The position numbers and the translations under genes are program-made. A stretch of 64,000 nucleotides of DNA, from assembly GCA_000146465.1 (NCBI GenBank), contig CP001945.1; one strand, given 5' to 3'. Each line of letters begins with the position of its first letter. Within the stretch, counting starts at the first letter, position 1. The notes beneath the pieces were generated by a model that ran no database searches, was not told where the DNA came from, and was given only the letters and a program-made list of their open reading frames with translations. Of this stretch, positions 1 through 64,000 are shown in pieces.

Positions 1-1
1 C

Positions 2-1522
2 TTTGTCCCTGAGATGTTCTGGACTCTAATGTTTAAGACTAAAAGTAAGAAACTTGGAGATGAATTTACGTGGAGAAGAGGATCTGTCTTTGATAAGAAC
101 TGTGTTATATGTTTCCATAGAAGCTTGTCTGGAGAAAGTGCTAGGATAGTGTTAAAAGAAGTGAGAGAAAGAACCAAATACAAGCCGCTTCCTCTTAGAA
201 CTGTTGAGCTTCAGAAGAAATGTTCATCGTACTTCAAGCTAAGTGGACACAAGGTGATGGAGATTGCAGAGGGGCTGTACAACAAAGGATATATAAGCTA
301 TCCCAGGACAGAGACAGATGCATTCGATAGGAAGTTTGACTTCAAGTACATATTGGGTAAGTTATGTAAGGATTCGAAGGTAGGTGAGCATGCTGAGAAG
401 TTGATTGGGGGGTTTGATTATCCGCGGAATGGAAGAAACAATGACATGGCACATTCTCCAATATATCCACTAAAAGAAGGGACAGGACTTTCAGGAAAGG
501 ATAGAGATATCTATGACTTTATTTGTAGAAGGTTTCTTGGATGTATATCAAAGGATGCCAAGGGCCTTGAGACACGGTATGAACTGAAGATTGGATCTGA
601 GATGTTTGATCTGAAGGGGATAAGGGTGGTCGAAAAGAACTATCTGGAGGTGTATTACTATGATAAGTGGGATGATAAAGAAGTCAGTGACTTTCAGATG
701 GGAGAGATGGTTTCGGGGGATCTTTGTATCTCGGAGGGCAAGACAACACCTCCAAACTATCTTACCGAGGCCGAACTGATAAGCCTGATGGATAAGAATG
801 GAATAGGAACAGATGCAACGATACATGAGCATATTCAAAAGATTCAAGAGAGAGGATATGCAATCAAGGTTGGAGAAGAAATAAGGCCTCTGGAGCTTGG
901 GGCAGCTCTTATTGGAGGATATGAAAGGTTTGGATTGAATGTTGGCAAGCCTGAGCTTCGGAAGAGCCTAGAAGGTAATCTCAAGAAGATATCGGAGGGC
1001 CGGATGAGTGGAAGAGAAGTAGTGAAGGAGGGAATTATAGCCTATAGAGACATATATGCCCTCCTTAAAAGAAATATCGAGGAATTTGTCTGTATTCTTA
1101 GACAGGGTATTGAAAATGATACAAAGCGGCTGGGAGTGGAGAAGAGAAAAAAGGCGGAAAGGGCAGAACAAGGAAAGACAAAAGCAGAGGGTTTCAAGGG
1201 TCTCAACCCAAAGAAAGCTCTGAACAAAGAAGGAGAAAAGAAAAGAGTGGAATGTGATTGTAAAGACGAAGCCAAGGTGCTGAAGGTAAAGAAGGGAGAC
1301 AATACTGGAAAGGAGTTCTATTGTTGTGGAAAGACAGCAAAAAGATGTTATTTTTTCCAGTGGTGTGACAAGGAGGAAACCAAGAGAGACGAGGAGCTGA
1401 AATGCTTCTGCGGGTTTGAGCCCCAATTGCTTGTAGCAAACACAGAAAACAATAAAGGAAGGAAGTTCTTCAAGTGCAAGAAAGCATACAAGCCATGTAA
1501 GTTCTTCCAATGGGAGGAATGA
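2..1522 (+). CDS. TOP3: DNA topoisomerase III (type IA), C-terminal part; 5' end lies outside the window. Two GRF-type zinc fingers at the C-terminus
   Basis: The open frame runs from the window edge. It contains the topo IA motif YISYPRTETDAFD and two C-terminal copies of Cx(n)C...FF(K/C)C...CxFFQW (GRF zinc finger). It ends at a stop at 1520-1522. Confidence 0.8.
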   Translation, partial: FVPEMFWTLMFKTKSKKLGDEFTWRRGSVFDKNCVICFHRSLSGESARIVLKEVRERTKYKPLPLRTVELQKKCSSYFKLSGHKVMEIAEGLYNKGYISYPRTETDAFDRKFDFKYILGKLCKDSKVGEHAEKLIGGFDYPRNGRNNDMAHSPIYPLKEGTGLSGKDRDIYDFICRRFLGCISKDAKGLETRYELKIGSEMFDLKGIRVVEKNYLEVYYYDKWDDKEVSDFQMGEMVSGDLCISEGKTTPPNYLTEAELISLMDKNGIGTDATIHEHIQKIQERGYAIKVGEEIRPLELGAALIGGYERFGLNVGKPELRKSLEGNLKKISEGRMSGREVVKEGIIAYRDIYALLKRNIEEFVCILRQGIENDTKRLGVEKRKKAERAEQGKTKAEGFKGLNPKKALNKEGEKKRVECDCKDEAKVLKVKKGDNTGKEFYCCGKTAKRCYFFQWCDKEETKRDEELKCFCGFEPQLLVANTENNKGRKFFKCKKAYKPCKFFQWEE

Positions 1523-1614
1523 AGGAGATCTCCTTTAAGAGGGGAAGTCCCCTTTTAAGGTTTGATTCAAGGAACAGGTTCTCCTTTTAAAATATAAAAT
1601 CTCTCTTTTGGAAG

Positions 1615-1962
1615 ATGGGAATGGTTGAAGAGAGCAGTGTGGCAGAACCAGTTCCACAGGCAAAGCCTCAACAAGAAATAGAGAGAAAAGGGTCTTTTCC
1701 AGAGAATGAAGTATCCAAGGACATGCCGGTGGTCAAGTTGAAGGACATTATGATGTATGCAGAAAACATGGAAGGGATGGAAAACAAGAAGTTGATTCCC
1801 TATGTAGTCTACTTGGACGAGCAGTTCAAGGAAATTGTCCAGAGAAGGAGAAAGGATGCAAAGGTAGTTCTTATACTCTACATAACTATTATGTCTATCT
1901 TTGTTATTGGGCTAATTGTATGTGGAGTAAAGCTCTTTGGGTATTTGATGGGATGGGAGTGA
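1615..1962 (+). CDS. Hypothetical small tail-anchored membrane protein (115 aa, single C-terminal TM); possibly SNARE-like
   Basis: ORF with a hydrophilic N-terminal region and a C-terminal hydrophobic stretch VVLILYITIMSIFVIGLIVCGV followed by a short tail. No confident family assignment. Confidence 0.3.
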   Translation: MGMVEESSVAEPVPQAKPQQEIERKGSFPENEVSKDMPVVKLKDIMMYAENMEGMENKKLIPYVVYLDEQFKEIVQRRRKDAKVVLILYITIMSIFVIGLIVCGVKLFGYLMGWE

Positions 1963-2044
1963 GTTTGAGTTTTGAGGATTCTCTGGTATCCAAATATGGT
2001 ATTAAATGGATTTATGTTGAGTTGTTTGTTAGAAGGTAGCCCTG

Positions 2045-3070
2045 ATGTATGTTGCAGGAGATACCATTACGGCTGTTATTGATATAGGCAGTGAAACAGC
2101 CAAGATTGGATATTCGGATACGCTCTTACCGATGATATTCTGTCCTAGCATATCATGGAAGAACGAGTACATATCCCCGGTGACTAGGTCGGTTGTAAGC
2201 GATGTGGGATCGTATCTTAGGATTCTATGCGACAATGCGCCACGGGATGCACAATCACTGGTGATTTCAGAGAACACGATGGAAGCAGGAGGAACAAAGA
2301 GGGAGATTCTGGGGTATCTTATGGAGAGACGAATGTGTGAATCAGTGTTGTTTGTCAGGAGTGGAATCCTGGATGCCTTTTCATATGGAAAAACAACAGG
2401 AGTGGTTGTTAGTCTTGGAGGAGGATCGAGCCAAGTTTGTAGTGTTGTTGATGGGCTCATCACTTGCCGGAGACGGCTGGATGTTGGGGGGAACGACCTG
2501 ACACAGGACTTTAGAAGAGGGATGGAAGAATGCGGGATTGATTTAAGGAAGTTTATTGGTGTGAATGATGGTGGATCTTGGTGTGAAAGGAAGATTGAGT
2601 TTGAGAAAAACGAATTTTGCCGATATGTTAAAGAAGCAGTTCTGAGTTTTCGGAGCGAGGAAACAGACAGAAGATATGAGTTTCCGAATGGAGAGACGGT
2701 TGAGATGGAGGACTGGTGTAACAGAATTTCAAAAAGGCTGAAGGAGGTTGTAAAGCTGATTGTTGAGGTTACTGAATTGAATGCAATGGAAGTGAGGTCT
2801 ACGCTGAGCAGTAACATATTGGTTGGGGGAGGATGCGGAGAAATAAGAGGAATGGAGAGTTTTATTTGCGAAGAGCTTGGGAAGGAGCGGCCGCGATGGA
2901 AAGTGAAGGTGAACGTTGAAAGGAGCCGGTTTAGTACGTTTGAAGGGGGTTCTGTGATTGGATCTATGGGGAGTGCAAAAAGCTTCCACATTGGAATCAA
3001 GGACTATGAAGAGTACGGAGAAGGAATTCTAGACAGAAAGAAATGCGAATGGATTGTGGAGACTGTATGA
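2045..3070 (+). CDS. Actin-related protein (Arp family, actin fold ATPase), 341 aa
   Basis: N-terminal actin phosphate-1 motif VIDIGSETAKIGYS, a central GG-rich adenosine loop (VVSLGGGSSQV) and a C-terminal ILVGGGCGEIRG motif typical of the actin/Arp fold. It is too short and divergent for conventional actin. Confidence 0.6.
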   Translation: MYVAGDTITAVIDIGSETAKIGYSDTLLPMIFCPSISWKNEYISPVTRSVVSDVGSYLRILCDNAPRDAQSLVISENTMEAGGTKREILGYLMERRMCESVLFVRSGILDAFSYGKTTGVVVSLGGGSSQVCSVVDGLITCRRRLDVGGNDLTQDFRRGMEECGIDLRKFIGVNDGGSWCERKIEFEKNEFCRYVKEAVLSFRSEETDRRYEFPNGETVEMEDWCNRISKRLKEVVKLIVEVTELNAMEVRSTLSSNILVGGGCGEIRGMESFICEELGKERPRWKVKVNVERSRFSTFEGGSVIGSMGSAKSFHIGIKDYEEYGEGILDRKKCEWIVETV

Positions 3071-3162
3071 TTTGAATGAATAAAGCATGAGCTATCTAGG
3101 GTTTTAACCTCTGTTTTTAGACTCTAAAAAATATAAAAACTTTTTCATCCAGGGCCCCTACA

Positions 3163-4584
3163 ATGGCTACAAAGATTGAGAACGATGTCAAACCACGTTT
3201 GAATGTTTGTTTTATCGGACACGTAGACTCTGGAAAGAGCACTACGGTGGGAATGCTTGCCTATCAGTTAGGAGCGGTTGACAAGAGAGAAATGGAGAAG
3301 TATGAGAAGGAGGCAGCTCTCAACAACAAGGAGTCGTTCTATCTTGCATACTTAACCGACAAGACCGAGGCAGAAAGAAAGAGAGGAATTACAATCACAA
3401 CCACTCTTATTGCTCTCTCTACAGAGAAGTTCGATATCAACGTTCTTGATTGCCCCGGGCACAAGGACTTTGTGAAGAACATGGTGGCAGGAGCATCGCA
3501 GGCAGATGTGGCAGTAGTGATTGTTCCAGCATCTGGATTTGAGTCCTGTGTTGGGGTTGGAGGGATGTTGAAGACACACATTATGATTTCAGGGATTCTC
3601 GGATGCGAGAAGCTGATTATATGTGTCAACAAGATGGACGAGATTGCCGAGGACAAGAGGAGGATGGAGAAGTTCAAGGAGGTATCTGATGAGATGCGTA
3701 GAATTGTCAAGAGGTGCCACAGAGATTCAAACCCTATTGTCCTGCCTATATCTGCGTACAAGGGAATCAACCTGACGAAGAAGGGAGAACACTTCAACTG
3801 GTTCAGTGGATGGAAAGAGAAGGAAGGATCGGAGGTGATACACACTCTTGAGGAGGCTCTGGATTACCAGAAGGTACCTGAGAGACACAACGACAAGCCT
3901 TTAAGAATGCCGATCACCAAAGTTTGCTCTATTGCAGGAATTGGTAAGATTTTCACAGGGCGTGTGGAGTACGGAACCATCACACCAAATCTTAAGATTA
4001 CAATTCAGCCGGCAGGAGTGGTGGGAGAGACCAGGTCTGTGGAGATCCACAACAAGCCAAGGCCCATGATTCCATGTGGAGAGAACTGTGGAGTTGCTCT
4101 CAAGGGAGGAGTTGTTGGGGAAATCGACAAAGTGGATGCAGGACACGTGATTTCGGCCAACGATGAGAACAAGGCCATAGCATATCCTGGGGCAAAGATC
4201 AGAACAATTGTTGTTGCCAGGCCAAAGGGATTGTCGGTAGGATATACTCCACAGATCAACTTTGGAAACTGCCACTCTCCAGGAAGGATTGCCAAGATTA
4301 TTTCAAGAGTAGTTGGTGGAAAGGAAGTACAGGAGAACCTTGAAAACATTGGAAATGGACAGACGTTTATTGGAGTTGTTGTTTTCCAGAAGCCGTTGGT
4401 TGTCGATAGGATGGACAAGTTCCAGAACCTGGCAAAGTTTGCACTTATGGACAGTAACGGGGTTGTGGGAATTGGAAATGTCATGGAGCCTCTTACCAAA
4501 GACCAGCTTCTCAAGGAGTACGGGATTGACATAAATGAAGATCCCAAGGCAGCAAAAAAGGCAGCCGGTAAGAAGAAAGCATAA
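3163..4584 (+). CDS. TEF1: Translation elongation factor 1-alpha
   Basis: G-domain motifs GHVDSGKST, DCPGHKDF and NKMD. The ORF begins directly with the GTPase domain. The 473-aa length and lysine-rich C-terminus (KAAKKAAGKKKA) fit EF-1alpha. A TATA-like element and GGGCCCC lie just upstream of the ATG. Confidence 0.88.
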   Translation: MATKIENDVKPRLNVCFIGHVDSGKSTTVGMLAYQLGAVDKREMEKYEKEAALNNKESFYLAYLTDKTEAERKRGITITTTLIALSTEKFDINVLDCPGHKDFVKNMVAGASQADVAVVIVPASGFESCVGVGGMLKTHIMISGILGCEKLIICVNKMDEIAEDKRRMEKFKEVSDEMRRIVKRCHRDSNPIVLPISAYKGINLTKKGEHFNWFSGWKEKEGSEVIHTLEEALDYQKVPERHNDKPLRMPITKVCSIAGIGKIFTGRVEYGTITPNLKITIQPAGVVGETRSVEIHNKPRPMIPCGENCGVALKGGVVGEIDKVDAGHVISANDENKAIAYPGAKIRTIVVARPKGLSVGYTPQINFGNCHSPGRIAKIISRVVGGKEVQENLENIGNGQTFIGVVVFQKPLVVDRMDKFQNLAKFALMDSNGVVGIGNVMEPLTKDQLLKEYGIDINEDPKAAKKAAGKKKA

Positions 4585-4636
4585 GTAATCTTTCTTCCAA
4601 AAGAAGTATCTTTATTAAACTTCTTTTATTAATTTC

Positions 4637-5527
4637 TTATATTCTTTTTAGTGCTTTTGTAAGGAAATGGTTCATCTCCCGTCGGCCTTTGCTAAGGAAA
4701 GCCTCCATTTCAACCTTCTTGCCTGTCTTCTTAAGAAGCAACGGGTCATTGGTAAAACATTCGAACTCCATAAGTCTGTCAACCATCTTCAGGTCGTATT
4801 TATTCAGGCCTGCAAGGCCGTCCTGATGGATCCTCTTGTCTAGGATGTCTTCTGCACAGACGCCAATCCGCACAATAGTTTCAACTCTTGTCTCTGGAGC
4901 CTCTCTACTCCCATACTTATAGACACAAAAGATGTGAATACCAAAGGGATCAAAGTCAAAGAGTCCTCCAATGGCTGTCTTGTGTTCTATCATCTTCAAC
5001 AATAGCATAGTGTTCTTGCATGGATATCCTCTCCCACACACAAGTAGCACACCTTCAAGATATCTTTCCCTTTCAATTCCAGATGCTATTCTTTGTAATA
5101 TTGTATCTTTTTCAACAACCAAAACCCTCTCGTAACTGCAGAACACCTCAACTATGCCCTCCATGTCTGGAATAAGCTGTGGGTTGTTCCTACATGAGGA
5201 CATCTCTATTATGTCTGGGCCCTTAACAAAAGCTAGCTTTCCGATAAAGGTTCCTTTGAGAGTATTTCTTATTCTAAGATCGCTTTTTGAAACTCGAAGC
5301 TCTGAGGCGATGGTAGATATCAACCTTTTGACAGCAGTCTGACTTTTGAATATATTCACAGCCATGTAAAAGATTTCTCTTTCATTTCTGGTGATTCCTA
5401 GTTCTTGCATCTCCATGATTATCTCATGGAGCCTTATCCTCATTACAAGAGTTCTCGACTTCAGCTCTGTCAGGAGCTTTAGTGCATTGTGCTTTAGCGA
5501 TGTGGATATCTCAGAAGAAAAGGCCAT
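4637..5527 (-). CDS. SPO11: Spo11 / topoisomerase VI-A-like meiotic DSB transesterase
   Basis: 5Y-CAP motif REIFY (catalytic Tyr), Toprim motifs VVEKDTILQRI, CGRGYPCKNT (the GxGxPD equivalent) and FDFDPFGIHIF (DxDPxG). Confidence 0.7.
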   Translation of the reverse strand: MAFSSEISTSLKHNALKLLTELKSRTLVMRIRLHEIIMEMQELGITRNEREIFYMAVNIFKSQTAVKRLISTIASELRVSKSDLRIRNTLKGTFIGKLAFVKGPDIIEMSSCRNNPQLIPDMEGIVEVFCSYERVLVVEKDTILQRIASGIERERYLEGVLLVCGRGYPCKNTMLLLKMIEHKTAIGGLFDFDPFGIHIFCVYKYGSREAPETRVETIVRIGVCAEDILDKRIHQDGLAGLNKYDLKMVDRLMEFECFTNDPLLLKKTGKKVEMEAFLSKGRREMNHFLTKALKRI

Positions 5528-5575
5528 TCTATCGCCAAAGCATAAACCCAGAATAACGAATCCCTGGGATATTGC

Positions 5576-6082
5576 ATGATATATACCGCAGAGATATACG
5601 AAAGAGTTAGGAAGCTCTTAGGAGATTTGTGCATGGTGCAGACCGGGGACAATCCAGTGGCATACAAGGTGTCAAAGTACAAATCAAAGAAGCCTGTGTA
5701 TCTTGTTGAAGGAAATGGAGGAGAAATGTATCTGATGGGGGATCACGTCTTCGAGCTTGAGCGTAGTGGGTTTGATGTAGGGGTTTCAAAGGAGAAAGAG
5801 GTATTGGTTATGCTTTTCAAGTTCAGCACTAGAAGTCTAGAGGGAGGCAGAAGAGTTGCAAGAGAATCTCCAGAGGAAGGGCAATTTATAGAGGTGGATG
5901 TAGGTCCGGTGACATGTGATGGAAGAAGAATGGGAACCCTGATAGCATCAAGTATTCCACAGGGTTTATGTGCATTGTCTAGTGTGCTAAAAAGATTTAT
6001 TCGGATTGATACCAACGGGTATTCAGAAGGAGGATTTGAAAAGTTGCTTGTGAGGGTTCTTAGTTCCAACAGGGTCCTATGA
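5576..6082 (+). CDS. Hypothetical protein (168 aa); weak PUA/Nip7-like resemblance only
   Basis: Intact ORF with even composition in a tight intergenic context. The motifs YLVEGNGGEMYLMGDHV and GTLIASSIPQGLCALSSV vaguely resemble Nip7/PUA proteins. This is not enough to name it. Confidence 0.35.
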   Translation: MIYTAEIYERVRKLLGDLCMVQTGDNPVAYKVSKYKSKKPVYLVEGNGGEMYLMGDHVFELERSGFDVGVSKEKEVLVMLFKFSTRSLEGGRRVARESPEEGQFIEVDVGPVTCDGRRMGTLIASSIPQGLCALSSVLKRFIRIDTNGYSEGGFEKLLVRVLSSNRVL

Positions 6083-6254
6083 ATCTGTTTATTGAAGCTG
6101 TATCCTGTATGGTTGGTTCTTGGAGATTTGCTTATTAGCTGGACCTATTAACTTGCTTGCTCTGGAAAGTGGTTTAATTCAGGCTCCATAGAAAATCAGT
6201 AACCTGAAGCATAAATAATAAATAAGGAATATCAACACGACTAGAGGGAAAATA

Positions 6255-7223
6255 ATGCTTCTACTTCTTACAATTGTTGGAATAGTGGTCTGCAGGGAAA
6301 ATGCAGTGATTCTGATTCTCTGTAGGAACAGCGACAAGAATGGCATAACAGAAACGATAAAGAATTTCGAAGAGGTGTTCAATAGAAACTTCGGATATCC
6401 TTATGTATTTCTGAACGATGAGGAGTTTACCGAGGACTTCAAGAAAGCTATAAAGGATGTTACATCTAATAGTGTTGAGTTTGGAAGACTCGAGCCCGAG
6501 GAGTGGGAGATTCCAAAGTGGATAGATATGGAGAAGGCAAAGGAGGAAATGAAGAAAATGGAAGACAGGAAAATCATCTATGGAGGGTCTCTATCATACA
6601 GGAAGATGTGCAGGTTCTTTTCTGGATTCTTCTACAGGAACAAGCTTGTCCAGAAGTATGACTATTATTGGAGGATAGAGCCAGATGTAAAGTTCCTGTG
6701 CCAGATAGAGTATGATCCGTTCACATATCTTCGGGAGAACAACAAACAGTATGGGTTTGTGATATCCTTGGTTGAGTTTATGGAGACGATTCCCAGTCTG
6801 TTTGGAGAGGTGATAAAGTTTGCAACACATAACCTGAACTTGATCAAAAAGGCCAATGGAAATAGATTCATACTAAACAAGGACGGGTCATACAACGGAT
6901 GTCATTTTTGGTCCAACTTTGAAATAGCAAACTTTGGATTCTTTAGAAATGAAACATACCAGAAGTACTTTGATTGGTTAGACAAGGCTGGGGGGTTTTT
7001 CTACGAAAGATGGGGTGATGCGCCTGTGCACAGTATTGCAGCATCTCTCTTCCTGGATAAGGATCAGATCCACTTCTTCAGCGACATTGGGTATGAGCAT
7101 CCTCCATTCCAGCATTGTCCAAGAGAGGCGTCCATGAGATCGAAATGCAAGTGCAGTATTTCGAACTCGTTAGACTTTTCTCCAAATTCGTGTCTGGGCT
7201 TGTACATAAAGTCTCTTTTGTGA
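6255..7223 (+). CDS. Glycolipid/glycoprotein alpha-1,2-mannosyltransferase, KRE2/MNT1 (GT15) family, type II membrane protein
   Basis: N-terminal signal-anchor [15 protein letters not shown]15 motifs are conserved throughout, including [21 protein letters not shown] and [12 protein letters not shown]. Confidence 0.85.
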
Positions 7224-7303
7224 ATGAAGAATGCCTGGAAGTATATTCGATAATAATAAATTGGTACGACGGATATTTTGGTTTATTTTTGACCCGATAC
7301 GAG

Positions 7304-10078
7304 ATGGATTCTGAAAAGGAAGCTTTGAAGGAAAGGAAGAAAATGGAGAAGGAAGAGAAGAAGAGGCAGAAGCTGGAGAAATTCCTGGCAAAGAAAACAC
7401 AAGAAATGAATGTTTCCAAGCCAAGGAAGGAGTACAAGGGAGATGGCTATGACCCGCTAGGGATTGAAGGGAAGTGGTACGAGTTCTGGGAGAACAACGA
7501 GCTTTTCAAGCCTATAGAGGGAAAAGAGAAATATGTAATTCCGATTCCTCCGCCAAATGTCACAGGAAACCTTCATATAGGACATGCAATGATGGTTTCA
7601 ATTCAGGATACTTTGTGTAGATACAAGAGGATGTGCGGGTATGAGGTTTTGTATATTCCTGGGACAGACCATGCAGGAATAGCCACACAGAATGTTGTAT
7701 TGAAGCAATTGGAAAGAGAAGGAGTTGTCTCTGACAGAGAAGGGTTTCTTAAGAAGGCCTGGGAGTGGAAGGATAAGCATGGATCAAGAATATATGAGCA
7801 ATTTAAGAGATTAGGGACGAGTGTAGACTTCAGCAGGGAAAGATTTACCCTAGATCCAGGGATGAACGAAGCTGTTGTTGATGCGTTTGTAAAGCTCTAT
7901 GAAAGAGGCCTTATATATCGAGAGCTGAAAATTGTGAACTGGTGTGCCAAGCTGTCGACAACCATAAGTGACTTGGAGGTTAATCACGAAGAGGTGATGG
8001 CCAGCACAGATCTACAAGTAGATGGAGGAAAGTATGAGTTTGGGGTAATTTATCATTTTAAGTATCCCATGACAATAGATAAGGAATTTTCAGGAGATTA
8101 TCTTTCGCTACCGGCAATTGAAGTGGCAACAACAAGACCGGAAACGATTCTTGGAGACACGGCGATATGTGTGAATGGAAAGGACGAAAGATTTGGAGCC
8201 AGAGGAATAAAGGAGACTTTTGGGGATGTTCCTGAAGGAAGCAAGCTCTATTGTGTAAATCCGTTGACCAGTGAGGTGATTCCTGTTGTCTTTGACGACT
8301 ATGCAGATATGAGCTTTGGAACTGGAGTGGTGAAAATAACACCTGCACATGATGCAAATGACTTCGATGTATCGAGGAGACATGGACTTCCTTGCAAGAT
8401 TGTGTTTGATGAAGAAAACAGGGTAATCATTGAGGGAGAGTTCAAGGGGCTAAAGAGATTTGAGGCAAGAAAAGCTGTTATTTCAAAGCTTACAGACATT
8501 GGCTTGTTTGTTGGAAAGAAGGAGTATCCTCAGGTGATTCCAAGATGTTCCCGATCTAATGACATTATAGAGCCTATTGTCAAGAGTCAATGGTGGATGG
8601 ACTGTAAGGAAATGGCAAATAAGGCTATTGAGGCAGTTAAAGAAGGAAGAATAAGAATACTACCTGAAGGGGCAGAAAGGCGATGGTATAAATGGCTTGA
8701 GAATATCAGGGACTGGTGTCTATCGAGGCAACTGTGGTGGGGGCATCGAATACCTGCATACAGAATGCCTTCTGGAAAATGGTATGTTGGAAGAAGCAAG
8801 GAAGAAGCATTTTTGAAGATGAAGAATGAGTGTCCTGAGGATGGATGTAGTATTGATGAGTTTGAGCAGGACGAGGATGTTCTAGACACATGGTTTTCTT
8901 CGGGCCTATGGCCGTTTGCCATTCTAGGATGGCCCAAAGAGACAGAAGACCTTCAAAAGTACTATCCTAGCACCTTGCTTGAAACAGGCAGCGACATTCT
9001 CTTCTTCTGGGTGGCGAGAATGGTGATGCTTGGAATTGAACTGACCGGAAAAGAGCCTTTCAGCCAAGTGTTTCTCCATGGGATAGTAAGAGATGCACAT
9101 GGAAGGAAGATGAGCAAAAGCCTTGGGAATGTCATTGACCCGATTTTTGTGATTGATGGATGTCCTCTTTCAAAGCTGATTTCGACAATGAGAAGCGGGA
9201 ATCTCGATGAGAGGGAGATGAAGAGGGCAGAAGAAGTCCTACGAAAGGATTTCCCAAACGGAATACCAAGGTGCGGGGCAGATGCTCTTAGATTTACTTT
9301 ACTTTCCTACACCTCTGGAATGAAGGATATCAACCTTGATGTACTGAGGGTGGAAGGATATCGAAGGTTTTGCAACAAAATATGGAATGCTCATAGATTT
9401 GTGAAGGCAGCAGTAGATGAGGCCATTGAAGAAAGCCTTAGAGGGTCCACTTGTAAGAAGAAATACGAGAAGTATATTCTTCCGGCTGATAAGCTACAGA
9501 TTCGTTCTGGAGAAGGACCCGTTGAATGGATTCTTAAAAAAAGGAACGAGTTAATAGAAATAAGCCAGAGAATGATTGATTCATTCAACTTCATGGGAGC
9601 CACACAAGCAATCCATCAGTTTTTTATTTACGATCTGTGTGATGTCTTCATAGAGGTTGTTAAGAAAAACAAGAGCGAAAGATACATAGGGGTACTATTA
9701 AGCGTGTTTATCGATTCGATGAAGATACTCCATCCATTTATGCCATTTATCACAGAAGAGGTGTTTTCTGATTATTTCGATAGTTCTATTTCCACTTCAC
9801 CATATCCTAGGACAGATGGGTCTAACCATGAAAACAAGTTTTCTGGGACACTTCAAATTATAAGGCATGTAAGGGCAAAGGCAGAGTCAAAGGGATGGCC
9901 TAGGGTTGCAGTAGGGATTGCCCCAGGAGAAGATGTTGACCTTGCAGACCTGGAGTTTGTCCGTCTGCTTTGCAAAAAAATTATCGAATTTAAGGTAGTA
10001 GAACATTCAGAAAGCTCAGAAAGCCATCTGTATGAGAAGGTAGGGGATTCTGGAGTATTTGTGAGCCAAGCAGATTGA
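7304..10078 (+). CDS. VAS1: Valyl-tRNA synthetase (class I aaRS) with a Lys/Glu-rich N-terminal extension
   Basis: [14 protein letters not shown] (HIGH), [12 protein letters not shown] (KMSKS), and editing and anticodon-binding regions conserved with ValRS. The ORF-track ORF starts at 7115, but the conserved protein begins at the ATG at 7304 ([13 protein letters not shown]...). Confidence 0.9.
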
Positions 10079-10103
10079 CAAGAACATAACTGATTAAAGT
10101 CTT

Positions 10104-10754
10104 TTAATTTAGCTTTTTGGCAGAGTGAGTGGAAACCAAAAAGTCTCTTCCCCTTCGGTAATATTCCTGTACATCACGTGGGCAGCTGAGAACCCACTTG
10201 TCCAGAGACACACGTATTTCCCCAAAGACACTTCGCATTGATGGATTATTGAAGTATTGCTGCCTCACCATGGCAATGAAAGTTGTAAAGGTCACGAGGC
10301 TCGACTTTCTGAGGAATATCATTAGGAAGGAGAGAGGAACAGCAAGAACCTCTGTAAACAATGCTAGTCTCCCCAGGGTGACATGGTATGCCGACAAGGA
10401 GACACAGATGGGATATATAGATGTTCTTTCGAAAGTCTTCTTGTTGGACAGAACAAATGAGCTGAGATGATATATCGACAGAAGGTAAAACGGGAGAAGA
10501 AGAGCCTCATGGGGAAACGTGAAGAACACTGTGATGCAGTAAATGTTTGGCTGTGACAGGATTTCCTTCATGGATGAGAGATGTGGAAGTAAGGAAATTG
10601 AGTATGACGATATCAAGCACAGAATGTTTACGAAGTTTGGCAGTGGATATATAGGAATTCTGATCAGATGAAGCACAATGTATAGTGTGTAGTTTACCGC
10701 AAACAAAGTATTCAGTAACATCCATGTCTTCTTAGTAGAATTTATCTCTAGCAT
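10104..10754 (-). CDS. Hypothetical polytopic membrane protein (216 aa, about 5-6 TM helices)
   Basis: ORF with several long hydrophobic segments. No recognisable catalytic motif. Confidence 0.4.
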   Translation of the reverse strand: MLEINSTKKTWMLLNTLFAVNYTLYIVLHLIRIPIYPLPNFVNILCLISSYSISLLPHLSSMKEILSQPNIYCITVFFTFPHEALLLPFYLLSIYHLSSFVLSNKKTFERTSIYPICVSLSAYHVTLGRLALFTEVLAVPLSFLMIFLRKSSLVTFTTFIAMVRQQYFNNPSMRSVFGEIRVSLDKWVLSCPRDVQEYYRRGRDFLVSTHSAKKLN

Positions 10755-10902
10755 TTTTCTTAGAAGGGCTAAGGGATCAAGTGGTATTTAGAGAACGAAG
10801 TTTGGGGTGTTTCATGTAGTGTGCCAAATAACAAAATGCTGAATAGTGATATTTGAAACGTCCATAAAGACATAAAGGCAGGCGAGAAAGAAAATCTCGG
10901 GA

Positions 10903-11900
10903 ATGATAACTATCAAAGAGGCCTTGAACCAAGCTATAGATGAAGAGATGGAAATGGATAAGAGAGTGTTTGTTCTTGGGGAGGAGGTGGGCATATCTGG
11001 AGGAAACAAAGGAGTCACTAGAGGTCTATACGAGAAGTATGGAAAGTGGAGAGTTCTTGATACACCCATCAGTGAAATGGGATTCACAGGCCTGGGTGTG
11101 GGGCATCCTATCTAGGCCTAAGGCCGATAATTGAGTTTATGACATGGAACTTTGCATTGCAGTCTATTGACCATATAATCAACTCGTGTGCCAAGACACT
11201 GTACATGTCTGGGGGGAAAGTTAGTTGCCCTATTGTATTTAGAGGGCCTAATGGATTCAATCCTGGATATGCAGCTCAACACACACAAGACTTCTGCAGC
11301 TACTATGGTGCAGTCCCCGGTCTTAAGGTTGTCGCTCCCTTCACAGCAAAGGATCATAAAGGATTACTGAAATCGGCGATCCGAGATAACAATCCAGTGG
11401 TATTTTTGGAAAATGAGACGCTTTACGATGATACATATAAGGACATAGAACAGGGATACATGCAATCACTAGATAAAGCTGTGATCGAAGTAGAAGGGTG
11501 CGACGTCACTCTTGTAGGAATTTCACTTTCAGTAAAGACATGTCTGGAGGCTGCTAAGGCACTGAAAGATCTAGGGATTTCTTGTGAAGTTATCAACCTC
11601 GTGTCGATCAAGCCCATAGATAAACAAACATTATTGACCTCTGCCAAGAAGACAAAGCATGTGTTTGTAATTGATTTTGCATGGCCATCGTTCAGTGTTG
11701 CTTCCGAGATTTCTGCAATAATACACGAGAACTGCTTTAAAGATTTGATGGCTTCTGTTCAAAGAATAAACGCAAAAGACATTCCTACTCCCTACTCAGA
11801 GAAAATAGAAGCAATGGCGTTTCCAACATGTACAGATGTCATTGATTCGGTGGTTGAAGTCTATAAAAGCACCTCCAAAGATAATAAATTAGGTCTTTAA
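10903..11900 (+). CDS. PDB1: Pyruvate dehydrogenase E1 component beta subunit. The reading frame is interrupted by a 1-nt indel in a G4 run (11100-11103), splitting it into ORFs 10903..11115 and 11139..11900
   Basis: [16 protein letters not shown]...VFVLGEEVG...[27 protein letters not shown] in frame 1 continues as [38 protein letters not shown] in the -1 frame. Together they are colinear with PDHB (…[20 protein letters not shown]…). The rest of the transketolase C-terminal domain is intact. Confidence 0.8.
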
Positions 11901-11908
11901 TTTCTACT

Positions 11909-12268
11909 CTAAAGAAGTTCTTCAAACTCAACTAATCCACTGTTTTTATCGTTAACAGCAAATGTGTCGTCATTTATTTCTCCATCCTCCTTCAATATCT
12001 TAATTTCTTTTGGCATATACTTCCTGTCAATATCTGCCCTCTTCTCATCCCCGTCTCTAACACGTAGTAAAACTATGTCGCCTGGAATCATTCGAACACG
12101 TCTGTAGTCTCTTCCACGAACCTTTGCAGTCCTGTAAACTCCGTCAGAACAACTTACCTTAAACTGTCCTTGGCCAAGGGGACATATTATTTGCCCATAC
12201 ACAGTCCCCTCTTCTTCTGCAAATACCAAAGCTCTGTCGTTCGTAAATCTTCCTTTCCTTCCTTTCAT
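11909..12268 (-). CDS. TIF11: Translation initiation factor eIF1A
   Basis: S1/OB-fold core with LVFAEEEGTVYGQIICPLGQGQFKVSCSDGVYRTAKVRGRDYRRVRMIPGDIVLLRVRD, closely colinear with eIF1A, and an acidic C-terminal tail. Confidence 0.85.
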   Translation of the reverse strand: MKGRKGRFTNDRALVFAEEEGTVYGQIICPLGQGQFKVSCSDGVYRTAKVRGRDYRRVRMIPGDIVLLRVRDGDEKRADIDRKYMPKEIKILKEDGEINDDTFAVNDKNSGLVEFEELL

Positions 12269-12332
12269 CCACCCCTAGATCTCCGCCAATTTTATCACAA
12301 CCAATCTTGTAAAGAAAATTCAAAAGTCAACA

Positions 12333-12917
12333 TTAGGGGCCATGAGTTTTAATTATCCCTTTTGAAGCCATGTATGCAGCTAGGCTCCTACTCGCAATTC
12401 CCCTATGGCTTATCCTGTTTTTCTCGTCAGTTGGCATATTTTTTAGGACACCATTAAATCCATCGGGAATGAAAATATACCCAAATTCTGTTTTGCAATC
12501 TTTCTCTGGCTCTGTGATAGAGCCCTTCAGTTTCCCTGAAAACACCTTCTTGACTATTTCTCCATTTTCATAATGGGCAATTCCCAAGCTACAGACTGCT
12601 GTGGCGCTTTTATTCCCTATCTTCTCTACAATCTCCCAAATCTTCCGGGTGCCTATTTCGAGAAAATCCTTCACATAGACACCGGGAAATCCTCCTAAGG
12701 CTTCAAGAGAAAACGAAGTGTCGTCAACTATCACTGCATCCTTTGGGTTTATAAAGGGCGCCGCTTGATCCAGTTTGTGTTCTACAATCTTTTCTGAAGG
12801 CCCTTGGATTTCGGTCATTGAAATTCTCATGTGATCTATGTCTGTCTTGAGGAACTCTTTAACCTCATTTAGTTTTTTCAAATTGGTTGTTGCAAAATAA
12901 ATTTTCCCCGTGGTCAT
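12333..12917 (-). CDS. HAM1: Inosine triphosphate pyrophosphatase (Ham1/ITPA family)
   Basis: Ham1 signatures FATTNLKKLNEV, VDDTSFSLEALGGFPG and ISHRG. Confidence 0.85.
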   Translation of the reverse strand: MTTGKIYFATTNLKKLNEVKEFLKTDIDHMRISMTEIQGPSEKIVEHKLDQAAPFINPKDAVIVDDTSFSLEALGGFPGVYVKDFLEIGTRKIWEIVEKIGNKSATAVCSLGIAHYENGEIVKKVFSGKLKGSITEPEKDCKTEFGYIFIPDGFNGVLKNMPTDEKNRISHRGIASRSLAAYMASKGIIKTHGP

Positions 12918-13132
12918 TCCTAAGGGTATCAGTTCGTTAATAATTCACTCCTTCCTGTATTTTTCGATCCCTCATGCCGTTCTTTCAAAAGACAGGTGAA
13001 TGTGAATATGAATTAGCACGGAGTAATTTCACAAGGAGCTATCCGGATAAGCCTAAGTCTATTAAAACAATTGGTAATAATCTATTTATGGAAACAAACT
13101 AATTTTTTAAATCGTAAAATAGTTTGCCCTAA

Positions 13133-14344
13133 ATGAAAGGAGGCTTGAGTGTTACATCGGCAATAGTAACAATGGTAACATCGATGATGGGTACTGGAAT
13201 CAACTACATGCCATATGCATTTAAAAGTGTTGGATACATCAGGGGGATTCTTCTGATAAATGGAGTGGGAATTCTAACGTTTTTCTCTCTATATGCGATC
13301 TCAATTGCAGCAAATAGATCCAAGGAGCAAAACCCAACCTATTCCTCATTATCAACACACATCTCGAAGGCACTTAAGATCTTAGTGGATATGTCTATTT
13401 TCAGTTCGTGTTTTGGAGTGAATATTGTGTTCTACAGATATCTTGCGGAGCTCATCACGATCATGGTTCCAATAGGCAAGTATGTGGATCCAGAAATAGG
13501 GAGAAAGATAGTTATTGGAGCTCTTTCAATTCCATTTCTGCTTCTATCATTACAAAAGAATCTTTCGAACCTCAAAGTGACATCCTATATTACGGTGGCT
13601 TCTGTAAGCTATCTTGCAGTACTGATGGGGATTTACTGTCTTTTTATTGGAGGAAAAAGTGCTGAAGAGCCAATGCAGAGGTTTGGAAGCAACTTTTCAG
13701 GTGGGATTTCCTGCTTTATGTTTGCATTGTCCTGCCAAGCAAATATGGTCAAGACATACACCGAGATGGAGCATAAGTCTCCAAGCAACATAATCAAAGT
13801 CGCAATGGGAGCTTCGTTGATAGGAACTCTTATTTATGGAAGTGTTGGGCTTTGTGGATATGCTGTGTTTGGGGACACCATCAAAGGTTCGATAATTGAT
13901 ATACTGATAAGCCCAGAAAGCAGTATCAACTTATATCTCATGAGAAACACCATCGACAAGTACGCACTATCTTCAAAGATGGCTTGCATCGGGGCGATGC
14001 TGGTTCTGTTTGGGGCATTCCCGGTTCAGATGAACCCGTTGGTTGGAATACCCCTTAGCTACTTCGCTCGGGAAGGGAGCAACGAAGATGCAGTAAGGAG
14101 AAAGGTAGTCTCCGTGCTTATGATTTTATTCTTATCGTTGTCTCTTCTGGAAGATCTTAACATTGACACTATTCTTCAGATGGTAGGCGCCACAGCAGTT
14201 AACCTGGTGTCTTTTACCTATCCCTTCATCTATTACCTATATTTCAGAAGCAAAGTGGACTTCATGTCTGGCTTGGCTTTGTTTGGAATAATTGGTAGTA
14301 TAGCATCTATGATCTACATGTCATACAACATAATGTTATCATAA
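13133..14344 (+). CDS. Amino-acid transporter, Aa_trans/AVT-like family (about 10-11 TM)
   Basis: 403-aa polytopic protein. N-terminal MVTSMMGTGINYMPYAFKSVG is typical of the Aa_trans family, and hydrophobic helices are spaced regularly. Confidence 0.6.
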   Translation: MKGGLSVTSAIVTMVTSMMGTGINYMPYAFKSVGYIRGILLINGVGILTFFSLYAISIAANRSKEQNPTYSSLSTHISKALKILVDMSIFSSCFGVNIVFYRYLAELITIMVPIGKYVDPEIGRKIVIGALSIPFLLLSLQKNLSNLKVTSYITVASVSYLAVLMGIYCLFIGGKSAEEPMQRFGSNFSGGISCFMFALSCQANMVKTYTEMEHKSPSNIIKVAMGASLIGTLIYGSVGLCGYAVFGDTIKGSIIDILISPESSINLYLMRNTIDKYALSSKMACIGAMLVLFGAFPVQMNPLVGIPLSYFAREGSNEDAVRRKVVSVLMILFLSLSLLEDLNIDTILQMVGATAVNLVSFTYPFIYYLYFRSKVDFMSGLALFGIIGSIASMIYMSYNIMLS

Positions 14345-14451
14345 TAGTTCTTAGTTGGGAAATCTCTAGGGAAATTTAATTAGTTCAAAAACTCTTTCTA
14401 GAAAGTTGAAGATTTTAATTAAAGCATCTGTTGAGTTCAAATTGTTATGAG

Positions 14452-15501
14452 TTACTCTAGTCTCTTCAACAACTCAAAGACCCTTTCCTGCACATCCTTG
14501 TTACAAAAAAGAGGTGTTCTATGGCACGCATCGTTCATATCAATGCATATCCACCTGTTGATAAATGCAGTAGGATCTCTCTCAAATTCATTTAGCACCC
14601 TCTCTCTTTCTTCACACCTCTTCAGCAGCTGCCTAAGAGATTCAATTTTTCTGTCAAGCGCATGGATTTTTTTGGTATAAAGCGTAGGATATTGGTGTAG
14701 GTCATCCCATTCAAATGGAATATCAAATATCTCGGTGTACTCATCGACCGGGGGGATATCAACTATCAGGTAGTCCAAAGCACACAAATGTGGAGCCACA
14801 AGCCCCGGAAGTTCGGGAAATGAAAATCTGTCCACTCCAAGAATATCTTTCAGTAAGGGATTGCATTCAACTATATCCGAGTCAATAGACATCAATCCGC
14901 TCTTGTTTATGTATCTCCACAAGTGTGTTATCACATTTGGCTTTGTGTCTGTGTATCTCCCCAGGATATTACTCAGCTTTGGAGACAATCTGAAGATTTC
15001 TCTTGGGTTTTCAAGGTCGAACATCAATCTTATGGTCTTCGGGCTTTTATCACTGTTCACCTCAAACGCTTCAGCGTCTCCATTACACTTTGTCCATTCG
15101 AAGAAGTTTTCCATGGACATATTCTTACATTTCATCTGTCCTAGTTGGCCTTCTTGATCCCCAGTCATGTCTTCTTCCATACCCCTATCACTTTCATCCG
15201 ATCCAGAGGAAGGCCCAAAGTGAATATCAGCTGTTGTAGGAATAGAGCTATCAAATATAACACAGAATCTTTTCACAACATCGGAAAACTTCATTTGCCC
15301 TCCATTCTTATAGTCATTGATCACTCTACTATCAAGGCGTATGAATATACCCTTCTTCATAGCAACCTTGACATAACATCGGAGAGACTTCTTGCATTTG
15401 ATTCTTTTGAGATACTCGGCTTCCATATTCAGTTTCTTTTCTAAGCATAACCGGTCAATCTCTGCCTCAATGTTTTGTAACTTGTCGTACAAGACGGTCA
15501 T
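14452..15501 (-). CDS. SWIB/MDM2-domain protein, BAF60/Snf12/Rsc6-like chromatin-remodelling subunit
   Basis: SWIB domain RLSPKLSNILGRYTDTKPNVITHLWRYINKSGL, with acidic and coiled-coil flanks. Confidence 0.55.
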   Translation of the reverse strand: MTVLYDKLQNIEAEIDRLCLEKKLNMEAEYLKRIKCKKSLRCYVKVAMKKGIFIRLDSRVINDYKNGGQMKFSDVVKRFCVIFDSSIPTTADIHFGPSSGSDESDRGMEEDMTGDQEGQLGQMKCKNMSMENFFEWTKCNGDAEAFEVNSDKSPKTIRLMFDLENPREIFRLSPKLSNILGRYTDTKPNVITHLWRYINKSGLMSIDSDIVECNPLLKDILGVDRFSFPELPGLVAPHLCALDYLIVDIPPVDEYTEIFDIPFEWDDLHQYPTLYTKKIHALDRKIESLRQLLKRCEERERVLNEFERDPTAFINRWICIDMNDACHRTPLFCNKDVQERVFELLKRLE

Positions 15502-15585
15502 TCCTCTCTAACTGGGGTATGTGAAGAAAGTTATTCGAATACATCCAGTACAAAGTAAACATTTACCTAAAGTTTTCTATTACGA

Positions 15586-18087
15586 GTGTATGCATCGTAC
15601 ATCTTGGAGATTTTGGGAGTGAGACACCCATTCCCCTATCCTCATTCAATTGTTTTCCTGGAATACCCTGGAATGAACAGAAAAGAATTATACGAAATGT
15701 TTAACCATGGAGAACCCGCAGACACAGGCTCTGTAGACATGGACGAGGCCGAATATATTCGGCTATCTTACATTACCAACTTTTCAAGGGATGACATTCT
15801 TCTGGATCTAATTCCAAGATACAAGTCTTCATACAGTCCTGAGGGCACCCGGTTCTTTGTTGAAACGATAGCCATGATTGTGGATAATCCAAGGATGGCA
15901 GGATGTGTATTCAGCCCTATTTCCCTCACAACCCTTGTTGTGAATTCTTTTGGGACATCATACTTTGATGTTATGGATTGCTTTGAAAGGCTAAGCGAAG
16001 TCGAAGGGATGCCAAAAAAGGTATTCCTTCCGATGATCTACGGACTGTCGTTTAGATGTTCTAAAATGGATGCTACATCAAATATAGCCAGCTATAGCTC
16101 TGCACTTGAAACACTGGCAGGTCTCCCTAGTGTTCTTGAAGAACTTAAGAACGAAGTCTACTGGGGCCTGTGTGACCTTAGACCTGGAAGAGATGTTGTT
16201 CTTGACTTTCCTGTGTACTCTGGGTTTGCTTGTGCCTTTCCTTGCTTTCTTGATGGATTCTTCGAGCCTTTCATATACAAGAAATGTGACTATGCAACAC
16301 CTGCCCACGACTACCTTGGGATTTCTATGAGGGAAGTGGTGGAGAAGTCCCGGAGATCGTACCATTCCCTCTGTGATCATTCTTACAAGATGCATCAAAT
16401 AATATACTCGATCATAAGATCTTCGAAAGAATTGAGGATTAATTTCATGAAATATGTATGCAAGGTCATATCGGTGAGTAAAGAAAGGAATAAGACTGTT
16501 TTCAACTGGAGAGAAAATATAAGCGATGGGTTTGCATACAATATGTCCATGGTCATGAGCAGGTTTAATGGAAAGATAATTGACAGAAACATGACCGATA
16601 AAATAAACCCAGAGAGTGTGGAAGAGATCTCTGTGGATTCATTTCCAACATTCTGCTACTTCTCAAAGATCCATCTACAGTTTACATCCTGTGTCAAGTT
16701 TGGAGAATACATTAGAAGCCTTGCTTATGAATACAGGCTCCTCGATGGAGACGGAGGAGAAAGAATAGAGGCATATAGAAAAGGAATCGACTCAAAGATG
16801 AGTGCTTTGAACGGTCTTCTTTTTATGACAGATCTCTTTTCAGACGAGAAGGCATTTACGGATTTCATGACCGAATACACTGCAGAAACTGAGTACCCAT
16901 GGCCAGACTACTACTATAGGACACTCCTATGGATGCAGGAGATGACTATTGACATCATGAAGTCGGCAACAATTTCGAGTTCATTGAATAAGGTTATGGA
17001 GAATATCATGGACTGGAAAAGTCCTCTTTTTAAGAAAGAGGTTGTGAAGATACTAAGCCATCGAAGCAACTCCATAAAGTTCACCATGCTCAATCGGGTG
17101 ATAGATTACTATAACTCTTTGGGGAGAGATGAGATGAGGATGGAACCTAGAAGCATAATCCATTCTATCTTCAAGGAGGGAAGAGTGTTTGCTAAAATGA
17201 ATGTTTGCAGAAGAAACATCACATTCATCAACTGCATGATGAAGGACTTTGAATACAGCTTGTCTGAGGGTCTTTCTTCAATCAAGGATATAAAGGAAGA
17301 CATGAAGACTGTTGAAGAGCTTAGCAGGGAACTGGAAGAAGTTAAGAAAAAGAACTCCGAAATCAAAAAGGCAGAGTCGATCAACGAAAGAATAATTTCC
17401 ATGAAGAAGAGTATCCGTTTCTCCAAAAGTAAGGCAAGAAACTCCTTCCTATATGTTGATGGGTGCTTTGACTTGTTTATGCATATCCTCGACGAAAAGC
17501 CTGACTTGTTTTTGGTGGAAGAGATGATCTCGAACTTTGTGAGAGTTCTGAATTGCAATCTGAAAGTGATTGCAGGGCCTAGATGCACAGACCTTGTGAT
17601 CAAGTCTCCAGAGCAGTACGGCTTTGACGCTAAAAACCTCCTGAGGAGAATGGTCATGATCTATATAAAGATTAGGAGCTCTAAGTTTGTTGAGATGGTG
17701 GCCAATGACAAGATGTACTTTGACATTGAGTTCTTCCGCACAGCTCTTCGGATATGCGAGAATAAGTATCTCATCAACGAGTCTCAGTTGGAAGAGCTGA
17801 GAAGCCTTATCTCTGATCTGGAGAAAGTCGAGGTGGTGGAGAAGATCGAGTCTGTTCCTGACGAGTTTATTGATCCACTAACGTTCAACCCAATAAGAAA
17901 TCCAGTGAAGCTCTTGACTTCTCGGATAACTGTAGACAAATCCACATACGATATGTTAATGATGAATGGAGGAATGGATCCATTCAACAGAATGCCTCTT
18001 ACAGAGGACATGGTTGTGGAGGATTCCGAACTCAAAGAGAAGATAGACAGATACTATAGCTATAGTAGTAAAGGGAAAGAAATCTGA
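15586..18087 (+). CDS. UFD2: Ubiquitin conjugation factor E4 (Ufd2) with C-terminal U-box
   Basis: C-terminal U-box PDEFIDPLTFNPIRNPVKLLTSRITVDKSTYDMLMMNGGMDPFNRMPLTEDMVVEDSELKEKIDRYY, preceded by a long Ufd2 core. The true start could be the internal Met MNRKELYEMF. Confidence 0.75.
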   Translation: MYASYILEILGVRHPFPYPHSIVFLEYPGMNRKELYEMFNHGEPADTGSVDMDEAEYIRLSYITNFSRDDILLDLIPRYKSSYSPEGTRFFVETIAMIVDNPRMAGCVFSPISLTTLVVNSFGTSYFDVMDCFERLSEVEGMPKKVFLPMIYGLSFRCSKMDATSNIASYSSALETLAGLPSVLEELKNEVYWGLCDLRPGRDVVLDFPVYSGFACAFPCFLDGFFEPFIYKKCDYATPAHDYLGISMREVVEKSRRSYHSLCDHSYKMHQIIYSIIRSSKELRINFMKYVCKVISVSKERNKTVFNWRENISDGFAYNMSMVMSRFNGKIIDRNMTDKINPESVEEISVDSFPTFCYFSKIHLQFTSCVKFGEYIRSLAYEYRLLDGDGGERIEAYRKGIDSKMSALNGLLFMTDLFSDEKAFTDFMTEYTAETEYPWPDYYYRTLLWMQEMTIDIMKSATISSSLNKVMENIMDWKSPLFKKEVVKILSHRSNSIKFTMLNRVIDYYNSLGRDEMRMEPRSIIHSIFKEGRVFAKMNVCRRNITFINCMMKDFEYSLSEGLSSIKDIKEDMKTVEELSRELEEVKKKNSEIKKAESINERIISMKKSIRFSKSKARNSFLYVDGCFDLFMHILDEKPDLFLVEEMISNFVRVLNCNLKVIAGPRCTDLVIKSPEQYGFDAKNLLRRMVMIYIKIRSSKFVEMVANDKMYFDIEFFRTALRICENKYLINESQLEELRSLISDLEKVEVVEKIESVPDEFIDPLTFNPIRNPVKLLTSRITVDKSTYDMLMMNGGMDPFNRMPLTEDMVVEDSELKEKIDRYYSYSSKGKEI

Positions 18088-18169
18088 TTATTTGGTTTCT
18101 GGTGGTAAATAGAATTGGCGGCATTATGTTATTTTATATTAAGTTCGTGCTCTCAAGAGCCCTTCCGAT

Positions 18170-18748
18170 TTGATGACCCAAGGAAAATTTATTGTATTCG
18201 AAGGATTGGATAGATCTGGAAAGACAACCATAGTTGATAGCTTATATGATAGCCTTTCTTCCATGGGGGATGTTCGAAAGATGAGGTTTCCTAATAGAAG
18301 CGGCAATATAGGAAAAGTCATAGATGCATACCTACGGAAAGAAATCAATCTGGAAAACGAAACCATTCACCTGCTGTTCAGTGGAGATAGATATGAACAA
18401 AAAAGTACAATCGAGGAGCTTAGGAAGAGCTCTATACTTCTCTGCGATCGCTATTCCCTAAGCGGGGCATCTTATTCTGTAGCCAAGGGCTTAGATCTCG
18501 ACTGGTGCGTTATGGTTGATTCTGGACTTCCCAAGCCTGACATGACTATTTTCATAGATATCCCTCTAGATGAAATATCTCGAAGAAAAGGATTTGGAAA
18601 CGAAGTTCACGACCACCTTCCATTTTTAGAGAAAGTTCTTTCTGCATACAAGGTCCTTCTTAAAAGAGAAAAAAATGTCCTTATTGTCGATGGAACTTTT
18701 CCTATCTCCTCCATTGTTGAAATTGTGAAAAGAAAAATACTTGAATAG
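18170..18748 (+). CDS. CDC8: Thymidylate kinase
   Basis: P-loop IVFEGLDRSGKTT, the DRY motif and LID-region RFPNRSGNIGKV. Length is 192 aa. Confidence 0.85.
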   Translation: MMTQGKFIVFEGLDRSGKTTIVDSLYDSLSSMGDVRKMRFPNRSGNIGKVIDAYLRKEINLENETIHLLFSGDRYEQKSTIEELRKSSILLCDRYSLSGASYSVAKGLDLDWCVMVDSGLPKPDMTIFIDIPLDEISRRKGFGNEVHDHLPFLEKVLSAYKVLLKREKNVLIVDGTFPISSIVEIVKRKILE

Positions 18749-18824
18749 TTTCTTTATTAGTACCTGAGGAGATCAGTGCTCACGTACAAGATCTTTAAAG
18801 AAATTGGTTCTTCTCGGGATACTC

Positions 18825-19817
18825 CTATTCAACCCTTTCCAAATCTGAAGGCGTGATACATTTTTCATCCTTCTCTCCATGTTCTCTGTCACTATCTCCG
18901 ATAAGATCCTTTCCTCCATGGGTTTGCAAGATATATTTGGTGAGATAGTACTTGGTCTGCGTAGAATTTTTGCATGTGTTAGGAAAGAGATCAAGAATAT
19001 TATTGTATGCTTCTTTTCTTGCCTTATTAAAAGAGATACTCTTCTGATTCATAAGTGAGGTCTTAATAAAAAGTAAAAAGTACTCACTGACGTTGAATAG
19101 AAAACCCTCTTTCTGGAAACCTTTAAATAAGGAAAGGTCCTCGGAATAAAGATGATAACTCCGAATGTCTTCTGCAATTGCACTGAACACCCCTTCCATT
19201 TTGTTCTCGCAATCCTTTACATATTTGTTTGCTTCCTCATCCGATGGCTTCTCGGCCGAATCCAGGCCCGGCAACCCCCAGTCGAGTTCCCTTTCTTTCT
19301 GGAAGATCTCAAGTACCATTAGAGACACATAGTACTCTGTCTTGCAATCCCCAGGTTGAATTGGCCTTTCTAGCTTCTCGATCCCAGACTTTATAAGACT
19401 TGCCAGGCAGTCGCAGATCTTAGTGTCGTTTTTGGGAATCTTTCCATATTTCCTCTTTGAGGCCAATGTTTTCGTATTAGACAATTTTCCCTTAGACCTC
19501 TCCTTCTTTACATCATTTCCTTTATCGAGAGACCCAGTACCTGATTTCAAGAGCTTGGATCGTTCCCTTGCCTTGTGTACACTCAACACTTTCTTGGCGC
19601 TGTATGGTAGTCTTCCCTTATATACAAAGAAATCCTCTAGTTTACACTCTATCATCACCATCTGTGTCTCTCCCTCAAAAGGTTCTATGAACGGGTCGTT
19701 ATAGTCATATTCGTCGGCCCTTTGTCTTCTCTTCCTCGGCTTCTCCTTCTTCAGGAGATCTATCTCTTTGGATTCCATAACACTTACCTGAACTGTAATC
19801 TCTTTTTCAAAGTTCAT
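18825..19817 (-). CDS. Hypothetical basic, serine/lysine-rich nuclear-type protein; possible HUN-like acidic motif (EYDYNDPFIEPFEGE)
   Basis: Intact 330-aa ORF with Lys/Arg-rich patches and a DPFI-type acidic motif reminiscent of Hpc2/ubinuclein. No firm family call. Confidence 0.35.
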   Translation of the reverse strand: MNFEKEITVQVSVMESKEIDLLKKEKPRKRRQRADEYDYNDPFIEPFEGETQMVMIECKLEDFFVYKGRLPYSAKKVLSVHKARERSKLLKSGTGSLDKGNDVKKERSKGKLSNTKTLASKRKYGKIPKNDTKICDCLASLIKSGIEKLERPIQPGDCKTEYYVSLMVLEIFQKERELDWGLPGLDSAEKPSDEEANKYVKDCENKMEGVFSAIAEDIRSYHLYSEDLSLFKGFQKEGFLFNVSEYFLLFIKTSLMNQKSISFNKARKEAYNNILDLFPNTCKNSTQTKYYLTKYILQTHGGKDLIGDSDREHGEKDEKCITPSDLERVE

Positions 19818-19893
19818 TGTAAAAGTAAAAGGGATAAGCTATTGCATAGAGAAAGGCGTCTTTATTATCTGTTTTCTAACTATAGAAGAATAA

Positions 19894-20619
19894 TTAAGTT
19901 CTCTCCTGAACGCCACCAGATCTTTTGGTCTTCTTGAGTTTGATGTCTCTGAGATCCTGCTTGTCAATATAAATAGTCCCTATCCTATCGTTGAATAAAT
20001 TCTTGGTTGTATTCCTCCTGGGCTTGCTCGGCTCATCAAGTGCCTTTTTATAAAGCTCGTCACTACAATGATAGCTTCTTGCAAGCTCCATTTCAAACAA
20101 AGGCCCACAATCCTCAACACTAAGATCCTTTAAAACCCGGACATACTTCAGTACATATCCGCTTTCTGTCCTTGCAAAGACCCATGAGTATCTTATCCCT
20201 TCTAGACAGACCTTGGAACTTCTCATGTTGAAAAGATCTATCACAAGACTTTCCAGCCTAGGGTTATTAATGTTCTCTAGAACCACAAAATATTTCATAT
20301 GGAGCTCTGGGCTTACACACTCAAAGTCCGACACCGGTTGATATTTATTTATCTTGAACTCAACCATATCTATAATCTCATCGTTGAAAGTACGTCCAAT
20401 CACAAGGAGATTCTCCTTGGTTACAGAAATAAATATCCCGGACTTCTTCTTCTTCATCAACTTCTCCACTTGCTCCACACAATCAAAAGCACTTATCTTT
20501 TCCTGTATGTGGATTGTATCTCCTCTTATAGCGCCTATCTCTCTTTGGATCTTTTCTCCCTCGCTGCTGCAGATCACCGAGAGCAAGATCTTCCTTTCAC
20601 GAGGCCTCTTCACTCTCAT
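19894..20619 (-). CDS. RPF2: Ribosome production factor 2 (Brix domain)
   Basis: The C-terminal block DRIGTIYIDKQDLRDIKLKKTKRSG closely matches the Rpf2 signature (LGRIHMGKQDLGKLQTRKMKG). Brix-domain length and organisation fit. Confidence 0.7.
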   Translation of the reverse strand: MRVKRPRERKILLSVICSSEGEKIQREIGAIRGDTIHIQEKISAFDCVEQVEKLMKKKKSGIFISVTKENLLVIGRTFNDEIIDMVEFKINKYQPVSDFECVSPELHMKYFVVLENINNPRLESLVIDLFNMRSSKVCLEGIRYSWVFARTESGYVLKYVRVLKDLSVEDCGPLFEMELARSYHCSDELYKKALDEPSKPRRNTTKNLFNDRIGTIYIDKQDLRDIKLKKTKRSGGVQERT

Positions 20620-20730
20620 TTGTGGGTAAAAAATTGAAGCCAGATGTACAAACAGAAATAAGCACTAGTATCTTTCTTTAAAGCCAGGAGACAGCAGGAT
20701 GCTTCTTTACAGTTCAATAAAACAAAATTA

Positions 20731-21864
20731 TTGTTCTTGGTTTCACATGTTTACCCCCTTGAACACACCACGCCAATGAGCATAAACTTAGGTGACATAT
20801 TTACAATATCCGGGAGAAGACAATCACAAAAAGAGGATAGATACACAAAGAGTACAATGGGAATACACACAAATGTTCTGGCCAGCATAAGGCTTATGAC
20901 ATCTTCCCGAAGCACTCGGATAGAAAACAGACATATTGACACGTCTCCACATAGGATACTGGATGCACCAGGTATGCTGGACGACTATTACCTCAACTTG
21001 CTCGACTGGAGCACCACAAATCTTCTGGTAATAGGGCTGGGAGAGTCTGTCTATGGATATAATGCCGTTGACAAAAGTGTAGTCGATATCCATTCTGGGG
21101 AGAATTATGTGTCATCGGTAAAAAGCAATGGAAACATCCTTTGCATTGGTACTTCAGACGGAGCGATGCGCCTTGTAGACACCTCGGTGAATAAGGAGAT
21201 AAATACAATAAGAAATCACCAAGCCAGAGTCTCATCGTTGAGTTGGAATGGAAACATAATAAGTAGTGGAGACAAAGCGGGAAAGTTATGCAACTTCGAC
21301 ACAAGATGCGGAAAAATCTCTATGGTTGGAGCCCATTCCCAGGAAATATGTGGCCTGGCATGGAGTGCAGATATGAAATATCTTGCTAGCGGGGGAAATG
21401 ATAATGTTATAAGAATATGGCAATTGGGAAACAACAATTCGCAAACGCTTTTAGGGCATAAATCTGCTGTTAAGGCTCTTGCGTGGTGTCCTTGGAGATC
21501 GGGGATATTGACTTCTGGAGGAGGAGCAAAGGATATGACCATAAAGTTTTGGGATGTTGCCGAAAATAGGCTGGAAAGAAGCATAAGCACACAGTCTCAG
21601 GTGTGTACCCTCACATATCTCCCCAAGTATAAAGAAATCATCTCCTCGCACGGATACAGTGAAAACGACATTCGAATATGGAAGACTTCCACAATGAATC
21701 TAATCTCTTCCTTCGGGAAGCACGGGTCGAGAGTTCTTCACGTAGCTCTAAGTCCTGATGGATCGGAACTGGCCTCGGTATCTGCAGATGAAAACTTGAA
21801 GTTCTGGAAGATATTCAACACAGAAAAAGCATCTGTAAGAAGAGACAGCCTCTCGTTTAGGTAA
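20731..21864 (+). CDS. CDC20: APC/C co-activator of the Cdc20/Cdh1 (Fizzy) family, WD40 propeller
   Basis: Signature RILDAPGMLDDYYLNLLDWS followed by seven WD repeats (…LASGGNDNVIRIW…). The start may be an internal Met. Confidence 0.8.
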   Translation: MFLVSHVYPLEHTTPMSINLGDIFTISGRRQSQKEDRYTKSTMGIHTNVLASIRLMTSSRSTRIENRHIDTSPHRILDAPGMLDDYYLNLLDWSTTNLLVIGLGESVYGYNAVDKSVVDIHSGENYVSSVKSNGNILCIGTSDGAMRLVDTSVNKEINTIRNHQARVSSLSWNGNIISSGDKAGKLCNFDTRCGKISMVGAHSQEICGLAWSADMKYLASGGNDNVIRIWQLGNNNSQTLLGHKSAVKALAWCPWRSGILTSGGGAKDMTIKFWDVAENRLERSISTQSQVCTLTYLPKYKEIISSHGYSENDIRIWKTSTMNLISSFGKHGSRVLHVALSPDGSELASVSADENLKFWKIFNTEKASVRRDSLSFR

Positions 21865-21953
21865 AGTGCAACTCTCGGAATGCTGTGCAACGGCATAGAT
21901 CTGTATGGATAGGCGAGAGTCTATAAGTTATATTTTAATTAAAGCTTTCAAAA

Positions 21954-23726
21954 CTACAGACACAAACCAGTGTGGCCCATACTTCCCTCTTCGTAGTAGA
22001 CGTCGCATTCAGTGAGAGGCTTATCGTCATATAGCAGAGAAAGATTATTTTCGAGGGAGTCCTCATTTCTTCCGTTGTCTATGAGCTTAACGATTGTCTC
22101 TATTGCTTCCACCTTGCTCATCTCACCAATGAGGGTAAGCAGTGTGGACTTCCTGATCTTTGGTGAATTCACTGCTCTTTCATAGATTTCGTCGACTCTT
22201 TTAGAAAGACCCTGGGGAGTATCAACAATAAGATTAACCATTCGATATTTGTTGTACAGTCTTTCACGCCTGTTTCTTGAAGTTGAGAAAATACAAAGAT
22301 TATACATCAGCATCTCATCTACAGTAATCTTTTCTATATATGTAATCGTAGGAGCAAGAATATTCAAGATGGAAGAGTTGATATTCCCCACAAGGGAAAC
22401 CGAGGATACCTCTCTGTCCAGTACAACTAGCAGGATGTATTTGTTCTTGGCCAAAACATCTTTGTTCCTTGCTATCGCCTGGTTCCTCCACTTAACGAGG
22501 TATTCTCTCAACGCATTTAGGAACATGATTCTAGAGAACACTTCAATAGTGGTCTTCCTAATAATCTCTTCAAGTATGGAAACACATATTTTCCTTACAA
22601 CGGTCTTTCTCTCTACAGAGCCCAATCTTTCCTTGTCTTTCGGGAACTTATTACAAAGGGACTCCTTGGAGATATTCAATTTTTTCCAAAGCACTGCAGA
22701 GAGAATATATGACAGGATTTGATAATCCACCGCCCCATGGAGCATAAAAACAACTGGCTTCTTCACATTTGTTTCTATCTTTCTGCTTTTAGGAACTACT
22801 TTATCATATTCCTCTCCACATCCCTTTTCCTCAAAATCCACCTTTCCTCCCCTAATGGGGATCCCCTTGTCTCGAAAGAGATCTTCGGCCTCTGCCTCAC
22901 TAGTCAACAGGACATCTCCAAAAAATCCAATCTTCACTTTTTCTACAAGGGACTTCTTAAACAGTTGCACACACTTTCCTCTAACTTCTCCTATAAAGGA
23001 TTGCGCCAGGCAGAATGAAATATAGTCAAGTTTTCGCAGAAGCCTGAAGAATCCCGCCCCATTTCCTTGCATGTACTTCTTTGTGATTTCCATCGATAAC
23101 CTTATTCTTGGCCCATCATCCTGTTCTCCCGAATCTAAAACATATTTCTCGCACATTGAGGCTAGAATGTGATAACAGTAGAACTCTTCTTTGTTCCTAT
23201 TTTCATAACCTCGGCTTTCTAAGCTATACAACCGCATAAGAGTTTCCATTGCCATCCTAAGCTGGCTTAAATTTAAATCCTTATTGAACTGAGGATGATC
23301 ATACAGCTGGTATCTAAAGACAATGTAAAACCTGACAACCTTCTCAAGTATCTCAATTGCCTCCCTTCCTCTTTCTTCTTGGACCTTCATGTCTAGTAAG
23401 ACTGCTCTGATTCTGTTCTCTACAAATTTGTATATTTGAATACTCTGGTCATCTGCACACAGTCTGATGACATGGTTTATTACTCTCCATAATACTTCAA
23501 TTGGCCTTATATCTTCTGCAAGAACTCCTCCCGAGTCCGGAAACGATTTCCGATACTTCTTTACCATAACCTCTGTCTCGTAAGGAGATACTTCATTATT
23601 AAGAACTCGCTCGAGACCTTCAAACTCAGGACAAAACGTTATGCATTCTCCTATCACTACTTTTCCCTTCTTGGTATTTCTGCGTTTCTCCTGCAGTCTT
23701 TTGTACCTTACTCTTAAGTCCTCCAT
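21954..23726 (-). CDS. SAC3: SAC3/GANP-domain protein (nuclear mRNA export / TREX-2-like)
   Basis: N-terminal GECITFCPEFEGLER matches the SAC3/GANP 'MCPxxE' signature. A long helical PCI-like region follows. Confidence 0.6.
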   Translation of the reverse strand: MEDLRVRYKRLQEKRRNTKKGKVVIGECITFCPEFEGLERVLNNEVSPYETEVMVKKYRKSFPDSGGVLAEDIRPIEVLWRVINHVIRLCADDQSIQIYKFVENRIRAVLLDMKVQEERGREAIEILEKVVRFYIVFRYQLYDHPQFNKDLNLSQLRMAMETLMRLYSLESRGYENRNKEEFYCYHILASMCEKYVLDSGEQDDGPRIRLSMEITKKYMQGNGAGFFRLLRKLDYISFCLAQSFIGEVRGKCVQLFKKSLVEKVKIGFFGDVLLTSEAEAEDLFRDKGIPIRGGKVDFEEKGCGEEYDKVVPKSRKIETNVKKPVVFMLHGAVDYQILSYILSAVLWKKLNISKESLCNKFPKDKERLGSVERKTVVRKICVSILEEIIRKTTIEVFSRIMFLNALREYLVKWRNQAIARNKDVLAKNKYILLVVLDREVSSVSLVGNINSSILNILAPTITYIEKITVDEMLMYNLCIFSTSRNRRERLYNKYRMVNLIVDTPQGLSKRVDEIYERAVNSPKIRKSTLLTLIGEMSKVEAIETIVKLIDNGRNEDSLENNLSLLYDDKPLTECDVYYEEGSMGHTGLCL

Positions 23727-23795
23727 TGAAAACAGGGGATCGATAACTCATTAGGACATTTTCAACAGCAGTACATCCGCAAATAAATATCAAGT

Positions 23796-24476
23796 TCAAG
23801 CAATAGAATCCGCATTAAATCCTATTCTCTTTCCTATGGATCCAAGAACACTTTTGCTTACGTTCAGCCGATAGCTGTCTCCATTCCTGACCACAAGAAG
23901 TTTACCAACAAGCCCATTAAGCTTCATCTGTAGGAAAAAGCCGTTTCCTAATTTACTTTCGATTTCTTTGCAACCACTCAAGATATCCTTAAACTTATTT
24001 CTGTTCTTTACAACAAGCATTATTACACTTTCAAAGTAATCGAGTCCACTCCCAAAATAACTTTCTATCGTCCATTCTTCCCCTTGGGAAATCCTCCGAA
24101 GCTCATTAATGTTTTTATAACTATATGCTTGGACCGTATATTTGTCCCCAACTGCAGCAAGCTTCTCTTCCAGCGTTGGACTGAATACAATCTGAACAAA
24201 GTCTCTATGTCGTCTGTTACCAAACAGAACATATTTCCCTGGGCTAGGAAGATATATCTTTGAGTCTTCAAGTATGAGAACAAGATCTTCTGACTCTTCG
24301 ATCATAGAGCTAAAGCACTTTTTATATACCACCTTTCTCTCCCTTAAAGCCGCTTCAAATGTGTCAAGAGACTCCAGAGTCACAATCTGGATCTTAAAGT
24401 ATCTTTCGTTTCCCACCACTTCAAAGAAAGCCCTTAGGGACTCAAAGTTGGCCGGATAGGTGGATCCAGGCTCCAT
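23796..24476 (-). CDS. Hypothetical protein (226 aa)
   Basis: Intact ORF that shares a 47-bp divergent promoter with the acyltransferase gene. No recognisable motifs. Confidence 0.4.
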   Translation of the reverse strand: MEPGSTYPANFESLRAFFEVVGNERYFKIQIVTLESLDTFEAALRERKVVYKKCFSSMIEESEDLVLILEDSKIYLPSPGKYVLFGNRRHRDFVQIVFSPTLEEKLAAVGDKYTVQAYSYKNINELRRISQGEEWTIESYFGSGLDYFESVIMLVVKNRNKFKDILSGCKEIESKLGNGFFLQMKLNGLVGKLLVVRNGDSYRLNVSKSVLGSIGKRIGFNADSIA

Positions 24477-24523
24477 TTTACACTAGGGGTCCCCGTAAAT
24501 TGCGGAACTAAAAAACCCATATA

Positions 24524-25363
24524 ATGAAAAAGGTTCCTAAAATATTACTCAAGCTGGTGATTTTTCAAGGAATAATAGTGCTATTTCTTCTTGGAATTCC
24601 GTTTTCCATATTTGCTTATCCTCTCTACATATTTAACAGACCGCTATGTATTCAACTATCAAGCTTCTTTGCATACACTCTGTGGACCTTGACAAGCTGG
24701 ATGTTCAATCTATCAAGCACTGTAAATGGTGCCGTTTCCCTTGGGAACGAAAGTTACTTGGTTATAAGCAACCACTTAGGATCTGTAGATTTCATCCTAA
24801 TTAATGAAATAACCAGGAAAAGCGGAATGATGGCCCACGCAAAGTATGCAATTAAGGACGGCCTTCGGATTTTCCCCATATTCTACCAAATCGTTGTTTA
24901 TCTTGGATTTCTTGTCTTGAAAAGAAGCTTTGAGAAAGATAAGAAGAAGATTATAGAATATTTAAGATTTTTCGACGTCTCAAATCTTCCGATATGGTTT
25001 GTTCTCTATCCTGAAGGATCCCGATTCACAGAAAAGCTGAAACTTGAGAGTTGGAGATATTCCGATAAGAAAGGAATGATAAGACTCAACAACGTGCTTT
25101 TTCCCAGATACAAAGGATTTAAACTCATATGTGAACAGCTCCGAAACTCCCGAATAAAGAAGATTGTGGACATCACATTCTCTTATTCGGAGGGAGAGGT
25201 TCCTCCCCTGTGGAAGTTTCTTTTTTGGGATACGAAAGGCTCGTTCAACTGTGACATCAGAACTGTCCTGATCAACGAGATAGATGACTATGAAGAGTTC
25301 CTCTACAAGAGCTTTGAGAGGAAAGACCTCCTCATAGAAAAGTGGAATAGCACAGGAAAGTAA
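24524..25363 (+). CDS. Lysophospholipid acyltransferase, 1-acylglycerol-3-phosphate O-acyltransferase (AGPAT/LPLAT) family
   Basis: Acyltransferase motif I ISNHLGSVDF (NHx4D) and motif III LYPEGSRFT (PEGTR-like). N-terminal TM helices. Confidence 0.7.
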   Translation: MKKVPKILLKLVIFQGIIVLFLLGIPFSIFAYPLYIFNRPLCIQLSSFFAYTLWTLTSWMFNLSSTVNGAVSLGNESYLVISNHLGSVDFILINEITRKSGMMAHAKYAIKDGLRIFPIFYQIVVYLGFLVLKRSFEKDKKKIIEYLRFFDVSNLPIWFVLYPEGSRFTEKLKLESWRYSDKKGMIRLNNVLFPRYKGFKLICEQLRNSRIKKIVDITFSYSEGEVPPLWKFLFWDTKGSFNCDIRTVLINEIDDYEEFLYKSFERKDLLIEKWNSTGK

Positions 25364-25389
25364 ACTGTAAAAGAATTCCGTATTTATTC

Positions 25390-27996
25390 TTAAAGGTACA
25401 GACTTGGCAGGAATATAATATCCCTCTTCATGGATGCAGATGCATCTTCAATCTTTTTTTCTAGATCTTTATCTCCTATCATTGCAGATATACTTATCAA
25501 CTCCCTACAACATTCTTCAAGTCTCAATATTAGCCTTACAAAAGTCCCCTCGAGAACATCATATTTAGATACTATCTTTACCAGTGACGATCCATTGCAC
25601 CAATCATAAACTGCATCTACAAGGGAGAAATTCAAGGGCGGAAAAGGCGGAATAGATAATTCATCTAGGTCTTTGGATAGTCTCGCGAAATATTCCTTCA
25701 TTATTTCACATTCGCTGCGGAGACTCTCTCCTGGTTCTTCTTCTCCGCCTTCTTCATGTATCATTGAAGACATCAATGAAATGATTTTACGCCCACACAT
25801 CTCTTTGAATTCATTTGAGAATATCATCTCAACAACCAAAACCTCATTAACCGTATGTATCTCTGCTCCCGCTCTCCCCTTCATTGTTATGGTCCCGTCA
25901 ACAAATCCTTTCCTTCTGAGGAATTCCATCCTGTTGTTATACTCATCTATCATCCCAAGGCTACAAGCATTATATTTTGTGCTTATCTTTTCTATTTCCT
26001 TTCTTCTGTGAAGCATATCTAATGCACTTAAGTAGTGAAGATCAAACTCCTTGCAGTCCTTCTCTTCGGATATTAGGTAATCATACCAACTCTTGAGTTT
26101 TCTTATCTCCAGCACATCCATTACATTTGTCGTATTATAGTTCCAGAAAGCCCTCCCATCTTCCAGTACACAGAAAACATCTGCAAGATCAACTTTACTT
26201 CTATCCAGAGGCTTTCTGATGTTTAGGGGATGAGCCAGAAACCTTGTGGAAATTGGAGAGCTACTCTGGAATTCCCCTTCTTGCTTCAGAAGCACAGACG
26301 TTCCCAAAACCTTCTCAACAGTTCCTACGGAGTTATTCTTCAATAGAATCTGTCTTCCCTCCCCCAAAACGTTGTATTTTCCAATTAATTTCCAATTCTT
26401 AGCGCATATCTCCTCAACAGCATTGATGTACTTTGCCAGGTCTCCACATACACTGCACTCTTTCCCTTGGTAACGCTCTAGTTCAGACAGTTTTTTCATA
26501 TCCTTCTCATAGTTCCTCTGGCTCCTATGCTCCCCATAACTTCTTCTCATTAGGTCTTCCACCCTAATGTTTGATCTTAGTGATATAAGAATAAGGCCAA
26601 AGCTTAGCTTAAATTGACTGGATAGGCTGAATGGTGCACCTTGTATAATCCCTTGAATAGTTGAAAGAGGTGGCATTTTTGGATCTGCTATCATCACTGT
26701 TCCTACTGCATCCATCCCTCGTCTCCCAGCTCTTCCACTCATCTGAATGTACTCTCCAGACGAGACATATCGGAAGGTTCCATTATCGATTTTACTAAGA
26801 GATAAAAACACACAGCATTTGGCTGGCATGTTCACTCCCATTGCAAATGTTTCAGTAGCTATAAGGAGTTTGACCAGGTTCATGGAAAAGAGAAGCTCCA
26901 CACATTCCTTAACAAAGGGGAGTAGAGAACCGTGATGCACTGCAACTCCATTAAGCACCATCGAAGACATGTTAAGAACCTGAGGCAAGTTCTTATCCTC
27001 GGAAGAGAGGCACTTGGTGGCCTCGTTGAGAAACATCTTTACTTCCTCTCTACTTTTTGCATCGTTCAAGTTCAAAGTCCTGAGGATCTCGGCATAATCT
27101 TCGCACCTTCTTTTTGAAAAGCAAAAGAATATCGCTGGAGTAAGCTTTTTCTTGACAACAAAATTGGCCAGGTCCAGTATCTTAAACTTCCCCGTAGGCC
27201 TATTCTTCTTGCTGAAAGGAACTAAATCTCCCTTGAAATTCGATGCATTTTCTGTTTTTCCTCCTTCATTAATGGTATACACATTCCAGTCGCAATATAT
27301 CACATGCTCCAAAGGAACTGCCCTTTTCCCTGTCGAAATCACATATATTGTCCGATCCTTTGTCCTTCCTACCCACTCACTAAACTCCAGGCCGTTGGGA
27401 ATTGTTGCACTTAGCATAATGAAGTTTATATTGCGAGGAATCATGATTATACATTCCTCCCACACAACTCCTCTTTCAGAATCGTTGATGTAATGAACCT
27501 CGTCAAACACAACAAACTCTGTGTCTCTCAAAAGATCTCCATTTCTGTACACAAGGTTCCGAAGAATCTCAGTCGTCATCACAAGGCATTTCGCAGTGGG
27601 GTTAACCTGCACATCCCCCGTAATAATTCCAACGTCGTCGTACTTCTGCTTGAAGTCGTGGTACTTTTGATTGCTCAATGCCTTGATGGGCGATGTATAA
27701 ATAGTCCTTGTCCCATGCTTCTGTGACAGAGAGATGGCATATTCGGCCACAAGAGTCTTTCCGGAACTTGTATGCGCAGAAACGAAAACAGATGAGTTCC
27801 TGCTTAAAAAATAAAATGCCTGCTTCTGGAAAGTATCGGTCTCAAAGTCTATGTTCAGAATCCTCTCGTCAACATACTGTGAATAGTCCGAGGGAATCCA
27901 GTTTTGCTTCACCATCACCGAATACTTTTTTTCCGTGCCTTTGGCTTCCGCTCCAGAGACATTCCTACATTCCACCTCTTCCCCGTTTTGGTTCAT
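25390..27996 (-). CDS. MTR4: Ski2/Mtr4-family DExH RNA helicase (exosome cofactor; probably Mtr4)
   Basis: Helicase motifs SAHTSSGKT (I), VVFDEVHY (II, DEVH), SAT (III), HHGSLLP, QMSGRAGRRG (VI). C-terminal DSHCT-like region ending …LPSLYL, as in Mtr4/Ski2. Confidence 0.85.
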   Translation of the reverse strand: MNQNGEEVECRNVSGAEAKGTEKKYSVMVKQNWIPSDYSQYVDERILNIDFETDTFQKQAFYFLSRNSSVFVSAHTSSGKTLVAEYAISLSQKHGTRTIYTSPIKALSNQKYHDFKQKYDDVGIITGDVQVNPTAKCLVMTTEILRNLVYRNGDLLRDTEFVVFDEVHYINDSERGVVWEECIIMIPRNINFIMLSATIPNGLEFSEWVGRTKDRTIYVISTGKRAVPLEHVIYCDWNVYTINEGGKTENASNFKGDLVPFSKKNRPTGKFKILDLANFVVKKKLTPAIFFCFSKRRCEDYAEILRTLNLNDAKSREEVKMFLNEATKCLSSEDKNLPQVLNMSSMVLNGVAVHHGSLLPFVKECVELLFSMNLVKLLIATETFAMGVNMPAKCCVFLSLSKIDNGTFRYVSSGEYIQMSGRAGRRGMDAVGTVMIADPKMPPLSTIQGIIQGAPFSLSSQFKLSFGLILISLRSNIRVEDLMRRSYGEHRSQRNYEKDMKKLSELERYQGKECSVCGDLAKYINAVEEICAKNWKLIGKYNVLGEGRQILLKNNSVGTVEKVLGTSVLLKQEGEFQSSSPISTRFLAHPLNIRKPLDRSKVDLADVFCVLEDGRAFWNYNTTNVMDVLEIRKLKSWYDYLISEEKDCKEFDLHYLSALDMLHRRKEIEKISTKYNACSLGMIDEYNNRMEFLRRKGFVDGTITMKGRAGAEIHTVNEVLVVEMIFSNEFKEMCGRKIISLMSSMIHEEGGEEEPGESLRSECEIMKEYFARLSKDLDELSIPPFPPLNFSLVDAVYDWCNGSSLVKIVSKYDVLEGTFVRLILRLEECCRELISISAMIGDKDLEKKIEDASASMKRDIIFLPSLYL

Positions 27997-28076
27997 GGGC
28001 TAGGCCCCACAGAACGTATTTCTGAAGAATAATTCCCTAAATTTCTCTGGCTCATCGTTAAATTTATTCACCAACT

Positions 28077-28961
28077 CTATCTCCTTCGGGAAGAAGCCTT
28101 TTCATTCGAATACTCGTAGTAACATCCAGCCCCCAACCGGTCCTTAATCTCTTCAAACTTCTCTGTAAATGCATTTGCATCTTCTTCATTGGCATATTCT
28201 ATAAATCCATATCCCCTATTTCTTTTGTTTTCTCCGTATATCACTCTTATCTCCTTCGGCTTACATTCGACGTCTGCAAGTATTTTCCTTATTTCGACAA
28301 TCGAATGGGCCTTGTTCAACTTTCCTAAAAAGAATCTTGTCTTGTTTTCCCAAGGCTTCTTCATCCTCTCTATATAAACAGGCTTGTTGTTCATTACAAT
28401 TTCCTCTTTGATCACAGCTTTTTTCTTGAAGGTTATAATCGCTTTACCCGTAGATATGTTATCCTTGTTCTTTTTTATTCTTATTCTCTCTATCTCTCCG
28501 TATTTTTCAAACACTTTTGAAATAGACTCTTCATTTTCTTTATAAGAGAGGTTGGTGAGTATGTATTTGTTGTCCAGATATCTTCCGCTGCTTTCTTTCT
28601 TTTCCTTCCCTTGCTTTCTGTTTGCTTTCATGTCTACAAGTGCATGTTCTTTGCTAGGATACTTCAAGATAAAATGGCCTTTTCCGTTTTCTATTGACTT
28701 GAAGTTTTTGAATGCTTCTTTTATGTCCTTCAAAGTCAGACTTCCCTTTATAACAAGAGAACATGTGGCCTCATCAAATTTAATGGCTTCAATATTCTTC
28801 TTCTTTTCCCTCGATATCTCATCCTTTTCTTTTTTTCCCTTAGAGCTTTCTTTCTTCTCCTTGCAACTTCTTGGGATATCTTCCCCCTTCAAACGTTTCT
28901 TATTCCCTTCCTTGCATTCAAGCTTACTCTTTCCTCTTCCTTCCTTTTTCATGCCATTCAT
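28077..28961 (-). CDS. RRM-domain RNA-binding protein with a Lys/Glu-rich N-terminus (nucleolar Nop12/Nsr1-like)
   Basis: RNP1-like RGYGFIEYANEEDA and a second RRM-like segment (KAIITFKKKAV). A highly basic KKEK low-complexity N-terminus. Confidence 0.55.
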   Translation of the reverse strand: MNGMKKEGRGKSKLECKEGNKKRLKGEDIPRSCKEKKESSKGKKEKDEISREKKKNIEAIKFDEATCSLVIKGSLTLKDIKEAFKNFKSIENGKGHFILKYPSKEHALVDMKANRKQGKEKKESSGRYLDNKYILTNLSYKENEESISKVFEKYGEIERIRIKKNKDNISTGKAIITFKKKAVIKEEIVMNNKPVYIERMKKPWENKTRFFLGKLNKAHSIVEIRKILADVECKPKEIRVIYGENKRNRGYGFIEYANEEDANAFTEKFEEIKDRLGAGCYYEYSNEKASSRRR

Positions 28962-29119
28962 ACTATATCTTCTAATGGGTTAATATATATCCAAAGAAAT
29001 AAGACTTCCTACATCCGCCGCATTAAAAGATTTATTAGATATGCTTTGTAATGCCTTCACCTACTTACAGAGCACTCCTCCCTACCCGTTAAAAGTGGCA
29101 AAAAATTTACCCTGAACAG

Positions 29120-29539
29120 ATGAGCAAGGAGCTTTTAGAAGCAAATCCCCTGGTTGAGATAAAGGAAGCTTACCAAAAGAAAAAGAAGTTCATCCGCCAC
29201 CACTCCGATAGGTATAAAAGAGTAAAGCCGTCCTGGAGAAAGCCTCATGGAATTGACAGTAGGGTCAGGAAGAGATGCCGGGGTGAAAGAGAAATGCCAT
29301 CCATCAAATACAAGAAGCCAAAGGAGATCAGACATCTTCTTCCAAATGGACTCAGAAAGGTGAGGATATTCAATATCAACGACCTTACTCCCCTAGCATC
29401 CTTGAACAGATTTTACTGTGGAGAGATTGCACATGCAGTAGGAGCTAGAAAGAGAATAGCCATCGTCAATCGAGCAAAGGAGCTTGGAATTTGCTTGTTG
29501 AACGGAAACGCACGTCTTGTTCAGGAAATCGAGGAATAA
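29120..29539 (+). CDS. RPL32: 60S ribosomal protein L32 (eL32)
   Basis: [34 protein letters not shown]…[14 protein letters not shown] is colinear with eL32. Confidence 0.9.
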
Positions 29540-29616
29540 AACTTCAGCTGCTTTACTTCTTGTTATCCTAAGGGAAGATTTATTTAATACCGAGAAAAAT
29601 ATCCTCTGACATTCAA

Positions 29617-30378
29617 ATGAATTTAATATCCGCTTCCGATAGAGATATTATCGTCCGCATGGATGAGACTTTGATAGTGAGGGATGTCTTCAGCGGCACC
29701 ACAAGGAAAATGACTGCGCCTCCTCTGATATCCTTTATGTCTGGAAAGTATTTAGTTGACAAAGAAAAAAATTTGCATGTTGTTGACGGACCTGTTCTTA
29801 GGAACGCTTCCAAGCTAAACAGAAACATCTTTTGTTTAGTAGAGCATGAGGGAACTGCATATGTTGCAGATAGGTTTGGAGACGTCTACAGAATTGAAAA
29901 TGAAGGATGCAAATATGTGCTTGGAACTCTATCGTATTTGACGGGAATGGCTATATACAACGGAAGGATTCTATTAAGTGATAAGTACGGAAGAATTCGC
30001 ATCAGTGAAATGAATGGAAGAATATTGGACTATCGCTTTGGCTGCGACTCTATAGAATCTTTGGAATGTGTTAATGGACTCCTGATTTCAATAAGCAATA
30101 AGAATATGGTTCTATATGACGAAGAGTGTTTTCCCAGATGTACGTTTAAGCTTCCCGAAGGCATAAGAGTTATGAAGACCATTACTAAAGGAAAGAACGA
30201 GCTTGTAGTCATTTGCTTGAATTCCTATTTCTTGTTTAAGATAGAGAAAAATAGCATTGGACTTGTTTCTCATGTGAAAGAATCCATAGTTGATGGGGCC
30301 TGCATCGGAGATCTCTTTTACAAGGTGCTTCCGGATCTCACCGTTGTGGATTGCCAGGGCAGGATCTTCTATGAATAA
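29617..30378 (+). CDS. Hypothetical protein (253 aa), possibly beta-propeller-like
   Basis: Intact ORF with repetitive GR(I)L…D…G strand-like segments. No diagnostic motif. Confidence 0.4.
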   Translation: MNLISASDRDIIVRMDETLIVRDVFSGTTRKMTAPPLISFMSGKYLVDKEKNLHVVDGPVLRNASKLNRNIFCLVEHEGTAYVADRFGDVYRIENEGCKYVLGTLSYLTGMAIYNGRILLSDKYGRIRISEMNGRILDYRFGCDSIESLECVNGLLISISNKNMVLYDEECFPRCTFKLPEGIRVMKTITKGKNELVVICLNSYFLFKIEKNSIGLVSHVKESIVDGACIGDLFYKVLPDLTVVDCQGRIFYE

Positions 30379-30402
30379 ACATTAGTTAATCTTGGTACAG
30401 AA

Positions 30403-31164
30403 TTGATATTCTCGACTATTTATCACTTCTGTCTTCAACACCCTATGGGTAATAGCAAAAGGCATAAGACTGAAAGCTCCCCTAACATCGTGGAAAGTAC
30501 AGAGAGCGGCACCTATTCGGAATCAGTCTCCTTGGAATCTTCATCCGACGAAATTGTTTACGAGGTGGCAGATCTCTCGGTATCCAACTGGACGGATGTA
30601 TCTATACTTATGGACCAGTCCAGGATGTTTCCCTCTTCGGAAGAGTTTCTTTCATTATTTGTCAATTCCAAGGTCTTAGTAAGCGGGGATCTTATTCTCT
30701 CCTTTTGTGGTTTTCTTGAGGTGCCCAAGGTCCTTGAAATGATACACAAGAAGCTCAGGGAAGCTCTTAGCTCTTTGATTTCGACGGCAGAAAAGAACAA
30801 AATCAAAAGTAGCGAGGTTTATATATTCTATATGGAAAGGGCAGCCAATCTTCCTTTGGAAATGATTTTGAGCCTGTACAGGAGCCTTTCCTTAGGAAGA
30901 TTCAAGTACATGATATTTGTCTCGAGAGTTAAGCCGTGTGGAAAAAGAGAGGTAAAGAATCTCATGGAAGACTTCAAGGAGTATAACCCAGTGGACTTGA
31001 GCCATATCCCTGTGCGAGGAGAAGAGATCTTGCTACTATCATCCCACATAGCTAAGAAGCAGATTGGAATGAACAATAATATATTCCGACTGTTTTTGAT
31101 GGACAGGAAGATGTTTGAATCGTTTATAAAGCTCTTCGAAAAAGAAATCTCCAAAAGCATATAG
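30403..31164 (+). CDS. Hypothetical protein (start possibly at Met 30445, MGNSKRHK)
   Basis: Intact ORF with an acidic/Ser-rich N-terminus. No recognisable domain. Confidence 0.4.
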   Translation: MIFSTIYHFCLQHPMGNSKRHKTESSPNIVESTESGTYSESVSLESSSDEIVYEVADLSVSNWTDVSILMDQSRMFPSSEEFLSLFVNSKVLVSGDLILSFCGFLEVPKVLEMIHKKLREALSSLISTAEKNKIKSSEVYIFYMERAANLPLEMILSLYRSLSLGRFKYMIFVSRVKPCGKREVKNLMEDFKEYNPVDLSHIPVRGEEILLLSSHIAKKQIGMNNNIFRLFLMDRKMFESFIKLFEKEISKSI

Positions 31165-31225
31165 AATAAATAATGATTGACCAAATACAATTCTTATTTT
31201 CTATTTCCCTCTTGTTTCCCTGGGA

Positions 31226-32029
31226 ATGGATGAAGCTGTTGAGAAACTAGAACTAGTTTTGGAGAGCAAAGTTGAAAATCTTCCTGAGAAGATAATGGAT
31301 GCATTAGAAGACCTTGTGCAGGCATCTTTGGAATGTTCATCAGAAGAAATGGTAGAGTACGAGCTAGACGAAATTCTTATTAATGCCTTTGATAAGACAT
31401 CGCATAAGGACCACAAGAGACTTATGGAGATGCTTCTGGACCTCATGTCATGCATGCGAGATCCTCGTAACATCTATCCAGCAGTAGAGAAGTACTTTAG
31501 TCCTGAGTGCAACTTTTCGATGGATGCCGCCAAAGTAATTTTTGTGATGAAGAGGGACTTTGGATTTGAGTTTGATGGCTTTCTTAGCACTCTCCTGGAT
31601 TGTATTAGACCCGAAAACATTGAAAACGATACTGAGAGGAGACTGTTTTTTATTCTAATGGTTTTAGATAATGGTTCTGTCCCACTTGTTGTAACCAAAG
31701 CATTTGTTAAGAAGCTCTGTAATGTCTCTCTGCAGGTCAAGTCCTCATGCTGCCACAAGATACTTTGGGGAGTCCTATGGATTATGAGATTCCATCCAAT
31801 GGCATATGCGATGGCAAAGAGAGAAAGCTTTGAAAAGGATCTTGAATGGAATGTGTCTGTTACGATTAACCAATTTCAACCGTATCTATTTGAGCTTGAT
31901 ATATTAAGTGAATCTCTAAAAGGAATCCAAAAAGTTGTTAGTCTCATCAAGCGCGAGGCAATGGATGCCAAAAACAGACCAAAGCTCCTATCCCTGGACA
32001 ATGTTATTTTTCCAAAACTAGAGATTTAG
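31226..32029 (+). CDS. Hypothetical helical protein (267 aa)
   Basis: Intact ORF with a predicted helical repeat character. No recognisable motif. Confidence 0.4.
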   Translation: MDEAVEKLELVLESKVENLPEKIMDALEDLVQASLECSSEEMVEYELDEILINAFDKTSHKDHKRLMEMLLDLMSCMRDPRNIYPAVEKYFSPECNFSMDAAKVIFVMKRDFGFEFDGFLSTLLDCIRPENIENDTERRLFFILMVLDNGSVPLVVTKAFVKKLCNVSLQVKSSCCHKILWGVLWIMRFHPMAYAMAKRESFEKDLEWNVSVTINQFQPYLFELDILSESLKGIQKVVSLIKREAMDAKNRPKLLSLDNVIFPKLEI

Positions 32030-32056
32030 ATGTCTTCCCAAAAATAAAGAATTCAC

Positions 32057-32830
32057 TTAATCTTTTTGTGGCTGCTCCTGCAGCTTCCTCATAATGTATT
32101 TTCTTGCTCTATCTTTAATTCTCAATTTTTTCTTTGTTTCAGATGGCCTGTCTCCATTTCTTTGGAGGTCTCCTTGGATCTTTTTGACTATTCTCTTCAA
32201 AGAAGATACACTTATGATCTCCCCAAGATTGAGCCTTCTGTGGGAGTCTGGTAAGTTCTCGTCTCTAATGAAGTATGCTATGCAAAGACAGTAGGAGCTC
32301 GTACACTTGTTGCTTTTGGATATTGAAAGAAACTCCTCTAGTAAATGATTACCTTTAAGACCTTGTGAGAGACAAAAATCTCTAACTCTGCTGAAGATTC
32401 TAGAGAGATATTCCGAAGACAGTTCTACATATTCAAACTCTCTCAAAAGAATTCTCTTGAGCCCCAGCCCCGTCCTTTCTGTAAGAGGCTTGAGATCGCT
32501 ATATGATATTGGATACTGGTGTCTTCTAAGTACATTGTAAGTTATTGCCAGTATCTTATCGTTGGCTCCAATTCTGTGTTCAAAATCCTTTGTTCTCAAG
32601 AGGAGTTTAACCTCTTCGGAATAGCCTGAAACATTCAGAATCCCAAGTAAAGACTCTACATTTCTGCTATATCTCTCTGCTTTGTCTACAACGAAATACT
32701 TCATTCTCCTTGGAATTACAGGCCTGTGAAAAGTATATGATGCCATGTAGTTGTCGCAATCTGATTCCAAGCACAATCCACAGGACGTACAAGCACCATT
32801 GTCAATCCATGGGTGGCTGCAACCCTCCAT
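32057..32830 (-). CDS. TFIIB-type zinc-ribbon protein with a cyclin-like region (TFIIB/Brf/Rrn7 family; subtype unresolved)
   Basis: N-terminal Cys4 ribbon CSHPWIDNGACTSCGLCLESDC. A helical cyclin-fold-like body and a basic C-terminus follow. Confidence 0.35.
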   Translation of the reverse strand: MEGCSHPWIDNGACTSCGLCLESDCDNYMASYTFHRPVIPRRMKYFVVDKAERYSRNVESLLGILNVSGYSEEVKLLLRTKDFEHRIGANDKILAITYNVLRRHQYPISYSDLKPLTERTGLGLKRILLREFEYVELSSEYLSRIFSRVRDFCLSQGLKGNHLLEEFLSISKSNKCTSSYCLCIAYFIRDENLPDSHRRLNLGEIISVSSLKRIVKKIQGDLQRNGDRPSETKKKLRIKDRARKYIMRKLQEQPQKD

Positions 32831-32906
32831 TCAGGGCCATATCCACAAAGATGAAAAAGAATAATTCCAAAGCCGCTGGTCTTTAGCAATAAAGAAGGTG
32901 TTTATT

Positions 32907-33197
32907 TCAAACCGCAACAGTCGGAGCCTCTTGGCTATTGATGGACTCGTCGGTAAAAACCAGCTCTTCCCTCAGCCTGGACTCTCCAAGTGGAGTTAGA
33001 AGGAAGTATGAGTGTCTCCACACGTGAATTTTCTGGACATATCCATAAGAGATCATGGTCTTCATAAATGCCTTCAGTTGCAGGTTGGGAATTTCGAGAT
33101 CCTTATGATTTCCAAGAACAGTGTCCTCAAGAAGCAAAGCTTTTTTCTCGAGTAAACGTCTCTTTATCTTGTACTTATTTACTGTCGGTACTAGCAT
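32907..33197 (-). CDS. RPS10: 40S ribosomal protein S10 (eS10)
   Basis: MLVPTVNKYKI…LQLKAFMKTMISYGYVQKIHVWRHSYFLLTPLG matches eS10 (…[24 protein letters not shown]…). Confidence 0.85.
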   Translation of the reverse strand: MLVPTVNKYKIKRRLLEKKALLLEDTVLGNHKDLEIPNLQLKAFMKTMISYGYVQKIHVWRHSYFLLTPLGESRLREELVFTDESINSQEAPTVAV

Positions 33198-33573
33198 TTC
33201 TCTACAAATTAGCCTTGATACATAACCAAATCACTTACCTTCTTTAAAGCCCTCAAGTAAATTTTTTTTTATTGTTTATTCGGCCAAGATACTTGAATGG
33301 CACCTCTCCTGCCCCCGATGATCAATCCAAAGCTATTGATGGTGACTGCAACAACAGCATATGTGTTTGTATTTTACACACTGGCTATAAGAGTAAGTTT
33401 TGTCCACGTAATTTCTAGCCATTGTTTCATAGTCCAACTGCAGCCGAAGATGTCCTAATTACCTTGTCTTCGATTGTCTTGTTTAGTGCCCTCCTGATCC
33501 ACGCTATTTTAGGGTTTGAAGAGGAAAAGACAAAGCATATGTAGACATTCAGCATATAATGCCCGAAGTACTA

Positions 33574-33930
33574 CTAGATAGCATCGGTATTGAGATTCAT
33601 CCACCTCAAGTACTGCTCGGACATAGAGTGTATTTCGATTCCGACCACTTGAGGAGCTTCATATGGATGGTCTTCCGCCATGAACTCTTGGATTTTAACA
33701 AACAAGGAGGAAAAGGTCTTTGCAGCCAATTTGTACTCTGTCTCTCTTTTAACACTTCCATCCCAAGAGTAAACGGAGGTTATCTTGGATATTTGGCAGC
33801 ATGCAGCAAGCCTTCTATTGACTAACTCGTACGAAGCTTTTTCAGCTGATTCTCGGGTTGGATATGTTGTGAATACAACGAATGGTTTCCTCTGTGGGAT
33901 ATTGTCTGGATGGTGCATGGTTCCCTCCAA
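33574..33930 (-). CDS. CUTA: CutA1 divalent-cation tolerance protein homologue
   Basis: VVFTTYPTRESAEKASYELVNRRLAACCQISKITSVYSWDGSV…DHPYEAPQVVGIEI is colinear with the CutA family. Confidence 0.75.
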   Translation of the reverse strand: MEGTMHHPDNIPQRKPFVVFTTYPTRESAEKASYELVNRRLAACCQISKITSVYSWDGSVKRETEYKLAAKTFSSLFVKIQEFMAEDHPYEAPQVVGIEIHSMSEQYLRWMNLNTDAI

Positions 33931-33966
33931 AAAGTACTTAATATTTGCCTTCCCAGGATATTTGAA

Positions 33967-34983
33967 ATGGCGAGAACCAGGGGAATTCTAGGTCTTGTAA
34001 ATCCTCAGGATCTTCTTTTCAAAGCTGTATTCATAGAAAAAAGACTTCCGAAGCATCATCTAAAAGAGATATCGATATCTGCAATTGTGCTTAAGGTGAT
34101 GTCTCAGGATATTTCTATTAGGGAAGGAGGTCTTGTTGTGATTGGTCTTAGCAGGATTTTGGTAAGGAAACTAAAGTATCTGCAGGATGAGTGTAGTGAT
34201 GTTGTACATAAAATCTGGAGAAAGAAAGGCGAAAAAGGAAAGGGCCTCAGGTCGGTATCCTCGAAGGGAATAACCTTGGGACTTGACTTAGAAAGGTTAT
34301 ATATCGACGATCAGATGATAAGTCCAGAAGAGTTTGTCATTCTTCCTGAGGAGGAGAACATAGATGGAATACAAGAAATAGAAGACCTAAGCTTTGGGGG
34401 ATTTAACGACATTTCATATGTTGAAGAAGGAAGGTTTGGAACCGAGGATAGCACAAGAGCTTCTACAGCCACGGAGATTACTCAAATTCCCTTAGAGGAG
34501 CGAAGAGAGAAAAGGAGGAAAATAATTGAAGACTTGGAACTGGAGTTTGACGCCCGAGAATTTCGAGAAAACCTTAGGAATACAGGGGATATAGTGTTTA
34601 GGGAGAAAAGTCTCGATATAAGAGATGAGCTTGTTTCCAAACTCTCAATTGCACCTGAGATACTATCGAAGATCTGTAGGAGAGAGATGTACCAAAGAGA
34701 AAGCATAGAAGGTGTCCGTGATACAGTAATAATGGAATCATATGGAGACATCAGTTTTGGGGACAATATAAATGAGTCGCAAGTATCCTCCGAGGTTGTA
34801 GAGGAAGACTGTCTTGATATTGAGAAGTTGCCTGAAAGATTTGTCTTCAATGAGATGGCTGATGGGCATAGCAGATATGAAAGAAGTAGGATGTTTCTGT
34901 CTCTTCTAAATCTGCTTGGAAGCGGGATGGCGATGGCAAACCAAAGAGCGGCATATTCTAATATAGAATGCAATCTTTTGTGA
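33967..34983 (+). CDS. RAD21: Cohesin kleisin subunit (Rad21/Scc1/Rec8 family)
   Basis: Rad21_Rec8 N-domain …SAIVLKVMSQDISIREGGLVVIGLSRILVRKLKYLQDECSDV, close to Rad21 (…[30 protein letters not shown]). An acidic middle region and C-terminal winged-helix-like SRMFLSLLNLL. The ORF track starts at 33910; the first Met after the CutA start is at 33967. Confidence 0.7.
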   Translation: MARTRGILGLVNPQDLLFKAVFIEKRLPKHHLKEISISAIVLKVMSQDISIREGGLVVIGLSRILVRKLKYLQDECSDVVHKIWRKKGEKGKGLRSVSSKGITLGLDLERLYIDDQMISPEEFVILPEEENIDGIQEIEDLSFGGFNDISYVEEGRFGTEDSTRASTATEITQIPLEERREKRRKIIEDLELEFDAREFRENLRNTGDIVFREKSLDIRDELVSKLSIAPEILSKICRREMYQRESIEGVRDTVIMESYGDISFGDNINESQVSSEVVEEDCLDIEKLPERFVFNEMADGHSRYERSRMFLSLLNLLGSGMAMANQRAAYSNIECNLL

Positions 34984-35008
34984 CTCCTGGATAGGACTTC
35001 AAGAATTT

Positions 35009-35632
35009 TTGAGTCTTAAAAAATTTATCCCTTCAATGGAAAAGAAGGAGCATTTTATAATCGATGCTACTGGGCAAGTGGCAGGAAAGCTTGCTTCAAA
35101 GGTTGCTAAGCTCCTTCTTGAAGGAGTCCGGGTGACAGTGGTGTGCTGTGAGGAAGCGGTGTTTGTAGGAAGCTTAGAAAAGGCAGTAAATAAATTCAAG
35201 GCGTATCTTAACAAAAGATGCATTGTTAATCCAAGGAGGGGACCGTTTCACTTCCGAGAGCCAAGAATGCATCTTGCAAAGATAATCAAGCGAATGATCT
35301 CTTACAAGAAACCCAGAGGAAAAGTGGCAATGAGCCGACTTACCACGTATGAGGGGATTCCTAGAGAACTGGAAGGGCAACCACGACACAAGGTCACTTG
35401 TGCATTGGTAAAATACACAAGTAATCCAAACAGGTATGTTACTCTTGGGAAGCTTCTGAGTATGTTTGGATGGAAGCATGCCGAGGCAGCCAAAAGTCTC
35501 ACTGATGAGCTGAAGGAAAGAGAGAAGTTGGAGTCCTTGAAACGGGAAGAGATGAACCGAAAGATTGAAGAACTAAGGAGGAATAAGTCTTTTGAGGACG
35601 AGGTGAATAAGAAGCTGGAGATGCTTGCATAA
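35009..35632 (+). CDS. RPL13A: 60S ribosomal protein L13a (uL13)
   Basis: IIDATGQVAGKLASKVAKLLLEGVRVTVVCCEEAVFVGS…RGPFHFREPRMHLAKIIKRMISYKKPRGKVA is colinear with eukaryotic uL13. Confidence 0.9.
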   Translation: MSLKKFIPSMEKKEHFIIDATGQVAGKLASKVAKLLLEGVRVTVVCCEEAVFVGSLEKAVNKFKAYLNKRCIVNPRRGPFHFREPRMHLAKIIKRMISYKKPRGKVAMSRLTTYEGIPRELEGQPRHKVTCALVKYTSNPNRYVTLGKLLSMFGWKHAEAAKSLTDELKEREKLESLKREEMNRKIEELRRNKSFEDEVNKKLEMLA

Positions 35633-35686
35633 GATATTAAAGGTTCTTAAGTTGATTATATAATATTTTAGACTTTTTGAACGCCC

Positions 35687-36010
35687 TTGATGAAAAAACA
35701 GAAATTATGCTACAAGAAAAATACCTACATAAACAAGAACATAAAGTTTAGGACACTGAAGCAGCTAATCCCAGAGCTTATCGAAAAGGACCACAGGTAC
35801 ATCCAGATTTCCAATAGAGTATCTGTAAGACCCGGAATGAAGTTATGCGATCTCACAGGTCTTCCAGCACCATACACGTGCCCAAATACAAGGCTGTTCT
35901 ACTATGACTCTTCTGTCTACAAGAGAATCTGTGAATTGCCCAGCGATCGTATCCAGAAGCTGTTTCAACTAAGAGAGTTTGGAAAGACTTTGGTTTCACT
36001 TAGAAGGTGA
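35687..36010 (+). CDS. IES6: YL1_C-domain protein (INO80 subunit Ies6-like)
   Basis: C-terminal YL1_C signature CDLTGLPAPYTCPNTRLFYYDSSVYKRI. Confidence 0.6.
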   Translation: MMKKQKLCYKKNTYINKNIKFRTLKQLIPELIEKDHRYIQISNRVSVRPGMKLCDLTGLPAPYTCPNTRLFYYDSSVYKRICELPSDRIQKLFQLREFGKTLVSLRR

Positions 36011-36043
36011 CCTTCTGTAAATAACACAAAAAGAAAATAAAAT

Positions 36044-39000
36044 CTAGACTTTATTATTAAAGAAGTCTACATTGTATATAAGATCGAAAGAGTTTGTCCC
36101 GCATTTCACGGGATTTCCCACAGTTATGGAGGCAGAGGGATTAGACAATTGATCTTCAAGGTGGAATGCTGCAGCTGTTTTGAAGTTGGAGTAGCAGCTT
36201 TCGAAACTCATTTTCTGGATAAGAGAGTCGCCAATTCCAAGTCCATGCCTACTGAAGGGAGAGTAGTCGCCTTTTCTTGTCATATAGTCAGCTACAAGAA
36301 GAAGATGCCGAGCATCAATTGAAATTCCATAGACATCGAAAACCTTCACTACTTCGTTGATTATAGCATGTCTTGCAGCCTCAATCCCAAGCGTTAGATA
36401 CACATTGTATATATCATTAGACTCGGAATTGTAGATATCTAAGAGATCTAGTAGATCCTCATAGACACCGGGAGCCACCTCTATCCTTCCTGTCAAAGAG
36501 GAGATGGAAGGGCTTTCTACAAAGAGAGTATTTCCGGAGATCGAGGCCTTTTTTATGCCTTTGGTTTCTCTCACCACAACTGTAGGAAGGATAGATTCGA
36601 TTATTGAGGATATCACTTCGTTAAATCCAGAAGGATACAGCATCTCAAATGAAAGTATGTTTTTTGACTTCCTTGTAAAGTTTATGAGATTCTCCTCTTC
36701 AGTACTGCTTGAGTTATCGGTATGGTCAATTTCGTCAATAGTCTCGGGATGAGTAGTATCATCACTGTCCTTTTCAGTGTTTTCATTCTCGCTGGTATCT
36801 ACACATATATAGTCACTCTTTGAATTACTTTCCTCATCACTGTCACTCTCATCCTCTTCCTCGTTTTCTTTGTTTTCATCTAGTTCCTTTGAACTATCTT
36901 TATTTCCCTCTTCCATTCCTAACTTATATTTTACTTTAGATAGCATTTTCAGTTTACTTCCAAGTATCTTCAGGAACTTTCGGTCCAAAGCCTCGCTTGC
37001 AAGGTCCACAAAGTTGTCCAGGTCAAACACCATTCTAATTTTCTTCTGAAAGACCCCGTCAATCATCACAATTTCCTCAGAGACCCTAAATTTCCTGACA
37101 CAATCTTTCAGTGTTATCTTCTTTAAGCATGTACCAATATCAAAATTCAACTTTTTCCTGATAGGAATAGTAACCAAAGGCGTCTTTATGGACTTGGATG
37201 CTACCAATAGAATTTCTCTGAGCCTAGGAACTCCAAGAGTCACGTTCTTTTCTCCTACACCAGCTAGATGAAAGGTGTTGAGAGTCATCTGAGTGGAGGG
37301 TTCTCCTATCGACTGTGCAGCTATAATCCCGACAGATTCTCCTGGGTCGGCTAGAGAGCATACATACCTACTTTCCAGAAATCTCTTAAGCTCTTCGTCA
37401 AAAAACTCTATCTCTTTTTTGAACCGAGGAGACAAGAAATCTTCGTATCTGTTGCTAAGCTTGAAGGAAGACAAAGATAGCTCCTTAAAGAGAAAGGCAT
37501 TTCTTCGGAAAAACTCAGGATCGTCCAAATAGCTTGACTTCGTGCAGTCAAGGCCGTCCTCGCCATAAACAAACTGAACTATCTTTTTCCCAATCCGTGC
37601 CGATCTGTCATACTCAACCTTTATCCCCTCCATGTGCTTAACTAGGCATCTTTGTAGATATCCGGAATTGGCAGTTTTGATTGCAGTATCAATAAGCCCT
37701 TCTCTCCCTGCCATGCAATGGAAAAAATATTGTGATGGATTGATACCATCCAAAAAGCCTTGATATATGTACCCTCCAGAGGATGGATCAGGATCCAGCG
37801 GCTTGAAGCAAGGCAATGTCTTTCCACTAGCCATCACCGGGACTCTCCGTCCCTCCAGCTCTTGCTGTCCTAGAGCACCTGAAATCTGGCTCAGATTAAC
37901 AATCGAACCCTTGGATCCTATCGAAACAATCAATTCCATACCGTTGTCCGGAAAACCTTTCTTCAATCCTGAAGGAACGGATGCATTAACTATCTCTGAG
38001 GTTATCTTGTTCATTTCTCTTCTCATTATAGAGTCCAAGTAAGCTTTTTTGTCGTCGCATAAGTAAAAGTCTGGATTCGCTTCCATGTACTCCTTCTGAA
38101 GCTCCCTTACCTTCTTGTCTTTGGTTTCCATCACTTTTTTTCTTTTCGCATTCGCATCATTGCTAAGAATAAGATCATCTGCTCCTATTGTAAACCCATA
38201 CATTTGAAGATATTTGTTGCAAACTCTTCCTATATATGTTAGTAGGTCATTCGAGGCTGCAAACCCCCTAATCTCTCCGCAGGCATGGGCTAAGGACTTG
38301 AAAGTTGGCCCTATTGAGTTCTTGTCCAAAATCCCTGTAATTATATTCCCTTCACTAATTCTTAGAACGCTTTCTTCCGAATGCTCCCTCCATGCGTCTT
38401 TTGGAACCTTGGTTTCAATTTCAATATTTAAACCCAGCCCGAGGTTCTTTATTATTGCTGAGAGCACTTGCTTTCCAGAATAGAGTCTTACAGGCTTGAG
38501 AATACAGGGCTTATCTATGGTAATTCGTCTTCCATCCAATCCAGAATTCACTAGAGTAAAGTAATCTTCTTCGGAAAAGAACGAGTTTTTCATCGTCAAG
38601 ATTGCTGCAGCAACAATGTGATCTTGGGTAAGGCCTCTTATTGGTTTCCCGTCGGTGGGGACTAGATAGTTGAAGTCATTCATGACAATATGTCTAGCCT
38701 CGGCCTCAGCAACATAACTTTGTGGAAAATGAATGTTCATCTCATCTCCATCAAAGTCTGCGTTGTAAGATTTACAGTTGGCATAATGCATTCTTAATGT
38801 CCTTTCTCCTTTCAGCACCTTGCACTTATGAGCCATAATGCTTGGTCTATGTAAAGTCGGCTGTCTGTTCACAAGTACCACATCTCCATCCACCAAATGT
38901 CTCCAAACAACCTTCTTTCCATCCAGGAGCTGGTTTGCCAAGGCAAATCTCTTTTCGTCAGGCATGTGGCTTAAACTAAGCATTACATCTCCATCCTGTA

Positions 39001-40225
39001 GGTATAAACTTCCCGGATAGGTAGATCCATTCACAATAGCCTTTTTCAATTTGCTTACATTGAAGCTAGTTACTCTCTCTGGAAATGTCAGAACTTCCGC
39101 AAACACAAAAGGAACTCCTATCTCCCGTGTCTCTAGATTAGGGTCTGGGGATATGACAGTCCTCGCCGCGAAGTTAACTCTCTTTCCCATTATGTTTTTG
39201 CGGAACAGCCCTTCCTTCTTTTCAAGAATCTGCTTGTGTCCCGGTGGCGTTATCAAACCGATATTCCGTTTCCTTAGGTTTGAATTATCAAACGACGAAA
39301 GAACAGCACCTTGCAGCTCTGGCCAGTATGAAAGGTCTTTTTTCACCAATTCATTGATGGTGAGAATGTCGTTAAAGGAAAAAGTCTGAGGATTCGGGGC
39401 CTTCTTCTCATTTAAAAAAGACACCGGACGGAATCTATTGGGTGTGACAGGTATACTTGTCAAAAAGAACATATTCGGGTCTTTTGTAGAGAAGATGGAG
39501 CCAATCAAGTCGGCTTCATTGGAAAACAAATCTTCCACAAGCTCTCTAATAAAATCCGGGAAAAGCAGCTCCGAATCCTTTTCATTCTCACTATTTTCAT
39601 CATCCCTTTGGAGGGACTTTAATATCTTTATGTTTGTTCCTTTATAGATCTTTGGATTGGCATGTCCACATCTCACACATTTCTTTTTTGAATTTATACT
39701 AGAAAAGAAGTGGCGCACCATCTCCTGGTACTTATCTGTTGGAGGCCCAGGTCTGTTTTTCCTTGAGGATTCCACTCTCTTACTAACAACACTGTACAGC
39801 TCCTCTTCCTCCGAAGTAGCATACAGCTCATCCAAGCCGTCTATTTCTTCTCCATTTCTAAGAAGAGAGAACTTACAGAACATAATAAGCCGATCATAAT
39901 TTGTTATTCTAAAGTGCCTGCACTGGAAGCAACAACACCTAACTAATGAGAGCAGCGAGTCGAAGAATATCGGATTGAAAACAGGCTTAAATAGCTTTAT
40001 GCGTCCAAAATGTCCTGGGCAGTTTAGAAGCGACAAATTGCAGGTTTTACAGTTGGACGAGAAGTCTAATGGCCCCATTCTCAAGTCGTACAGGCCTCCA
40101 CGCACAGGATGCCCGAACTTGTCGAAAGTAGATGGCTCCGTAACATCCATGCAACTAGCCTGTTCTATTTCCTTTTCAGAGTATACTCCAAACGATATCT
40201 TCTTTGGATGAAATTTCATAACCAT
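36044..40225 (-). CDS. RPA190: DNA-directed RNA polymerase I largest subunit (A190/RPA1)
   Basis: Catalytic YNADFDGDEMNIHFPQSYVAEAEA ('HFPQ' is Pol I-specific, versus VPQ in Pol II/III). GLTQDHIVAAAILTMKNSFFSEEDY is Pol I-like. There is no CTD heptad, and an acidic expander-like insertion is present. The ORF-track N-terminal 50 aa (MGGIRTTQ…) are a read-through of the antisense tRNA-Met, so the start is set at MVMKFHPKK (40225). Confidence 0.85.
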   Translation of the reverse strand: MVMKFHPKKISFGVYSEKEIEQASCMDVTEPSTFDKFGHPVRGGLYDLRMGPLDFSSNCKTCNLSLLNCPGHFGRIKLFKPVFNPIFFDSLLSLVRCCCFQCRHFRITNYDRLIMFCKFSLLRNGEEIDGLDELYATSEEEELYSVVSKRVESSRKNRPGPPTDKYQEMVRHFFSSINSKKKCVRCGHANPKIYKGTNIKILKSLQRDDENSENEKDSELLFPDFIRELVEDLFSNEADLIGSIFSTKDPNMFFLTSIPVTPNRFRPVSFLNEKKAPNPQTFSFNDILTINELVKKDLSYWPELQGAVLSSFDNSNLRKRNIGLITPPGHKQILEKKEGLFRKNIMGKRVNFAARTVISPDPNLETREIGVPFVFAEVLTFPERVTSFNVSKLKKAIVNGSTYPGSLYLQDGDVMLSLSHMPDEKRFALANQLLDGKKVVWRHLVDGDVVLVNRQPTLHRPSIMAHKCKVLKGERTLRMHYANCKSYNADFDGDEMNIHFPQSYVAEAEARHIVMNDFNYLVPTDGKPIRGLTQDHIVAAAILTMKNSFFSEEDYFTLVNSGLDGRRITIDKPCILKPVRLYSGKQVLSAIIKNLGLGLNIEIETKVPKDAWREHSEESVLRISEGNIITGILDKNSIGPTFKSLAHACGEIRGFAASNDLLTYIGRVCNKYLQMYGFTIGADDLILSNDANAKRKKVMETKDKKVRELQKEYMEANPDFYLCDDKKAYLDSIMRREMNKITSEIVNASVPSGLKKGFPDNGMELIVSIGSKGSIVNLSQISGALGQQELEGRRVPVMASGKTLPCFKPLDPDPSSGGYIYQGFLDGINPSQYFFHCMAGREGLIDTAIKTANSGYLQRCLVKHMEGIKVEYDRSARIGKKIVQFVYGEDGLDCTKSSYLDDPEFFRRNAFLFKELSLSSFKLSNRYEDFLSPRFKKEIEFFDEELKRFLESRYVCSLADPGESVGIIAAQSIGEPSTQMTLNTFHLAGVGEKNVTLGVPRLREILLVASKSIKTPLVTIPIRKKLNFDIGTCLKKITLKDCVRKFRVSEEIVMIDGVFQKKIRMVFDLDNFVDLASEALDRKFLKILGSKLKMLSKVKYKLGMEEGNKDSSKELDENKENEEEDESDSDEESNSKSDYICVDTSENENTEKDSDDTTHPETIDEIDHTDNSSSTEEENLINFTRKSKNILSFEMLYPSGFNEVISSIIESILPTVVVRETKGIKKASISGNTLFVESPSISSLTGRIEVAPGVYEDLLDLLDIYNSESNDIYNVYLTLGIEAARHAIINEVVKVFDVYGISIDARHLLLVADYMTRKGDYSPFSRHGLGIGDSLIQKMSFESCYSNFKTAAAFHLEDQLSNPSASITVGNPVKCGTNSFDLIYNVDFFNNKV

Positions 40226-40307
40226 TTTGAAGAAGGGTCGTTTTGAGAATGAAATTGAAAATGCAGATAATCCTAGGGAGATGCCGATCTTGATAGGCCA
40301 TCTTAAA

Positions 40308-40380
40308 GCATGGTGGCGCAATGGAAGCGCGCTGGGCTCATAACCCAGAGGTTGTGTGGTTCGAATCCCACCCATGCTAG
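40308..40380 (+). tRNA. tRNA-Met (anticodon CAT), initiator-like
   Basis: AGCATGG acceptor 5' arm pairs perfectly with CCATGCT plus discriminator A (A1:U72). D arm GCGC/GCGC. Anticodon stem CTGGG/CCCAG with loop CTCATAA. T-loop GGTTCGAATCC. Overall close to eukaryotic tRNAi-Met, but the T-stem pairs imperfectly by hand folding. Confidence 0.7.
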
Positions 40381-40449
40381 TTTCTTTTCAACCCCTACCC
40401 ATTAGAGTTCCCCATCTTAAATAGAACTTGACTTTATTATAAAATCGAA

Positions 40450-42252
40450 TCAAACATAGACTGTTGTGACAAACTGCTCCTCAGACTCTTTGCACACCTT
40501 TCTTTTCTTCCCTTCCACCCCCTTTCTGCAGTTTGGCTTCTTCTTATATGAGTAAACTGTATTATATACAGTCTTATGGCCTCCCTTGTTTTTTGTTTCT
40601 CTCTCCACAGTCTTTACTACTGTTTTTGTCACCGTCTTCACCAAGTCACTTGCCATTTCTAAGTGAGAGCTTTGCTTGGGAGTTTTTGTGCATTTTGTTT
40701 CTTCCAAATCCTCAATTAACACCTTTCTAACTAATGGAAGGAGCTCTGCTATTATGTCTTGCCTACCTGTGTTCATAAACCCTTGAGTATCCGATAATGA
40801 AGCAGCCACAGAGGAAAAGACCTCTTTCTTTTCCGAAGTCTCAGGAACACTGACGGTGAGACACTTTTCCGTACATATTAGAGAAATCGAGGCTGGCAAA
40901 GAGATACTGGCAGAAACCCCTTCTCCCTTTTGGGATCCAGGATTTTGGCTTGGGTCACTTCTAGAAGCTGTCTGTGTTGTAACTTCCTCTGTCTTTGTAA
41001 CCGTAAGGACGGAAACAGTTGGTTTAGTTATTGTTCTATATACCACACTAGGAAATTCAGAAGTACTTGGATCACTACTAGAGGAATCTATTGTTTTCGT
41101 ACTCTTCTGAGTCTCTTCATTCCTTTTCGATGTCTCACCAGAAATAATTGGAGCTCTCATGGATATACTTTCCTCCGGCACCTTCGGAATTTCCTGGCCA
41201 TGCGGAGCCTTTGTAGATATGATTGTGGAATACTGCGTCTGTACAACTGTCTCTGTCTTAACGCTACTCTCTGTCTTGGTTGAGGTTGAAATCTCCTTGA
41301 CAGTTGTTAGCTTGTAATTGATAATGGGAACTTCACTCTTGACTGTTGTTGTCACTTCTCTGTACAACGTAATGGGTTTTTCGACACTGACAGTCTTATA
41401 AAACACTCGGGTGACTGTCACAACAGTGGGCTCGCCCTTTTCCTTTTCATCATCTTCAAAACCTTTTTCTGCTTCGGAGACTTCATCTATTTTGTCATCG
41501 TCCAGTGAAGAGTCCTTGAGCTTGGAGCGCTTTACTGAAGAAGAAATAAGGGTAGAGCCCTCCCCTTCCTTTACAGGAGTCTTACGGATATTGTCGTCGT
41601 ATTTTCTTTGCTTCTCAGGTCTCTCAGAGCGTGTCAATTGAGAAACCTTTTCTGAAATCACTGGAATCTCCACCGTCTTGAAAATAGTTTTCGTATCCTC
41701 TTTTTTAGTTTCACAGGTTTTACCATCCTCGGTCACGTGGGTATCTTTCTTCTGCTCGTCCCTTGAGATTGTTGCCGGGTGCTCTGAGACCGTCTCCGTC
41801 TTTGTTTCAATTACTGTGATGCTTTTATAAGATACTAATGGTACCTCTTCGGTTTTGGTTGCCGGTGCAGAATTACTCTTATTTGTATCTTTGTGATGGA
41901 TCACATGAATGAAGGGAATCGGAGGTTCGGAATTCCTTCTATATGAATCCATTGGGCCGTTAGAAGGTCCTTCTCTCATCCATTCAAGCTCTTTGCACTC
42001 GTCTCTACAATCTTCCTTCCTACAGTTCATGCATTTATTCACATCTTTGTAGACAACAGCCATGCACCTTCCTTTGTTACAACTTGAATCGCGCACTATT
42101 GGCAAATTAAAGCTCTGAAGATATTCATCGTATTCCCGTTTGGGAAGATACACGGAGTTCAAGCAGTCGTTCAAACTTATTCCATATCTCTGGCATCTAC
42201 TCGTTAGCTCGTCCTGGATGGCATAGCATCCCATAATCATCAGAATTATCAT
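40450..42252 (-). CDS. Secreted cysteine-rich, Thr/Ser/Val/Lys/Glu-rich repetitive (mucin-like) protein; candidate spore-wall / polar-tube-type protein
   Basis: Hydrophobic signal-peptide-like N-terminus MIILMIMGCYAIQD. Eight Cys in residues 20-90. About 430 aa of low complexity (TVVTVTRV, KTVTKTVVKTVERETK). A basic C-terminal patch KKKPNCRKGVEGKKRKVCK. Confidence 0.5.
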   Translation of the reverse strand: MIILMIMGCYAIQDELTSRCQRYGISLNDCLNSVYLPKREYDEYLQSFNLPIVRDSSCNKGRCMAVVYKDVNKCMNCRKEDCRDECKELEWMREGPSNGPMDSYRRNSEPPIPFIHVIHHKDTNKSNSAPATKTEEVPLVSYKSITVIETKTETVSEHPATISRDEQKKDTHVTEDGKTCETKKEDTKTIFKTVEIPVISEKVSQLTRSERPEKQRKYDDNIRKTPVKEGEGSTLISSSVKRSKLKDSSLDDDKIDEVSEAEKGFEDDEKEKGEPTVVTVTRVFYKTVSVEKPITLYREVTTTVKSEVPIINYKLTTVKEISTSTKTESSVKTETVVQTQYSTIISTKAPHGQEIPKVPEESISMRAPIISGETSKRNEETQKSTKTIDSSSSDPSTSEFPSVVYRTITKPTVSVLTVTKTEEVTTQTASRSDPSQNPGSQKGEGVSASISLPASISLICTEKCLTVSVPETSEKKEVFSSVAASLSDTQGFMNTGRQDIIAELLPLVRKVLIEDLEETKCTKTPKQSSHLEMASDLVKTVTKTVVKTVERETKNKGGHKTVYNTVYSYKKKPNCRKGVEGKKRKVCKESEEQFVTTVYV

Positions 42253-42363
42253 TGCCGAATAGAATGTTTGTTTGTTCTCCCAGATGCTTGAAATATTTGT
42301 GAGGTAGGTTTCACATCTGCTTCAGGCGTTTTAATAAGGGTAGATGTGCTTGGCGCAATCATA

Positions 42364-42435
42364 GGCTCGGTGGTCTAAGGGTATGATCTCCGCTTTGGGT
42401 GCGGAGGGCTCCAGGTTCAAATCCTGGCCGAGCCC
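42364..42435 (+). tRNA. tRNA-Pro (anticodon TGG)
   Basis: GGCTCGGTGGTCTAAGGGTATGATCTCCGCTTTGGGTGCGGAGGGCTCCAGGTTCAAATCCTGGCCGAGCCC. A canonical 72-nt cloverleaf, near-identical in architecture to eukaryotic tRNA-Pro. Anticodon loop TTTGGGT. Confidence 0.85.
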
Positions 42436-42524
42436 TTTTACCATTCTGCATTGCAAAATACATTTTGGTAAACGATGAGTTTGGATTTCAAGTCTGCAAT
42501 AATCTTTCTTACATCTCAATCCCC

Positions 42525-43562
42525 ATGGAAGAATACACACTCTGCTCCTCAAGTACCGAGCAAGGCGAAATACCAGTCATTCACATCAAAAGATTCAAGG
42601 AGGCCCCTCCATTGTTTCCAAGAAACAAGTCTCAGCTGCAGTATATGTATCTCCCAAACAAGTCCCTATTTATCGGGCCAAACACCATTCCAAGGTCTAG
42701 TGATTATCAAGTAAATGTCCTTACAACCAAGCTTAAAAAGAGACTCAAGCATGATCTTTCTCATCCGTTTCTGTGTCTTTCGATGAATTCCGATAGATCA
42801 TTCTTTGAAGGGAGGTTTACCTTTGTCTCCACGGTCCAAATCCCAGAAAGTGTTGAAGAGATGTGTTTTGTCAAAGGTAAGGAGAGGATAGTTCATGTCA
42901 AAGAAAAAACAGATGTAAATACAGACGTGAGAAAAGAAATAAAATTCGACCACATAAAGGACAAACAGAACGATTCATACAAAGATGTCTGCCAGGACTT
43001 TTTGCTTGGAAAGTTACTTGAAGGCATTGGGGACAAAAAGATAAATATCATCATTAGAGACTCCACCATCAATAATATTCTGTCAAAAGAAGCATATATA
43101 CACTTTTATGTAAAGAAGAAGGATGAAAAACTGTACATTGTTTTTGACGAAGTTTACACTAGAGAAGTCAAGTATTACGACTATCTCTCGAAGTATGGGG
43201 AGGAGGTTGTTCGATCTCTGAAATCTTCGGAAACCCGTATGTATTCCAGTTCGGAAGCAGTGGTTGTTGTGTATTCATCAACTCTCTTCTACGATTCCTC
43301 TGGGCTTCATAGACTGTTTAGTGGAATTGACGTCGAAAAGTCCATCGACATGGTGGTAAATATTGAAGATGTAAGAGCTGTAAAAAGCTCAGGATCCTTA
43401 GGAGACGAGCTGAAGGTGCTTTTTGGAATTAAGTTTGAGGAGGGAGAATATGTCCTTAATGATAAGAAGATATATGTGTTGGAGCCAAGCGGGGAAAAGT
43501 TTAAATTCAATGGAGTTGTGTTTACTGATTTTATGGACTCCCAGGAGCCTATAAGCGATTAA
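42525..43562 (+). CDS. Hypothetical protein (346 aa from Met 42525)
   Basis: The long ORF 42399..43562 begins inside tRNA-Pro. The first plausible start is MEEYTLCS at 42525. No diagnostic motif. Confidence 0.4.
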   Translation: MEEYTLCSSSTEQGEIPVIHIKRFKEAPPLFPRNKSQLQYMYLPNKSLFIGPNTIPRSSDYQVNVLTTKLKKRLKHDLSHPFLCLSMNSDRSFFEGRFTFVSTVQIPESVEEMCFVKGKERIVHVKEKTDVNTDVRKEIKFDHIKDKQNDSYKDVCQDFLLGKLLEGIGDKKINIIIRDSTINNILSKEAYIHFYVKKKDEKLYIVFDEVYTREVKYYDYLSKYGEEVVRSLKSSETRMYSSSEAVVVVYSSTLFYDSSGLHRLFSGIDVEKSIDMVVNIEDVRAVKSSGSLGDELKVLFGIKFEEGEYVLNDKKIYVLEPSGEKFKFNGVVFTDFMDSQEPISD

Positions 43563-43589
43563 TTTGTTTGAGGTTTATTTATTGAGGAA

Positions 43590-43880
43590 ATGGAAAGCAA
43601 AGTAAAGGTGATTTCTTCGGACAACAAGGTGTTTGTTCTTGACTATGACGTCTCCATACAAAGTCAAACACTTCGAACATTTTTTAGCCGGCCAGAAATG
43701 TTCCTAGAATCTATCTCCAGGGAGGTTAAGCTTCCGGTCAAATCACGGCATCTGAAGAGGATTGTCGAGTTTCTGGAATTTAAGTATCTTTCAGACTCAG
43801 ATAAGGAACCTAAGGAGTTTAAAGTTAGTGACTCAGAAGCTTTGGAACTTCTGGATATTGCTGTATATCTCAAAATCTAG
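43590..43880 (+). CDS. ELC1: Elongin C (Skp1-like BTB-fold adaptor)
   Basis: VKVISSDNKVFVLDYDVSIQSQTLRTFFS…EALELLDIAVYLKI is colinear with Elongin C (MYVKLISSDGHEFIVKRE…ALELLMAANFLDC). Confidence 0.75.
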   Translation: MESKVKVISSDNKVFVLDYDVSIQSQTLRTFFSRPEMFLESISREVKLPVKSRHLKRIVEFLEFKYLSDSDKEPKEFKVSDSEALELLDIAVYLKI

Positions 43881-43932
43881 GGAAATCGAATAAACACTTT
43901 ATTTCTACATCAGAGACATAATAAACCTATGT

Positions 43933-44130
43933 CTAGACATTGTTACTCTCTTCTGAAAATTCGGTATTCTTTTGGTTGGAAAGGGAACTAAAGTCCTTGA
44001 ATTCTTTGGACTCCAATATAGCCTCTGTTAATTCGTTCTTTGATATTATGTTAGATACACCCATGGACTCCACTAACTTGTAGATCGACTCAGGGTGTTC
44101 GTCGAATCCAGGGAGCTCATTGTATTTCAT
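43933..44130 (-). CDS. Small ORF (65 aa), possibly UBA-like helical; doubtful
   Basis: Short acidic ORF immediately downstream of the GID-subunit gene. Only a weak UBA-like pattern (IYKLVESMGVSN…AIL). Confidence 0.2.
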   Translation of the reverse strand: MKYNELPGFDEHPESIYKLVESMGVSNIISKNELTEAILESKEFKDFSSLSNQKNTEFSEESNNV

Positions 44131-44166
44131 GGGGTAGTAAGGCTTTATGATTATCCGGGCCTTCCA

Positions 44167-45177
44167 CTAAATTCTAAGCCTCAAAATATTTTCATACTTG
44201 GACATCTCTGGACAGTAGGGGCATTTGAAGGAGTTCAAAACACCTTCCTGAGAAAGCACACTTGCAGCTTCTAAAGATATTACATGGCCACACTCAAGCA
44301 TCACAGGAATATTTCCATCGATGCAGAGTGTTTTTAGCACCGGGCATATGAAGAGAGAGTGGTAATTTCTTCCTTTCTCCATCTTTATCTCTATAGGAAG
44401 AGCTGGATCATCTTTATCGAAAAGCAAATTTCCAGAGCTGGAAAGCTGAAGAAAGGCAGAAGTTCCAGCTTCAAATAGCTCTTGGAGATAGCAACCGTTT
44501 GGCATCCCGCTCACTTCCAGATACTTCGATTTGAAGTTTTCTATAAGCCTTTCTCTACTTCTTTCCAGAGACTCCTGAATATTTCCAGGATTCACCAGAA
44601 ACTTAAGAAGCGGCTTGACGTCTTGGATATATGTTGGGACAAACGACTTTAGTTTCCCGAAGCATAGTTTAAGAGCTTCGTCGTATCTCCCTCCATTTAT
44701 TAGTAGTAGGAACTCATGGGACACAAGATAAAGTTCAAGCTCCTTGCTTGGATGGCTCTCAAGAAACTCCTCCAAAAGCCCTGTGGAATTTCCCAGCACT
44801 TCGGAAACAGTTCTTTTGAATCTGACATAATCATCTCTAACCTTCATCACCTCTTCTTTTCCGTCTTTTATTTCGGATATGAGCTTGTCAACAATATCAC
44901 CACAGTCGTTTTCAAGTAAGTAGTACACTATTAAGCAGGTTACTGTTTGCATGCTGTTTGGATACATCTGGTTTCCTACCTGTATGTCCGACTCTGTAGG
45001 TTTGGTGTCCGAGGGAAGTAAATTCTTCCAAAGCTTAACAAGACTAGCTTCTATGTTGGGAAGGTTGTTAATCTCCAGGTTGTTTTCTCGAGACAATGTG
45101 GCTTGTATCTCGCTTATAATATGGATGGACTTATCCCTAAGATGCTGATAGTCTATTCCATGTCTATCACCTATCAT
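44167..45177 (-). CDS. GID/CTLH E3 ligase RING subunit (Rmd5/Gid2 or MAEA/Fyv10-like)
   Basis: Degenerate RING-Gid FICPVLKTLCIDGNIPVMLECGHVISLEAASVLSQEGVLNSFKCPYCP, preceded by a CTLH/CRA-like helical region. Confidence 0.65.
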   Translation of the reverse strand: MIGDRHGIDYQHLRDKSIHIISEIQATLSRENNLEINNLPNIEASLVKLWKNLLPSDTKPTESDIQVGNQMYPNSMQTVTCLIVYYLLENDCGDIVDKLISEIKDGKEEVMKVRDDYVRFKRTVSEVLGNSTGLLEEFLESHPSKELELYLVSHEFLLLINGGRYDEALKLCFGKLKSFVPTYIQDVKPLLKFLVNPGNIQESLERSRERLIENFKSKYLEVSGMPNGCYLQELFEAGTSAFLQLSSSGNLLFDKDDPALPIEIKMEKGRNYHSLFICPVLKTLCIDGNIPVMLECGHVISLEAASVLSQEGVLNSFKCPYCPEMSKYENILRLRI

Positions 45178-45228
45178 AATGGGTTGATTAGGTCTATAAA
45201 ATATGGCTCATTCCCAGTCCATAAACAA

Positions 45229-45426
45229 ATGTCTCGAACCCACACTCTCGAAATTCCTAAGAATAATAGGAAAAGGCTAATCAACAGGTTGATAGAAGCC
45301 ATAGAGAGCCTTTCTTGTAATGAAATGGAGGAGCATGGTGACGTTATCCATATAAGTGGCTTCAAGCAAGATGAATGGAGTGAAACAAAGATGAAGTTCA
45401 TGAGGAAGTATGGGCACATGAAGTGA
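45229..45426 (+). CDS. Small hypothetical protein (66 aa)
   Basis: ORF 45103..45426 overlaps the divergent GID gene start. The first non-overlapping Met is at 45229 (MSRTHTLEIPKNNRKRL…). Basic, no motif. Confidence 0.25.
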   Translation: MSRTHTLEIPKNNRKRLINRLIEAIESLSCNEMEEHGDVIHISGFKQDEWSETKMKFMRKYGHMK

Positions 45427-45561
45427 CTCCAGACACATAGGGCCACAAAAGCTGAAAGAGAGGGGATGGGAAGGGAGGAGAGACCTTGGTTCTATTTATT
45501 AAGCCCTAAGGCTAATAAAAATCAAGAAAAAAAAACTTAACCCTTGAAATAAATATTCCGA

Positions 45562-46158
45562 ATGGACGTACCAGATATTTCTTGTGAGCATCAGGATACA
45601 TCGATTCCAAACAGTTCTGGAATAATTCCAACCCTCCAGAACGTTGTTGCAACGGTTAATCTGAACTGTAAGCTTGACTTAAAGAATATAGCTCTTCGAG
45701 CCAGAAATGCAGAGTACAACCCAAAGAGATTTGCTGCTGTGATAATGAGGATAAGAGAGCCAAAAACGACGGCGTTGATTTTTGCCTCTGGAAAAATGGT
45801 AATAACAGGAGCAAAAAGCGAGAAGAGCTCGAGGATGGCAGCCCAGAGATATGCAAAAATAATACACAAGCTTGGATTTAATGCGACGTTTGATGATTTT
45901 AAGATACAGAATATAGTTTCTTCCTGTGACATCAAATTCAGCATTAGATTGGAGGGTCTTGCATATGCCCACAGTAATTATTGTAGTTATGAGCCCGAGC
46001 TCTTTCCTGGGCTAATATACAGGATGGTCAAGCCCAAGATTGTTCTTCTGATATTTGTCTCTGGAAAGATTGTTCTTACCGGTGCCAAGGTAAGAGACGA
46101 CATTTACCGGGCATTCAACAACATATATCCTGTGCTTATACAACACAGAAAGACATAA
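45562..46158 (+). CDS. SPT15: TATA-box-binding protein (TBP)
   Basis: Two TBP repeats, nearly identical to consensus: [67 protein letters not shown]… and …[43 protein letters not shown]. Confidence 0.93.
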
Positions 46159-46229
46159 TCCATTCAGCAATTCATGAAAAATAACGAACAAATAAATTCT
46201 TTATTGTTAATTGGTAAGGCTCTCTAAAG

Positions 46230-46625
46230 TCATGAATGGGTTCCTACTATTGTGAAGAAGGATCTTGCCTCTAGCTTTATTCCTTTGACTATAAAATCTC
46301 CTGTATATTCCTTGCTTCCATCAACATCTGTATTGAAGATCCCAAGTGTTCTTCCTTCAAAAGAGCTCATCACCCCTCCAACTGGCAACGTGAGAACCAC
46401 ATATTCTGAGGATGCTGTGACCTCCACGCTTCCGGTTTCACAAATTACGGTGCCCGAATGCTCAATGTCCTTGATAGCAAACGATAGAGGGATTCCGCCA
46501 AGTTTATGAGAGTATATCAATAGTTTTGATGCCATGCATTTTGATACAGCTTTCATAGGATTTTCAAGGAACTCTGGTCCTATTTCTACAGACATTTTTG
46601 CCTTGACAAGCTTGAACTTGACCAT
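46230..46625 (-). CDS. RNA polymerase Rpb7/Rpc25/Rpa43-family subunit (probably Pol III C25-like)
   Basis: MSVEIGPEFLENPMKAVSKCMASKLL is like the Rpb7 N-terminus. GIPLSFAIKDIE…GSVEVTASSEYVVLTLPVGGVMSS…LGIFNTDV is colinear with Rpc25 (NVGLCITIYDL…FRAVVFKPFLGEIVTG…LGIFDDIF). The start is taken at Met 46625 to avoid overlapping the next gene. Confidence 0.45.
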   Translation of the reverse strand: MVKFKLVKAKMSVEIGPEFLENPMKAVSKCMASKLLIYSHKLGGIPLSFAIKDIEHSGTVICETGSVEVTASSEYVVLTLPVGGVMSSFEGRTLGIFNTDVDGSKEYTGDFIVKGIKLEARSFFTIVGTHS

Positions 46626-46680
46626 TTGCTGAAGTAGGATTAAAATTTCTTGAGACAATTGTGGAAGGATAACCCCAGAA

Positions 46681-48738
46681 ATGAACCTCATTACCGGGTA
46701 CTTCAAACATACAAGGAAAGTTCAGGCAGTTGAGTATGGAGAGATATCCGAGGTATATATCTCGAGCTTGCTTGAGCATAATGGGCCTGAGGAATACCTT
46801 GTGAGCGATGGGAATGGAAGAATTCCTGTATTCAAATGCATTAGAAATGCTGACAAAGCTGAGTTTGATGGATATTTGAAGTATAAGCTCGGGAAGAAAA
46901 GCCGAAGATTCCGACTTGCTGAGGGGCAAGAGGGGGAAGTGTCTATACTGATAGATGGAAAGTACTCGTATATACTCATGGAGGAGTCCAGTGTTCCAAC
47001 AAAATATCTTATTTTTTCCGAAGGATCTCTAAAGGAAAGGGAAATTATCTTCTCTCCATCTACTGAGGATATTGAAGAAGAGATTGGAAAGTGTGATTCA
47101 AAAGCGCAGAACCAGGTGGTATTATGTTTTTTAAAGAGCGTAAAGGTCCAGTACCACTCACAGTTTTTATACTTCTATGTTTCTAATGTAGAGACGATAT
47201 ACGGACAGGTTCTAGTTTCTTGGATTGATGGCACAATGGTATTCCACACACTAACATCGCTGCTGTTTCTTAATTTCAACGAGCTTTTTTCAAGCTTCTC
47301 TCTACTTTCAACCGTGTATGGGATACCATATCTTCCACATACAAACTTCACGATCAGCTACAAATGGCAGAAGATCTACGAATCCAATCTGTATGAGTTT
47401 AGCTGGAATTATCCTTCTAAATTTCTCATGGAAGTCATAACTCTGATATTACTGGAAGAAAGGATAGTATTTTGTTCCAGAAAGGATTCTTCTTTGAGGG
47501 TGTTACAGATTATAGAGCTTATAAGGCCCTTCCGATGGCCTCACATAGTATGTCTACCTCTTCTTCCGGGGATGGAAGAAATTCTTGAAAGCCCTCTTCC
47601 TTTTATCACATGTCTGAACAAAAAGCCAAATACAGAAGATTTAGTTATCATAGATCTAGATGGTTTGAGGGTTTATCGGCCTAGGAAATGTGCCTTGCTT
47701 CCAAATAAAAAGACAAAAGTTGGAGCGCCGAAAGACCATCAGAAGGAAATAAGGGACTCCATAGAATTAATAGCAACAGAAATACTATTGTGGAGAGAGT
47801 ACCTGATAAAGAAATGGGGATCTAAAGTGATAACAAGAATACCAAACAATCCTTTGGAATTCATAGGAAAGGTTCATGGGTTTTATGCCGACTTCTTTAG
47901 GACTAGGATGTTTTTAGCTTTTATAACGGAGGAGCGCGATTATTTGTGTAGATACCTGATTGAAATAGGAGATGACTATTCGGTGATCCTTTTACCATAT
48001 GCACAATTAGATGGAAGCATGTATACAAAGGCTTTGCGTCTGTGGATAGAACTATTTGAAGGGGACATTGAACCTGTAATTGAGCATCTTATTCGAGATG
48101 AGCTTCTTTCAGATGTCGCAGATATGGTTTTCAGGCGGCTGAGCTATAGGGAAGACTACAGAAAGATAGACATGGTTCTATCACATATTCTATCTCCAAC
48201 CCATGAGATGTATATGAATATCAATATCGTTTCGAAGATGTCTAAGGTAGTTTTCAAGGATCTCTACTCTTACGATGTGTATCACCTGAGGGCTTGCGAT
48301 TGCAGGACTCTAGACCTCGGGAGACTTCGCTGTAGAGAAGATTCTGCATGGAGAAAGGAAGAGAAGGCAATGGAAAATGCTCGGAGGAAGGTGAGAGAAC
48401 TAATAGGAGGAATGAAACAGGATCTTTTTGACCCTCTGAAGGAAAGATGTGAATGCAAGTCCAAGAAATCTGTGGTGCTTGTTTCTGGTCCTGGATATGT
48501 ATTTCTTTGCTTTCTCCTTGTACCCGAGAATATAAGTCTTATGCTAAAGTATTATGGATCTGAAAACCTTTTTGAAAAGAATCCTCAGGTCTACTGGAGC
48601 ATTGTGATGTATTTTTTATATTTTAGTCTTCCATTAGGAGGCCACTCTCGACTCGATAAGGAAATTGATGTGATTATTGATGAACCTGTACTTCCCCTCC
48701 GTATTGATGGGAAACCCAGACTCTATCTTGATTTTTGA
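46681..48738 (+). CDS. DENN-domain protein (putative Rab GEF)
   Basis: Core DENN signature RIVFCSRKDSSLRVLQIIELIRPFRWPHIVCLPLLPGMEEILESPLPFITCL, with flanking uDENN/dDENN-like regions. Confidence 0.55.
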   Translation: MNLITGYFKHTRKVQAVEYGEISEVYISSLLEHNGPEEYLVSDGNGRIPVFKCIRNADKAEFDGYLKYKLGKKSRRFRLAEGQEGEVSILIDGKYSYILMEESSVPTKYLIFSEGSLKEREIIFSPSTEDIEEEIGKCDSKAQNQVVLCFLKSVKVQYHSQFLYFYVSNVETIYGQVLVSWIDGTMVFHTLTSLLFLNFNELFSSFSLLSTVYGIPYLPHTNFTISYKWQKIYESNLYEFSWNYPSKFLMEVITLILLEERIVFCSRKDSSLRVLQIIELIRPFRWPHIVCLPLLPGMEEILESPLPFITCLNKKPNTEDLVIIDLDGLRVYRPRKCALLPNKKTKVGAPKDHQKEIRDSIELIATEILLWREYLIKKWGSKVITRIPNNPLEFIGKVHGFYADFFRTRMFLAFITEERDYLCRYLIEIGDDYSVILLPYAQLDGSMYTKALRLWIELFEGDIEPVIEHLIRDELLSDVADMVFRRLSYREDYRKIDMVLSHILSPTHEMYMNINIVSKMSKVVFKDLYSYDVYHLRACDCRTLDLGRLRCREDSAWRKEEKAMENARRKVRELIGGMKQDLFDPLKERCECKSKKSVVLVSGPGYVFLCFLLVPENISLMLKYYGSENLFEKNPQVYWSIVMYFLYFSLPLGGHSRLDKEIDVIIDEPVLPLRIDGKPRLYLDF

Positions 48739-48792
48739 CTCAGGATACCTAACCAATGTGGTATAACTGTCTAGGCCTTCTATCTTATTGCG

Positions 48793-50037
48793 TTAGAAGA
48801 TCTCAGAACGAGCCTGTCCCTCGTAGTCAGAGTCTAGTCTCTCTCTTTTCATGTAAGTATATATTGGAACAGTCAGACCGTGTATCACTACGCTCAGAAA
48901 CACTGTGCAGCTTACAAAATCTATCGTAAGAGTCTCTTGGATTTTGTCTGTAAGAAGTGCATAGTACAGCGCTCCAACTCCTACAGGCCCAAACCATCCA
49001 ACAAACAGAGCTTCTCTCCGAGACCTCAGCTCTGGAATTTGGCGATAGATTAGGTAGCATATGATAGGCCTCCTGACAAAGAGAATGACAAGTGAAACAA
49101 TTACATTCGACAGCGTAAATCTTCGAAAATCTATTCTTGAACCGAAAAATAAGAAGAACGAAGTGCTAAGGACGGTGTCCGTTATTTCTTGGAGATTTGA
49201 GTTCTTAGTCTCTAATACAAACCATTCATCAAAGGAAAACATTATTCCCGCGAAGAATATGCATATAAGTTCACTTCCACCGATGAACTCCATAAGTGCT
49301 ATTGAAAACACAGTAAGAATCACACTGTGGGCAAGAAAGGATTCCACACCCACCAGTCTCTTTGTATAGCAGTACTTCAAGCTCTGTCTTGAAAGAATTC
49401 CGGCAGAAAGTCCTATCAAAGCGGATAAAAAGACTCTAATAAGCAAGTTGTTGACAACAAATGGGTAAATCCCCTTCTCAGGTCCGAGACTAAGCAAGTC
49501 AAGTCCAAGGAAGAGAAGGAAAATTCCCATCCCATCGTTTATTCCACTCTCTGCTGCAAGGAGCAATCTTATTCTTTCGGGAACCATTTTCATTGCAAGT
49601 TTCCCATGTATTATACTGGAGCTGAGAATGGGATCTGTAGGGGTCAGAGAAGAAGCCAACGACCATGATATTGGCATGTTGTAATTGGTGAAAAGGTATA
49701 CCAACCCAAAGGAAAACGAGCATTTGATTATGCCTACTACGCCAACAAGAACAAATATCGACTGCCATTTCTCAAGTATGTAGTTTTTTGGAAGAGACAT
49801 CGCAACAGTCATTGTCTGGATACAAAGAACCATTCTTGAAAAGTTGTACATTATAACCTTCGAATAAACGTAGTTTGTATTGAAGACATTCAATGCATGG
49901 TGTCCGAGGATTATCCCTACTAATACCGAAATCAATGACTCTGATAGAAGCAGGTTGTTCTTAACATGCTTTGAGACTAGTCCAAAGAGAAGAACAAACG
50001 ACGAGGAAGCAAGCAGCAATACGAAGATATCATCCAT
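48793..50037 (-). CDS. Na+/H+ exchanger (CPA1) family membrane transporter
   Basis: 414-aa polytopic protein. AAESGINDGMGIFLLFLGL resembles the NHE/NhaP …ESLLNDG… transport motif. Confidence 0.55.
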   Translation of the reverse strand: MDDIFVLLLASSSFVLLFGLVSKHVKNNLLLSESLISVLVGIILGHHALNVFNTNYVYSKVIMYNFSRMVLCIQTMTVAMSLPKNYILEKWQSIFVLVGVVGIIKCSFSFGLVYLFTNYNMPISWSLASSLTPTDPILSSSIIHGKLAMKMVPERIRLLLAAESGINDGMGIFLLFLGLDLLSLGPEKGIYPFVVNNLLIRVFLSALIGLSAGILSRQSLKYCYTKRLVGVESFLAHSVILTVFSIALMEFIGGSELICIFFAGIMFSFDEWFVLETKNSNLQEITDTVLSTSFFLFFGSRIDFRRFTLSNVIVSLVILFVRRPIICYLIYRQIPELRSRREALFVGWFGPVGVGALYYALLTDKIQETLTIDFVSCTVFLSVVIHGLTVPIYTYMKRERLDSDYEGQARSEIF

Positions 50038-50211
50038 CTGTTCTAAATCTCTAGCTTATTATGGTTGCCGTGGCTTTTGTAGAATGCTGTTTTAATCTGA
50101 AACAGGTTCGAAGATATCTTCTATCAGCTTTGAAGATCAGGTTTTAGTAGTAAAGATTTATTCAAGAAATGGAAATTAGGCATGTTGATTTAACGAGATA
50201 AGAGACTGACT

Positions 50212-50859
50212 TTATTCTGATTTCTTCTTGAAAATGTGCTTGACTTTATCATCGTTGAGCTCGGAGACGTCTGCATTCCGTAACTCCAGAACATTCTTAC
50301 CCACAGGTGCAACTCTGGAGAGTCCAAAGTCGTCTTCGATGATTAATTTAAACTTCGGATTGCTCATCAAGTCTCGGAAGTCTTCTAGTTTCTTTTCGCA
50401 GGTCTCTTTAGAAACGTCAGGATTTCTAAGGACCTCTCCACCCGGTCCGGTTGTTATGTTTCCCTTTCCACACAAGTTTTTAATTTGATCCTTTCCTTGT
50501 ATCAGAAAGGACTCAACATTCTGGATGCTGGGATAAGTGCTCGAAATTTTGAAAGAAAGGTTTTCTGAAATGATTTCCACTGATGCCATCTGGCTTAGGT
50601 TGATTTCTCTGGTAAGATCCTCTTTTCTATCGAAAAAGCATTCGATTCTGACACTTCCTCTTTTATCATATGTCTTTTCAAGAAACTTGACCGATCTGTC
50701 TCCACATTTTTCGCAGACAAACGCACAGATCACGTTTTCTGTTGTATCGTCAAGATCAACAATATTCATCTTCCCAGGCCACCCACAGCTCGCACATTTC
50801 ATATCTGTTTCCTTAGTGTTGTCTTTCACTACTCTTTCGTATCCTTCTTTGTCTTCCAT
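50212..50859 (-). CDS. ZPR1: ZPR1-type zinc-finger protein, single module
   Basis: CASCGWPGKM…x20…CAFVCEKCGDRS (C-x2-C…C-x2-C) followed by a ZPR1 A/B-like body containing IIEDDFGLSRV (cf. ZPR1 IDDPxGNS). Confidence 0.55.
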   Translation of the reverse strand: MEDKEGYERVVKDNTKETDMKCASCGWPGKMNIVDLDDTTENVICAFVCEKCGDRSVKFLEKTYDKRGSVRIECFFDRKEDLTREINLSQMASVEIISENLSFKISSTYPSIQNVESFLIQGKDQIKNLCGKGNITTGPGGEVLRNPDVSKETCEKKLEDFRDLMSNPKFKLIIEDDFGLSRVAPVGKNVLELRNADVSELNDDKVKHIFKKKSE

Positions 50860-51054
50860 AAGGGTATAGTCCTTAGGTTCTTCTTGAACTTGCTTTCTTA
50901 ATTTACGACTAGTAAGAGGACAAATTAATTCCGCCGCTGCAAAATCTCCAAATAGACCAATTACTACCAGAGAGGACGACTAAGTAGATCAATGAAAGTT
51001 TGGGAGGATAACCAATCAGATGAGAAATAGAAAGGCTGCCATCAACATGAAAAT

Positions 51055-52596
51055 TCAATCTCCAATATGTCTTATCCATACCTTGCACTCTCCACTAGCA
51101 CTGCAACTAACAATACTTGACTTTCTAAATATATTTACACTATCCAAGCCGATTATGTTTGACTCGTGAAGCTTCATTTTCGTTAATGATTTTCCGCTAT
51201 CGAACCAGACGCTGTGGGACGAGGCTGCAAGAAGGTTTTCGTCGATCAGAGTGGCTGTCCTGATATTCTCGTTTACATTCAGGACTTTGACCTTTTGGAT
51301 TCTCTTATCCAGCCAGATCACTTGATTTCTAAAAACCACGATAAAACCTTCCTTAACACGCTTGATTCCCAAGGCTTGGCCCTTAAGTATTTCCATCATT
51401 TCTATATTGAGTTCAAAATCATATACATAAACCCTTTGTCTATCGGCAAACATAAAGTTATCTTCAGATATGCAGCATATATGAAGGATCTCCCCACTAA
51501 GGACCTCTTCCCTCTCAAACATCCCTTCAAGATTCCATTTTCTCATCATGCCTCCACTGTCTAAAGAGTGGATCGAATCGAGAACTTCATAGCTAACTAT
51601 TGGCGCTGCATGTCCCCTTAAAGTCCCTGACACCTCCAAGCTCATTCCCTCCTTCACGATACATCTTACCAGTAAAAGCTCATTTCCTCCAGTTCCACAC
51701 ACAATTAATATGTCATTAGAATGTTCCTTTATCTTCATCTCTACAACCTGCTTTCCGTCGGTTTCCACACCCAGTTCTTTTTTTCCAGACAATAGATTAA
51801 CAGCAGTGATTGTCTTATTAGAAGATGCAACAAATAGAAGCTTGTGGTCTTTTGCCACTGCAGAGCACACCGTCACATGTTCATTGGGTACAAATGACAT
51901 TGCCTCCTTCAACCCAAACACCTTGTCTCCTACTCCAACACCAGATTCAAACAGAGGGCTGGAATCTCCTTGACTGGGAGCCAAGGACGGACTTACTGCA
52001 TTGCCATTTCTTCCCTCGTCTCGGAAATTCCTGGGCGGTACTTTACCAGAGGGAACATTCTGTTCTTCAAACCTAGGATATCTTGAATATCCTTGGGAGG
52101 CTCTATATCCAGGTCCAGATGCCCCTCCCTTTCTCGGGTCATAGAACCGTGGGCCTCCATCGGCTGTTGGTGACGCCTGCCCATACATTTCATACATTTT
52201 TCTTTGGTCAAATTGCTGGTGTTGATAATACATTGGGTATTGTTTATATGGATCCATCCCCCCTCCATATCCCATGGCCGTGGGATCCATTCTTCCTATA
52301 TGCTGATATCGTCTCTTTTCATTTTCCAACTTCATCATTATTCCCTCTATCCTACTGAGATCCTGAAGATTCGATGATAACCCGGACCTAACTGCTGAAA
52401 TGTCATGAAATGCTGCATACCATTGAGCAAGAACTGGCATTCCATCTCCAGGCTTAAAATCCCCAATCCCTGCCTCGTTAATAAATAACTTTGCTGAGCC
52501 TTCGTACTTCATCTTCAATAGGTAGTCATACACCAACATGTTTAGTGTGTCGTAAATACCCGAATCCTTCTTCTTGTAGGTATAATCCCCCATCAC
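51055..52596 (-). CDS. LisH/LUFS-domain WD40 protein with a Tyr/Gly/Gln-rich low-complexity linker (LEUNIG/Sif2/TBL1-like co-repressor architecture)
   Basis: N-terminal LisH IYDTLNMLVYDYLLKMKYEGSAKLFINEA. A YGGGMDPYKQYPMYYQHQQFDQ…GPGYRASQGYSRYP linker. C-terminal WD repeats (…ECKVWI…). Confidence 0.6.
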   Translation of the reverse strand: MMGDYTYKKKDSGIYDTLNMLVYDYLLKMKYEGSAKLFINEAGIGDFKPGDGMPVLAQWYAAFHDISAVRSGLSSNLQDLSRIEGIMMKLENEKRRYQHIGRMDPTAMGYGGGMDPYKQYPMYYQHQQFDQRKMYEMYGQASPTADGGPRFYDPRKGGASGPGYRASQGYSRYPRFEEQNVPSGKVPPRNFRDEGRNGNAVSPSLAPSQGDSSPLFESGVGVGDKVFGLKEAMSFVPNEHVTVCSAVAKDHKLLFVASSNKTITAVNLLSGKKELGVETDGKQVVEMKIKEHSNDILIVCGTGGNELLLVRCIVKEGMSLEVSGTLRGHAAPIVSYEVLDSIHSLDSGGMMRKWNLEGMFEREEVLSGEILHICCISEDNFMFADRQRVYVYDFELNIEMMEILKGQALGIKRVKEGFIVVFRNQVIWLDKRIQKVKVLNVNENIRTATLIDENLLAASSHSVWFDSGKSLTKMKLHESNIIGLDSVNIFRKSSIVSCSASGECKVWIRHIGD

Positions 52597-52774
52597 AAGG
52601 GGTCTTCAAATTAAAAACTTTAGTTACACTATAGAACACCTATCTGCTATATAGAGAAAGCTGATGTCATTTCAGGATATCCCTTTTCCTTTCCATTAAG
52701 AATACATACATCCCCCTGGTAATATCTCTGGATCACATTTATATGAATCATAATATTTATTACGTGTGTGGCTT

Positions 52775-53854
52775 CTACTTAGTCACTACAACAGAAAAGT
52801 CATTCCCAACATCAAAATCTATCACTTCAGGAAATTCATATGGAATCTTCTTCGGTTCAAACAGGGTTTCTTCTTCATGTCCCAATGCACCATTGAACCC
52901 GGTTCCCCACGAATATAGCTCATTTCCAACTTTACCTATGCTGAAGCTGTTATAAGAACGAACAGCTTCTACTCCACTAAGCCCAAGTTTGGTGGGAGAT
53001 TTGAGGTTTTCCACATTCTGGATCCCAAGCTGTCCTTCCTTATTTCTCCCACTTCCATATAGACTACCATCCTTAGTTACAAACAAACTGTGATTTTCTC
53101 CTCCTACTGCTTGAGATATGCCGTCCAAGGGAACCTTGTATTTGTTGAAAGTGCTTTCCGCCTTATCATGCCCCAACTGCCCGTATAGGTTAGATCCCCA
53201 ACAATAGGCTTCTCCATCTGTGTTCAGTGCTATCAGATGGTTCAGGCCAGATGCAATAGACTTGAACCTATGGTTCTGGAGGCGTTTTCTAGGAGTCGTA
53301 ACTGCATCTGGTATAAGAGCTCTTAATTTATTTCTTTCAGATGTTCTTCTTCCAAGCTCTCCAAATTCGTTCGATCCAAAGGTATAAATCACATCCTTTG
53401 AATCAAGTGCAGCTATGAAGCTTTGCCCTGCGCTCAAGGCCCTTATGTTTTTGAGAGGAACCTTTACGGGTTCAAAAGAAATGCCCTCAGAAGGAGTTAA
53501 TCCAAAGGTCCCGTTTGTCGATCGAAATGTTCCCCACACATAGACATGCCCACTGGAAGTCAATGCAGCAGAGATGGAGGCTCCGCAATCCATATCTACA
53601 ACCTTTTCTTGAAGACAAACTTTTTCAGGTGTGGATTCGTCTCCACCTCTTCCCAGAGCTCCTTCGTCATTGCATCCCCAGGAATATAGAGTTCCACTAG
53701 TATCGAGGACCAACGTATGTAATGACCCACATCGAACCTTGGATAAAGACATTCCGTCAAAAAAAGAAAGTCTGGTTGGAACATGAGTACTTCCTTCATC
53801 TTCTCCCAGCCCTAGCTGAGATATGGCATTTGATCCAAAAACAAAAACACTCAT
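52775..53854 (-). CDS. RCC1: RCC1-repeat protein (Ran guanine-nucleotide exchange factor)
   Basis: Seven RCC1 blades with recurring GxNxxGQLG motifs (FVFGSNAISQLGLG, YSWGCNDEGALG, YCWGSNLYGQLG, YGSGRNKEGQLG, YSWGTGFNGALG). Confidence 0.8.
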   Translation of the reverse strand: MSVFVFGSNAISQLGLGEDEGSTHVPTRLSFFDGMSLSKVRCGSLHTLVLDTSGTLYSWGCNDEGALGRGGDESTPEKVCLQEKVVDMDCGASISAALTSSGHVYVWGTFRSTNGTFGLTPSEGISFEPVKVPLKNIRALSAGQSFIAALDSKDVIYTFGSNEFGELGRRTSERNKLRALIPDAVTTPRKRLQNHRFKSIASGLNHLIALNTDGEAYCWGSNLYGQLGHDKAESTFNKYKVPLDGISQAVGGENHSLFVTKDGSLYGSGRNKEGQLGIQNVENLKSPTKLGLSGVEAVRSYNSFSIGKVGNELYSWGTGFNGALGHEEETLFEPKKIPYEFPEVIDFDVGNDFSVVVTK

Positions 53855-53923
53855 TCTAAGGACTTTCTTTATTTTTGAAAATTTATTCTTCCTAGGTATA
53901 ATCTTCTACTTTTTTGAGTCCTT

Positions 53924-54781
53924 ATGAAGCTTGAATTTTCCAACGGCTTTGAAGACTTGGCATTTGTCTTAAAATACTTCAATGCCGATTCCAGCCTGGA
54001 AAAGGTGGAAAGCGGGTTAAGGCTTACCGATGGGGGAGAAGAATACGTGGGACTAGACAACGTATTGGCTTTTTTGTACAGAACTTACGAGCCAGGACAC
54101 AACAATAAAAGTATCAAAGAAACAAAGAAATTGAGGGAAAGTCCAGAAGTGAGGAAGGTAGAGGAAAGTATATCAAGTCTTGTATCATTTTATGGGCTGT
54201 ATCGTCAGATGATTACACAAGGCATATTAAAAAATAAGGTGTTTATCGACCAAATGGTTGAGCATATTAGGCCAAGAATGAGTCTGGACTCTGATTTTCA
54301 ACTGCTAGACATACAGGTTGGAGAGATAGTAGACATTGGCGATGTTCAAGGACTTGATAAGCTTTATTCTGAGAGGGTTGTTGCAAAGGAAGAGATAAGA
54401 GTTTTAAGTGGGCTGAAAGGCTATGTAGAAAAAGAACATCTATTAGGAAACAAATTCCTCTTTGTTACCAACATGAAGCCAGCCAAATTCAAGGGAGAGA
54501 CTTCTGAAGGAATGATTCTATGTGGGAAGGATAAGGATGGAAAGATCGAGCCTATTTTGATACCAAAAGAGATACAGAATGGGGCCAGGTTAGGACTAGA
54601 AGGATTTGAAATGCTTCTTAATGACTTTAGTTCTGGAAAGGTTGACATGAGAAAGAGTGGATATGCCCATGCTCTAGAATCGTTTAAGATAATAGACCAT
54701 TTCCTCACTTTTAAGGGCATAAAGGTCACTTGCGAAGGAAAGTTCATCAAAACTCATACTTCCGATGGCCTGGTAAGTTGA
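53924..54781 (+). CDS. ARC1: Arc1p/EMAP-like tRNA-binding aminoacylation cofactor (GST-like N-domain plus OB-fold tRNA-binding domain)
   Basis: Myf/tRNA_bind domain LDIQVGEIVDIGDVQGLDKLYSERVVAKEEIRVLSGLKGYVEKEHLLGNKFLFVTNMKPAKFKGETSEGMILCG. Confidence 0.7.
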   Translation: MKLEFSNGFEDLAFVLKYFNADSSLEKVESGLRLTDGGEEYVGLDNVLAFLYRTYEPGHNNKSIKETKKLRESPEVRKVEESISSLVSFYGLYRQMITQGILKNKVFIDQMVEHIRPRMSLDSDFQLLDIQVGEIVDIGDVQGLDKLYSERVVAKEEIRVLSGLKGYVEKEHLLGNKFLFVTNMKPAKFKGETSEGMILCGKDKDGKIEPILIPKEIQNGARLGLEGFEMLLNDFSSGKVDMRKSGYAHALESFKIIDHFLTFKGIKVTCEGKFIKTHTSDGLVS

Positions 54782-54866
54782 TTAAATCGACTTCAAGCGA
54801 TGTAACTAAATAGTGTTTTCCTTGATTCTAAGATAAATAAAATTTCCAGCCTGGGGCGAGGAATAG

Positions 54867-55613
54867 ATGGAAGTTAAAAACGGCATAGATTACGTCTTTC
54901 GAGGATCTAGAGATGAGGTGAAACAAACCTTTAAGTTCCAAGGATCAGCTATAGTTCTGACACCGTACAGAAGTAAATGCTCTGGATTAGCATATTTAGA
55001 AGACAGTGAAGAAATTGTGATGACACCAAAGATGGCTTTGGAAAGAAGTTTCGATAAGATGAAAGGCGGACATGTGATTGTAGAGGATTGTGAGTTGATG
55101 GATGGGTTTGGGTATATGGAAGATTTAATATGTCTGAAGAGGAAGGGGATTTCATTTATCCTTCTGAATGCCCAGAAAGTTCCCAAGTTTGCAGAGAATC
55201 CTGTCTTTATATCTAGCAATAGATACTTTATAAAAGCAACAAAGGATGAAAGATATGCTGCAATTTTTGCATTATGTAAGATTTATAAGAATGTGTGCAT
55301 TATATGTAAGGATGTAGAGAGGATGAAGATGTTTTCTGAGATTTTCAAGCTAAATCTGGATGTTGTTGGGCACGGAGATGCTGTAGACGGTAGAAGCGTT
55401 GTTATTGTGATGGATGGGTTGGTAAATATTAAGTGTGAGAAGCTATTCTATGTTGGGGATAAATGTAAAGGAATGAAAACGATGGTTTTAGACACGAGCA
55501 AAATTGGGAAATTTCTGTATAGGGTCAGGGATGTGTGTAATATGCTTTCCCCGGGAGTTGTAAGGGGGAAAAAGGAATTGAATATCAATAGGTTTCGCGG
55601 GATTGAGAAATAG
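54867..55613 (+). CDS. Degenerate DEAD-box-like protein lacking motifs Q/I (helicase C-domain-like 'pseudo-helicase')
   Basis: Remnants colinear with DEAD-box motifs Ib-VI: TPYRSKCSGLA (like PTRELA), VIVEDCELMD (like DEAD), FILLNAQ (like SAT), HGDAVDGRS (like HGDMSQ), VVIVMDGL (like VLVATD). There is no Walker A, and no room upstream for domain 1. Confidence 0.3.
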   Translation: MEVKNGIDYVFRGSRDEVKQTFKFQGSAIVLTPYRSKCSGLAYLEDSEEIVMTPKMALERSFDKMKGGHVIVEDCELMDGFGYMEDLICLKRKGISFILLNAQKVPKFAENPVFISSNRYFIKATKDERYAAIFALCKIYKNVCIICKDVERMKMFSEIFKLNLDVVGHGDAVDGRSVVIVMDGLVNIKCEKLFYVGDKCKGMKTMVLDTSKIGKFLYRVRDVCNMLSPGVVRGKKELNINRFRGIEK

Positions 55614-55657
55614 AAATGGCTAGAACAGTGAAATGACTTGCGAAGAGACCCCTATAT

Positions 55658-56653
55658 TTGATGGTGAGCTCGCCGGACAGCAAAGTCTTCGGCGAGAATG
55701 TTATTGACGAAAAGTTGGTAAGAAAGCTATGCTTTGGAGGGGTGAGGAACAAGTACCGAGGAGTTGCATGGAGGATTCTCTTTCAGGTTGTTGGGTTGAA
55801 AAAACAATTTCACAGAGAGGAGGTCGAGGTCGGGCATGCTAAATATGCTGAAATGGTGGCTCGGATGGGATGTTCTTGCCAAATGGGTGAGTATTTCTAT
55901 GGGGGAAGAGATTTGAACATAGACAAAAGCAGCCTTGAAAACCTAAACAAGACGAAACATCATGCACTTAAGTTGCCTGAAAAGATAGTGCATCAAATTG
56001 ATCTTGACATAAAAAGAATAGATCTTAGATACAGGACTTATCTAGGAGTAGATATATCATATATGTATTACCGTGTATTATGGCTGATTGCATATAAAAG
56101 ACCGCTACTTGGATATATCCAAGGAATGGCTGATATTTTGGTTCCTTTTGTCTTTGTTTTTTCGCATGAAGATGTCGAGAGAGCTGAAAGCAATGCCTAT
56201 TTCTGTTATGCTCGGTTACTAGATGAGACACAGCACAACATAATGGATCTACAAACAGGAATGATTAAAAGTCTGGATTTTGTTTTGCAGATGGTAGACC
56301 CGGACTTGCATAAGTTCCTGAAAGACATTGGGTTAGAAATACATATGTTTGCATTCAGATGGTTTAATTGTTTCTTTACCCGAGAATTCAAGATTCCAAT
56401 TCTGCTCAAGGTTTTGGATACTATTTTTTCCTCTGACAGCATCAATGAGTCTTTGCTGTACTTTGGAGTAGCTCTTCTGATGAAGTTCAAGCCTGTTTTG
56501 ATTGAGAACGACTTTTCTCATAATATCCTGTTTTTGCAAAGCATATACGAACAGACTTGGGAAGAAGCAGAAATAGAGCTTGTTTTGTCATCAGCGAAAT
56601 TTTATAGAAAAGTGACTTCTAAGCAACTGCTTTGGTCTCGGTTCTGGGGTTGA
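55658..56653 (+). CDS. TBC-domain Rab GTPase-activating protein
   Basis: Arg-finger motif RKLCFGGVRNKYRGVAWRILF and Gln-finger motif LGYIQGMADILVPF. Confidence 0.7.
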   Translation: MMVSSPDSKVFGENVIDEKLVRKLCFGGVRNKYRGVAWRILFQVVGLKKQFHREEVEVGHAKYAEMVARMGCSCQMGEYFYGGRDLNIDKSSLENLNKTKHHALKLPEKIVHQIDLDIKRIDLRYRTYLGVDISYMYYRVLWLIAYKRPLLGYIQGMADILVPFVFVFSHEDVERAESNAYFCYARLLDETQHNIMDLQTGMIKSLDFVLQMVDPDLHKFLKDIGLEIHMFAFRWFNCFFTREFKIPILLKVLDTIFSSDSINESLLYFGVALLMKFKPVLIENDFSHNILFLQSIYEQTWEEAEIELVLSSAKFYRKVTSKQLLWSRFWG

Positions 56654-56742
56654 CTCCATCAAGAAACGCTGCTGAAAATTGCCCTTTGTCTTTATAGAGA
56701 TGTCAGATTATAGAGAATTTGTTTTGTTTAGAATGACCCCTG

Positions 56743-57318
56743 ATGAATATAGTCTTTCTTTTATTAGGAAAGGTGATATCAGATGCATTTTCCCAATTGC
56801 CAGTACTCAGAAAGGAGGATATATCGCTAGATGATGCATTCCTTGTATACATCTATTACTCTAGGCCAAATGTTCATTGCCCCGCTTGTGAGTCATTCAA
56901 TCAAAGTATCTCTGATCTTCAAAAATACATTCCTGTGAAGAAAATAAATTTCTTTGAGGATCCAAAGATTGCTTCACGCTTCTACACATTCTTGTTTCCG
57001 TCTTTTGTTGTAAGGGACAAAGGACGCAGCTACCACCTGGATGTGGATAGTTTTGAGGAGTTGGAAGAGATTATAAGAGATAGAAAATGGACCCAATTTA
57101 AGCCTATAAGATTATGGATGGATGTGGATTCATACTTTATTAATATGTATTCTCTTGCAAATTGCATCTTTTTCAAGGCTATGCAAAGATTATATGTTGT
57201 TTTTGACACCGTTCCCGAATGGGCTATAAATTTTGGATTTAGTGCTATCATTGGATACATGGTTTACTCTATATGCCTGGTCTTCATGGTACCGCCTTCA
57301 GATAAAAAGAAGGAATAA
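56743..57318 (+). CDS. Thioredoxin-fold membrane protein with CPAC motif (TMX-like)
   Basis: N-terminal signal MNIVFLLLGKVISDA. YYSRPNVHCPACESF (CxxC active-site-like). C-terminal TM FGFSAIIGYMVYSICLVFMV and a KKKE tail. Confidence 0.4.
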   Translation: MNIVFLLLGKVISDAFSQLPVLRKEDISLDDAFLVYIYYSRPNVHCPACESFNQSISDLQKYIPVKKINFFEDPKIASRFYTFLFPSFVVRDKGRSYHLDVDSFEELEEIIRDRKWTQFKPIRLWMDVDSYFINMYSLANCIFFKAMQRLYVVFDTVPEWAINFGFSAIIGYMVYSICLVFMVPPSDKKKE

Positions 57319-57363
57319 ATATGTAACCTCTGTGTATCCTTTTCATCCTCTTAATAGAATATT

Positions 57364-58041
57364 TTGTGTGATCTTACTACCCTGATGGAGGATCTTACAA
57401 AGATACTAAAGGAGGCTGTGAAAGATCATACAGAATATTTGAGAAAGTTTATTTTGGCTTTCAAAAACGACCGGAAGGAGCTGGAAATAAGACTGGGGAG
57501 AATAGTTTCCAAAGAAGATGGAAACAGAATGAAACTTGATACGGTGGCACCTGTTGTGTTCAAAAACATCCCTGCAGAATATAGATTTGAGAGTGCAGTT
57601 GATCTTGCAGATTTTAATTCTCTCAAGAGGCTTCTTTCCTCTTTTAAGAGCGAGACAAAGAATGATGTGGTTATAATTAATGAGGATGGAAGGGAAACGT
57701 ATGAGAATGGAGAGTTAAAGAAGGTTGAAAAAAAAACAAGATCGGAAAAGCTTGACATATATATTCCTGGAAAGAAGTATGATGTGAGGCTTGTTTTAAA
57801 TGAGGAGAAAGAAGTATTCAAGCGTGCCAGTAAGAAGAAGGCTATTATGAAAAGAACAAGGCGAAGAGAAACATACTTTATAGAACCTTACGGATTTGAT
57901 TTTACAGAAGCTATTCTTTCAGGGGAAAGGGAGGAGAAAAGAAAATTTGAGGTTGAAGTGGAGGTGTTCAGTTCCGAGAAGCTAGTGTCAAGTGATTTTG
58001 TCTCTTTGATATACAACTTCAATGTTGATTCTCTTGTATAA
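57364..58041 (+). CDS. CET1: mRNA 5'-triphosphatase, Cet1-like (metal-dependent, fungal/microsporidian type)
   Basis: Motif A ELEIRLGRI (ELExRFG), triphosphate-tunnel beta-strand motifs, and motif C KFEVEVEVF. The 225-aa size matches the minimal microsporidian Cet1. Confidence 0.7.
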   Translation: MCDLTTLMEDLTKILKEAVKDHTEYLRKFILAFKNDRKELEIRLGRIVSKEDGNRMKLDTVAPVVFKNIPAEYRFESAVDLADFNSLKRLLSSFKSETKNDVVIINEDGRETYENGELKKVEKKTRSEKLDIYIPGKKYDVRLVLNEEKEVFKRASKKKAIMKRTRRRETYFIEPYGFDFTEAILSGEREEKRKFEVEVEVFSSEKLVSSDFVSLIYNFNVDSLV

Positions 58042-58193
58042 TAAATTTTTATTCCTAGCCAATTGGAGAGGAGTTTCGGCTTCTTCTATATAGAAATCAG
58101 CATGAACTATCTCTTCTGGTGAATAAGGAAGATGTTCAGGTCTGGCTTAGCGACGGAAGCTGGGAAGAAAAACTGAAAAATTTTGTACCCCGG

Positions 58194-58838
58194 ATGGAGA
58201 GAAGAGAACTAACATACAAGATATGCTTGATAGGGGATGGAGGAGTCGGTAAGACGACTTATATAAATAGGGTGCTTGATGGGAGGTTTGAAAAGAACTA
58301 CAACGCAACTGTAGGAGCAGTGAATCACCCGGTGACATTTCTCGATGACCAAGGGAACGTCATTAAGTTCAATGTTTGGGACACAGCAGGACAAGAGAAG
58401 AAGGCAGTATTGAAGGATGTGTACTACATAGGCGCAAGCGGTGCTATTTTTTTCTTTGATGTGACATCCAGAATTACATGCCAAAATCTTGCTCGTTGGG
58501 TTAAGGAGTTCCAAGCGGTTGTTGGCAATGAAGCACCTATAGTTGTATGCGCCAATAAGATCGATATAAAGAATAGGCAGAAGATTAGTAAGAAGCTAGT
58601 GATGGAGGTCTTGAAGGGGAAGAACTATGAGTACTTTGAGATCAGTGCCAAGACAGCACACAACTTTGGGCTTCCGTTTTTGCATTTAGCCCGGACATTC
58701 ACTGGAAGGCCCGATCTTATATTTGTGTCGAATGTGAATCTTGAGCCGACAGAAGTCAACTACGATTACCATAGTCCTGAGGAAACAAAATATATCGACT
58801 ACATGGAGCAGGCGGCAAAGATGGCACCTGAGGAGTAA
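58194..58838 (+). CDS. GSP1: GTP-binding nuclear protein Ran
   Basis: KICLIGDGGVGKTTYINR, KFNVWDTAGQEK, CANKIDIK, ISAK, and near full-length colinearity with Ran/Gsp1. The conserved start is MERRELTYK (58194); the ORF track starts at 58119. Confidence 0.9.
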   Translation: MERRELTYKICLIGDGGVGKTTYINRVLDGRFEKNYNATVGAVNHPVTFLDDQGNVIKFNVWDTAGQEKKAVLKDVYYIGASGAIFFFDVTSRITCQNLARWVKEFQAVVGNEAPIVVCANKIDIKNRQKISKKLVMEVLKGKNYEYFEISAKTAHNFGLPFLHLARTFTGRPDLIFVSNVNLEPTEVNYDYHSPEETKYIDYMEQAAKMAPEE

Positions 58839-58912
58839 GATTAAAAGTAATACATCCTATGATTTGTTTTTGGTAGAAATGGAAAGAAATAGAACGTTAA
58901 TTCTGTCCTCTT

Positions 58913-59284
58913 TTGAGCCCTGAAATGGAGAAGAAGTTTCCAACAGTTGTGACCATAGGAGGACGAAGATATGTTAAAAATAATATTAACAAAAGTTCTG
59001 TCGATGGAAGAATGAAGTTAAGAGAAGCGATTAAGTCCCTGGGTAGGAAGGTCCAGAAGTCCAAGATTTCACATTGCACTATCGAGAGTAAAACTAGTTT
59101 GCATGCTTACAAGCTGGACGATTCCAAGGTCCTCTTCAACAAGAATAACAAGCCTATTGGATTCATAGTCACTGGAAAATCAGAGACTATTGAGAAGGCG
59201 ATAGGAAAAGAGATTTCTAGAAAAATAGATGGAGAAGATGTTCCAAAAGAATCCGAAAACATCGAAAGAGAGGAGAAGCCTTAA
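58913..59284 (+). CDS. Hypothetical basic protein (123 aa)
   Basis: Intact ORF, Lys-rich, possibly a nucleic-acid-binding fold. No motif. Confidence 0.3.
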   Translation: MSPEMEKKFPTVVTIGGRRYVKNNINKSSVDGRMKLREAIKSLGRKVQKSKISHCTIESKTSLHAYKLDDSKVLFNKNNKPIGFIVTGKSETIEKAIGKEISRKIDGEDVPKESENIEREEKP

Positions 59285-59321
59285 GGCCTTTATTGACTAA
59301 TTAAATGTTTTTAATAAGTTT

Positions 59322-60269
59322 CTAGTCCTGAAATGACTCTGTATGTTCTTCGATTGCCCAAATGTTCAAAAGACTCGAAGATGAAACAAACTGAGCATAA
59401 CAAGGATTGAAGCGGACCTTTGCATTGTCGAAGCCGTGTGCCTTATATGTATGCAATCTTCTTTTGGTTTTAAGATGATAAACGAATATGGAGCTGTTTT
59501 CGCAGCAAAGGAAGAATTTCGAGTCTGGGGTAACGCATCCATTGCTGCCTTTCTCCAGACTTATTGAGCTTTTTATTGCCCCATCTGGTCCAAGGAAGAG
59601 ATGGCCTTTTTCGTCGGACGCTATTATGAAATTTCCATCCGTAGAGTAAAATATTTCCTTATACCTTCGCTCTGGAAGCGACGAAGTATTTTTTGGTCCC
59701 TTTGGATTTCTTTTATCGTATACCTTAAGGAGAGTATCATTAATTAGTGTGGCATAGTCATTAGAAAGGGACAGGGAACTTATGGAGTTAGTTACATTGA
59801 TCCTATACACTGGATTTTTCTTTCTTATGTCCCAGTAGCTCGTGGAGTCAAAAGACGAAGAAAGAATGGCATCTTCCATCGGACATACGGAAAGAGAGTT
59901 TATCTGGCTTTTATGTCCAATAAAGGTTCGAACATACTTATTGTCAAACACAGACAAAAGATGTAGAGAATTGGATGCTGCATGGACCAATGCATTAGGA
60001 TACAAAAACTTGTACTTCTGTATGCTTGGAACATGAATTATGTTTTGGACGTTTCCAGACACCGACGAGTACAGCCTCAATATATTGTTCTGGGTGGTAC
60101 TTAGCAAAAGGCCGTCTGTCGAATATTCCACTTCTTCAGGAGAGGTGTCTGGGCCCAAGGATTTTGACTGTCTAAACTCGGAGAATGCTTCGTCGGTAAG
60201 GATCATTGAAGAAGGAGGGAGAAAAAGGAGGCTAAAAGCGCTCTCAAAAAAACTCGGAGCAAAATACAA
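59322..60269 (-). CDS. WD40-repeat protein (Swd2/WDR82-like?)
   Basis: Several WD-like blades (…FIGHKSQINSLSVCP…, …YKAHGFDNAKVRFNP…). The start is probably the internal MILTDEAFSEF. Confidence 0.5.
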   Translation of the reverse strand: MYFAPSFFESAFSLLFLPPSSMILTDEAFSEFRQSKSLGPDTSPEEVEYSTDGLLLSTTQNNILRLYSSVSGNVQNIIHVPSIQKYKFLYPNALVHAASNSLHLLSVFDNKYVRTFIGHKSQINSLSVCPMEDAILSSSFDSTSYWDIRKKNPVYRINVTNSISSLSLSNDYATLINDTLLKVYDKRNPKGPKNTSSLPERRYKEIFYSTDGNFIIASDEKGHLFLGPDGAIKSSISLEKGSNGCVTPDSKFFLCCENSSIFVYHLKTKRRLHTYKAHGFDNAKVRFNPCYAQFVSSSSLLNIWAIEEHTESFQD

Positions 60270-60320
60270 AGAGGATAGTATTGTGAAGTTTATTTAAAAT
60301 ACAATTGTTTTCACCTCCAA

Positions 60321-60905
60321 TTAAGATAAGTTATATGCTCGAAGTATACTGGCTGTTCTCTTGCTTCGAGGCCTAGACTTTTTGGAAGCTTCTTCATTGA
60401 ATGTTTTGAAGAGTTCATTCCAGGCTTTCTGATCAATCTTAGTCTCGAGCTGGGATAAGATTTCCGAAAGCTTTCTGGGCTCAAAAGCTTCTAGTAAACT
60501 TATCAGGAGCCTTGACTTCTCGTTTGCTGCAAAAGACCGTGTTATCGAGACCATAAACTCTGTGATAAACACTGGATTCCAGGTAAATATAAGCCCGGAA
60601 ATTATTCTAACTCTTTTGTTGTATTTTTCTTTATCTTCTTCTGTTCTCCTGAAGCTCAGGACTTTGATATCCTCAACCAGCATTTTCTTAGAAAAGATTA
60701 TTATGGACTTCAATGTCCAGTCCTTGACTATCCACTTCACGACAATTATGAAGTCCGACGTCTTATAATTATCAACATACTTCTTCATGTTGTATGCAAC
60801 TATACGTGCATTATCCTCGTTTCTTATCCATTCTCCGAAGTTTGCATCATAAGTGTCGTCCATGTATGAGATAGACTTTTCTATCTTTTCTAAACACAAG
60901 CCCAT
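60321..60905 (-). CDS. Hypothetical protein (194 aa); N-terminal MGxCxxK could be myristoylated/palmitoylated
   Basis: Intact ORF beginning MGLCLEK, helical. No motif. Confidence 0.35.
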   Translation of the reverse strand: MGLCLEKIEKSISYMDDTYDANFGEWIRNEDNARIVAYNMKKYVDNYKTSDFIIVVKWIVKDWTLKSIIIFSKKMLVEDIKVLSFRRTEEDKEKYNKRVRIISGLIFTWNPVFITEFMVSITRSFAANEKSRLLISLLEAFEPRKLSEILSQLETKIDQKAWNELFKTFNEEASKKSRPRSKRTASILRAYNLS

Positions 60906-61253
60906 GTCCCTTACTCCTAAGTGACTCTTTTTATACGAAAAGGTTTCTCCTTTAAATTGCTAAGTAATCGGCCAAATCAATGCTTAGAATTAATTAAGAT
61001 ATAGATGACACCCGGGATCTTAATAAAGAAGTTTATAAAGAATGGGCCCTCCAATTTGGATTGCCCTAAGCATTTCAAGAATTTCTAAAGAAACCTTATA
61101 GTCTCCTATTTAATAAAAGGAGAAATAAATAAAATAAAGCAGGATAGATTTATTCATTTGTACTCCGTGAATAGCATCAGAGATGCCGGGAAATCTATTT
61201 GAAAACTTAATATGGGTGGAAGTTGTATGACAGGAAGGCTTTTAATAACTTTC

Positions 61254-62105
61254 TTAAATAGCAAGTTTTGAAACATCTACCTCGTACAGAAAGTCTGAAT
61301 ACAGCCAAAGTATCTTCCTATGGGAATCATATGCGATTGCCTTTGGAGGAAAATACAACTTCACAAGTGTTCTGTGGGAGTTCAAGGAGTACATCTCTAT
61401 CCCATCTGATAGTAGAAATATAAGTATTGTATTGAATATCTTGAATCCTCTATAATTTTTTCCCTTTCTTATTGACTTCAATGTTTCTCCTCTGTAGAGA
61501 ATCAATTCATAGTTGCTCTCAAGAATTAGAAGATCAAGTTTGTTGGAAGTTGCAGAAACAAATTTCAAATGGCTTAGAAACCCGATAGACTTTATAGACA
61601 CTTCTTTCCTATTCCGGGCCAAGTATTGAACGAGACACAGATGATCTTCAACCAGAACATATATATCGGACCCAACCTCTGCAAAGTCTACTATCTTACT
61701 GGGCATAGTTACAATATGCCAGGGTTGAAAGGTCTGGATATCGAGAAAAGATATACCACAACCATGAGAAAAAATCACGTTGTTGCCCACATGGATCTTC
61801 TCTATTCTGCACTCTATTTTTACAAGTATCGGGTTGTCTATTTTGAAGTAGTAGTGCCCGTAGGTCTCGATTTCAAGAAATACAATGTCCTTAAATTTAA
61901 GTATTTCTTTTACTTCATTGGAAGGAAGGAGTACATCTTCTCTTATTAATCCGTTCATGTTAAGGATATGGAGTGTATTTCCAATGCACATGAGCAAGTC
62001 GGATTCCGAAAATTCCATATGCAAGATGCCCCCGTTGAATGAGGCCTTTCTGATCATATCATCCATCTTTGAGATGATTATGATGTTAAGTTGAAAGCAA
62101 AACAT
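61254..62105 (-). CDS. Hypothetical protein (283 aa)
   Basis: Intact ORF with no diagnostic motif. It is preceded by an unusually long 350-bp spacer. Confidence 0.35.
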   Translation of the reverse strand: MFCFQLNIIIISKMDDMIRKASFNGGILHMEFSESDLLMCIGNTLHILNMNGLIREDVLLPSNEVKEILKFKDIVFLEIETYGHYYFKIDNPILVKIECRIEKIHVGNNVIFSHGCGISFLDIQTFQPWHIVTMPSKIVDFAEVGSDIYVLVEDHLCLVQYLARNRKEVSIKSIGFLSHLKFVSATSNKLDLLILESNYELILYRGETLKSIRKGKNYRGFKIFNTILIFLLSDGIEMYSLNSHRTLVKLYFPPKAIAYDSHRKILWLYSDFLYEVDVSKLAI

Positions 62106-62172
62106 GTTTTGAGTCCCAGAAGTGGCTTAGGACCGTAGGATGATATACTGCACAATTCTAGAATTTGAAGTT

Positions 62173-62406
62173 TTATTTCTCTCCCTGGGAGTACGAAAAC
62201 TTTAAAACCTGTTTATCAACCATCTCCAGAACCTTGAGTGTCTCTTTTATTTGGTCTTCAATAAGCCTTCTTTCATATTTGTCCGTGGTTTCACTCATTG
62301 CATCAAGCTTTCGTTTTAGAGTGGCTAGTTCATTTTCATAGGCTTTTCTTTCCTTACCGAGCCTTTGAAGAGCTTCTTCTGCTACAGAGTGTTTTACCTC
62401 TACCAT
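62173..62406 (-). CDS. Small coiled-coil protein (77 aa)
   Basis: Heptad-rich helical ORF (…LQRLGKERKAYENELATLKRKLDAMSETTDKYERRLIED…). It could be a prefoldin- or kinetochore-type small subunit. Confidence 0.3.
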   Translation of the reverse strand: MVEVKHSVAEEALQRLGKERKAYENELATLKRKLDAMSETTDKYERRLIEDQIKETLKVLEMVDKQVLKFSYSQGEK

Positions 62407-62589
62407 TAACGGGCGTGATATTTAAAAATTTATCATTTTCTAGGCATTACGGTTTCAGGCCTCATTTCTACTTAGCATTTATCCCCAGAAAGCGGAAATT
62501 AATTCGGTGTACATACGAAGCGAAATGTTTCTCGAACAATAGTTAAGCCTTCTTTGTAGGATTGAAAAATATGTCTTCTAGATGCCCTT

Positions 62590-64000
62590 ATGATAAAAAA
62601 GATCATTCACAGACCAAAGAAACCGCTTTTTGTGTTTAGAAGGGAGGAGTCTTTGCTCTATGGGCCTAGAGTCAAGAGTGCACCACCAATTGAAATCAAC
62701 TTTGAAACACCCACCAGGGTCGAGCCAAAGCCTGCAGCAAGATTTACAAGACCTGATGGAACACCTATAAGAGAAGAGGATTTGATAGATTCGACAGATA
62801 GTGATGCATCAAGTGAGAGTTCGGTAGAGGCTGAAAATAAGATTGAAGACGTACCACCGGAGACAAATGCAAACGCTGAAATTCATGAAGAGGAAGAAGT
62901 GGAATGCAAAGAAGAAAAGCCAATACAAAAAGATGATAGACCCAGTCTCGAGGATAGAGCATTAATGCTGAATAATCTTTTGAAGAGATTTTCGGAACAA
63001 AGAATCACAGAAAGACGAGGGCCCTGCTATAAGATTGATGAGATTCTTAATACAAAAGAAAGAACAGCAATTCCTCTTGAGCTGAAAATAAGGATTAGAA
63101 GGGAACTGAAAGGAGTATATAGGCCAGACAGCAGCCGAAAGGACACGTGCATTGAACAAGCAAGGCTTGAGTTCAATAGGCTTACAGCCAAGAACATAGG
63201 CCTCGTGATAAAGAATCTTAAGAGCATTCGTGTTGGAACCATCGAAGAGATGAAGGAAGTGTCAAATATTTTATTCGATAAGGCGATTTCCGAGCCTACG
63301 TTTGTAAAGTATTATGCATTAGTGGTTCTCGATCTGAAGAAGGAATGGCAATCAGAGGAGGAGAAGAGTAGAGATGTAAGCCAAACTGTGTTCTTTGGGA
63401 CACTTCTTACTTTGACATTGAAGACTCTCGAGAATAAAGAAAGATGGGGAGATGAGTATAAGAAGAAAAAGGATATGACATTTGAAGAAAGAATAGCCTA
63501 CGAAGAAAAGCTTGAAGAGGCAGAAACAGAAAGATATATAAAGAAAAGGAGAACGCTTGGAACAATCGACTTTCTATCGTCTCTCTACTCCTTGAATGTA
63601 ATAAGCTACGTGCACATGAACGCTTGTATCAATACACTTATGAAATCTGATGACCCAGAAAATATCGAGGTGTTATGCTATTTGATCGATAACATAGGCG
63701 AAAAACTTGTTGTTAGTGGAAAGGAGCACATTATATCGATGATATGTTCCAGCCTTGTACAAAAGAAAAGCAACTATACAAATAGAATTAGATACATGAT
63801 AGAAAGTCTTCTTGACAAGAAGAATTCTTGGAAGTCAAAGGAATTGAAAGCTGTAAATGTGTTCTCCTGTCTAGAAGTCGAAAACGACTATGGAAACACT
63901 CAAGACCCAGAATCTCAAGAACCACACAAAGAAGACGTACTTCCATTTTTAGCATCTTTGTCCGAAGAACTATCGATGGCATACGAGGACGATGACAAAG
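62590..64000 (+). CDS. eIF4G-like MIF4G-domain protein (translation initiation factor 4G); 3' end beyond the window
   Basis: Open frame from the ATG at 62590 to the window end, so it is absent from the ORF track. MIF4G helices …NILFDKAISEPTFVKYYALVVLDLKK…VFFGTLLTLTLK…TLGTIDFLSSLYSLNVISYVHMNACINTLM. An acidic N-terminus and a YKIDEIL motif upstream. Confidence 0.6.
   Translation, partial: MIKKIIHRPKKPLFVFRREESLLYGPRVKSAPPIEINFETPTRVEPKPAARFTRPDGTPIREEDLIDSTDSDASSESSVEAENKIEDVPPETNANAEIHEEEEVECKEEKPIQKDDRPSLEDRALMLNNLLKRFSEQRITERRGPCYKIDEILNTKERTAIPLELKIRIRRELKGVYRPDSSRKDTCIEQARLEFNRLTAKNIGLVIKNLKSIRVGTIEEMKEVSNILFDKAISEPTFVKYYALVVLDLKKEWQSEEEKSRDVSQTVFFGTLLTLTLKTLENKERWGDEYKKKKDMTFEERIAYEEKLEEAETERYIKKRRTLGTIDFLSSLYSLNVISYVHMNACINTLMKSDDPENIEVLCYLIDNIGEKLVVSGKEHIISMICSSLVQKKSNYTNRIRYMIESLLDKKNSWKSKELKAVNVFSCLEVENDYGNTQDPESQEPHKEDVLPFLASLSEELSMAYEDDDK

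Follow-up and report, generated by a model that had tools for sequence, protein, structure and literature searches.

Spo11 is a transesterase derived from type IIB topoisomerases. The Encephalitozoon cuniculi gene was reported in 2005 by Ramesh et al. (as cited in PMC1851970), its retention has served as an argument for cryptic sex in that species since 2005-2008, and the point was restated by Lee et al. in 2010 (PMC2866331). The E. cuniculi protein, ECU04_1110 (303 aa), is an orthologue of the E. intestinalis protein described here, with 63% identity and a matching syntenic block and motifs, and there is no substantive difference between the two.

Spo11 of S. cerevisiae (8URQ/8URU) shares with the E. 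intestinalis protein the winged-helix and Toprim architecture and the catalytic residues, at an identity of about 22%. However, it is 398 aa long and carries a 25-residue N-terminal extension (the Rec102/Rec104 contact) and a K74KKK beta-hairpin wing, both of which are absent from the microsporidian protein; moreover, yeast R266 is replaced by Met, and the Ski8-binding motif QREIFF of yeast corresponds to EMEAFL. In yeast, the tail touches Rec102/Rec104, the K74KKK hairpin touches DNA, and a helix pair forms a bundle with the Rec102 stalk (PMC11746154). Archaeal Top6A (M. jannaschii 1D3Y, S. shibatae 2ZBK, M. mazei 2Q2E) has the same fold (Foldseek E from 1e-14 to 7e-11) and the same catalytic residues, and the crystallised 1D3Y chain, a core fragment of the M. 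jannaschii protein of ~290-301 residues, covers nearly the same extent as the 296-aa Spo11. In contrast to the latter, archaeal Top6A is known as a stable dimer and a strand-passage enzyme acting with the Top6B ATPase, it possesses the PF20768 region, and its sequence scores are below those of eukaryotic Spo11. Mammalian SPO11 (396-aa form; 358-aa isoform) is 28% identical over 271 residues (E=6e-28) and has the same order of motifs, but 137 residues precede its catalytic Tyr, compared with 53 in E. intestinalis, and it retains the canonical GKGxPDxNTR with Arg.

The gene lies in a 64-kb stretch of E. intestinalis DNA, referred to below as the window. Its main features and those of its borders are as follows.

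4637..5527, minus strand: complete Spo11 coding sequence, 296 codons plus TAA, ATG start, identical to ADM11398.1 (Encephalitozoon intestinalis ATCC 50506)
5270..5443, minus strand: 5Y-CAP / winged-helix core, PF04406 TP6A_N, residues 29-86, bearing R50, Y54 and Q63 (Pfam)
4679..5125, minus strand: Toprim domain, PF21180, residues 135-283 (Pfam and fold match)
5366..5368, minus strand: codon tac (5368-5366) of the catalytic Tyr54, corresponding to yeast Spo11 Y135; invariant in 93/93 family members
5111..5113, minus strand: codon gaa (5113-5111) of the metal-binding Glu139, corresponding to yeast E233; invariant in 93/93
4949..4957, minus strand: codons gac ttt gat of D191-F192-D193, the DxD metal-binding motif corresponding to yeast D288/D290; D191 in 93/93, D193 in 92/93; read in the sequence, Asp191 gac is at 4957-4955 and Asp193 gat at 4951-4949
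5528..5575, no strand: 48-bp spacer between Spo11 and the divergent gene for a 168-aa protein (5576-6082), the sole space for a putative promoter
4611..4630, minus strand: two AATAAA hexamers (4630-4625 and 4616-4611), read from the sequence, right past the Spo11 stop codon in the 52-bp spacer

Both domains are matched well beyond chance. The Pfam model PF21180 (TOP6A-Spo11_Toprim) gave E=4.9e-19 and 69.4 bits against a curated cut-off of 24.1, and PF04406 (TP6A_N) gave E=1.7e-11 and 44.2 bits against 26. All remaining Pfam matches of the ORF had E values of at least 0.02 and fell under their cut-offs. The non-Spo11 Toprim families DUF2399, JetD_C and DUF7281, which are known distant Toprim relatives, were rejected as sub-threshold (E >= 0.02), and no family other than Spo11/Top6A was significant in Pfam. 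Among NCBIfam models, only archaeal Top6A equivalogs were matched, weakly and far under their cut-offs. When the PDB was searched with the single sequence, S. shibatae Top6A (5e-9) and yeast Spo11 (3e-7) were recovered, with Tyr54 falling on yeast residue 135. A profile of ten microsporidian orthologues placed yeast Spo11 (8urq) at the top, with 8.1e-17 over yeast residues 105-383, and archaeal Top6A second, at 1.2e-14 and weaker.

The predicted fold agrees with this assignment. An AlphaFold2 model based on the 93-sequence alignment reached pLDDT 94.6 and pTM 0.89; it replaced a run made with 10 microsporidian sequences only, which gave pLDDT 71.6 and less than 60 in the Toprim half. Foldseek found ten matches in the PDB at E <= 1e-3, all of them Spo11 (8urq, 8uru) or Top6A (1d3y, 9o0g, 9o8p, 2zbk, 9o7o, 2q2e), and the next match was at E=0.12. 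The best match was chain 8urq_A of the yeast Spo11 core complex, with E=1.4e-15 and a query TM score of 0.68. Membership of the ORF in the Spo11/TopoVI-A family, as proposed in the original prediction, was therefore borne out by Pfam, by the PDB sequence search, by the 93-member alignment and by the fold search.

The defining motif strings are located at residues 50-54 (REIFY), 164-173 (CGRGYPCKNT) and 190-196 (FDFDPFG). According to the residue mapping to yeast (per PMC11746154), R131/Y135 correspond to R50/Y54, Q144 to Q63, K173 to K91, E233 to E139, and D288/D290 to D191/D193. In the alignment of the ten microsporidian orthologues, R50, Y54, E139, K140, D191 and D193 are invariant. Across the 93 family members, which comprise microsporidia, animals, yeasts and other eukaryotes together with four archaeal-type sequences, invariance extends to R50, Y54, E139, K140, G167, D191 and G196; Q63 and K91 are also conserved. 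The Tyr, Glu and DxD residues keep their register in the alignment, and a check for substituted residues was negative, so that the catalytic Tyr and the Toprim DxD are indeed intact, as had been claimed.

Judging by the yeast, mouse and archaeal homologues, the cleavage chemistry is probably retained as well. On DNA, hybrid active sites would be assembled from two copies of Spo11: Tyr54 of one subunit would attack the phosphodiester backbone, with Glu139, Asp191 and Asp193 of the other holding the catalytic Mg2+. The expected outcome would be a double-strand break whose 5' ends carry covalently bound Spo11 and would then undergo processing by Mre11/Rad50 and Rad51. A partner subunit and a particular stage of the life cycle at which the protein acts may likewise be assumed.

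The limits of the coding sequence leave little room for a longer product. The 30 codons from the upstream in-frame stop to the ATG contain no ATG, GTG or TTG in frame, and an N-terminal extension through an upstream start was rejected on these grounds; because alternative start codons are absent, 296 aa is the longest unspliced Spo11 product. The genome of E. intestinalis is compact in this region, with gene spacers of about 50 bp around Spo11, and the convergent EF-1alpha gene (3163-4584) stands 52 bp away. The AATAAA pair past the stop codon could possibly provide polyadenylation signals. In Pfam scans, ~50 other ORFs of the window proved to be housekeeping only, with no meiosis-specific gene and no recognisable Spo11 partner among them, and no Spo11 paralogue was found among the unannotated ORFs of the window. 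A WD40 protein (59322-60206) was considered as a candidate for Ski8 and rejected, as it matches generic WD40 proteins only.

The gene itself is not new. The ORF product is 100% identical to ADM11398.1, which bears the name 'DNA topoisomerase VI subunit A [Encephalitozoon intestinalis ATCC 50506]'; the protein is represented by four E. intestinalis GenBank protein accessions and turned up on five contigs, and three neighbour proteins match the adjacent entries ADM11397, ADM11399 and ADM11400 exactly. Desjardins et al. (2015) scored as present in E. intestinalis the meiotic genes SPO11 (Eint_041090), HOP1 (Eint_020840), HOP2 (Eint_010870) and MND1 (Eint_101570), as well as RAD51 (Eint_110690), MSH2 and MSH6, and as absent REC8, RAD21, DMC1, MSH4 and MSH5 (PMC4435813 Supplementary Data 5). 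Since a single E. intestinalis member of the family was found in the database search, Eint_041090 is presumably the gene described here (ADM11398.1), and its chromosome number is also the same as that of the E. cuniculi gene. The meiotic gene inventory called for in the original prediction is thus available in published form, where HOP1, HOP2 and MND1 are found but DMC1, MSH4, MSH5 and REC8 are not (PMC4435813). Presenting this Spo11 as a find was right with respect to its identification, but the gene had already been annotated (ADM11398.1) and published (PMC4435813); both the gene and the inference of sex drawn from it are correct, ordinary and already in the literature.

The size of the protein requires a different interpretation from that given before. 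It had been described as minimal for the family; however, 296 aa is a typical length for microsporidian Spo11, which ranges from 269 to 331 aa, with some full-length relatives at only 269-285 aa. Examples are Vairimorpha bombi (277 aa), Cucumispora dikerogammari (285), Pancytospora philotis (303), Astathelohania contejeani (306) and Nematocida (319-331). The named members among the top hmmsearch matches are all short microsporidian proteins, and the shortest of the unnamed full-length representatives has 269 aa. The difference is seen ahead of the catalytic Tyr, where most microsporidian sequences have 43-57 residues (53 in E. intestinalis) and Nematocida has 75-80, compared with ~84-190 in other eukaryotic and archaeal-type sequences; a few unnamed or longer-form sequences are intermediate. 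Two further features bear on this comparison.

5468..5524 (residues 2-20), minus strand: N-terminal alpha-helix, from AF2 secondary structure and the alignment; putative half of the helix pair that binds the B-like subunit
5006..5008, minus strand: codon atg of Met174, at the position of yeast R266, from the alignment, with the codon read in the sequence

In the alignment, this helix of E. intestinalis Spo11 (residues 7-21) coincides with the one just ahead of the beta 'wing' in the mammalian, yeast and archaeal homologues. What is missing in the alignment is the N-terminal tail and a beta segment of ~45 residues between the first two helices, and microsporidian Spo11 is short because this tail and the beta 'wing' ahead of the winged-helix core have been lost. 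By comparison of sequences with the yeast complex, the helix pair expected to bind a partner (a B-like subunit) would have been kept and the accessory elements lost in microsporidian Spo11.

The second feature concerns a residue that hydrogen-bonds a DNA phosphate in yeast, R266, which was called invariant in Spo11/Top6A by Yu et al. (PMC11746154). Of the other DNA contacts reported there as invariant, Q144 and K173 have their counterparts in Q63 and K91. In our 93 sequences the R266 position is occupied by R or K in 47 and by something else, chiefly L, I, M or V, in 46, and the split runs very largely between non-microsporidian (R/K) and microsporidian (hydrophobic) proteins. The motif GKGxPDxxTR has accordingly shifted to GKGYPC(K/R)NT(M/L/I/V) in microsporidia. 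Many microsporidia have an R or K two residues past the Thr, and Encephalitozoon and Ordospora have a K or R two residues ahead of it (K171 in E. intestinalis); these basic residues might compensate for the missing Arg. Species with cytologically described meiosis (Astathelohania) also lack the R266-type Arg; the replacement therefore represents a lineage trait rather than decay in Encephalitozoon. We did not find the compact build or the replaced Arg of microsporidian Spo11 described in the literature cited here, and we regard both as small points. Met at the R266 site, as well as the missing N-terminal tail and beta wing, was counted against the view that the Spo11 is functional.

What could be the role of this gene? 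A sexual stage has never been seen in Encephalitozoon; heterozygosity in the diploid E. intestinalis is exceptionally low, and Encephalitozoon (E. cuniculi) is reported to be strictly monokaryotic (PMC10845963). Edhazardia aedis, a species whose sexual cycle is defined, raises SPO11 expression during its meiotic stage, and in Vavraia culicis SPO11 is present and expressed in none of the sampled stages (PMC4435813). A full-text literature search by locus tag returned no expression data for ECU04_1110 or Eint_041090. The single-copy orthologue of E. intestinalis is maintained by purifying selection, and we consider it very probable that its role lies in a meiotic or meiosis-like (selfing or parasexual) recombination step that is seldom observed. 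As DMC1, MSH4, MSH5 and REC8 are scored absent, any meiosis in Encephalitozoon would be non-canonical. [quoted passage not shown]

A more specific proposal would be that the stripped-down microsporidian Spo11, devoid of the tail, the wing and the R266-type Arg, works with another partner or with none, and that in Encephalitozoon it drives a non-canonical form of break repair, such as automixis or homogenisation of genome copies. We find this rather unlikely; if true, it would explain the extreme homozygosity of diploid Encephalitozoon.

Selective maintenance can be assessed by comparison with related species. The block consisting of a class I tRNA synthetase, a KTR mannosyltransferase, the gene for a 167-168-aa protein, Spo11, EF-1alpha and actin is conserved in E. 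cuniculi, E. hellem, E. romaleae and Ordospora pajunii, each of which has one Spo11 orthologue of 299-306 aa with an intact ORF. Pairwise Nei-Gojobori estimates on codon alignments gave pN of 0.14-0.37 and pS of 0.60-0.90 for Encephalitozoon/Ordospora Spo11, with pN far under pS in every pair. Because synonymous sites are saturated in most pairs (pS 0.6-0.9), few dN/dS ratios are usable and those are approximate; where dS could be estimated they were 0.08-0.13, the cleanest pair being E. hellem and E. romaleae (dN 0.151, dS 1.21, ratio 0.125). The evolutionary rate of Spo11 exceeds that of KTR and, within Encephalitozoon, that of EF-1alpha, and it is comparable to or lower than the rate of the neighbouring 167-168-aa gene. 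Amino-acid identity within Encephalitozoon is 63-75%, with all catalytic residues kept. Purifying selection on Spo11 is thus clear within the Encephalitozoon/Ordospora clade.

These data bear directly on the possibility that Spo11 survives in Encephalitozoon as a legacy of sexual ancestors, with its ORF intact but no longer used and currently without function. Such an origin would fit the lack of an observed sexual cycle and the loss of DMC1, MSH4, MSH5 and REC8; it was raised by the authors who found V. culicis SPO11 unexpressed in the sampled stages (PMC4435813), and Malik et al. in 2008 allowed for a 'secondarily asexual state'. However, a dN/dS of ~0.1 among Encephalitozoon species, obtained with saturated synonymous sites, indicates that Spo11 is not a decaying relic, and an unconstrained one would not hold 63-75% identity plus every catalytic residue. 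Every catalytic residue and most of those that contact DNA are invariant in the Encephalitozoon/Ordospora orthologues and in the 93 family members, which include many microsporidia; the ORF is intact and its syntenic position conserved in every species examined, and this in a genome purged of most dispensable genes, with spacers of ~50 bp. A functionless relic therefore seems very unlikely to us.

Alternatively, Spo11 could introduce programmed breaks in a process with no reductional meiosis, for instance a nuclear exchange as in Giardia, parasexual recombination as in Candida, or gene conversion induced by breaks and homogenising the two copies of the genome. The exceptional homozygosity of the diploid E. 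intestinalis (PMC10845963) is compatible with this, but selfing combined with ordinary meiosis explains it equally well. Similarly, the absence of the crossover-specific MSH4/MSH5, of the meiotic recombinase DMC1 and of REC8, with HOP1, HOP2, MND1 and RAD51 kept, might point away from meiosis; nevertheless, DMC1, MSH4 and MSH5 are also missing in several sexual organisms. Precedents come from Giardia, where homologues of Spo11, Hop1 and Dmc1 act outside meiosis (PMC2488364), and from Nematocida, for which a parasexual cycle was raised by Cuomo et al. On the other hand, there is no direct evidence of such a process in Encephalitozoon, and microsporidia with the same short type of Spo11 (e.g. 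Astathelohania) have cytologically described meiosis (PMC10845963). Taken together, we regard a purely non-meiotic function as highly improbable.

The remaining question is whether the protein belongs to the meiotic lineage of the family at all. When 1.84 billion representatives were searched by hmmsearch with the microsporidian profile, ~45 short microsporidian-type proteins ranked first, followed at ~113-136 bits by clusters with human and other mammalian SPO11, a copepod SPO11-like protein and a budding-yeast protein, and archaeal-type Top6A reached ~70 bits. The closest non-microsporidian relatives are thus animal and yeast proteins labelled meiotic recombination protein SPO11 by their sources. 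The archaeal Top6A N-terminal all-beta region, PF20768, gave no match in the ORF even at E<=1, and the alignment has a gap there; within the 93-member alignment it occurs only in the four archaeal-like members. In the tree of Malik et al. (2008), rooted with eukaryotic Top6A, the Encephalitozoon (E. cuniculi) protein is a phylogenetically verified Spo11 (PMC2488364). The similarity scores, the absent PF20768 and the published phylogeny would together favour a Spo11 of the meiotic type. That the protein is instead the A subunit of a true topoisomerase VI, partnered by a Top6B ATPase and decatenating or relaxing DNA in vegetatively growing cells instead of acting in meiosis, is scarcely credible: the GenBank/UniRef names 'DNA topoisomerase VI subunit A' and 'DNA topoisomerase (ATP-hydrolyzing)', the fold and catalytic residues shared with Top6A, and the non-meiotic Top6A paralogue kept by plants and some protists (PMC12203943) speak for it, but 'Topo VI A' is a generic family-level label that UniRef applies to some mammalian SPO11 too, yeast Spo11 is the top PDB match in sequence and fold alike, and the profile scores, the missing PF20768 region and the grouping with Spo11 orthologues in the 2008 tree all stand against it. 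The existence of that paralogue, SPO11-3/Top6A, which is non-meiotic in plants and protists (PMC12203943), also restricts the earlier assertion that Spo11 has no role outside programmed double-strand breaks: it is valid for the meiotic Spo11 lineage and not for the family as a whole.

Since Spo11 has been standard evidence in the debate on microsporidian sex from 2005-2015 onwards, finding it again leaves the question unmoved, and the value added by our analysis is modest: purifying selection on the gene in Encephalitozoon/Ordospora, and a compact microsporidian variant of the protein. The latter (~270-330 aa, without the beta wing and without the R266-type Arg) could suit biochemistry as a minimal Spo11, which would be timely, as in vitro cleavage by mouse (PMC11922769) and yeast Spo11 has now been reconstituted. 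Sex in microsporidia, and especially in monokaryotic human pathogens such as Encephalitozoon, bears on the spread of virulence and drug-resistance alleles.

The arginine of yeast Spo11 designated R266 contacts a DNA phosphate and was reported to be invariant across Spo11/Top6A (PMC11746154). In our alignment, the equivalent position is occupied by methionine (Met174) in E. intestinalis Spo11 and by leucine, isoleucine, methionine or valine in nearly all microsporidian Spo11 proteins; arginine or lysine is found there outside this group. The motif GKGxPDxxTR is replaced in the microsporidian proteins by GKGYPC(K/R)NT(M/L/I/V). At the N-terminal end, the catalytic tyrosine is preceded by only 43-57 residues in most microsporidian Spo11 proteins, whereas roughly 84-190 residues precede it in other lineages. 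The microsporidian proteins lack the N-terminal tail as well as the beta 'wing' that separates helices 1 and 2 elsewhere, while these two helices still align with those of other lineages. The two segments of the E. intestinalis gene are:

5006-5008, minus strand, codon of Met174, aligned with yeast R266
5368-5527, minus strand, Spo11 residues 1-53, the stretch before the catalytic tyrosine

Published inventories of meiotic genes conflict as to Rec8/Rad21 in Encephalitozoon: Malik 2008 scored Rec8/Rad21 as present (PMC2488364), whereas Desjardins 2015 scored both as absent (PMC4435813) and Cuomo 2012 placed Rec8 in Nematocida only (PMC3514677).

The following genes of the window were also considered:

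14-1522, plus strand, type IA topoisomerase, Topo III-like, with PF01131 and two GRF zinc fingers
3163-4584, plus strand, EF-1alpha
6255-7223, plus strand, KTR mannosyltransferase
7145-10078, plus strand, class I tRNA synthetase, longest ATG-started ORF
20776-21864, plus strand, CDC20/Fizzy

The PF01131 match of the Topo III-like ORF begins at profile position 66, so the 5' end of this gene probably lies beyond the window start. The longest tRNA synthetase ORF runs 79 bases into the 3' end of KTR; since its Pfam match opens only at residue 110, the true start is probably an ATG further downstream.

About 20 ORFs of the window (96-600 aa) gave no match in Pfam at 1e-6 to 1e-8, for example in these regions:

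29617-32830
40450-42252
42525-45177
51055-52593

No mutual similarity was found among these ORFs, and a tandem family was therefore rejected; the picture is typical for lineage-specific or highly diverged microsporidian genes.

EF-1alpha is unusually fast-evolving: its identity between Encephalitozoon and Ordospora pajunii is only 48-50%, while that of the nearby KTR is 75%. Its length is 473 aa in ATCC 50506 and 472 aa in other E. intestinalis assemblies, a difference of one residue.

In Vavraia culicis, KTR (VCUG_01482), SPO11 (VCUG_01483) and CDC20 (VCUG_01484) lie side by side. In E. intestinalis, a single gene separates KTR from Spo11, and CDC20 is about 15 kb away. As KTR and SPO11 are close in both species, their linkage appears to be ancient within microsporidia.

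Follow-up and report, generated by a model that had tools for sequence, protein, structure and literature searches.

A one-base deletion splits the pyruvate dehydrogenase E1-beta gene of Encephalitozoon intestinalis, a candidate young unitary pseudogene

In the microsporidian Encephalitozoon intestinalis, the gene for the beta subunit of pyruvate dehydrogenase E1 (PDHB) is divided into two overlapping pieces by the lack of a single base in a short G run. The lesion is present in independent assemblies and isolates, the orthologues of related species are intact, the homopolymer in which the shift falls is specific to the E. intestinalis lineage, and the remainder of the gene carries no further damage. 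Taken together, these sequence comparisons suggest, with a probability that we put at roughly 0.7, that this relic-enzyme locus is a young unitary pseudogene, created by a recent and apparently fixed loss-of-function deletion. The stretch of DNA that we analysed, 64,000 nt in length and referred to throughout as the window, had been annotated beforehand from its letters alone. That preliminary description was right about the microsporidian origin of the DNA and about the nature of the lesion, and it listed three explanations (a homopolymer sequencing or assembly error, recent pseudogenisation and, as a less likely option, programmed frameshifting) without committing itself to any of them.

Results

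Read directly, positions 11089-11115 run GGC CTG GGT GTG GGG CAT CCT ATC TAG, and the open reading frame that starts at ATG 10903 is 70 aa long with GLGVGHPI as its C-terminus. No single uninterrupted frame covers the whole subunit; the frame switches on the G run and the upstream frame stops soon afterwards (Table 1). The downstream frame is displaced by -1 relative to the upstream frame, and insertion of one G restores a protein of 332 aa in which the sole stop is the terminal one at 11898-11900. The match to the Pfam profile Transket_pyr is split accordingly between the upstream piece and the downstream frame (11103-11897), scoring 47.3 and 66.7 bits against a cut-off of 27, with Transketolase_C adding 117.3 bits (cut-off 25.9) and all parts in the correct order. 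When the intact PDHB of E. hellem was used as a tblastn query, exactly two HSPs were returned, which meet on the G run (query 1-67 in frame 1, 10903-11103; query 67-326 in frame 3, 11100-11879). Direct reading, open reading frames, Pfam and tblastn thus all confirm the split, and with it the direction of the shift, that had been described at the outset.

Table 1. Features of the split PDHB gene and its surroundings, in window coordinates.
Feature	Position	Strand	Remarks
Upstream PDHB frame (frame 1)	10903..11115	+	67 genuine PDHB residues, then out-of-frame H-P-I and TAG; Transket_pyr 3-66, E=2.3e-12
GGGG run, one G short of the orthologue frame	11100..11103	+	G5 (GTG GGG GCA) if intact
Premature TAG of the upstream frame	11113..11115	+	Three codons past the shift
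Downstream PDHB frame (frame 3)	11103..11900	+	Residues 68-332 (...KLGL) and stop; Transket_pyr 71-172, whole Transketolase_C 2-124
ATG-initiated ORF of 253 aa	11139..11900	+	Publicly annotated as 'pyruvate dehydrogenase subunit beta' (ADM11403 and three KAL73 records)
Small local hairpin (TATC..GGCC TAA GGCC GATA)	11109..11129	+	Begins 5 nt past the G run; not significant (z=-0.54)

The repaired protein aligns with human PDHB (3exe_B) at E=1.5e-98 over query residues 2-317 and chain residues 3-323, and the junction is free of gaps. Counting along 3exe_B, E58 in the motif TPISEMGF corresponds to human Glu59-beta, the glutamate that activates ThDP. This residue is present and falls within the 70-aa piece; the idea that the catalytic glutamate sits in the lost segment (PIIEF) is wrong, since the count along the human chain places Glu59 in TPISEMGF. 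A spliceosomal intron can likewise be set aside: the alignment shows no insertion at the junction, and repair of the frame needs one base to be added, which splicing cannot do, whereas the alternative of removing two bases, or any 3n+2, would cost the protein conserved residues.

The preliminary description had called for a comparison with orthologues in sister genomes. In this comparison, PDHB proved to be uninterrupted at the DNA level in five relatives (E. hellem, an E. romaleae-like organism, another Encephalitozoon, E. cuniculi EcunIII-L and Ordospora colligata), which have the gene order ValRS, TMEM33, PDHB, eIF-1A in common. Identity to the repaired protein amounts to 81% for E. hellem, 82% for the E. 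romaleae-like Logan contig and 75-77% for Ordospora. The proteins of E. hellem (326 aa), E. romaleae (327 aa) and O. colligata (325 aa) share the Transket_pyr plus Transketolase_C architecture and the genomic neighbourhood with E. intestinalis, but in the other Encephalitozoon and Ordospora the gene is a single open reading frame, the one-base deletion being confined to E. intestinalis. The relatives read GTC GGA/GGG/GGC GCC/GCA or ATA GGT GCT at the shift site, and GTG GGG (G)CA is found only in E. intestinalis among the loci compared. The other microsporidia recovered by protein search also have an intact PDHB, which makes its loss unusual.

At first sight, the frameshift might seem to be shared with E. 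cuniculi EcunIII-L, where the PDHB entry (254 aa, P0021) has the same truncated N-terminus and starts with MTWNF. Unlike that of E. intestinalis, however, the DNA reads straight through, continuing in frame 0 from MVTVREALNQ without interruption, so that the 254-aa model is an annotation artefact. The locus on LFTZ01000004.1 (L002:1264-2265) encodes a PDHB of 333 aa; the deposited model is too short and should be extended. We also note that the Encephalitozoon sequences in two Logan runs, SRR21633403 and SRR23946965, have no exact match to named proteins. PDHB from the former (L007:3201-4235) is 81% identical to that of E. cuniculi and has the same ...NKSNL tail, its 344-aa model being called from a GTG that is probably too early a start; the latter (L006) clusters at 90% with E. 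romaleae SJ-2008 without being identical to it.

How far has the rest of the gene decayed? Between species, synonymous sites have reached saturation (pS 0.58-0.83, with a pairwise omega of about 0.05), and dN/dS dating was therefore dropped in favour of lineage-unique changes and the retention of conserved sites. E. intestinalis PDHB has 13 unique amino acid changes as against 8-9 on comparable branches. Conservative replacements (V>I, R>K, I>V, Y>F) account for nearly all of them, and relative to the flanking genes there is no significant excess (Fisher p=0.70). Across 117 family members, 65 columns are conserved at 95% or more, and 64 of these are kept in E. intestinalis, the exception being L>I; retention is equal to that seen in intact orthologues. 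The only stop in the repaired frame is the terminal one, and the original observation that the gene is otherwise without lesions stands. Neither an excess of changes nor a radical change was detected in PDHB that would indicate relaxed constraint. From the conserved sites and the lack of any new stop, a Poisson calculation sets an upper bound of about 0.02-0.03 substitutions per site on neutral drift after the deletion, with joint P falling from 0.083 at 0.02 to 0.016 at 0.03. The synonymous divergence that separates this lineage from its sisters is greater than 1, which makes the interval a small part of its history. A gene as pristine as this could have died very recently or could still be under selection and, because there is no sign of decay, the pseudogene reading fits only if drift after the deletion has stayed below this bound.

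There is one scenario in which selection might have continued despite a real deletion: the gene could still be used, with a minority of ribosomes slipping by -1 through re-pairing of tRNA-Gly, or with RNA polymerase occasionally adding a G, so that low-level full-length E1-beta keeps the gene under selection. Imagine a tRNA-Gly on GGG at 11101-11103. It would re-pair perfectly with GGG at 11100-11102, the next codon would then be GCA, and the colinear product would carry exactly the ancestral GVGASYL. This scenario would sit well with a gene that is otherwise pristine, a small hairpin does begin just past the G run, and compensated indels have been documented in the G7 tract of HSV TK and in poly(A) tracts of endosymbionts (PMC5009743). 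However, the sequence context is not that of a typical slippery site. The X_XXY_YYZ heptamer is absent; in the context GUG_GGG_CAU only the P-site tRNA-Gly can re-pair, as GCA offers no match for tRNA-His, which precludes tandem slippage. For the 97 nt that follow, the MFE of -19 is no better than that of shuffled sequences (-17.3 +/- 3.1; z=-0.54), and the core of the hairpin is largely a by-product of G-L-R-P codons. The shift, moreover, is conserved in none of the relatives, all of which are single-frame.

With regard to the hairpin, GGCCTAAGGCC (window 11115-11125) is a perfect palindrome that arises from these G-L-R-P codons (GGN CTN AGR CCN). Equivalent stems are found in E. hellem (GGTCTAAGACC) and at the E. 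romaleae-like locus (GGCCTTAGGCC), which marks the palindrome as a coding by-product that might be mistaken for a frameshift stimulator.

Programmed -1 frameshifting, the third option of the preliminary description, is thus rejected for want of a heptamer, a significant structure and conservation, leaving from that option a single-tRNA -1 slip on G_GGG. Transcriptional slippage has been documented at G7 or at A/T runs of 9 or more (PMC5009743); compared with these tracts a run of only four G is far too short. We found no literature that links Encephalitozoon with recoding. All in all, we consider it unlikely that the gene is still in use by way of slippage at the ribosome or the polymerase. 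HSV thymidine kinase (G7 +/-1) and the poly(A) genes of Buchnera and Blochmannia likewise carry a homopolymer indel in a small genome, with the gene intact apart from that, and there too a slip restores the exact product. Unlike these, PDHB has a run of only four G and lacks a stimulatory element and conservation. There is perhaps a small chance that a fixed deletion in a nuclear gene of an extremely reduced eukaryotic genome is bridged by constitutive low-level -1 P-site slippage or polymerase stuttering. By analogy, corrective frameshifting, known from mitochondria, endosymbionts and HSV TK, would then extend to a microsporidian nucleus and to an unusually short run and, if PDHB is expressed, this would be the first case of compensatory frameshifting in microsporidia.

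Other scenarios would place an intact G5 allele somewhere out of sight, and here the distribution of the G4 allele across assemblies and isolates is informative. The window is E. intestinalis DNA, identical base for base to the T2T assembly GCA_024399295.1 (CP075161.1) over the 6.2 kb compared, and the sole protein match at 100% is the 253-aa 'pyruvate dehydrogenase subunit beta' of E. intestinalis ATCC 50506. A Logan contig of 3292 bp from run ERR13302946 is also 100% identical to the window. The 70-aa product ending in GVGHPI can be encoded only by the GGGG allele, so that its records (UTX45094 from the T2T assembly, KAL7347901 from a second genome, and run ERR13302946) attest G4. The 253-aa model is on record as ADM11403 (2010 assembly), KAL7345961, KAL7347902 and KAL7349869, and the spacing of the three KAL73 accessions corresponds to one E. 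intestinalis proteome. Three more genomes, those of ATCC 50507 (New York 1994), 50603 (Georgia 1994) and 50651 (California 1993), were announced in 2025, each assembled de novo with SPAdes from 300-360x of Q30-filtered Illumina reads (PMC12697097), and we infer that the KAL73 accessions belong to these clinical isolates. Note that G4 is directly attested in the T2T assembly, in one further isolate and in the Logan run; in the 2010 assembly and two isolates it is deduced from the truncated 253-aa model, not from DNA.

Suppose that the G tract were polymorphic or heterozygous, with an intact G5 allele on the homologue or in part of the population and the commoner G4 in the consensus. Consensus assemblies mask minor alleles, homopolymers mutate both ways, and an undecayed gene is what we would expect if an intact copy were under selection. 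Yet all assemblies and the Logan contig have G4, where a 50:50 mixture should have given G5 in some of the assemblies, and no database protein is consistent with G5. A search across 5.8 billion proteins yielded no intact PDHB from E. intestinalis; its best full-length matches are 81-82% identical and come from other species. Heterozygosity in Encephalitozoon is, in addition, reported to be extremely low. The prospect that a G5 allele has been hidden in this way is accordingly slight.

If the true genome read GGGGG, the lesion would be a homopolymer sequencing or assembly error, the first option of the preliminary description. It does lie inside a homopolymer, in a gene that is otherwise perfect, and the window matches an assembly that was begun from Nanopore reads. 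However, the T2T genome of 2023 was polished with Illumina reads using Pilon (PMC10158259), and the 2010 genome, assembled with Velvet from Illumina GAIIx reads (PMC4355639), the three Illumina/SPAdes isolates and the unrelated read set of the Logan run all lead to the same truncated products. Nor is the window error-ridden in general: among 20 closely spaced ORFs checked with Pfam, no other split gene was detected, which also disposes of the idea that genes are split throughout the genome or that the assembly is poor. Illumina reads are not known to show a systematic error at runs of 4-5 nt. Agreement across platforms, assemblers and isolates effectively refutes an assembly error, which we regard as very improbable; the lesion is a property of the genome rather than of one assembly.

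It is just as hard to believe in two working polypeptides (70 aa, and 253 aa by reinitiation at ATG 11139) or in a new function for the 253-aa product: neither ORF is interrupted, the ATG is situated 23 nt past the stop and matches a conserved Met, and the 253-aa product features in public annotations, but about 12 residues (68-80) are absent from both ORFs, the 70-aa piece gains three foreign residues, and no relative is organised in this way. A structural model of E. hellem PDHB, with a pLDDT of 90.9, places the shift within helix 58-70, and the missing part is predicted to form the end of that helix and the whole of core strand 74-78, on which grounds we reject a functional split protein. 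With E58 located in the 70-aa piece, the 253-aa piece also lacks the ThDP-activating Glu.

Discussion

The alpha and beta subunits of PDH E1 are relic mitochondrial enzymes, which microsporidia are reported to keep without E2 and E3, and E. intestinalis has the smallest known nuclear genome. We favour recent pseudogenisation, the second of the three options listed beforehand and the best-supported reading of the locus, even though the gene shows neither relaxed constraint nor extra lesions. The following sequence of events might be envisaged. A synonymous change from GTC to GTG would first have turned codons of the GTC GGG GCA type into a G5 homopolymer, from which replication slippage may then have removed one G, a classic outcome of that process. 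Ribosomes would now terminate three codons later and release a 70-residue fragment, and the remaining 265 codons would be out of frame, with no efficient route to translation. The deletion would have to be very young, since decay has yet to show elsewhere in the gene.

In several respects the locus resembles young unitary pseudogenes of other reduced parasite genomes, which likewise combine a single homopolymer indel with intact sister orthologues, synteny and a relic enzyme of uncertain role. Unlike these, E. intestinalis PDHB bears no signature of relaxed constraint, and public records present it as a pair of protein-coding fragments, not as a pseudogene. Loss of PDH has a precedent within the group, as metchnikovellids lack the complex altogether (PMC5381614). 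As for the partner subunit, a tblastn search of the window with an approximate human PDHA1 query, rather than a microsporidian one, did not find E1-alpha.

If the gene is indeed dead, E. intestinalis would be a natural E1-beta knockout, implying that the enzyme is dispensable in an Encephalitozoon that infects humans, and genome reduction would have been caught in the act. E. hellem and E. cuniculi, both of which keep PDHB, would provide the other arm of a natural experiment. For annotation, we suggest that the locus be marked as a pseudogene or frameshifted gene instead of as 70-aa and 253-aa 'pyruvate dehydrogenase' proteins. This frameshift goes unremarked in the genome papers of 2010, 2023 and 2025 and in the scRNA-seq paper, although GenBank already displays the split in the form of two CDS fragments. 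The case adds a further instance of a well-known process; its interest is modest and lies chiefly with specialists in microsporidian metabolism and genome reduction.

Other features of the window

Between eIF-1A and an amino-acid transporter, all Encephalitozoon loci have a Ham1-like (ITPase) gene (window 12333-12917, - strand), and in Ordospora colligata the matching gap of 400 bp (L008/L009 4559-4962) has no gene call, which suggests that this gene may be present, or may have been lost, in a lineage-specific manner. The longest ORF for ValRS (7115-10078, + strand; TTG start, 987 aa) overlaps a Glyco_transf_15 mannosyltransferase ORF (6255-7223, + strand) by about 80-110 nt. In the T2T annotation ValRS has 924 aa, so that the true start lies inside the longest ORF. 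Further along, a tRNA-Met (CAT) gene at 40307-40379 (+ strand) covers the first 69 nt or so of a 1443-aa ORF at 36044-40375 (- strand), the true start of which probably lies further downstream. A tRNA-Pro (TGG) gene is located at 42364-42435. Finally, the stretch from 62.4 to 64 kb looks poor in ORFs because an ORF that crosses the edge is omitted from mechanical ORF lists; at 62566-64000 (+ strand) an ORF of at least 478 codons runs off the edge of the window.

What the first reader, a model, noticed from the sequence alone, without database searches (positions are those of the whole stretch)
33297..33544. Unannotated small two-TM protein gene with a candidate 26-nt spliceosomal intron in the largest spacer of the window
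The 376-bp gap between eS10 and CutA is the longest spacer here. On the + strand an ATG at 33297 opens MAPLLPPMINPKLLMVTATTAYVFVFYTLAIR. A canonical GTAAGT follows at 33393, and TTCTAG| at 33418 (26 nt, ACGTAAT branch-like). Splicing would shift the frame into PLFHSPTAAEDVLITLSSIVLFSALLIHAILGFEEEKTKHM* with a stop at 33542. The product is a 74-aa protein with two clean hydrophobic helices, the size class of DPM2/Vma9/OST-type subunits. Unspliced it is a 54-aa single-TM ORF. Either way it falls below the 60-aa ORF-track cutoff. Introns are very rare in such genomes, so a new one is notable
Basis: seen in the sequence. Interest (0 to 1): 0.5.

Follow-up and report, generated by a model that had tools for sequence, protein, structure and literature searches.

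The report
Known small intron-containing membrane-protein gene
The spacer does hold a real, conserved two-exon gene for a tiny two-helix membrane protein with a 26-base intron, but it is already in the public annotation of this parasite (Encephalitozoon intestinalis Eint_041345), so it is not a discovery, and its function is still unknown.

Summary
The lengths are off by one: the spliced product is 73 aa and the unspliced one 53 aa.

The window is Encephalitozoon intestinalis ATCC 50506 chromosome IV. The spliced product is 100% identical to the annotated protein Eint_041345 (66 aa), which uses the same exon junction LAIR|PLFH but starts at the second ATG, 33318.

Annotated orthologues sit in the same position beside eS10:
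- E. cuniculi ECU04_1357, with a 24-nt intron.
- Ordospora colligata M896_041830, with a 23-nt intron.

In all three the intron lies at the same phase-0 site, and only splicing restores the conserved second exon. dN/dS between E. intestinalis and E. cuniculi is about 0.26.

The start at 33318 is favoured over 33297. The seven extra codons are not conserved, Ordospora has an in-frame stop upstream, and a CCC run precedes the second ATG in all three species.

The protein is a helical hairpin of two transmembrane helices. Both Encephalitozoon species carry a C-terminal KxKxx motif. I found no sequence link to DPM2, Vma9, Ost5, Vma21 or other small-subunit families, and fold searches were uninformative.

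Verdict: a real gene and a real intron, already known, function unknown. Interest is low.

The parts
33318..33392 (+). Exon 1 of Eint_041345 from the annotated (favoured) start codon; encodes MINPKLLMVTATTAYVFVFYTLAIR (TM helix 1)
   Evidence: P0001 is identical to the spliced translation from 33318. Ordospora starts at the aligned ATG and has an in-frame TGA upstream. The CCCCC run at 33312-33316 lies directly before this ATG.
33297..33317 (+).
   Evidence: The ATG is also in frame in E. cuniculi, but the 7 codons are not conserved as protein (MAPLLPP vs MPFPQSL; pN 0.48 > pS 0.28). They are absent in Ordospora.
33393..33418 (+). 26-nt spliceosomal intron, phase 0: 5' splice site GTAAGT 33393-33398, branch motif TAATTT 33409-33414 (inferred branch A at 33411), 3' AG 33417-33418
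   Evidence: It matches the published microsporidian intron expression GTA[AG]GT..TAATT[N0-4]AG. Orthologous introns of 24 nt (E. cuniculi) and 23 nt (O. colligata) sit at the same codon.
33419..33544 (+). Exon 2 including the stop codon (33542-33544); encodes PLFHSPTAAEDVLITLSSIVLFSALLIHAILGFEEEKTKHM* (luminal loop, TM helix 2, KxKxx tail)
   Evidence: dN/dS for exon 2 against E. cuniculi is 0.17 in the spliced frame.
33239..33296 (.). Divergent promoter/leader region shared with eS10: conserved A/T block AAATTTTTTTTTATTGTTTATTC at 33259-33281 and GCCCTC (GAGGGC on the minus strand) at 33249-33254
   Evidence: The block is nearly invariant between E. intestinalis and E. cuniculi. Reading it as an AAATTT-like / CCC-like promoter signal is an inference from Belkorchia 2015.
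33202..33238 (-). 37-nt intron-like element in the 5' leader of eS10 (GTAAGTGATTTGGTTATGTATCAAGGCTAATTTGTAG), ending 4 nt before the eS10 ATG
   Evidence: It is conserved in E. cuniculi (37 nt) and O. colligata (33 nt, abutting the ATG), with no ATG in the short upstream exon.
32907..33197 (-). Ribosomal protein eS10 CDS (divergent neighbour)
   Evidence: Pfam S10_plectin 8.4e-14
33574..33930 (-). CutA-like protein ORF (convergent neighbour; the annotated product is 114 aa)
   Evidence: Pfam CutA1 1.1e-29; P0002 100% identical

Best explanation
Window 33318-33544 (+) is the already annotated gene Eint_041345 of Encephalitozoon intestinalis. It has two exons and lies head-to-head with eS10. Shown: it carries one very short (26-nt) U2-type GT-AG intron of the standard Encephalitozoon kind, GTAAGT ... 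TAATTT-N-TAG. Removing the intron joins codon 25 (Arg) to Pro-26 and gives a 66-aa protein, or 73 aa if the upstream ATG at 33297 is used. Shown: the gene, the intron position and the splice signals are conserved in E. cuniculi (ECU04_1357) and Ordospora colligata. The coding sequence is under purifying selection. Predicted: the product is a hairpin of two transmembrane helices joined by a 10-12 residue acidic loop. Inferred: both termini face the cytosol, and the C-terminal KxKxx of the two Encephalitozoon proteins acts as a COPI retrieval signal. That would make it a resident of the ER or early secretory membrane, most likely a small accessory or assembly subunit of a membrane complex. Its partner and biochemical role are unknown. 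Because short Encephalitozoon introns are spliced inefficiently, a large share of transcripts probably stays unspliced and encodes only a truncated one-helix peptide.
For: Identity with the annotation: the spliced translation is 100% identical to NCBI Eint_041345 (66 aa, same junction). Orthologues in synteny next to eS10: ECU04_1357 has a 225-nt span for 66 aa, hence a 24-nt intron GTAAGTTGCCTATCTAATTTATAG. O. colligata CWI41_041820/M896_041830 has a 314-nt span for 96 aa, hence a 23-nt intron GTAAGTTATTATTGTAATTTTAG. The three introns sit after the same LAI[R/K] codon and have lengths 26/24/23. Left unspliced they give a frameshift (E. intestinalis, O. colligata) or an in-frame TAG (E. cuniculi), so only splicing reaches the conserved exon 2. 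Selection: dN/dS is 0.26 overall and 0.17 in exon 2. The motif fits the published microsporidian intron expression, and the strict motif gives 2 hits against 0.12 expected. Expression: ECU04_1357 is in the E. cuniculi RNA-seq table at FPKM 118/89/92. That paper states that all annotated introns were confirmed as spliced and that most are spliced below 50%. Structure: AF2 predicts two helices (4-27 and 31-65) at mean pLDDT 80, and Kyte-Doolittle peaks exceed 1.6 for two segments in all three orthologues. The KxKxx tails EKTKHM and KKAKLV are read directly from the sequences.
Confidence: 0.9

Rival explanations
1. The protein is an extremely diverged microsporidian counterpart of a known small ER two-helix factor. 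The best candidate is the V-ATPase assembly factor Vma21, with DPM2 as the alternative. It would act by binding a partner complex in the ER membrane and cycling through COPI retrieval.
For: Size (66 aa), two TM helices, inferred cytosolic termini and a C-terminal KxKxx match the general description of Vma21p and DPM2 (own knowledge of Hill & Stevens 1994 and Maeda 1998; sequence features). The top Foldseek hit in the PDB is yeast Vma21p, 8eau_p (TM 0.55/0.62 over 56 columns; chain identity checked).
Confidence: 0.12
2. Translation starts at the upstream ATG (33297), giving a 73-aa protein with a 7-residue longer cytosolic N-terminus.
For: The ATG lies in a conserved TTGAATG block. It is in frame with no indel in both E. 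intestinalis and E. cuniculi.
Against: The seven codons are the most diverged stretch of the spacer and change mostly non-synonymously. Ordospora has an in-frame TGA there and starts at the aligned second ATG. A CCC(C) run, the usual Encephalitozoon signal just upstream of starts, directly precedes the second ATG in all three species. All three public annotations use the second ATG.
Confidence: 0.2
3. There is no spliced gene. The spacer is only the leader/promoter of eS10, and/or the functional product is the unspliced one-helix ORF, with the intron-like motif being coincidental.
For: The left part of the spacer (33198-~33290) does belong to eS10 as leader, leader intron and promoter. The relaxed intron expression alone is not above chance in 64 kb. 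Short Encephalitozoon introns are mostly retained.
Against: Exon 2 is conserved as protein only in the spliced frame in three species, although intron lengths differ (26/24/23). E. cuniculi has a stop inside the intron. The unspliced tails are unrelated between species.
Confidence: 0.03

Closest known systems
Eint_041345 / ECU04_1357 / Ordospora M896_041830 (annotated 'uncharacterized protein' orthologue group)
   Same: The spliced product from 33318 is identical to Eint_041345. It is 67-69% identical to ECU04_1357 and 36-42% to the Ordospora protein. Synteny beside eS10 and the intron position are the same.
   Different: Nothing, because this is that gene.
Short spliceosomal introns of Encephalitozoon (37 described in E. 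cuniculi, 22-76 nt; Lee 2010, Grisdale 2013)
   Same: GT-AG boundaries, GTAAGT 5' site, a TAATT(T) branch motif a few bases before the AG, 26 nt in length, and retention destroys the reading frame.
   Different: The branch motif reads GTAATTT in E. intestinalis and Ordospora but CTAATTT in E. cuniculi and in the eS10 leader intron. The host gene is not a ribosomal protein gene.
Vma21p (yeast V-ATPase assembly factor, PF09446)
   Same: A protein of about 70 aa with two TM helices and a C-terminal di-lysine type signal. It is the best, though non-significant, Foldseek match.
   Different: No detectable sequence similarity. The di-lysine motif is absent in Ordospora. The fold match is not specific.
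DPM2, Vma9/ATP6V0E and Ost5/TMEM258
   Same: Small proteins with two helices.
   Different: No Pfam, PDB-sequence or hhalign signal, while the control sequences hit their families strongly.

Membership tests
Orthologue group Eint_041345 / ECU04_1357 | Sequence identity to the annotated protein, including the exon junction | tested here: met
   100% identity over 66 aa with junction LAIR|PLFH; names and accessions
Orthologue group Eint_041345 / ECU04_1357 | Conserved genomic position (divergent from eS10) | tested here: met
   Same arrangement in E. cuniculi and O. colligata
Encephalitozoon-type short spliceosomal intron | GT-AG boundaries with a GTAAGT 5' splice site | tested here: met
   33393-33398 GTAAGT and 33417-33418 AG
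Encephalitozoon-type short spliceosomal intron | Branch motif TAATT within 0-4 nt of the 3' AG (expression of Heinz 2012) | tested here: met
   TAATTT 33409-33414, then CT, then AG
Encephalitozoon-type short spliceosomal intron | Length within the described 22-76 nt range | tested here: met
   26 nt; range
Encephalitozoon-type short spliceosomal intron | Retention introduces a stop or a frameshift; removal restores a conserved ORF | tested here: met
Encephalitozoon-type short spliceosomal intron | Intron position conserved in orthologues | tested here: met
   Same phase-0 site in three species, lengths 26/24/23
Encephalitozoon-type short spliceosomal intron | Spliced transcripts observed (split reads or RT-PCR) | not testable with these tools
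   No RNA reads are available. Logan contigs of this locus are unspliced/genomic. Grisdale 2013 reports that all annotated E. cuniculi introns are spliced but does not name ECU04_1357 in the accessible text.
VMA21 (PF09446) | Match to the family profile | tested here: not met
   No hit at E<=10 for any of the three orthologues. Yeast and human Vma21 hit at 2e-9 and 2e-22. hhalign probability is below 4%.
VMA21 (PF09446) | Two TM helices, about 70-100 aa, C-terminal di-lysine retrieval signal (fungal members) | tested here: inconclusive
   The hairpin and size are met. KxKxx is present in E. intestinalis and E. cuniculi but not in O. colligata.
VMA21 (PF09446) | Structural similarity to Vma21p | tested here: inconclusive
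VMA21 (PF09446) | Binds the V0 proteolipid ring and is required for V-ATPase assembly | not testable with these tools
   This needs biochemistry or genetics.
DPM2 (PF07297), ATP_synt_H/Vma9 (PF05493), Ost5 (PF05251), SPC12 (PF06645) | Match to the family profile | tested here: not met
   No hits; the controls hit; hhalign probability is below 2%.

The most novel reading that the evidence does not exclude
The conserved 66-aa hairpin protein is the unrecognised, extremely diverged microsporidian version of a small ER assembly factor, Vma21-like for the V-ATPase or DPM2-like for dolichol-phosphate-mannose synthase. Its output would be throttled by an inefficiently spliced mini-intron. A side point: its divergent partner eS10 carries a conserved intron in its 5' leader, so one 376-bp spacer holds two of the genome's very few introns.
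Probability: 0.12. Interest if true: 0.35.

Novelty: already known. Interest (0 to 1): 0.12.

Why it matters
It matters mainly as a check on the scan. Biologically nothing new is added to the public record: the gene and its intron are annotated in three species. The open question is what this conserved, Encephalitozoon/Ordospora-restricted membrane micro-protein does. Assigning it to a complex such as V-ATPase assembly or DPM synthase would fill a small gap in the minimal secretory machinery of microsporidia.

Tried and rejected
- Pfam on the 73-aa product and on all three orthologues gave no relevant family.
- A profile search of PDB sequences at E<=10 found nothing.
- A full HMMER scan of 1.84 billion representatives found only the E. 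cuniculi and Ordospora orthologues, plus two repeat-protein artefacts, P0005 and P0007.
- The word-index profile search found the same three proteins, so no E. hellem or E. romaleae protein is in the collection.
- Foldseek on the PDB put Vma21p on top, but the hit is not significant.
- afdb50 was not available.
- hhalign against ten small two-helix families showed no signal.
- Exact look-up of P0001 to find spliced cDNA contigs found nothing on record.
- The Logan contigs over the locus are unspliced genomic sequence identical to the window.
- Lee 2010, Pombert 2012 and Pombert 2013 are the papers most likely to list this intron, and none is held.
- Locus tags and accessions do not occur in any searchable paper text.
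- The gene is not among the 32 new small CDSs of Belkorchia 2015, which fits its having been annotated earlier.

Full report
**1. What is in the sequence**

- An ATG lies at 33297 and opens a 96-nt reading frame.
- GTAAGT begins at 33393, and TTCTAG ends at 33418.
- Removing these 26 nt shifts the frame into an ORF that ends with TAG at 33542-33544.
- The spliced product is 73 aa and the unspliced ORF is 53 aa.

The flanking genes are eS10 (32907-33197, minus strand) and a CutA-like gene (33574-33930, minus strand), so the spacer is 376 bp. On a crude ORF-cover measure only one internal gap is longer, 10755-11138. That gap is really a frameshifted gene.

**2. Source of the window, and whether the gene is annotated**

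A search with the spliced product returned one protein, 100% identical: 'uncharacterized protein Eint_041345 [Encephalitozoon intestinalis ATCC 50506]', 66 aa. It begins at the second in-frame ATG, window 33318.

The cluster look-up gives accessions AHL30092.1, XP_009161837.1 and UTX45116.1. It also names two orthologues:
- ECU04_1357 of E. cuniculi GB-M1 (CCI73930.1, NP_001402487.1).
- M896_041830 / CWI41_041820 of Ordospora colligata.

So the window is E. intestinalis chromosome IV, and the gene with its intron is already in the public annotation. 'Unannotated' and 'new intron' do not hold.

**3. Comparative evidence that the intron is real**

In E. cuniculi the gene lies in the same place, between eS10 and CutA. 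It spans 225 nt for 66 codons. The sequence shows a 24-nt intron, GTAAGTTGCCTATCTAATTTATAG.

In O. colligata the gene again lies head-to-head with eS10; CutA is absent there. It spans 314 nt for 96 codons and has a 23-nt intron, GTAAGTTATTATTGTAATTTTAG.

The three-way alignment shows three things:
- All three introns follow the same LAI[R/K] codon in phase 0.
- GTAAG and TAATTT(N)TAG are invariant.
- CCA (Pro) starts exon 2 in every species.

The intron lengths are 26, 24 and 23 nt. Retention therefore causes a frameshift in two species and an in-frame TAG in E. cuniculi, and the unspliced tails are unrelated between species. Only splicing gives the conserved second exon.

Nei-Gojobori estimates between E. 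intestinalis and E. cuniculi give dN/dS of about 0.26 overall and 0.17 for exon 2 in the spliced frame.

The intron fits the expression GTA[AG]GT…TAATT[N0-4]AG, which Heinz et al. derived from E. cuniculi and N. ceranae introns (PMC3486916). It also falls within the 22-76 nt range described for E. cuniculi (PMC3629993).

The motif count alone is weak evidence. A strict pattern gives 2 hits against 0.12 expected, but the relaxed expression gives 2 against 1.43. The conservation between species carries the argument.

**4. Expression**

No RNA data for E. intestinalis could be reached. Independent Logan contigs over the locus are unspliced and identical to the window.

For E. cuniculi, ECU04_1357 appears in the RNA-seq table of Grisdale et al. 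2013, with FPKM 118/89/92 at the three time points. That paper reports three relevant points:
- All annotated introns were confirmed as spliced.
- 30 of 37 introns are spliced in fewer than 50% of transcripts.
- Every intron disrupts the frame when retained.

The accessible text does not name ECU04_1357 among the 37, so this support is indirect.

**5. Start codon**

The seven extra codons differ, however: MAPLLPP against MPFPQSL, with pN 0.48 greater than pS 0.28.

Ordospora has an in-frame TGA there and starts at the aligned second ATG. A CCC(C) run directly precedes the second ATG in all three species. Such 'CCC-like' signals upstream of starts are described for these genomes (PMC4589312).

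I favour 33318 and a 66-aa product, at roughly 0.75 to 0.8. A TSS map would settle it.

**6. The rest of the spacer**

On the minus strand, 33202-33238 is a second intron-like element, GTAAGTGATTTGGTTATGTATCAAGGCTAATTTGTAG. It ends 4 nt before the eS10 ATG. It is conserved in E. cuniculi (37 nt) and O. colligata (33 nt, abutting the ATG), and there is no ATG in the short upstream exon.

Upstream of it lies a nearly invariant A/T block with a GGG/CCC motif. I read this as the divergent promoter region.

The 376 bp are thus fully accounted for:
- eS10 leader with its intron;
- the shared promoter;
- the 227-nt small gene;
- 29 nt to the CutA stop.

**7. The protein**

AlphaFold2 with the three-sequence alignment predicts two helices, 4-27 and 31-65, at mean pLDDT 80. 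Hydropathy shows two TM-grade segments in all three orthologues.

The loop (RPLFHSPTAAED) is net acidic. The C-termini of the two Encephalitozoon proteins, …EKTKHM and …KKAKLV, fit KxKxx. From this I infer cytosolic termini and COPI-dependent ER retrieval. The inference is weakened because the annotated Ordospora protein has a longer Cys/Lys-rich tail without the motif.

No characterised family could be linked to the protein:
- Pfam gave nothing relevant at E<=10.
- The PDB sequence profile search was empty.
- A full HMMER scan of 1.84 billion representatives found only the two orthologues, plus two repeat artefacts.
- Foldseek put yeast Vma21p (8eau_p, identity checked) on top, but at E 1.8.
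- hhalign against Vma21, DPM2, TMEM258/Ost5, Vma9/ATP6V0E1, TMEM167, SPCS1, ssSPTa and Pmp3 gave probabilities below 2% (a single earlier comparison with yeast Vma21p gave 3.9%). The same control sequences hit their own Pfam families at 1e-9 to 1e-32.

A Vma21-like or DPM2-like role remains a low-probability lead.

**8. Verdict**

This is a real gene with a real, conserved mini-intron, correctly spotted from sequence alone. It is already annotated in three species as a protein of unknown function. Novelty: already known. Interest is low.

The remaining question is the function of a conserved membrane micro-protein restricted to the Encephalitozoon/Ordospora lineage.

Noticed in passing
window 33202-33238 (-): A 37-nt intron-like element (GTAAGT...CTAATTTGTAG) lies in the 5' leader of eS10 and ends 4 nt before its ATG. 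It is conserved in E. cuniculi (37 nt) and O. colligata (33 nt), and the upstream exon has no ATG. CDS-only annotation would not show it, and I could not check whether it is among the published E. cuniculi introns.
   Followed up: partly
window 10903-11900 (+): A pyruvate dehydrogenase E1-beta-like gene is split into a 70-aa and a 253-aa ORF by a -1 frameshift at the G4 run 11100-11103. One extra G would restore ...[22 protein letters not shown].... The same split is present in an independent Logan assembly, ERR13302946 (L008). It could be a pseudogene, a strain mutation or slippage.
   Followed up: partly
window 54773-54813 (+): A loose intron-like string (GTAAGT...TAACTAAATAG, 41 nt) sits at the very 3' end of ORF 53924-54781. 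The branch motif is not the canonical TAATTT, so it is probably chance.
   Followed up: no
L003 3190-3314 (Ordospora colligata): The Ordospora orthologue carries a 30-aa Cys/Lys/Asn-rich C-terminal extension that both Encephalitozoon proteins lack, and it lacks their KxKxx ending. CutA is also missing from the Ordospora locus.
   Followed up: no
window 33259-33281: The A/T-rich block AAATTTTTTTTTATTGTTTATTC between the divergent eS10 and Eint_041345 starts is almost invariant between E. intestinalis and E. cuniculi, while the adjacent 18 nt (33300-33317) are the most diverged part of the spacer. This fits a shared promoter signal.
   Followed up: partly

What the first reader, a model, noticed from the sequence alone, without database searches (positions are those of the whole stretch)
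40450..42252. Secreted Cys-rich plus mucin-like Thr/Val/Lys-repeat protein, flanked by two tRNA genes: candidate new invasion-apparatus or spore-wall component
The 600-aa minus-strand ORF has a signal-peptide-like N-terminus (MIILMIMGCYAIQD). It carries an 8-Cys module (SRCQRYG…NDCLNS…SSCNKGRCM…NKCMNCRKEDCRDEC). About 430 aa follow that are dominated by T/S/V/K/E with degenerate repeats (TVVTVTRV, KTVTKTVVKTVERETK). The C-terminus has a basic patch (KKKPNCRKGVEGKKRKVCK) resembling heparin-binding motifs. In microsporidia this architecture is the hallmark of polar-tube and spore-wall proteins, which are heavily O-mannosylated. A Kre2/Mnt1 alpha-1,2-mannosyltransferase is encoded in this window at 6255..7223. 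The gene has no recognisable housekeeping homologue. It sits in an unusual island bracketed by tRNA-Met (40308..40380) and tRNA-Pro (42364..42435)
Basis: partly seen in the sequence, partly recalled or inferred. Interest (0 to 1): 0.7.

Follow-up and report, generated by a model that had tools for sequence, protein, structure and literature searches.

The report
Conserved secreted Thr-rich microsporidian protein
The ORF is a real, already annotated but unstudied gene (Eint_041410 of Encephalitozoon intestinalis) from a protein family found only in microsporidia; the family looks secreted and disulfide-bonded, which makes it a reasonable but unproven candidate for a spore or invasion-apparatus component.

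Summary
The region 40450..42252(-) is a 600-aa ORF with a hydrophobic N-terminus, an 8-Cys N-terminal module, a Thr/Ser/Val/Lys/Glu-rich body and a basic C-terminus, and it lies between tRNA-Met and tRNA-Pro. It is Eint_041410 of Encephalitozoon intestinalis, annotated "uncharacterized"; the E. cuniculi orthologue is ECU04_1410. A profile search found 67 representatives, and every named one is microsporidian and "hypothetical". Neither Pfam nor PDB matches, and I found no paper naming any member. Across the family, 44 of 48 members have a signal-peptide-like N-terminus directly before an almost invariant C-x9-C-x27-C-x4-C domain. The Thr/Val-rich part is not mucin-like. It holds conserved short beta-strand motifs (ExPxxxY[K/R]xxTT, four copies) separated by variable linkers, and there is no DNA tandem repeat. 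The C-terminal basic patch is a loop between two conserved Cys. The "tRNA island" is ordinary conserved synteny. The protein is not PTP1-5, not A. algerae PTP7 and not AlocSWP2, and its orthologues are missing from two spore or polar-tube proteome lists. Best reading: a secretory-pathway, probably O-mannosylated, structural or adhesive protein. Its location in the spore wall or polar tube is unproven.

The parts
40450..42252 (-). Complete CDS of Eint_041410 (600 aa plus stop codon), a single-copy member of a Microsporidia-restricted family of uncharacterised proteins
   Evidence: ORF listing. It is 100% identical to ADM11429.1, Eint_041410. Orthologues are ECU04_1410, EHEL_041370, EROM_041430 and Ordospora M896_041890.
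42220..42252 (-). Residues 1-11 (MIILMIMGCYA): a short signal-peptide-like hydrophobic leader. The putative cleavage site after A11 has Cys at -3 and Ala at -1.
   Evidence: Highest hydropathy in the protein. A hydrophobic leader precedes the first conserved Cys in 44 of 48 family representatives. This is a heuristic; SignalP was not run.
41983..42207 (-). Residues 16-90: the N-terminal Cys-rich head. It has four family-invariant Cys (C20, C30, C58, C63; C-x9-C-x27-C-x4-C) and a second cluster CxxCx4Cx3C (C74, C77, C82, C86) that is kept in many clades and replaced in others.
   Evidence: In the 43-sequence alignment A3 the only invariant columns are these 4 Cys. The spacing is nearly constant. 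AF2 gives pLDDT 63.7, mostly helical. There is no PDB sequence or fold match.
41773..41847 (-). Residues 136-160: the first conserved Thr/Val beta-motif island (EVPLVSYKSITVIETKTETVSE), copy 1 of the ExPxxxY[KR]xxT motif
   Evidence: Conservation profile and motif search.
41218..41442 (-). Residues 271-345: the family core, VVTVTRVFYKTVSVEKPITLYREVTTTVKSEVPIINYKLTTV..., holding two adjacent copies of the motif. It is the best conserved part of the protein.
   Evidence: About 0.9 identity over residues 286-315 among 10 orthologues. The motifs PITLYRE and PIINYK each occur in 33 of 45 diverse members. T279 and T317 are invariant in A4. AF2 predicts long beta hairpins here, but at low confidence.
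40993..41061 (-). Residues 398-420: the fourth motif copy (EFPSVVYRTITKPTVSVLTVTK)
40714..40767 (-). Residues 496-513: a conserved amphipathic helix (RQDIIAELLPLVRKVLIE)
   Evidence: 0.83 identity. AF2 predicts a helix at 501-513. Related segments occur in distant members.
40453..40644 (-). Residues 537-600: the conserved C-terminal module, KTVTKTVVKTV...KTVYNTVYSYKKKP-C575-RKGVEGKKRKV-C587-...TTVYV
   Evidence: Invariant or near-invariant columns in A1 and A2. A C-terminal Cys-Cys loop occurs in 40 of 45 members.
40492..40530 (-). Residues 575-587: a basic loop between two conserved Cys, with 6 K/R among its 11 loop residues.
   Evidence: C575 is invariant in A1 and A2, and C587 is invariant in A1. 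The loop is often, but not always, basic across the family. It fits a bipartite-NLS regex but not XBBXBX or XBBBXXBX.
40433..40438 (-). AATAAA polyadenylation-type hexamer 11 nt downstream of the stop codon
   Evidence: Read directly from the sequence. Its role as a poly(A) signal is inferred from what is generally known of Encephalitozoon genes.
40307..40379 (+). tRNA-Met (CAT), on the opposite strand, 70 nt downstream of the CDS. It is a syntenic neighbour and not part of the gene.
   Evidence: ARAGORN. It holds the same position in E. romaleae and Ordospora.
42364..42435 (+). tRNA-Pro (TGG), on the opposite strand, 111 nt upstream of the ATG. It is a syntenic neighbour.
   Evidence: ARAGORN. 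It holds the same position in E. romaleae and Ordospora.

Best explanation
Eint_041410 is the E. intestinalis member of a single-copy protein family restricted to Microsporidia.

Shown:
- a conserved hydrophobic leader;
- a roughly 75-aa N-terminal head with four invariant Cys;
- four conserved Thr/Val-rich beta-strand motifs (ExPxxxY[K/R]xxTT) separated by variable charged linkers;
- a conserved amphipathic helix;
- a C-terminal module with a basic loop between two conserved Cys;
- no TM segment, no hydrophobic GPI-type tail and no KDEL/HDEL.

Inferred:
- the leader is a cleaved signal peptide that takes the protein into the ER;
- the Cys form disulfides that stabilise the head and the C-terminal loop;
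- the Ser/Thr-rich linkers are O-mannosylated by the Pmt / Ktr-Mnt1 pathway that microsporidia retain;
- the protein is exported as an elongated structural or adhesive glycoprotein;
- its conserved beta motifs and terminal Cys modules mediate self-association or binding to other extracellular matrix proteins of the spore (spore wall, anchoring-disc/polar-tube complex);
- the basic loop contacts an anionic partner, either acidic wall/tube proteins or host glycosaminoglycans.

I put entry into the secretory pathway at about 0.75. I put a structural role in the spore wall or invasion apparatus at about 0.35-0.45.
For: Identity and family. There are 67 representatives with E<1e-3, and every named one is microsporidian.

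Leader: 44 of 48 representatives have a hydrophobic stretch directly before Cys1. The median position of Cys1 is about residue 21, and several members have canonical n-h-c leaders.

Cys pattern: the four Cys are the only invariant columns among 43 N-domains, and their spacing is fixed. A C-terminal Cys pair occurs in 40 of 45 members.

Sorting signals: no TM segment and no ER-retention or GPI-like C-terminus.

Composition: Thr is 9-21% across the family, and this protein is the top Thr and TSVKE outlier in the window.

Block-wise conservation, with T/V motifs conserved and linkers variable, argues for specific structural contacts.

O-mannosylation machinery exists in the genome (PF01793).

Signal peptides, conserved Cys, glycosylation and adhesion motifs are the features listed for known microsporidian spore-wall proteins in PMC5697631. 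PTP1, PTP2 and PTP7 need DTT for extraction (PMC10229552).

The T. hominis locus containing the orthologue is well transcribed, with values of about 330-1370 in the paper's per-sample expression table.
Against: There is no localisation or proteomic evidence for any family member. EHEL_041370 is not among the 22 signal-peptide hypotheticals in the E. hellem cross-linked DTT polar-tube extract. SLOPH_1706 is not in the Spraguea spore/germination proteome table. Family motifs were not found in the A. algerae polar-tube list, although the sequences there are truncated.

The Encephalitozoon leader is very short (h-region about 6-11 aa, no basic n-region, and E. cuniculi has a Glu inside it), so SignalP may reject it. 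Only a heuristic was applied here.

AF2 gives no confident fold (pLDDT 34 for the full length, 64 for the head).

The negative MS evidence is softened by one fact: only 4 of the 37 tryptic peptides of 7-30 aa lack Ser/Thr. Heavy O-mannosylation would therefore hide the protein from standard searches.
Confidence: 0.45

Rival explanations
1. The protein is secreted or lumenal but is not a spore structural component. It could act in the ER/Golgi-like vesicles or the polaroplast during sporogony, for example as an assembly or scaffold factor. Alternatively it could coat the plasma membrane of meronts and sporonts, or the lumen of the parasitophorous vacuole.
For: It shares the secretory features of the best explanation. 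It also explains why orthologues are missing from the spore and polar-tube proteome lists. The T. hominis orthologue locus is transcribed in infected cell cultures.
Against: There is no ER-retention motif and no membrane anchor. The negative proteomics is weak, because glycosylation would mask most peptides and the E. hellem list was filtered on a predicted signal peptide. Strict conservation across all sampled microsporidian lineages fits a core spore or invasion structure at least as well.
Confidence: 0.3
2. The protein is specifically a new polar-tube protein (PTP-like), cross-linked into the tube by disulfides in the way PTP1 and PTP2 are.
For: It has a signal peptide, terminal Cys clusters and many potential O-glycosylation sites. 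A. algerae PTP7 is likewise Thr-rich (11%), bears Cys, is extractable only with DTT and migrates above its predicted size.
Against: It is not homologous to AaPTP7 (hhalign probability 0.1). It is not PTP1-5, which are Eint_060150, 060140, 111330, 071050 and 071040. It is not in a ptp gene cluster. It is absent from the E. hellem polar-tube list and was not recognised in the A. algerae polar-tube list.
Confidence: 0.15
3. The protein is not secreted. It is a nuclear, nucleolar or cytosolic Lys/Thr-rich low-complexity protein whose C-terminal KK-x10-KKRK acts as a bipartite NLS, and the hydrophobic N-terminus is incidental.
For: KKKPNCRKGVEGKKRKVCK fits a bipartite-NLS regex. The protein is mostly predicted to be disordered or of low confidence. 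The Encephalitozoon leader is atypically short.
Against: The hydrophobic leader is conserved in position but not in sequence in 44 of 48 homologues, and is canonical in many. The invariant Cys spacings are not CxxC zinc-knuckle-like. The 'NLS' sits inside a Cys-Cys loop whose basic character is not conserved across the family.
Confidence: 0.08

Closest known systems
Microsporidian polar tube proteins PTP1/PTP2 (E. intestinalis Eint_060150/Eint_060140)
   Same: They are microsporidia-specific, carry signal peptides, have conserved Cys thought to form disulfides, and have many potential O-mannosylation sites (PTP1). The comparison is by feature, from PMC10229552 and PMC7040029.
   Different: This is a different gene on a different chromosome. 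It is not Pro-rich (Pro 5%) as PTP1 is, and it is not a ~30-kDa basic Lys-rich protein as PTP2 is (66 kDa, pI 7.8). It is not in a ptp1-ptp2 cluster. It is far better conserved across Microsporidia than PTP1 is reported to be. I had no PTP1 or PTP2 sequences to align.
Anncaliia algerae PTP7 (WAQ68440)
   Same: It has a signal peptide, Thr as its most abundant residue (11%), a few Cys, and T-rich beta-like stretches such as TIYETKTQFVTSTITETK.
   Different: There is no detectable homology (hhalign probability 0.1). The PTP7 N-terminus is unrelated to the 4-Cys head; to my eye it resembles a ricin-B-like domain, which I did not test. PTP7 is reported only in Anncaliia and Tubulinosema, whereas this family spans the phylum.
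Microsporidian spore-wall/endospore proteins (EnP1, SWP1/2, AlocSWP2)
   Same: They share a signal peptide, conserved Cys, glycosylation potential and basic adhesion motifs. This is the feature list given in PMC5697631.
   Different: AlocSWP2 is 222 aa, has Cys at 23/117/146/173 and a GPI site, so it is a different protein. This protein has no GPI-type tail. Its only canonical XBBXBX motif lies in a non-conserved linker. Homology to EnP1 and SWP1/2 could not be tested directly. No ECU04 gene appears in the 2020 review text, which tabulates the PTPs.
Fungal cell-wall adhesins of the Als/Flo type (analogy only)
   Same: The layout is similar: signal peptide, a disulfide-bonded N-terminal head, a Thr/Val/Ile-rich beta-prone region and Ser/Thr-rich segments that could be O-mannosylated. 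This comparison rests on my own knowledge.
   Different: There is no sequence or Pfam relationship. There is no GPI signal and no tandem DNA repeats. A conserved C-terminal Cys-loop module stands where an anchor would be.

Membership tests
The Eint_041410 / ECU04_1410 family (unnamed, Microsporidia-restricted) | N-terminal C-x9-C-x27-C-x4-C domain directly after a hydrophobic leader | tested here: met
   C20, C30, C58 and C63 have spacing 9/27/4. The four Cys are invariant in 43 sequences.
The Eint_041410 / ECU04_1410 family (unnamed, Microsporidia-restricted) | Core double motif ...PITLYRE...PIINYK.TTV and the C-terminal KTVYNTVY...C-loop-C...TVYV module | tested here: met
   Both are present at residues 293-318 and 559-600. 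They are found in 33 of 45 and 40 of 45 members.
Classical secretory protein | Cleavable N-terminal signal peptide | tested here: inconclusive
   Only a hydropathy and -3/-1 heuristic was applied. The Encephalitozoon leader is short. The family-wide pattern is strongly signal-peptide-like (44 of 48). SignalP and DeepTMHMM are not available here.
Classical secretory protein | No further TM segment, no KDEL/HDEL, no GPI-type hydrophobic C-terminus | tested here: met
   The best 19-residue hydropathy window is 1.17. The C-terminus is ...EEQFVTTVYV.
PTP1 | Pro-rich acidic protein encoded next to ptp2 | tested here: not met
   Pro is 5% and the pI is 7.8. The neighbours are the RNA polymerase large subunit, two tRNAs and a 345-aa hypothetical. 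PTP1 of E. intestinalis is Eint_060150.
PTP2 | A basic, Lys-rich protein of about 275 aa with 8 conserved Cys | tested here: not met
   This protein is 600 aa with pI 7.8. PTP2 is Eint_060140. Pfam gave no hit at all.
A. algerae PTP7 | Sequence homology to WAQ68440 | tested here: not met
   hhalign of A2 against AaPTP7 gave probability 0.1.
AlocSWP2-type spore wall proteins | A protein of about 220 aa with four conserved Cys (23/117/146/173) and a GPI site | tested here: not met
   Size, Cys spacing and C-terminus all differ. The comparison was made by features, without aligning the sequences.
EnP1-type heparin-binding adhesins | Canonical heparin-binding motifs (XBBXBX / XBBBXXBX) that are conserved, plus GAG binding | tested here: inconclusive
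   There is one XBBXBX (VKRSKL, residue 240) in a weakly conserved linker. The conserved C-terminal basic loop fits neither pattern. Binding cannot be tested here, and no EnP1 sequence was available for alignment.
Mucin-like / PTS-repeat glycoprotein | Tandem Pro/Thr/Ser repeats that are poorly conserved in sequence | tested here: not met
   TRF found no arrays at score 30 or above. The T/V blocks are the best conserved parts of the protein.
O-mannosylated protein | Mannose on Ser/Thr | not testable with these tools
   The only indications are 22.5% Ser+Thr and a Kre2/Mnt1 gene in the genome.

The most novel reading that the evidence does not exclude
This family is a previously unrecognised core structural component of the microsporidian spore envelope or invasion apparatus, for example of the anchoring disc/polar tube or the endospore. 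It would have been missed by proteomics because O-mannosylation and disulfide cross-linking hide its peptides. Unlike PTP1/2 or the SWPs, it can be aligned across the whole phylum, so it would serve as a universal marker or target.
Probability: 0.3. Interest if true: 0.65.

Novelty: new member of a known kind. Interest (0 to 1): 0.42.

Why it matters
Only a few polar-tube and spore-wall proteins are known. Most diverge so fast that they cannot be traced across the phylum. This family is signal-peptide-bearing, has invariant Cys, is single-copy, and is recognisable from Encephalitozoon to Antonospora, Pancytospora and the Pleistophora-like lineages. It has no Pfam model and no publication that I could find. 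If it proves to be a spore or invasion-apparatus component, it would give a phylum-wide handle for antibodies, diagnostics and evolutionary analysis of the invasion machinery. If it proves to be an intracellular-stage or lumenal factor, it is still one of the few conserved microsporidia-specific secretory proteins. At present it is a well-defined candidate whose role remains to be shown.

Tried and rejected
1. Pfam on the protein and on 45 diverse family members gave no family. The lone HNH_3 hit (E=0.057) is noise.
2. A PDB sequence-profile search with the N-domain found nothing.
3. AF2 on the full length gave pLDDT 34, which is unusable. AF2 on the N-domain with 43 sequences gave pLDDT 63.7. 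Foldseek against PDB gave no match better than E=3. The afdb50 library was unavailable.
4. Homology to A. algerae PTP7 was rejected.
5. Identity with AlocSWP2, suggested by its 'four conserved cysteines', was rejected on size and Cys positions.
6. I searched the literature for ECU04_1410, Eint_041410, EHEL_041370, EROM_041430, SLOPH_1706, M896_041890, THOM_0435, NGRA_0712, NCER_101721, AAJ76_3700010706 and other tags, and found no paper.
7. Supplement searches were as follows:
   - Spraguea: the tag appears only in the OrthoMCL table and not in the proteome table.
   - T. hominis genome paper: nothing.
   - V. necatrix annotation paper: nothing.
   - E. hellem polar-tube list: absent.
   - A. 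algerae polar-tube list: motifs not found, but the sequences there are truncated and split by spaces.
8. The word-indexed profile search and the search with the N. granulosis member added nothing. No N. bombycis orthologue was retrieved.
9. The idea of a mobile or unusual 'tRNA island' was rejected by synteny.
10. TRF found no DNA-level tandem repeats.
Full report
**What is there.** The window is Encephalitozoon intestinalis chromosome IV. The 600-aa minus-strand ORF at 40450..42252 is identical to Eint_041410 (ADM11429.1, "uncharacterized protein"). It has full-length orthologues in E. cuniculi (ECU04_1410, Q8SVR3), E. hellem (EHEL_041370), E. romaleae (EROM_041430) and Ordospora colligata (M896_041890), at 41-63% identity.

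- MIILMIMGC is the most hydrophobic 9-mer, and no other TM-like segment exists.
- Eight Cys lie between residues 20 and 86.
- Thr, Ser, Lys, Glu and Val together make up 53% of the protein. This is the highest value among the 34 ORFs of at least 250 aa in the window, which range from 30 to 44%.
- The basic C-terminal patch is present.
- The two tRNAs flank the gene.
- The ORF at 6255..7223 is a Kre2/Mnt1-type mannosyltransferase (PF01793, E=3e-115).
- An AATAAA hexamer lies 11 nt after the stop codon.

**The family.** A profile of 11 homologues was searched without a word index against 1.84 billion representative proteins. It returned 67 proteins at E<1e-3, of which 19 were below 1e-30. Every named hit is microsporidian and "hypothetical":
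- Spraguea lophii SLOPH_1706
- Pseudoloma neurophilia
- Trachipleistophora hominis THOM_0435
- Nosema granulosis
- Vairimorpha ceranae and V. bombi
- Antonospora locustae Q6E6G3
- Astathelohania contejeani
- Pancytospora philotis
- Conglomerata obtusa

These names come, with taxonomy checked. Encephalitozoon and Ordospora species each returned a single hit; copy number was not checked in the other species. None of 45 diverse members matches any Pfam model. The N-domain profile finds nothing in the PDB. No paper in the searchable library mentions any of about 18 locus tags and accessions.

**Anatomy.** There are five elements.
1. Leader. In 44 of 48 representatives a hydrophobic stretch directly precedes the first conserved Cys. 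Its sequence is not conserved but its position is, with Cys1 at about residue 21 (median). Several members have textbook n-h-c leaders ending AQA, GQA or AGA. The four exceptions start only 11-13 residues before Cys1 and look like truncated gene models. The Encephalitozoon leader itself is short and lacks a basic n-region. The signal peptide is therefore much better supported by the family than by this sequence alone.
2. Head. Across 43 N-domains the only invariant columns are four Cys, with spacing C-x9-C-x27-C-x4-C. A second cluster, CxxCx4Cx3C (C74-C86), is kept in many lineages and replaced by other Cys arrangements elsewhere. AF2 gives a small, mostly helical domain at pLDDT 63.7, with no Foldseek match in the PDB.
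3. Body. The conservation profile alternates. Conserved islands lie at 106-120, 136-160, 181-195, 271-345, 402-420 and 496-512, and the linkers between them are poorly conserved and charged. The islands carry a recurring motif, P-[ILVS]-[ILVT]-x-Y-[KR]-x-[ILVT]-T, at residues 138, 293, 309 and 401. The expected count is 0.0008 per shuffle, though the pattern was defined post hoc. T[VI]x[TKRE][TVI] pentamers occur 8 times against 1 expected. The adjacent pair PITLYRE...PIINYKxTTV is the family signature, with each half present in 33 of 45 members. TRF finds no DNA tandem repeat. The region is therefore not mucin-like. It is a set of conserved, beta-prone short motifs. AF2 draws them as long hairpins, but at pLDDT of about 30, so this is only a hint.
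4. Helix. A conserved amphipathic helix lies at 496-513.
5. C-terminal module. KTVYNTVYSYKKKP-C575-RKGVEGKKRKV-C587...TTVYV is conserved. A Cys-Cys loop near the C-terminus occurs in 40 of 45 members and is often, but not always, basic.

There is no GPI-type tail and no KDEL/HDEL. The predicted mature protein is 66 kDa with pI 7.8.

**Context.** The order tRNA-Pro / gene / tRNA-Met / RNA polymerase large subunit is identical in E. romaleae and Ordospora. In a homologue only 27% identical (P0053, from an unidentified microsporidian SRA assembly), the gene again sits directly upstream of the Rpb1-like gene. It is also head-to-head with a homologue of the window's 345-aa hypothetical (29% identity, E=5e-35), although there are no tRNAs there. 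The "island" is thus ancestral synteny in a compact genome. It is not a mobile or special locus. The mannosyltransferase gene is 33 kb away and has no positional link.

**Comparison with known proteins.**
- PTP1-5 of E. intestinalis are Eint_060150, 060140, 111330, 071050 and 071040 (PMC7040029). This gene is none of them, and its composition and size fit neither PTP1 nor PTP2.
- A. algerae PTP7 is Thr-rich, bears Cys, is extractable only with DTT and locates to the tube tip (PMC10229552). It looked like a lead. Its sequence, recovered from that paper's Table S3, shows no relationship (hhalign probability 0.1).
- AlocSWP2, described as having "four conserved cysteines", is a 222-aa GPI-type protein with different Cys positions.
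- The general feature list for microsporidian wall proteins in that paper (signal peptide, conserved Cys, glycosylation, adhesion motifs) is partly met. There is no GPI site. The only canonical XBBXBX motif lies in a non-conserved linker. The conserved basic loop fits no Cardin-Weintraub pattern and formally fits a bipartite-NLS regex.

**Evidence on localisation.** There is no positive evidence.
- EHEL_041370 is not among the 22 signal-peptide-positive hypotheticals from the E. hellem cross-linked DTT polar-tube extract (PMC6703431, Table S1).
- SLOPH_1706 appears only in the OrthoMCL table of the Spraguea paper and not in its spore/germination proteome table.
- Family motifs were not found in the A. 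algerae polar-tube protein list. This test is weak, because those sequences are truncated.

These negatives are softened by two facts. The E. hellem list was filtered on a predicted signal peptide, which the short Encephalitozoon leader may fail. Only 4 of the 37 tryptic peptides of 7-30 aa lack Ser/Thr, so O-mannosylation would hide most of the protein. As for transcription, the T. hominis locus containing THOM_0435 gives values of about 330-1370 in the paper's per-sample expression table (PMC4654818 supplement).

**Interpretation.** I consider it likely (about 0.75) that the protein enters the secretory pathway and that its invariant Cys form disulfides. The most plausible role is an exported, elongated, probably O-mannosylated structural or adhesive protein of the spore envelope or invasion apparatus. 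In this reading the conserved beta motifs and the terminal Cys modules mediate assembly. This localisation is an inference from architecture and phylum-wide conservation, and I put it at about 0.35-0.45. The rivals are:
- a secretory-pathway or intracellular-stage surface factor that is not part of the spore (0.3);
- specifically a polar-tube protein (0.15, a subset of the main reading);
- a non-secreted nuclear low-complexity protein (0.08).

**Verdict.** The gene is already annotated, but the family is uncharacterised and has no Pfam model. It is a solid experimental candidate of moderate interest.

Noticed in passing
window 36044..40375 (-): This is the RNA polymerase largest-subunit homologue (Rpb1 domains 1-5, no CTD). 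The mechanical ORF runs 5' across tRNA-Met (40307..40379). The real start is probably the internal MVMKFHP... Met near 40225, which gives about 1390-1400 aa, in line with the E. romaleae and Ordospora orthologues (1396 and 1411 aa).
   Followed up: partly
window 42525..43562 (+): A 345-aa hypothetical protein is transcribed divergently from the target. The listed GTG-start ORF from 42399 overlaps tRNA-Pro, so the likely start is MEEYTLC at 42525. It has no Pfam hit and no hydrophobic leader. It is conserved in the same head-to-head position in a very distant microsporidian locus (L003: 29% identity, E=5e-35). It is another conserved microsporidian gene of unknown function.
   Followed up: partly
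window 6255..7223 (+): A Kre2/Mnt1-type alpha-1,2-mannosyltransferase (PF01793, E=3e-115). This confirms that the genome has machinery to extend O-mannose chains. It is not linked by position to the target gene.
   Followed up: yes
P0065, P0069, P0072, P0075, P0078, P0082-P0084; L004 5001..6578: A divergent subgroup of the family keeps the leader and the 4-Cys head but replaces the CxxCx4Cx3C cluster with HPPGDCxCLGxxxCGC. It lacks the PITLYRE/PIINYK core motifs and sits in a different gene neighbourhood, next to an HTH_micro protein (NCBI assembly GCA_024244045.1; the tool did not give the organism).
   Followed up: partly
PMC10229552 Table S3 (A. algerae PTP7, WAQ68440): To my eye the N-terminal ~130 aa of AaPTP7 look like a ricin-B-lectin-type repeat (WIIAR..., VKWEV..., QRFMI). 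This would link PTP7 to the RBL/PTP6-like proteins that co-purify with PTP3 in V. necatrix. I did not test it.
   Followed up: no
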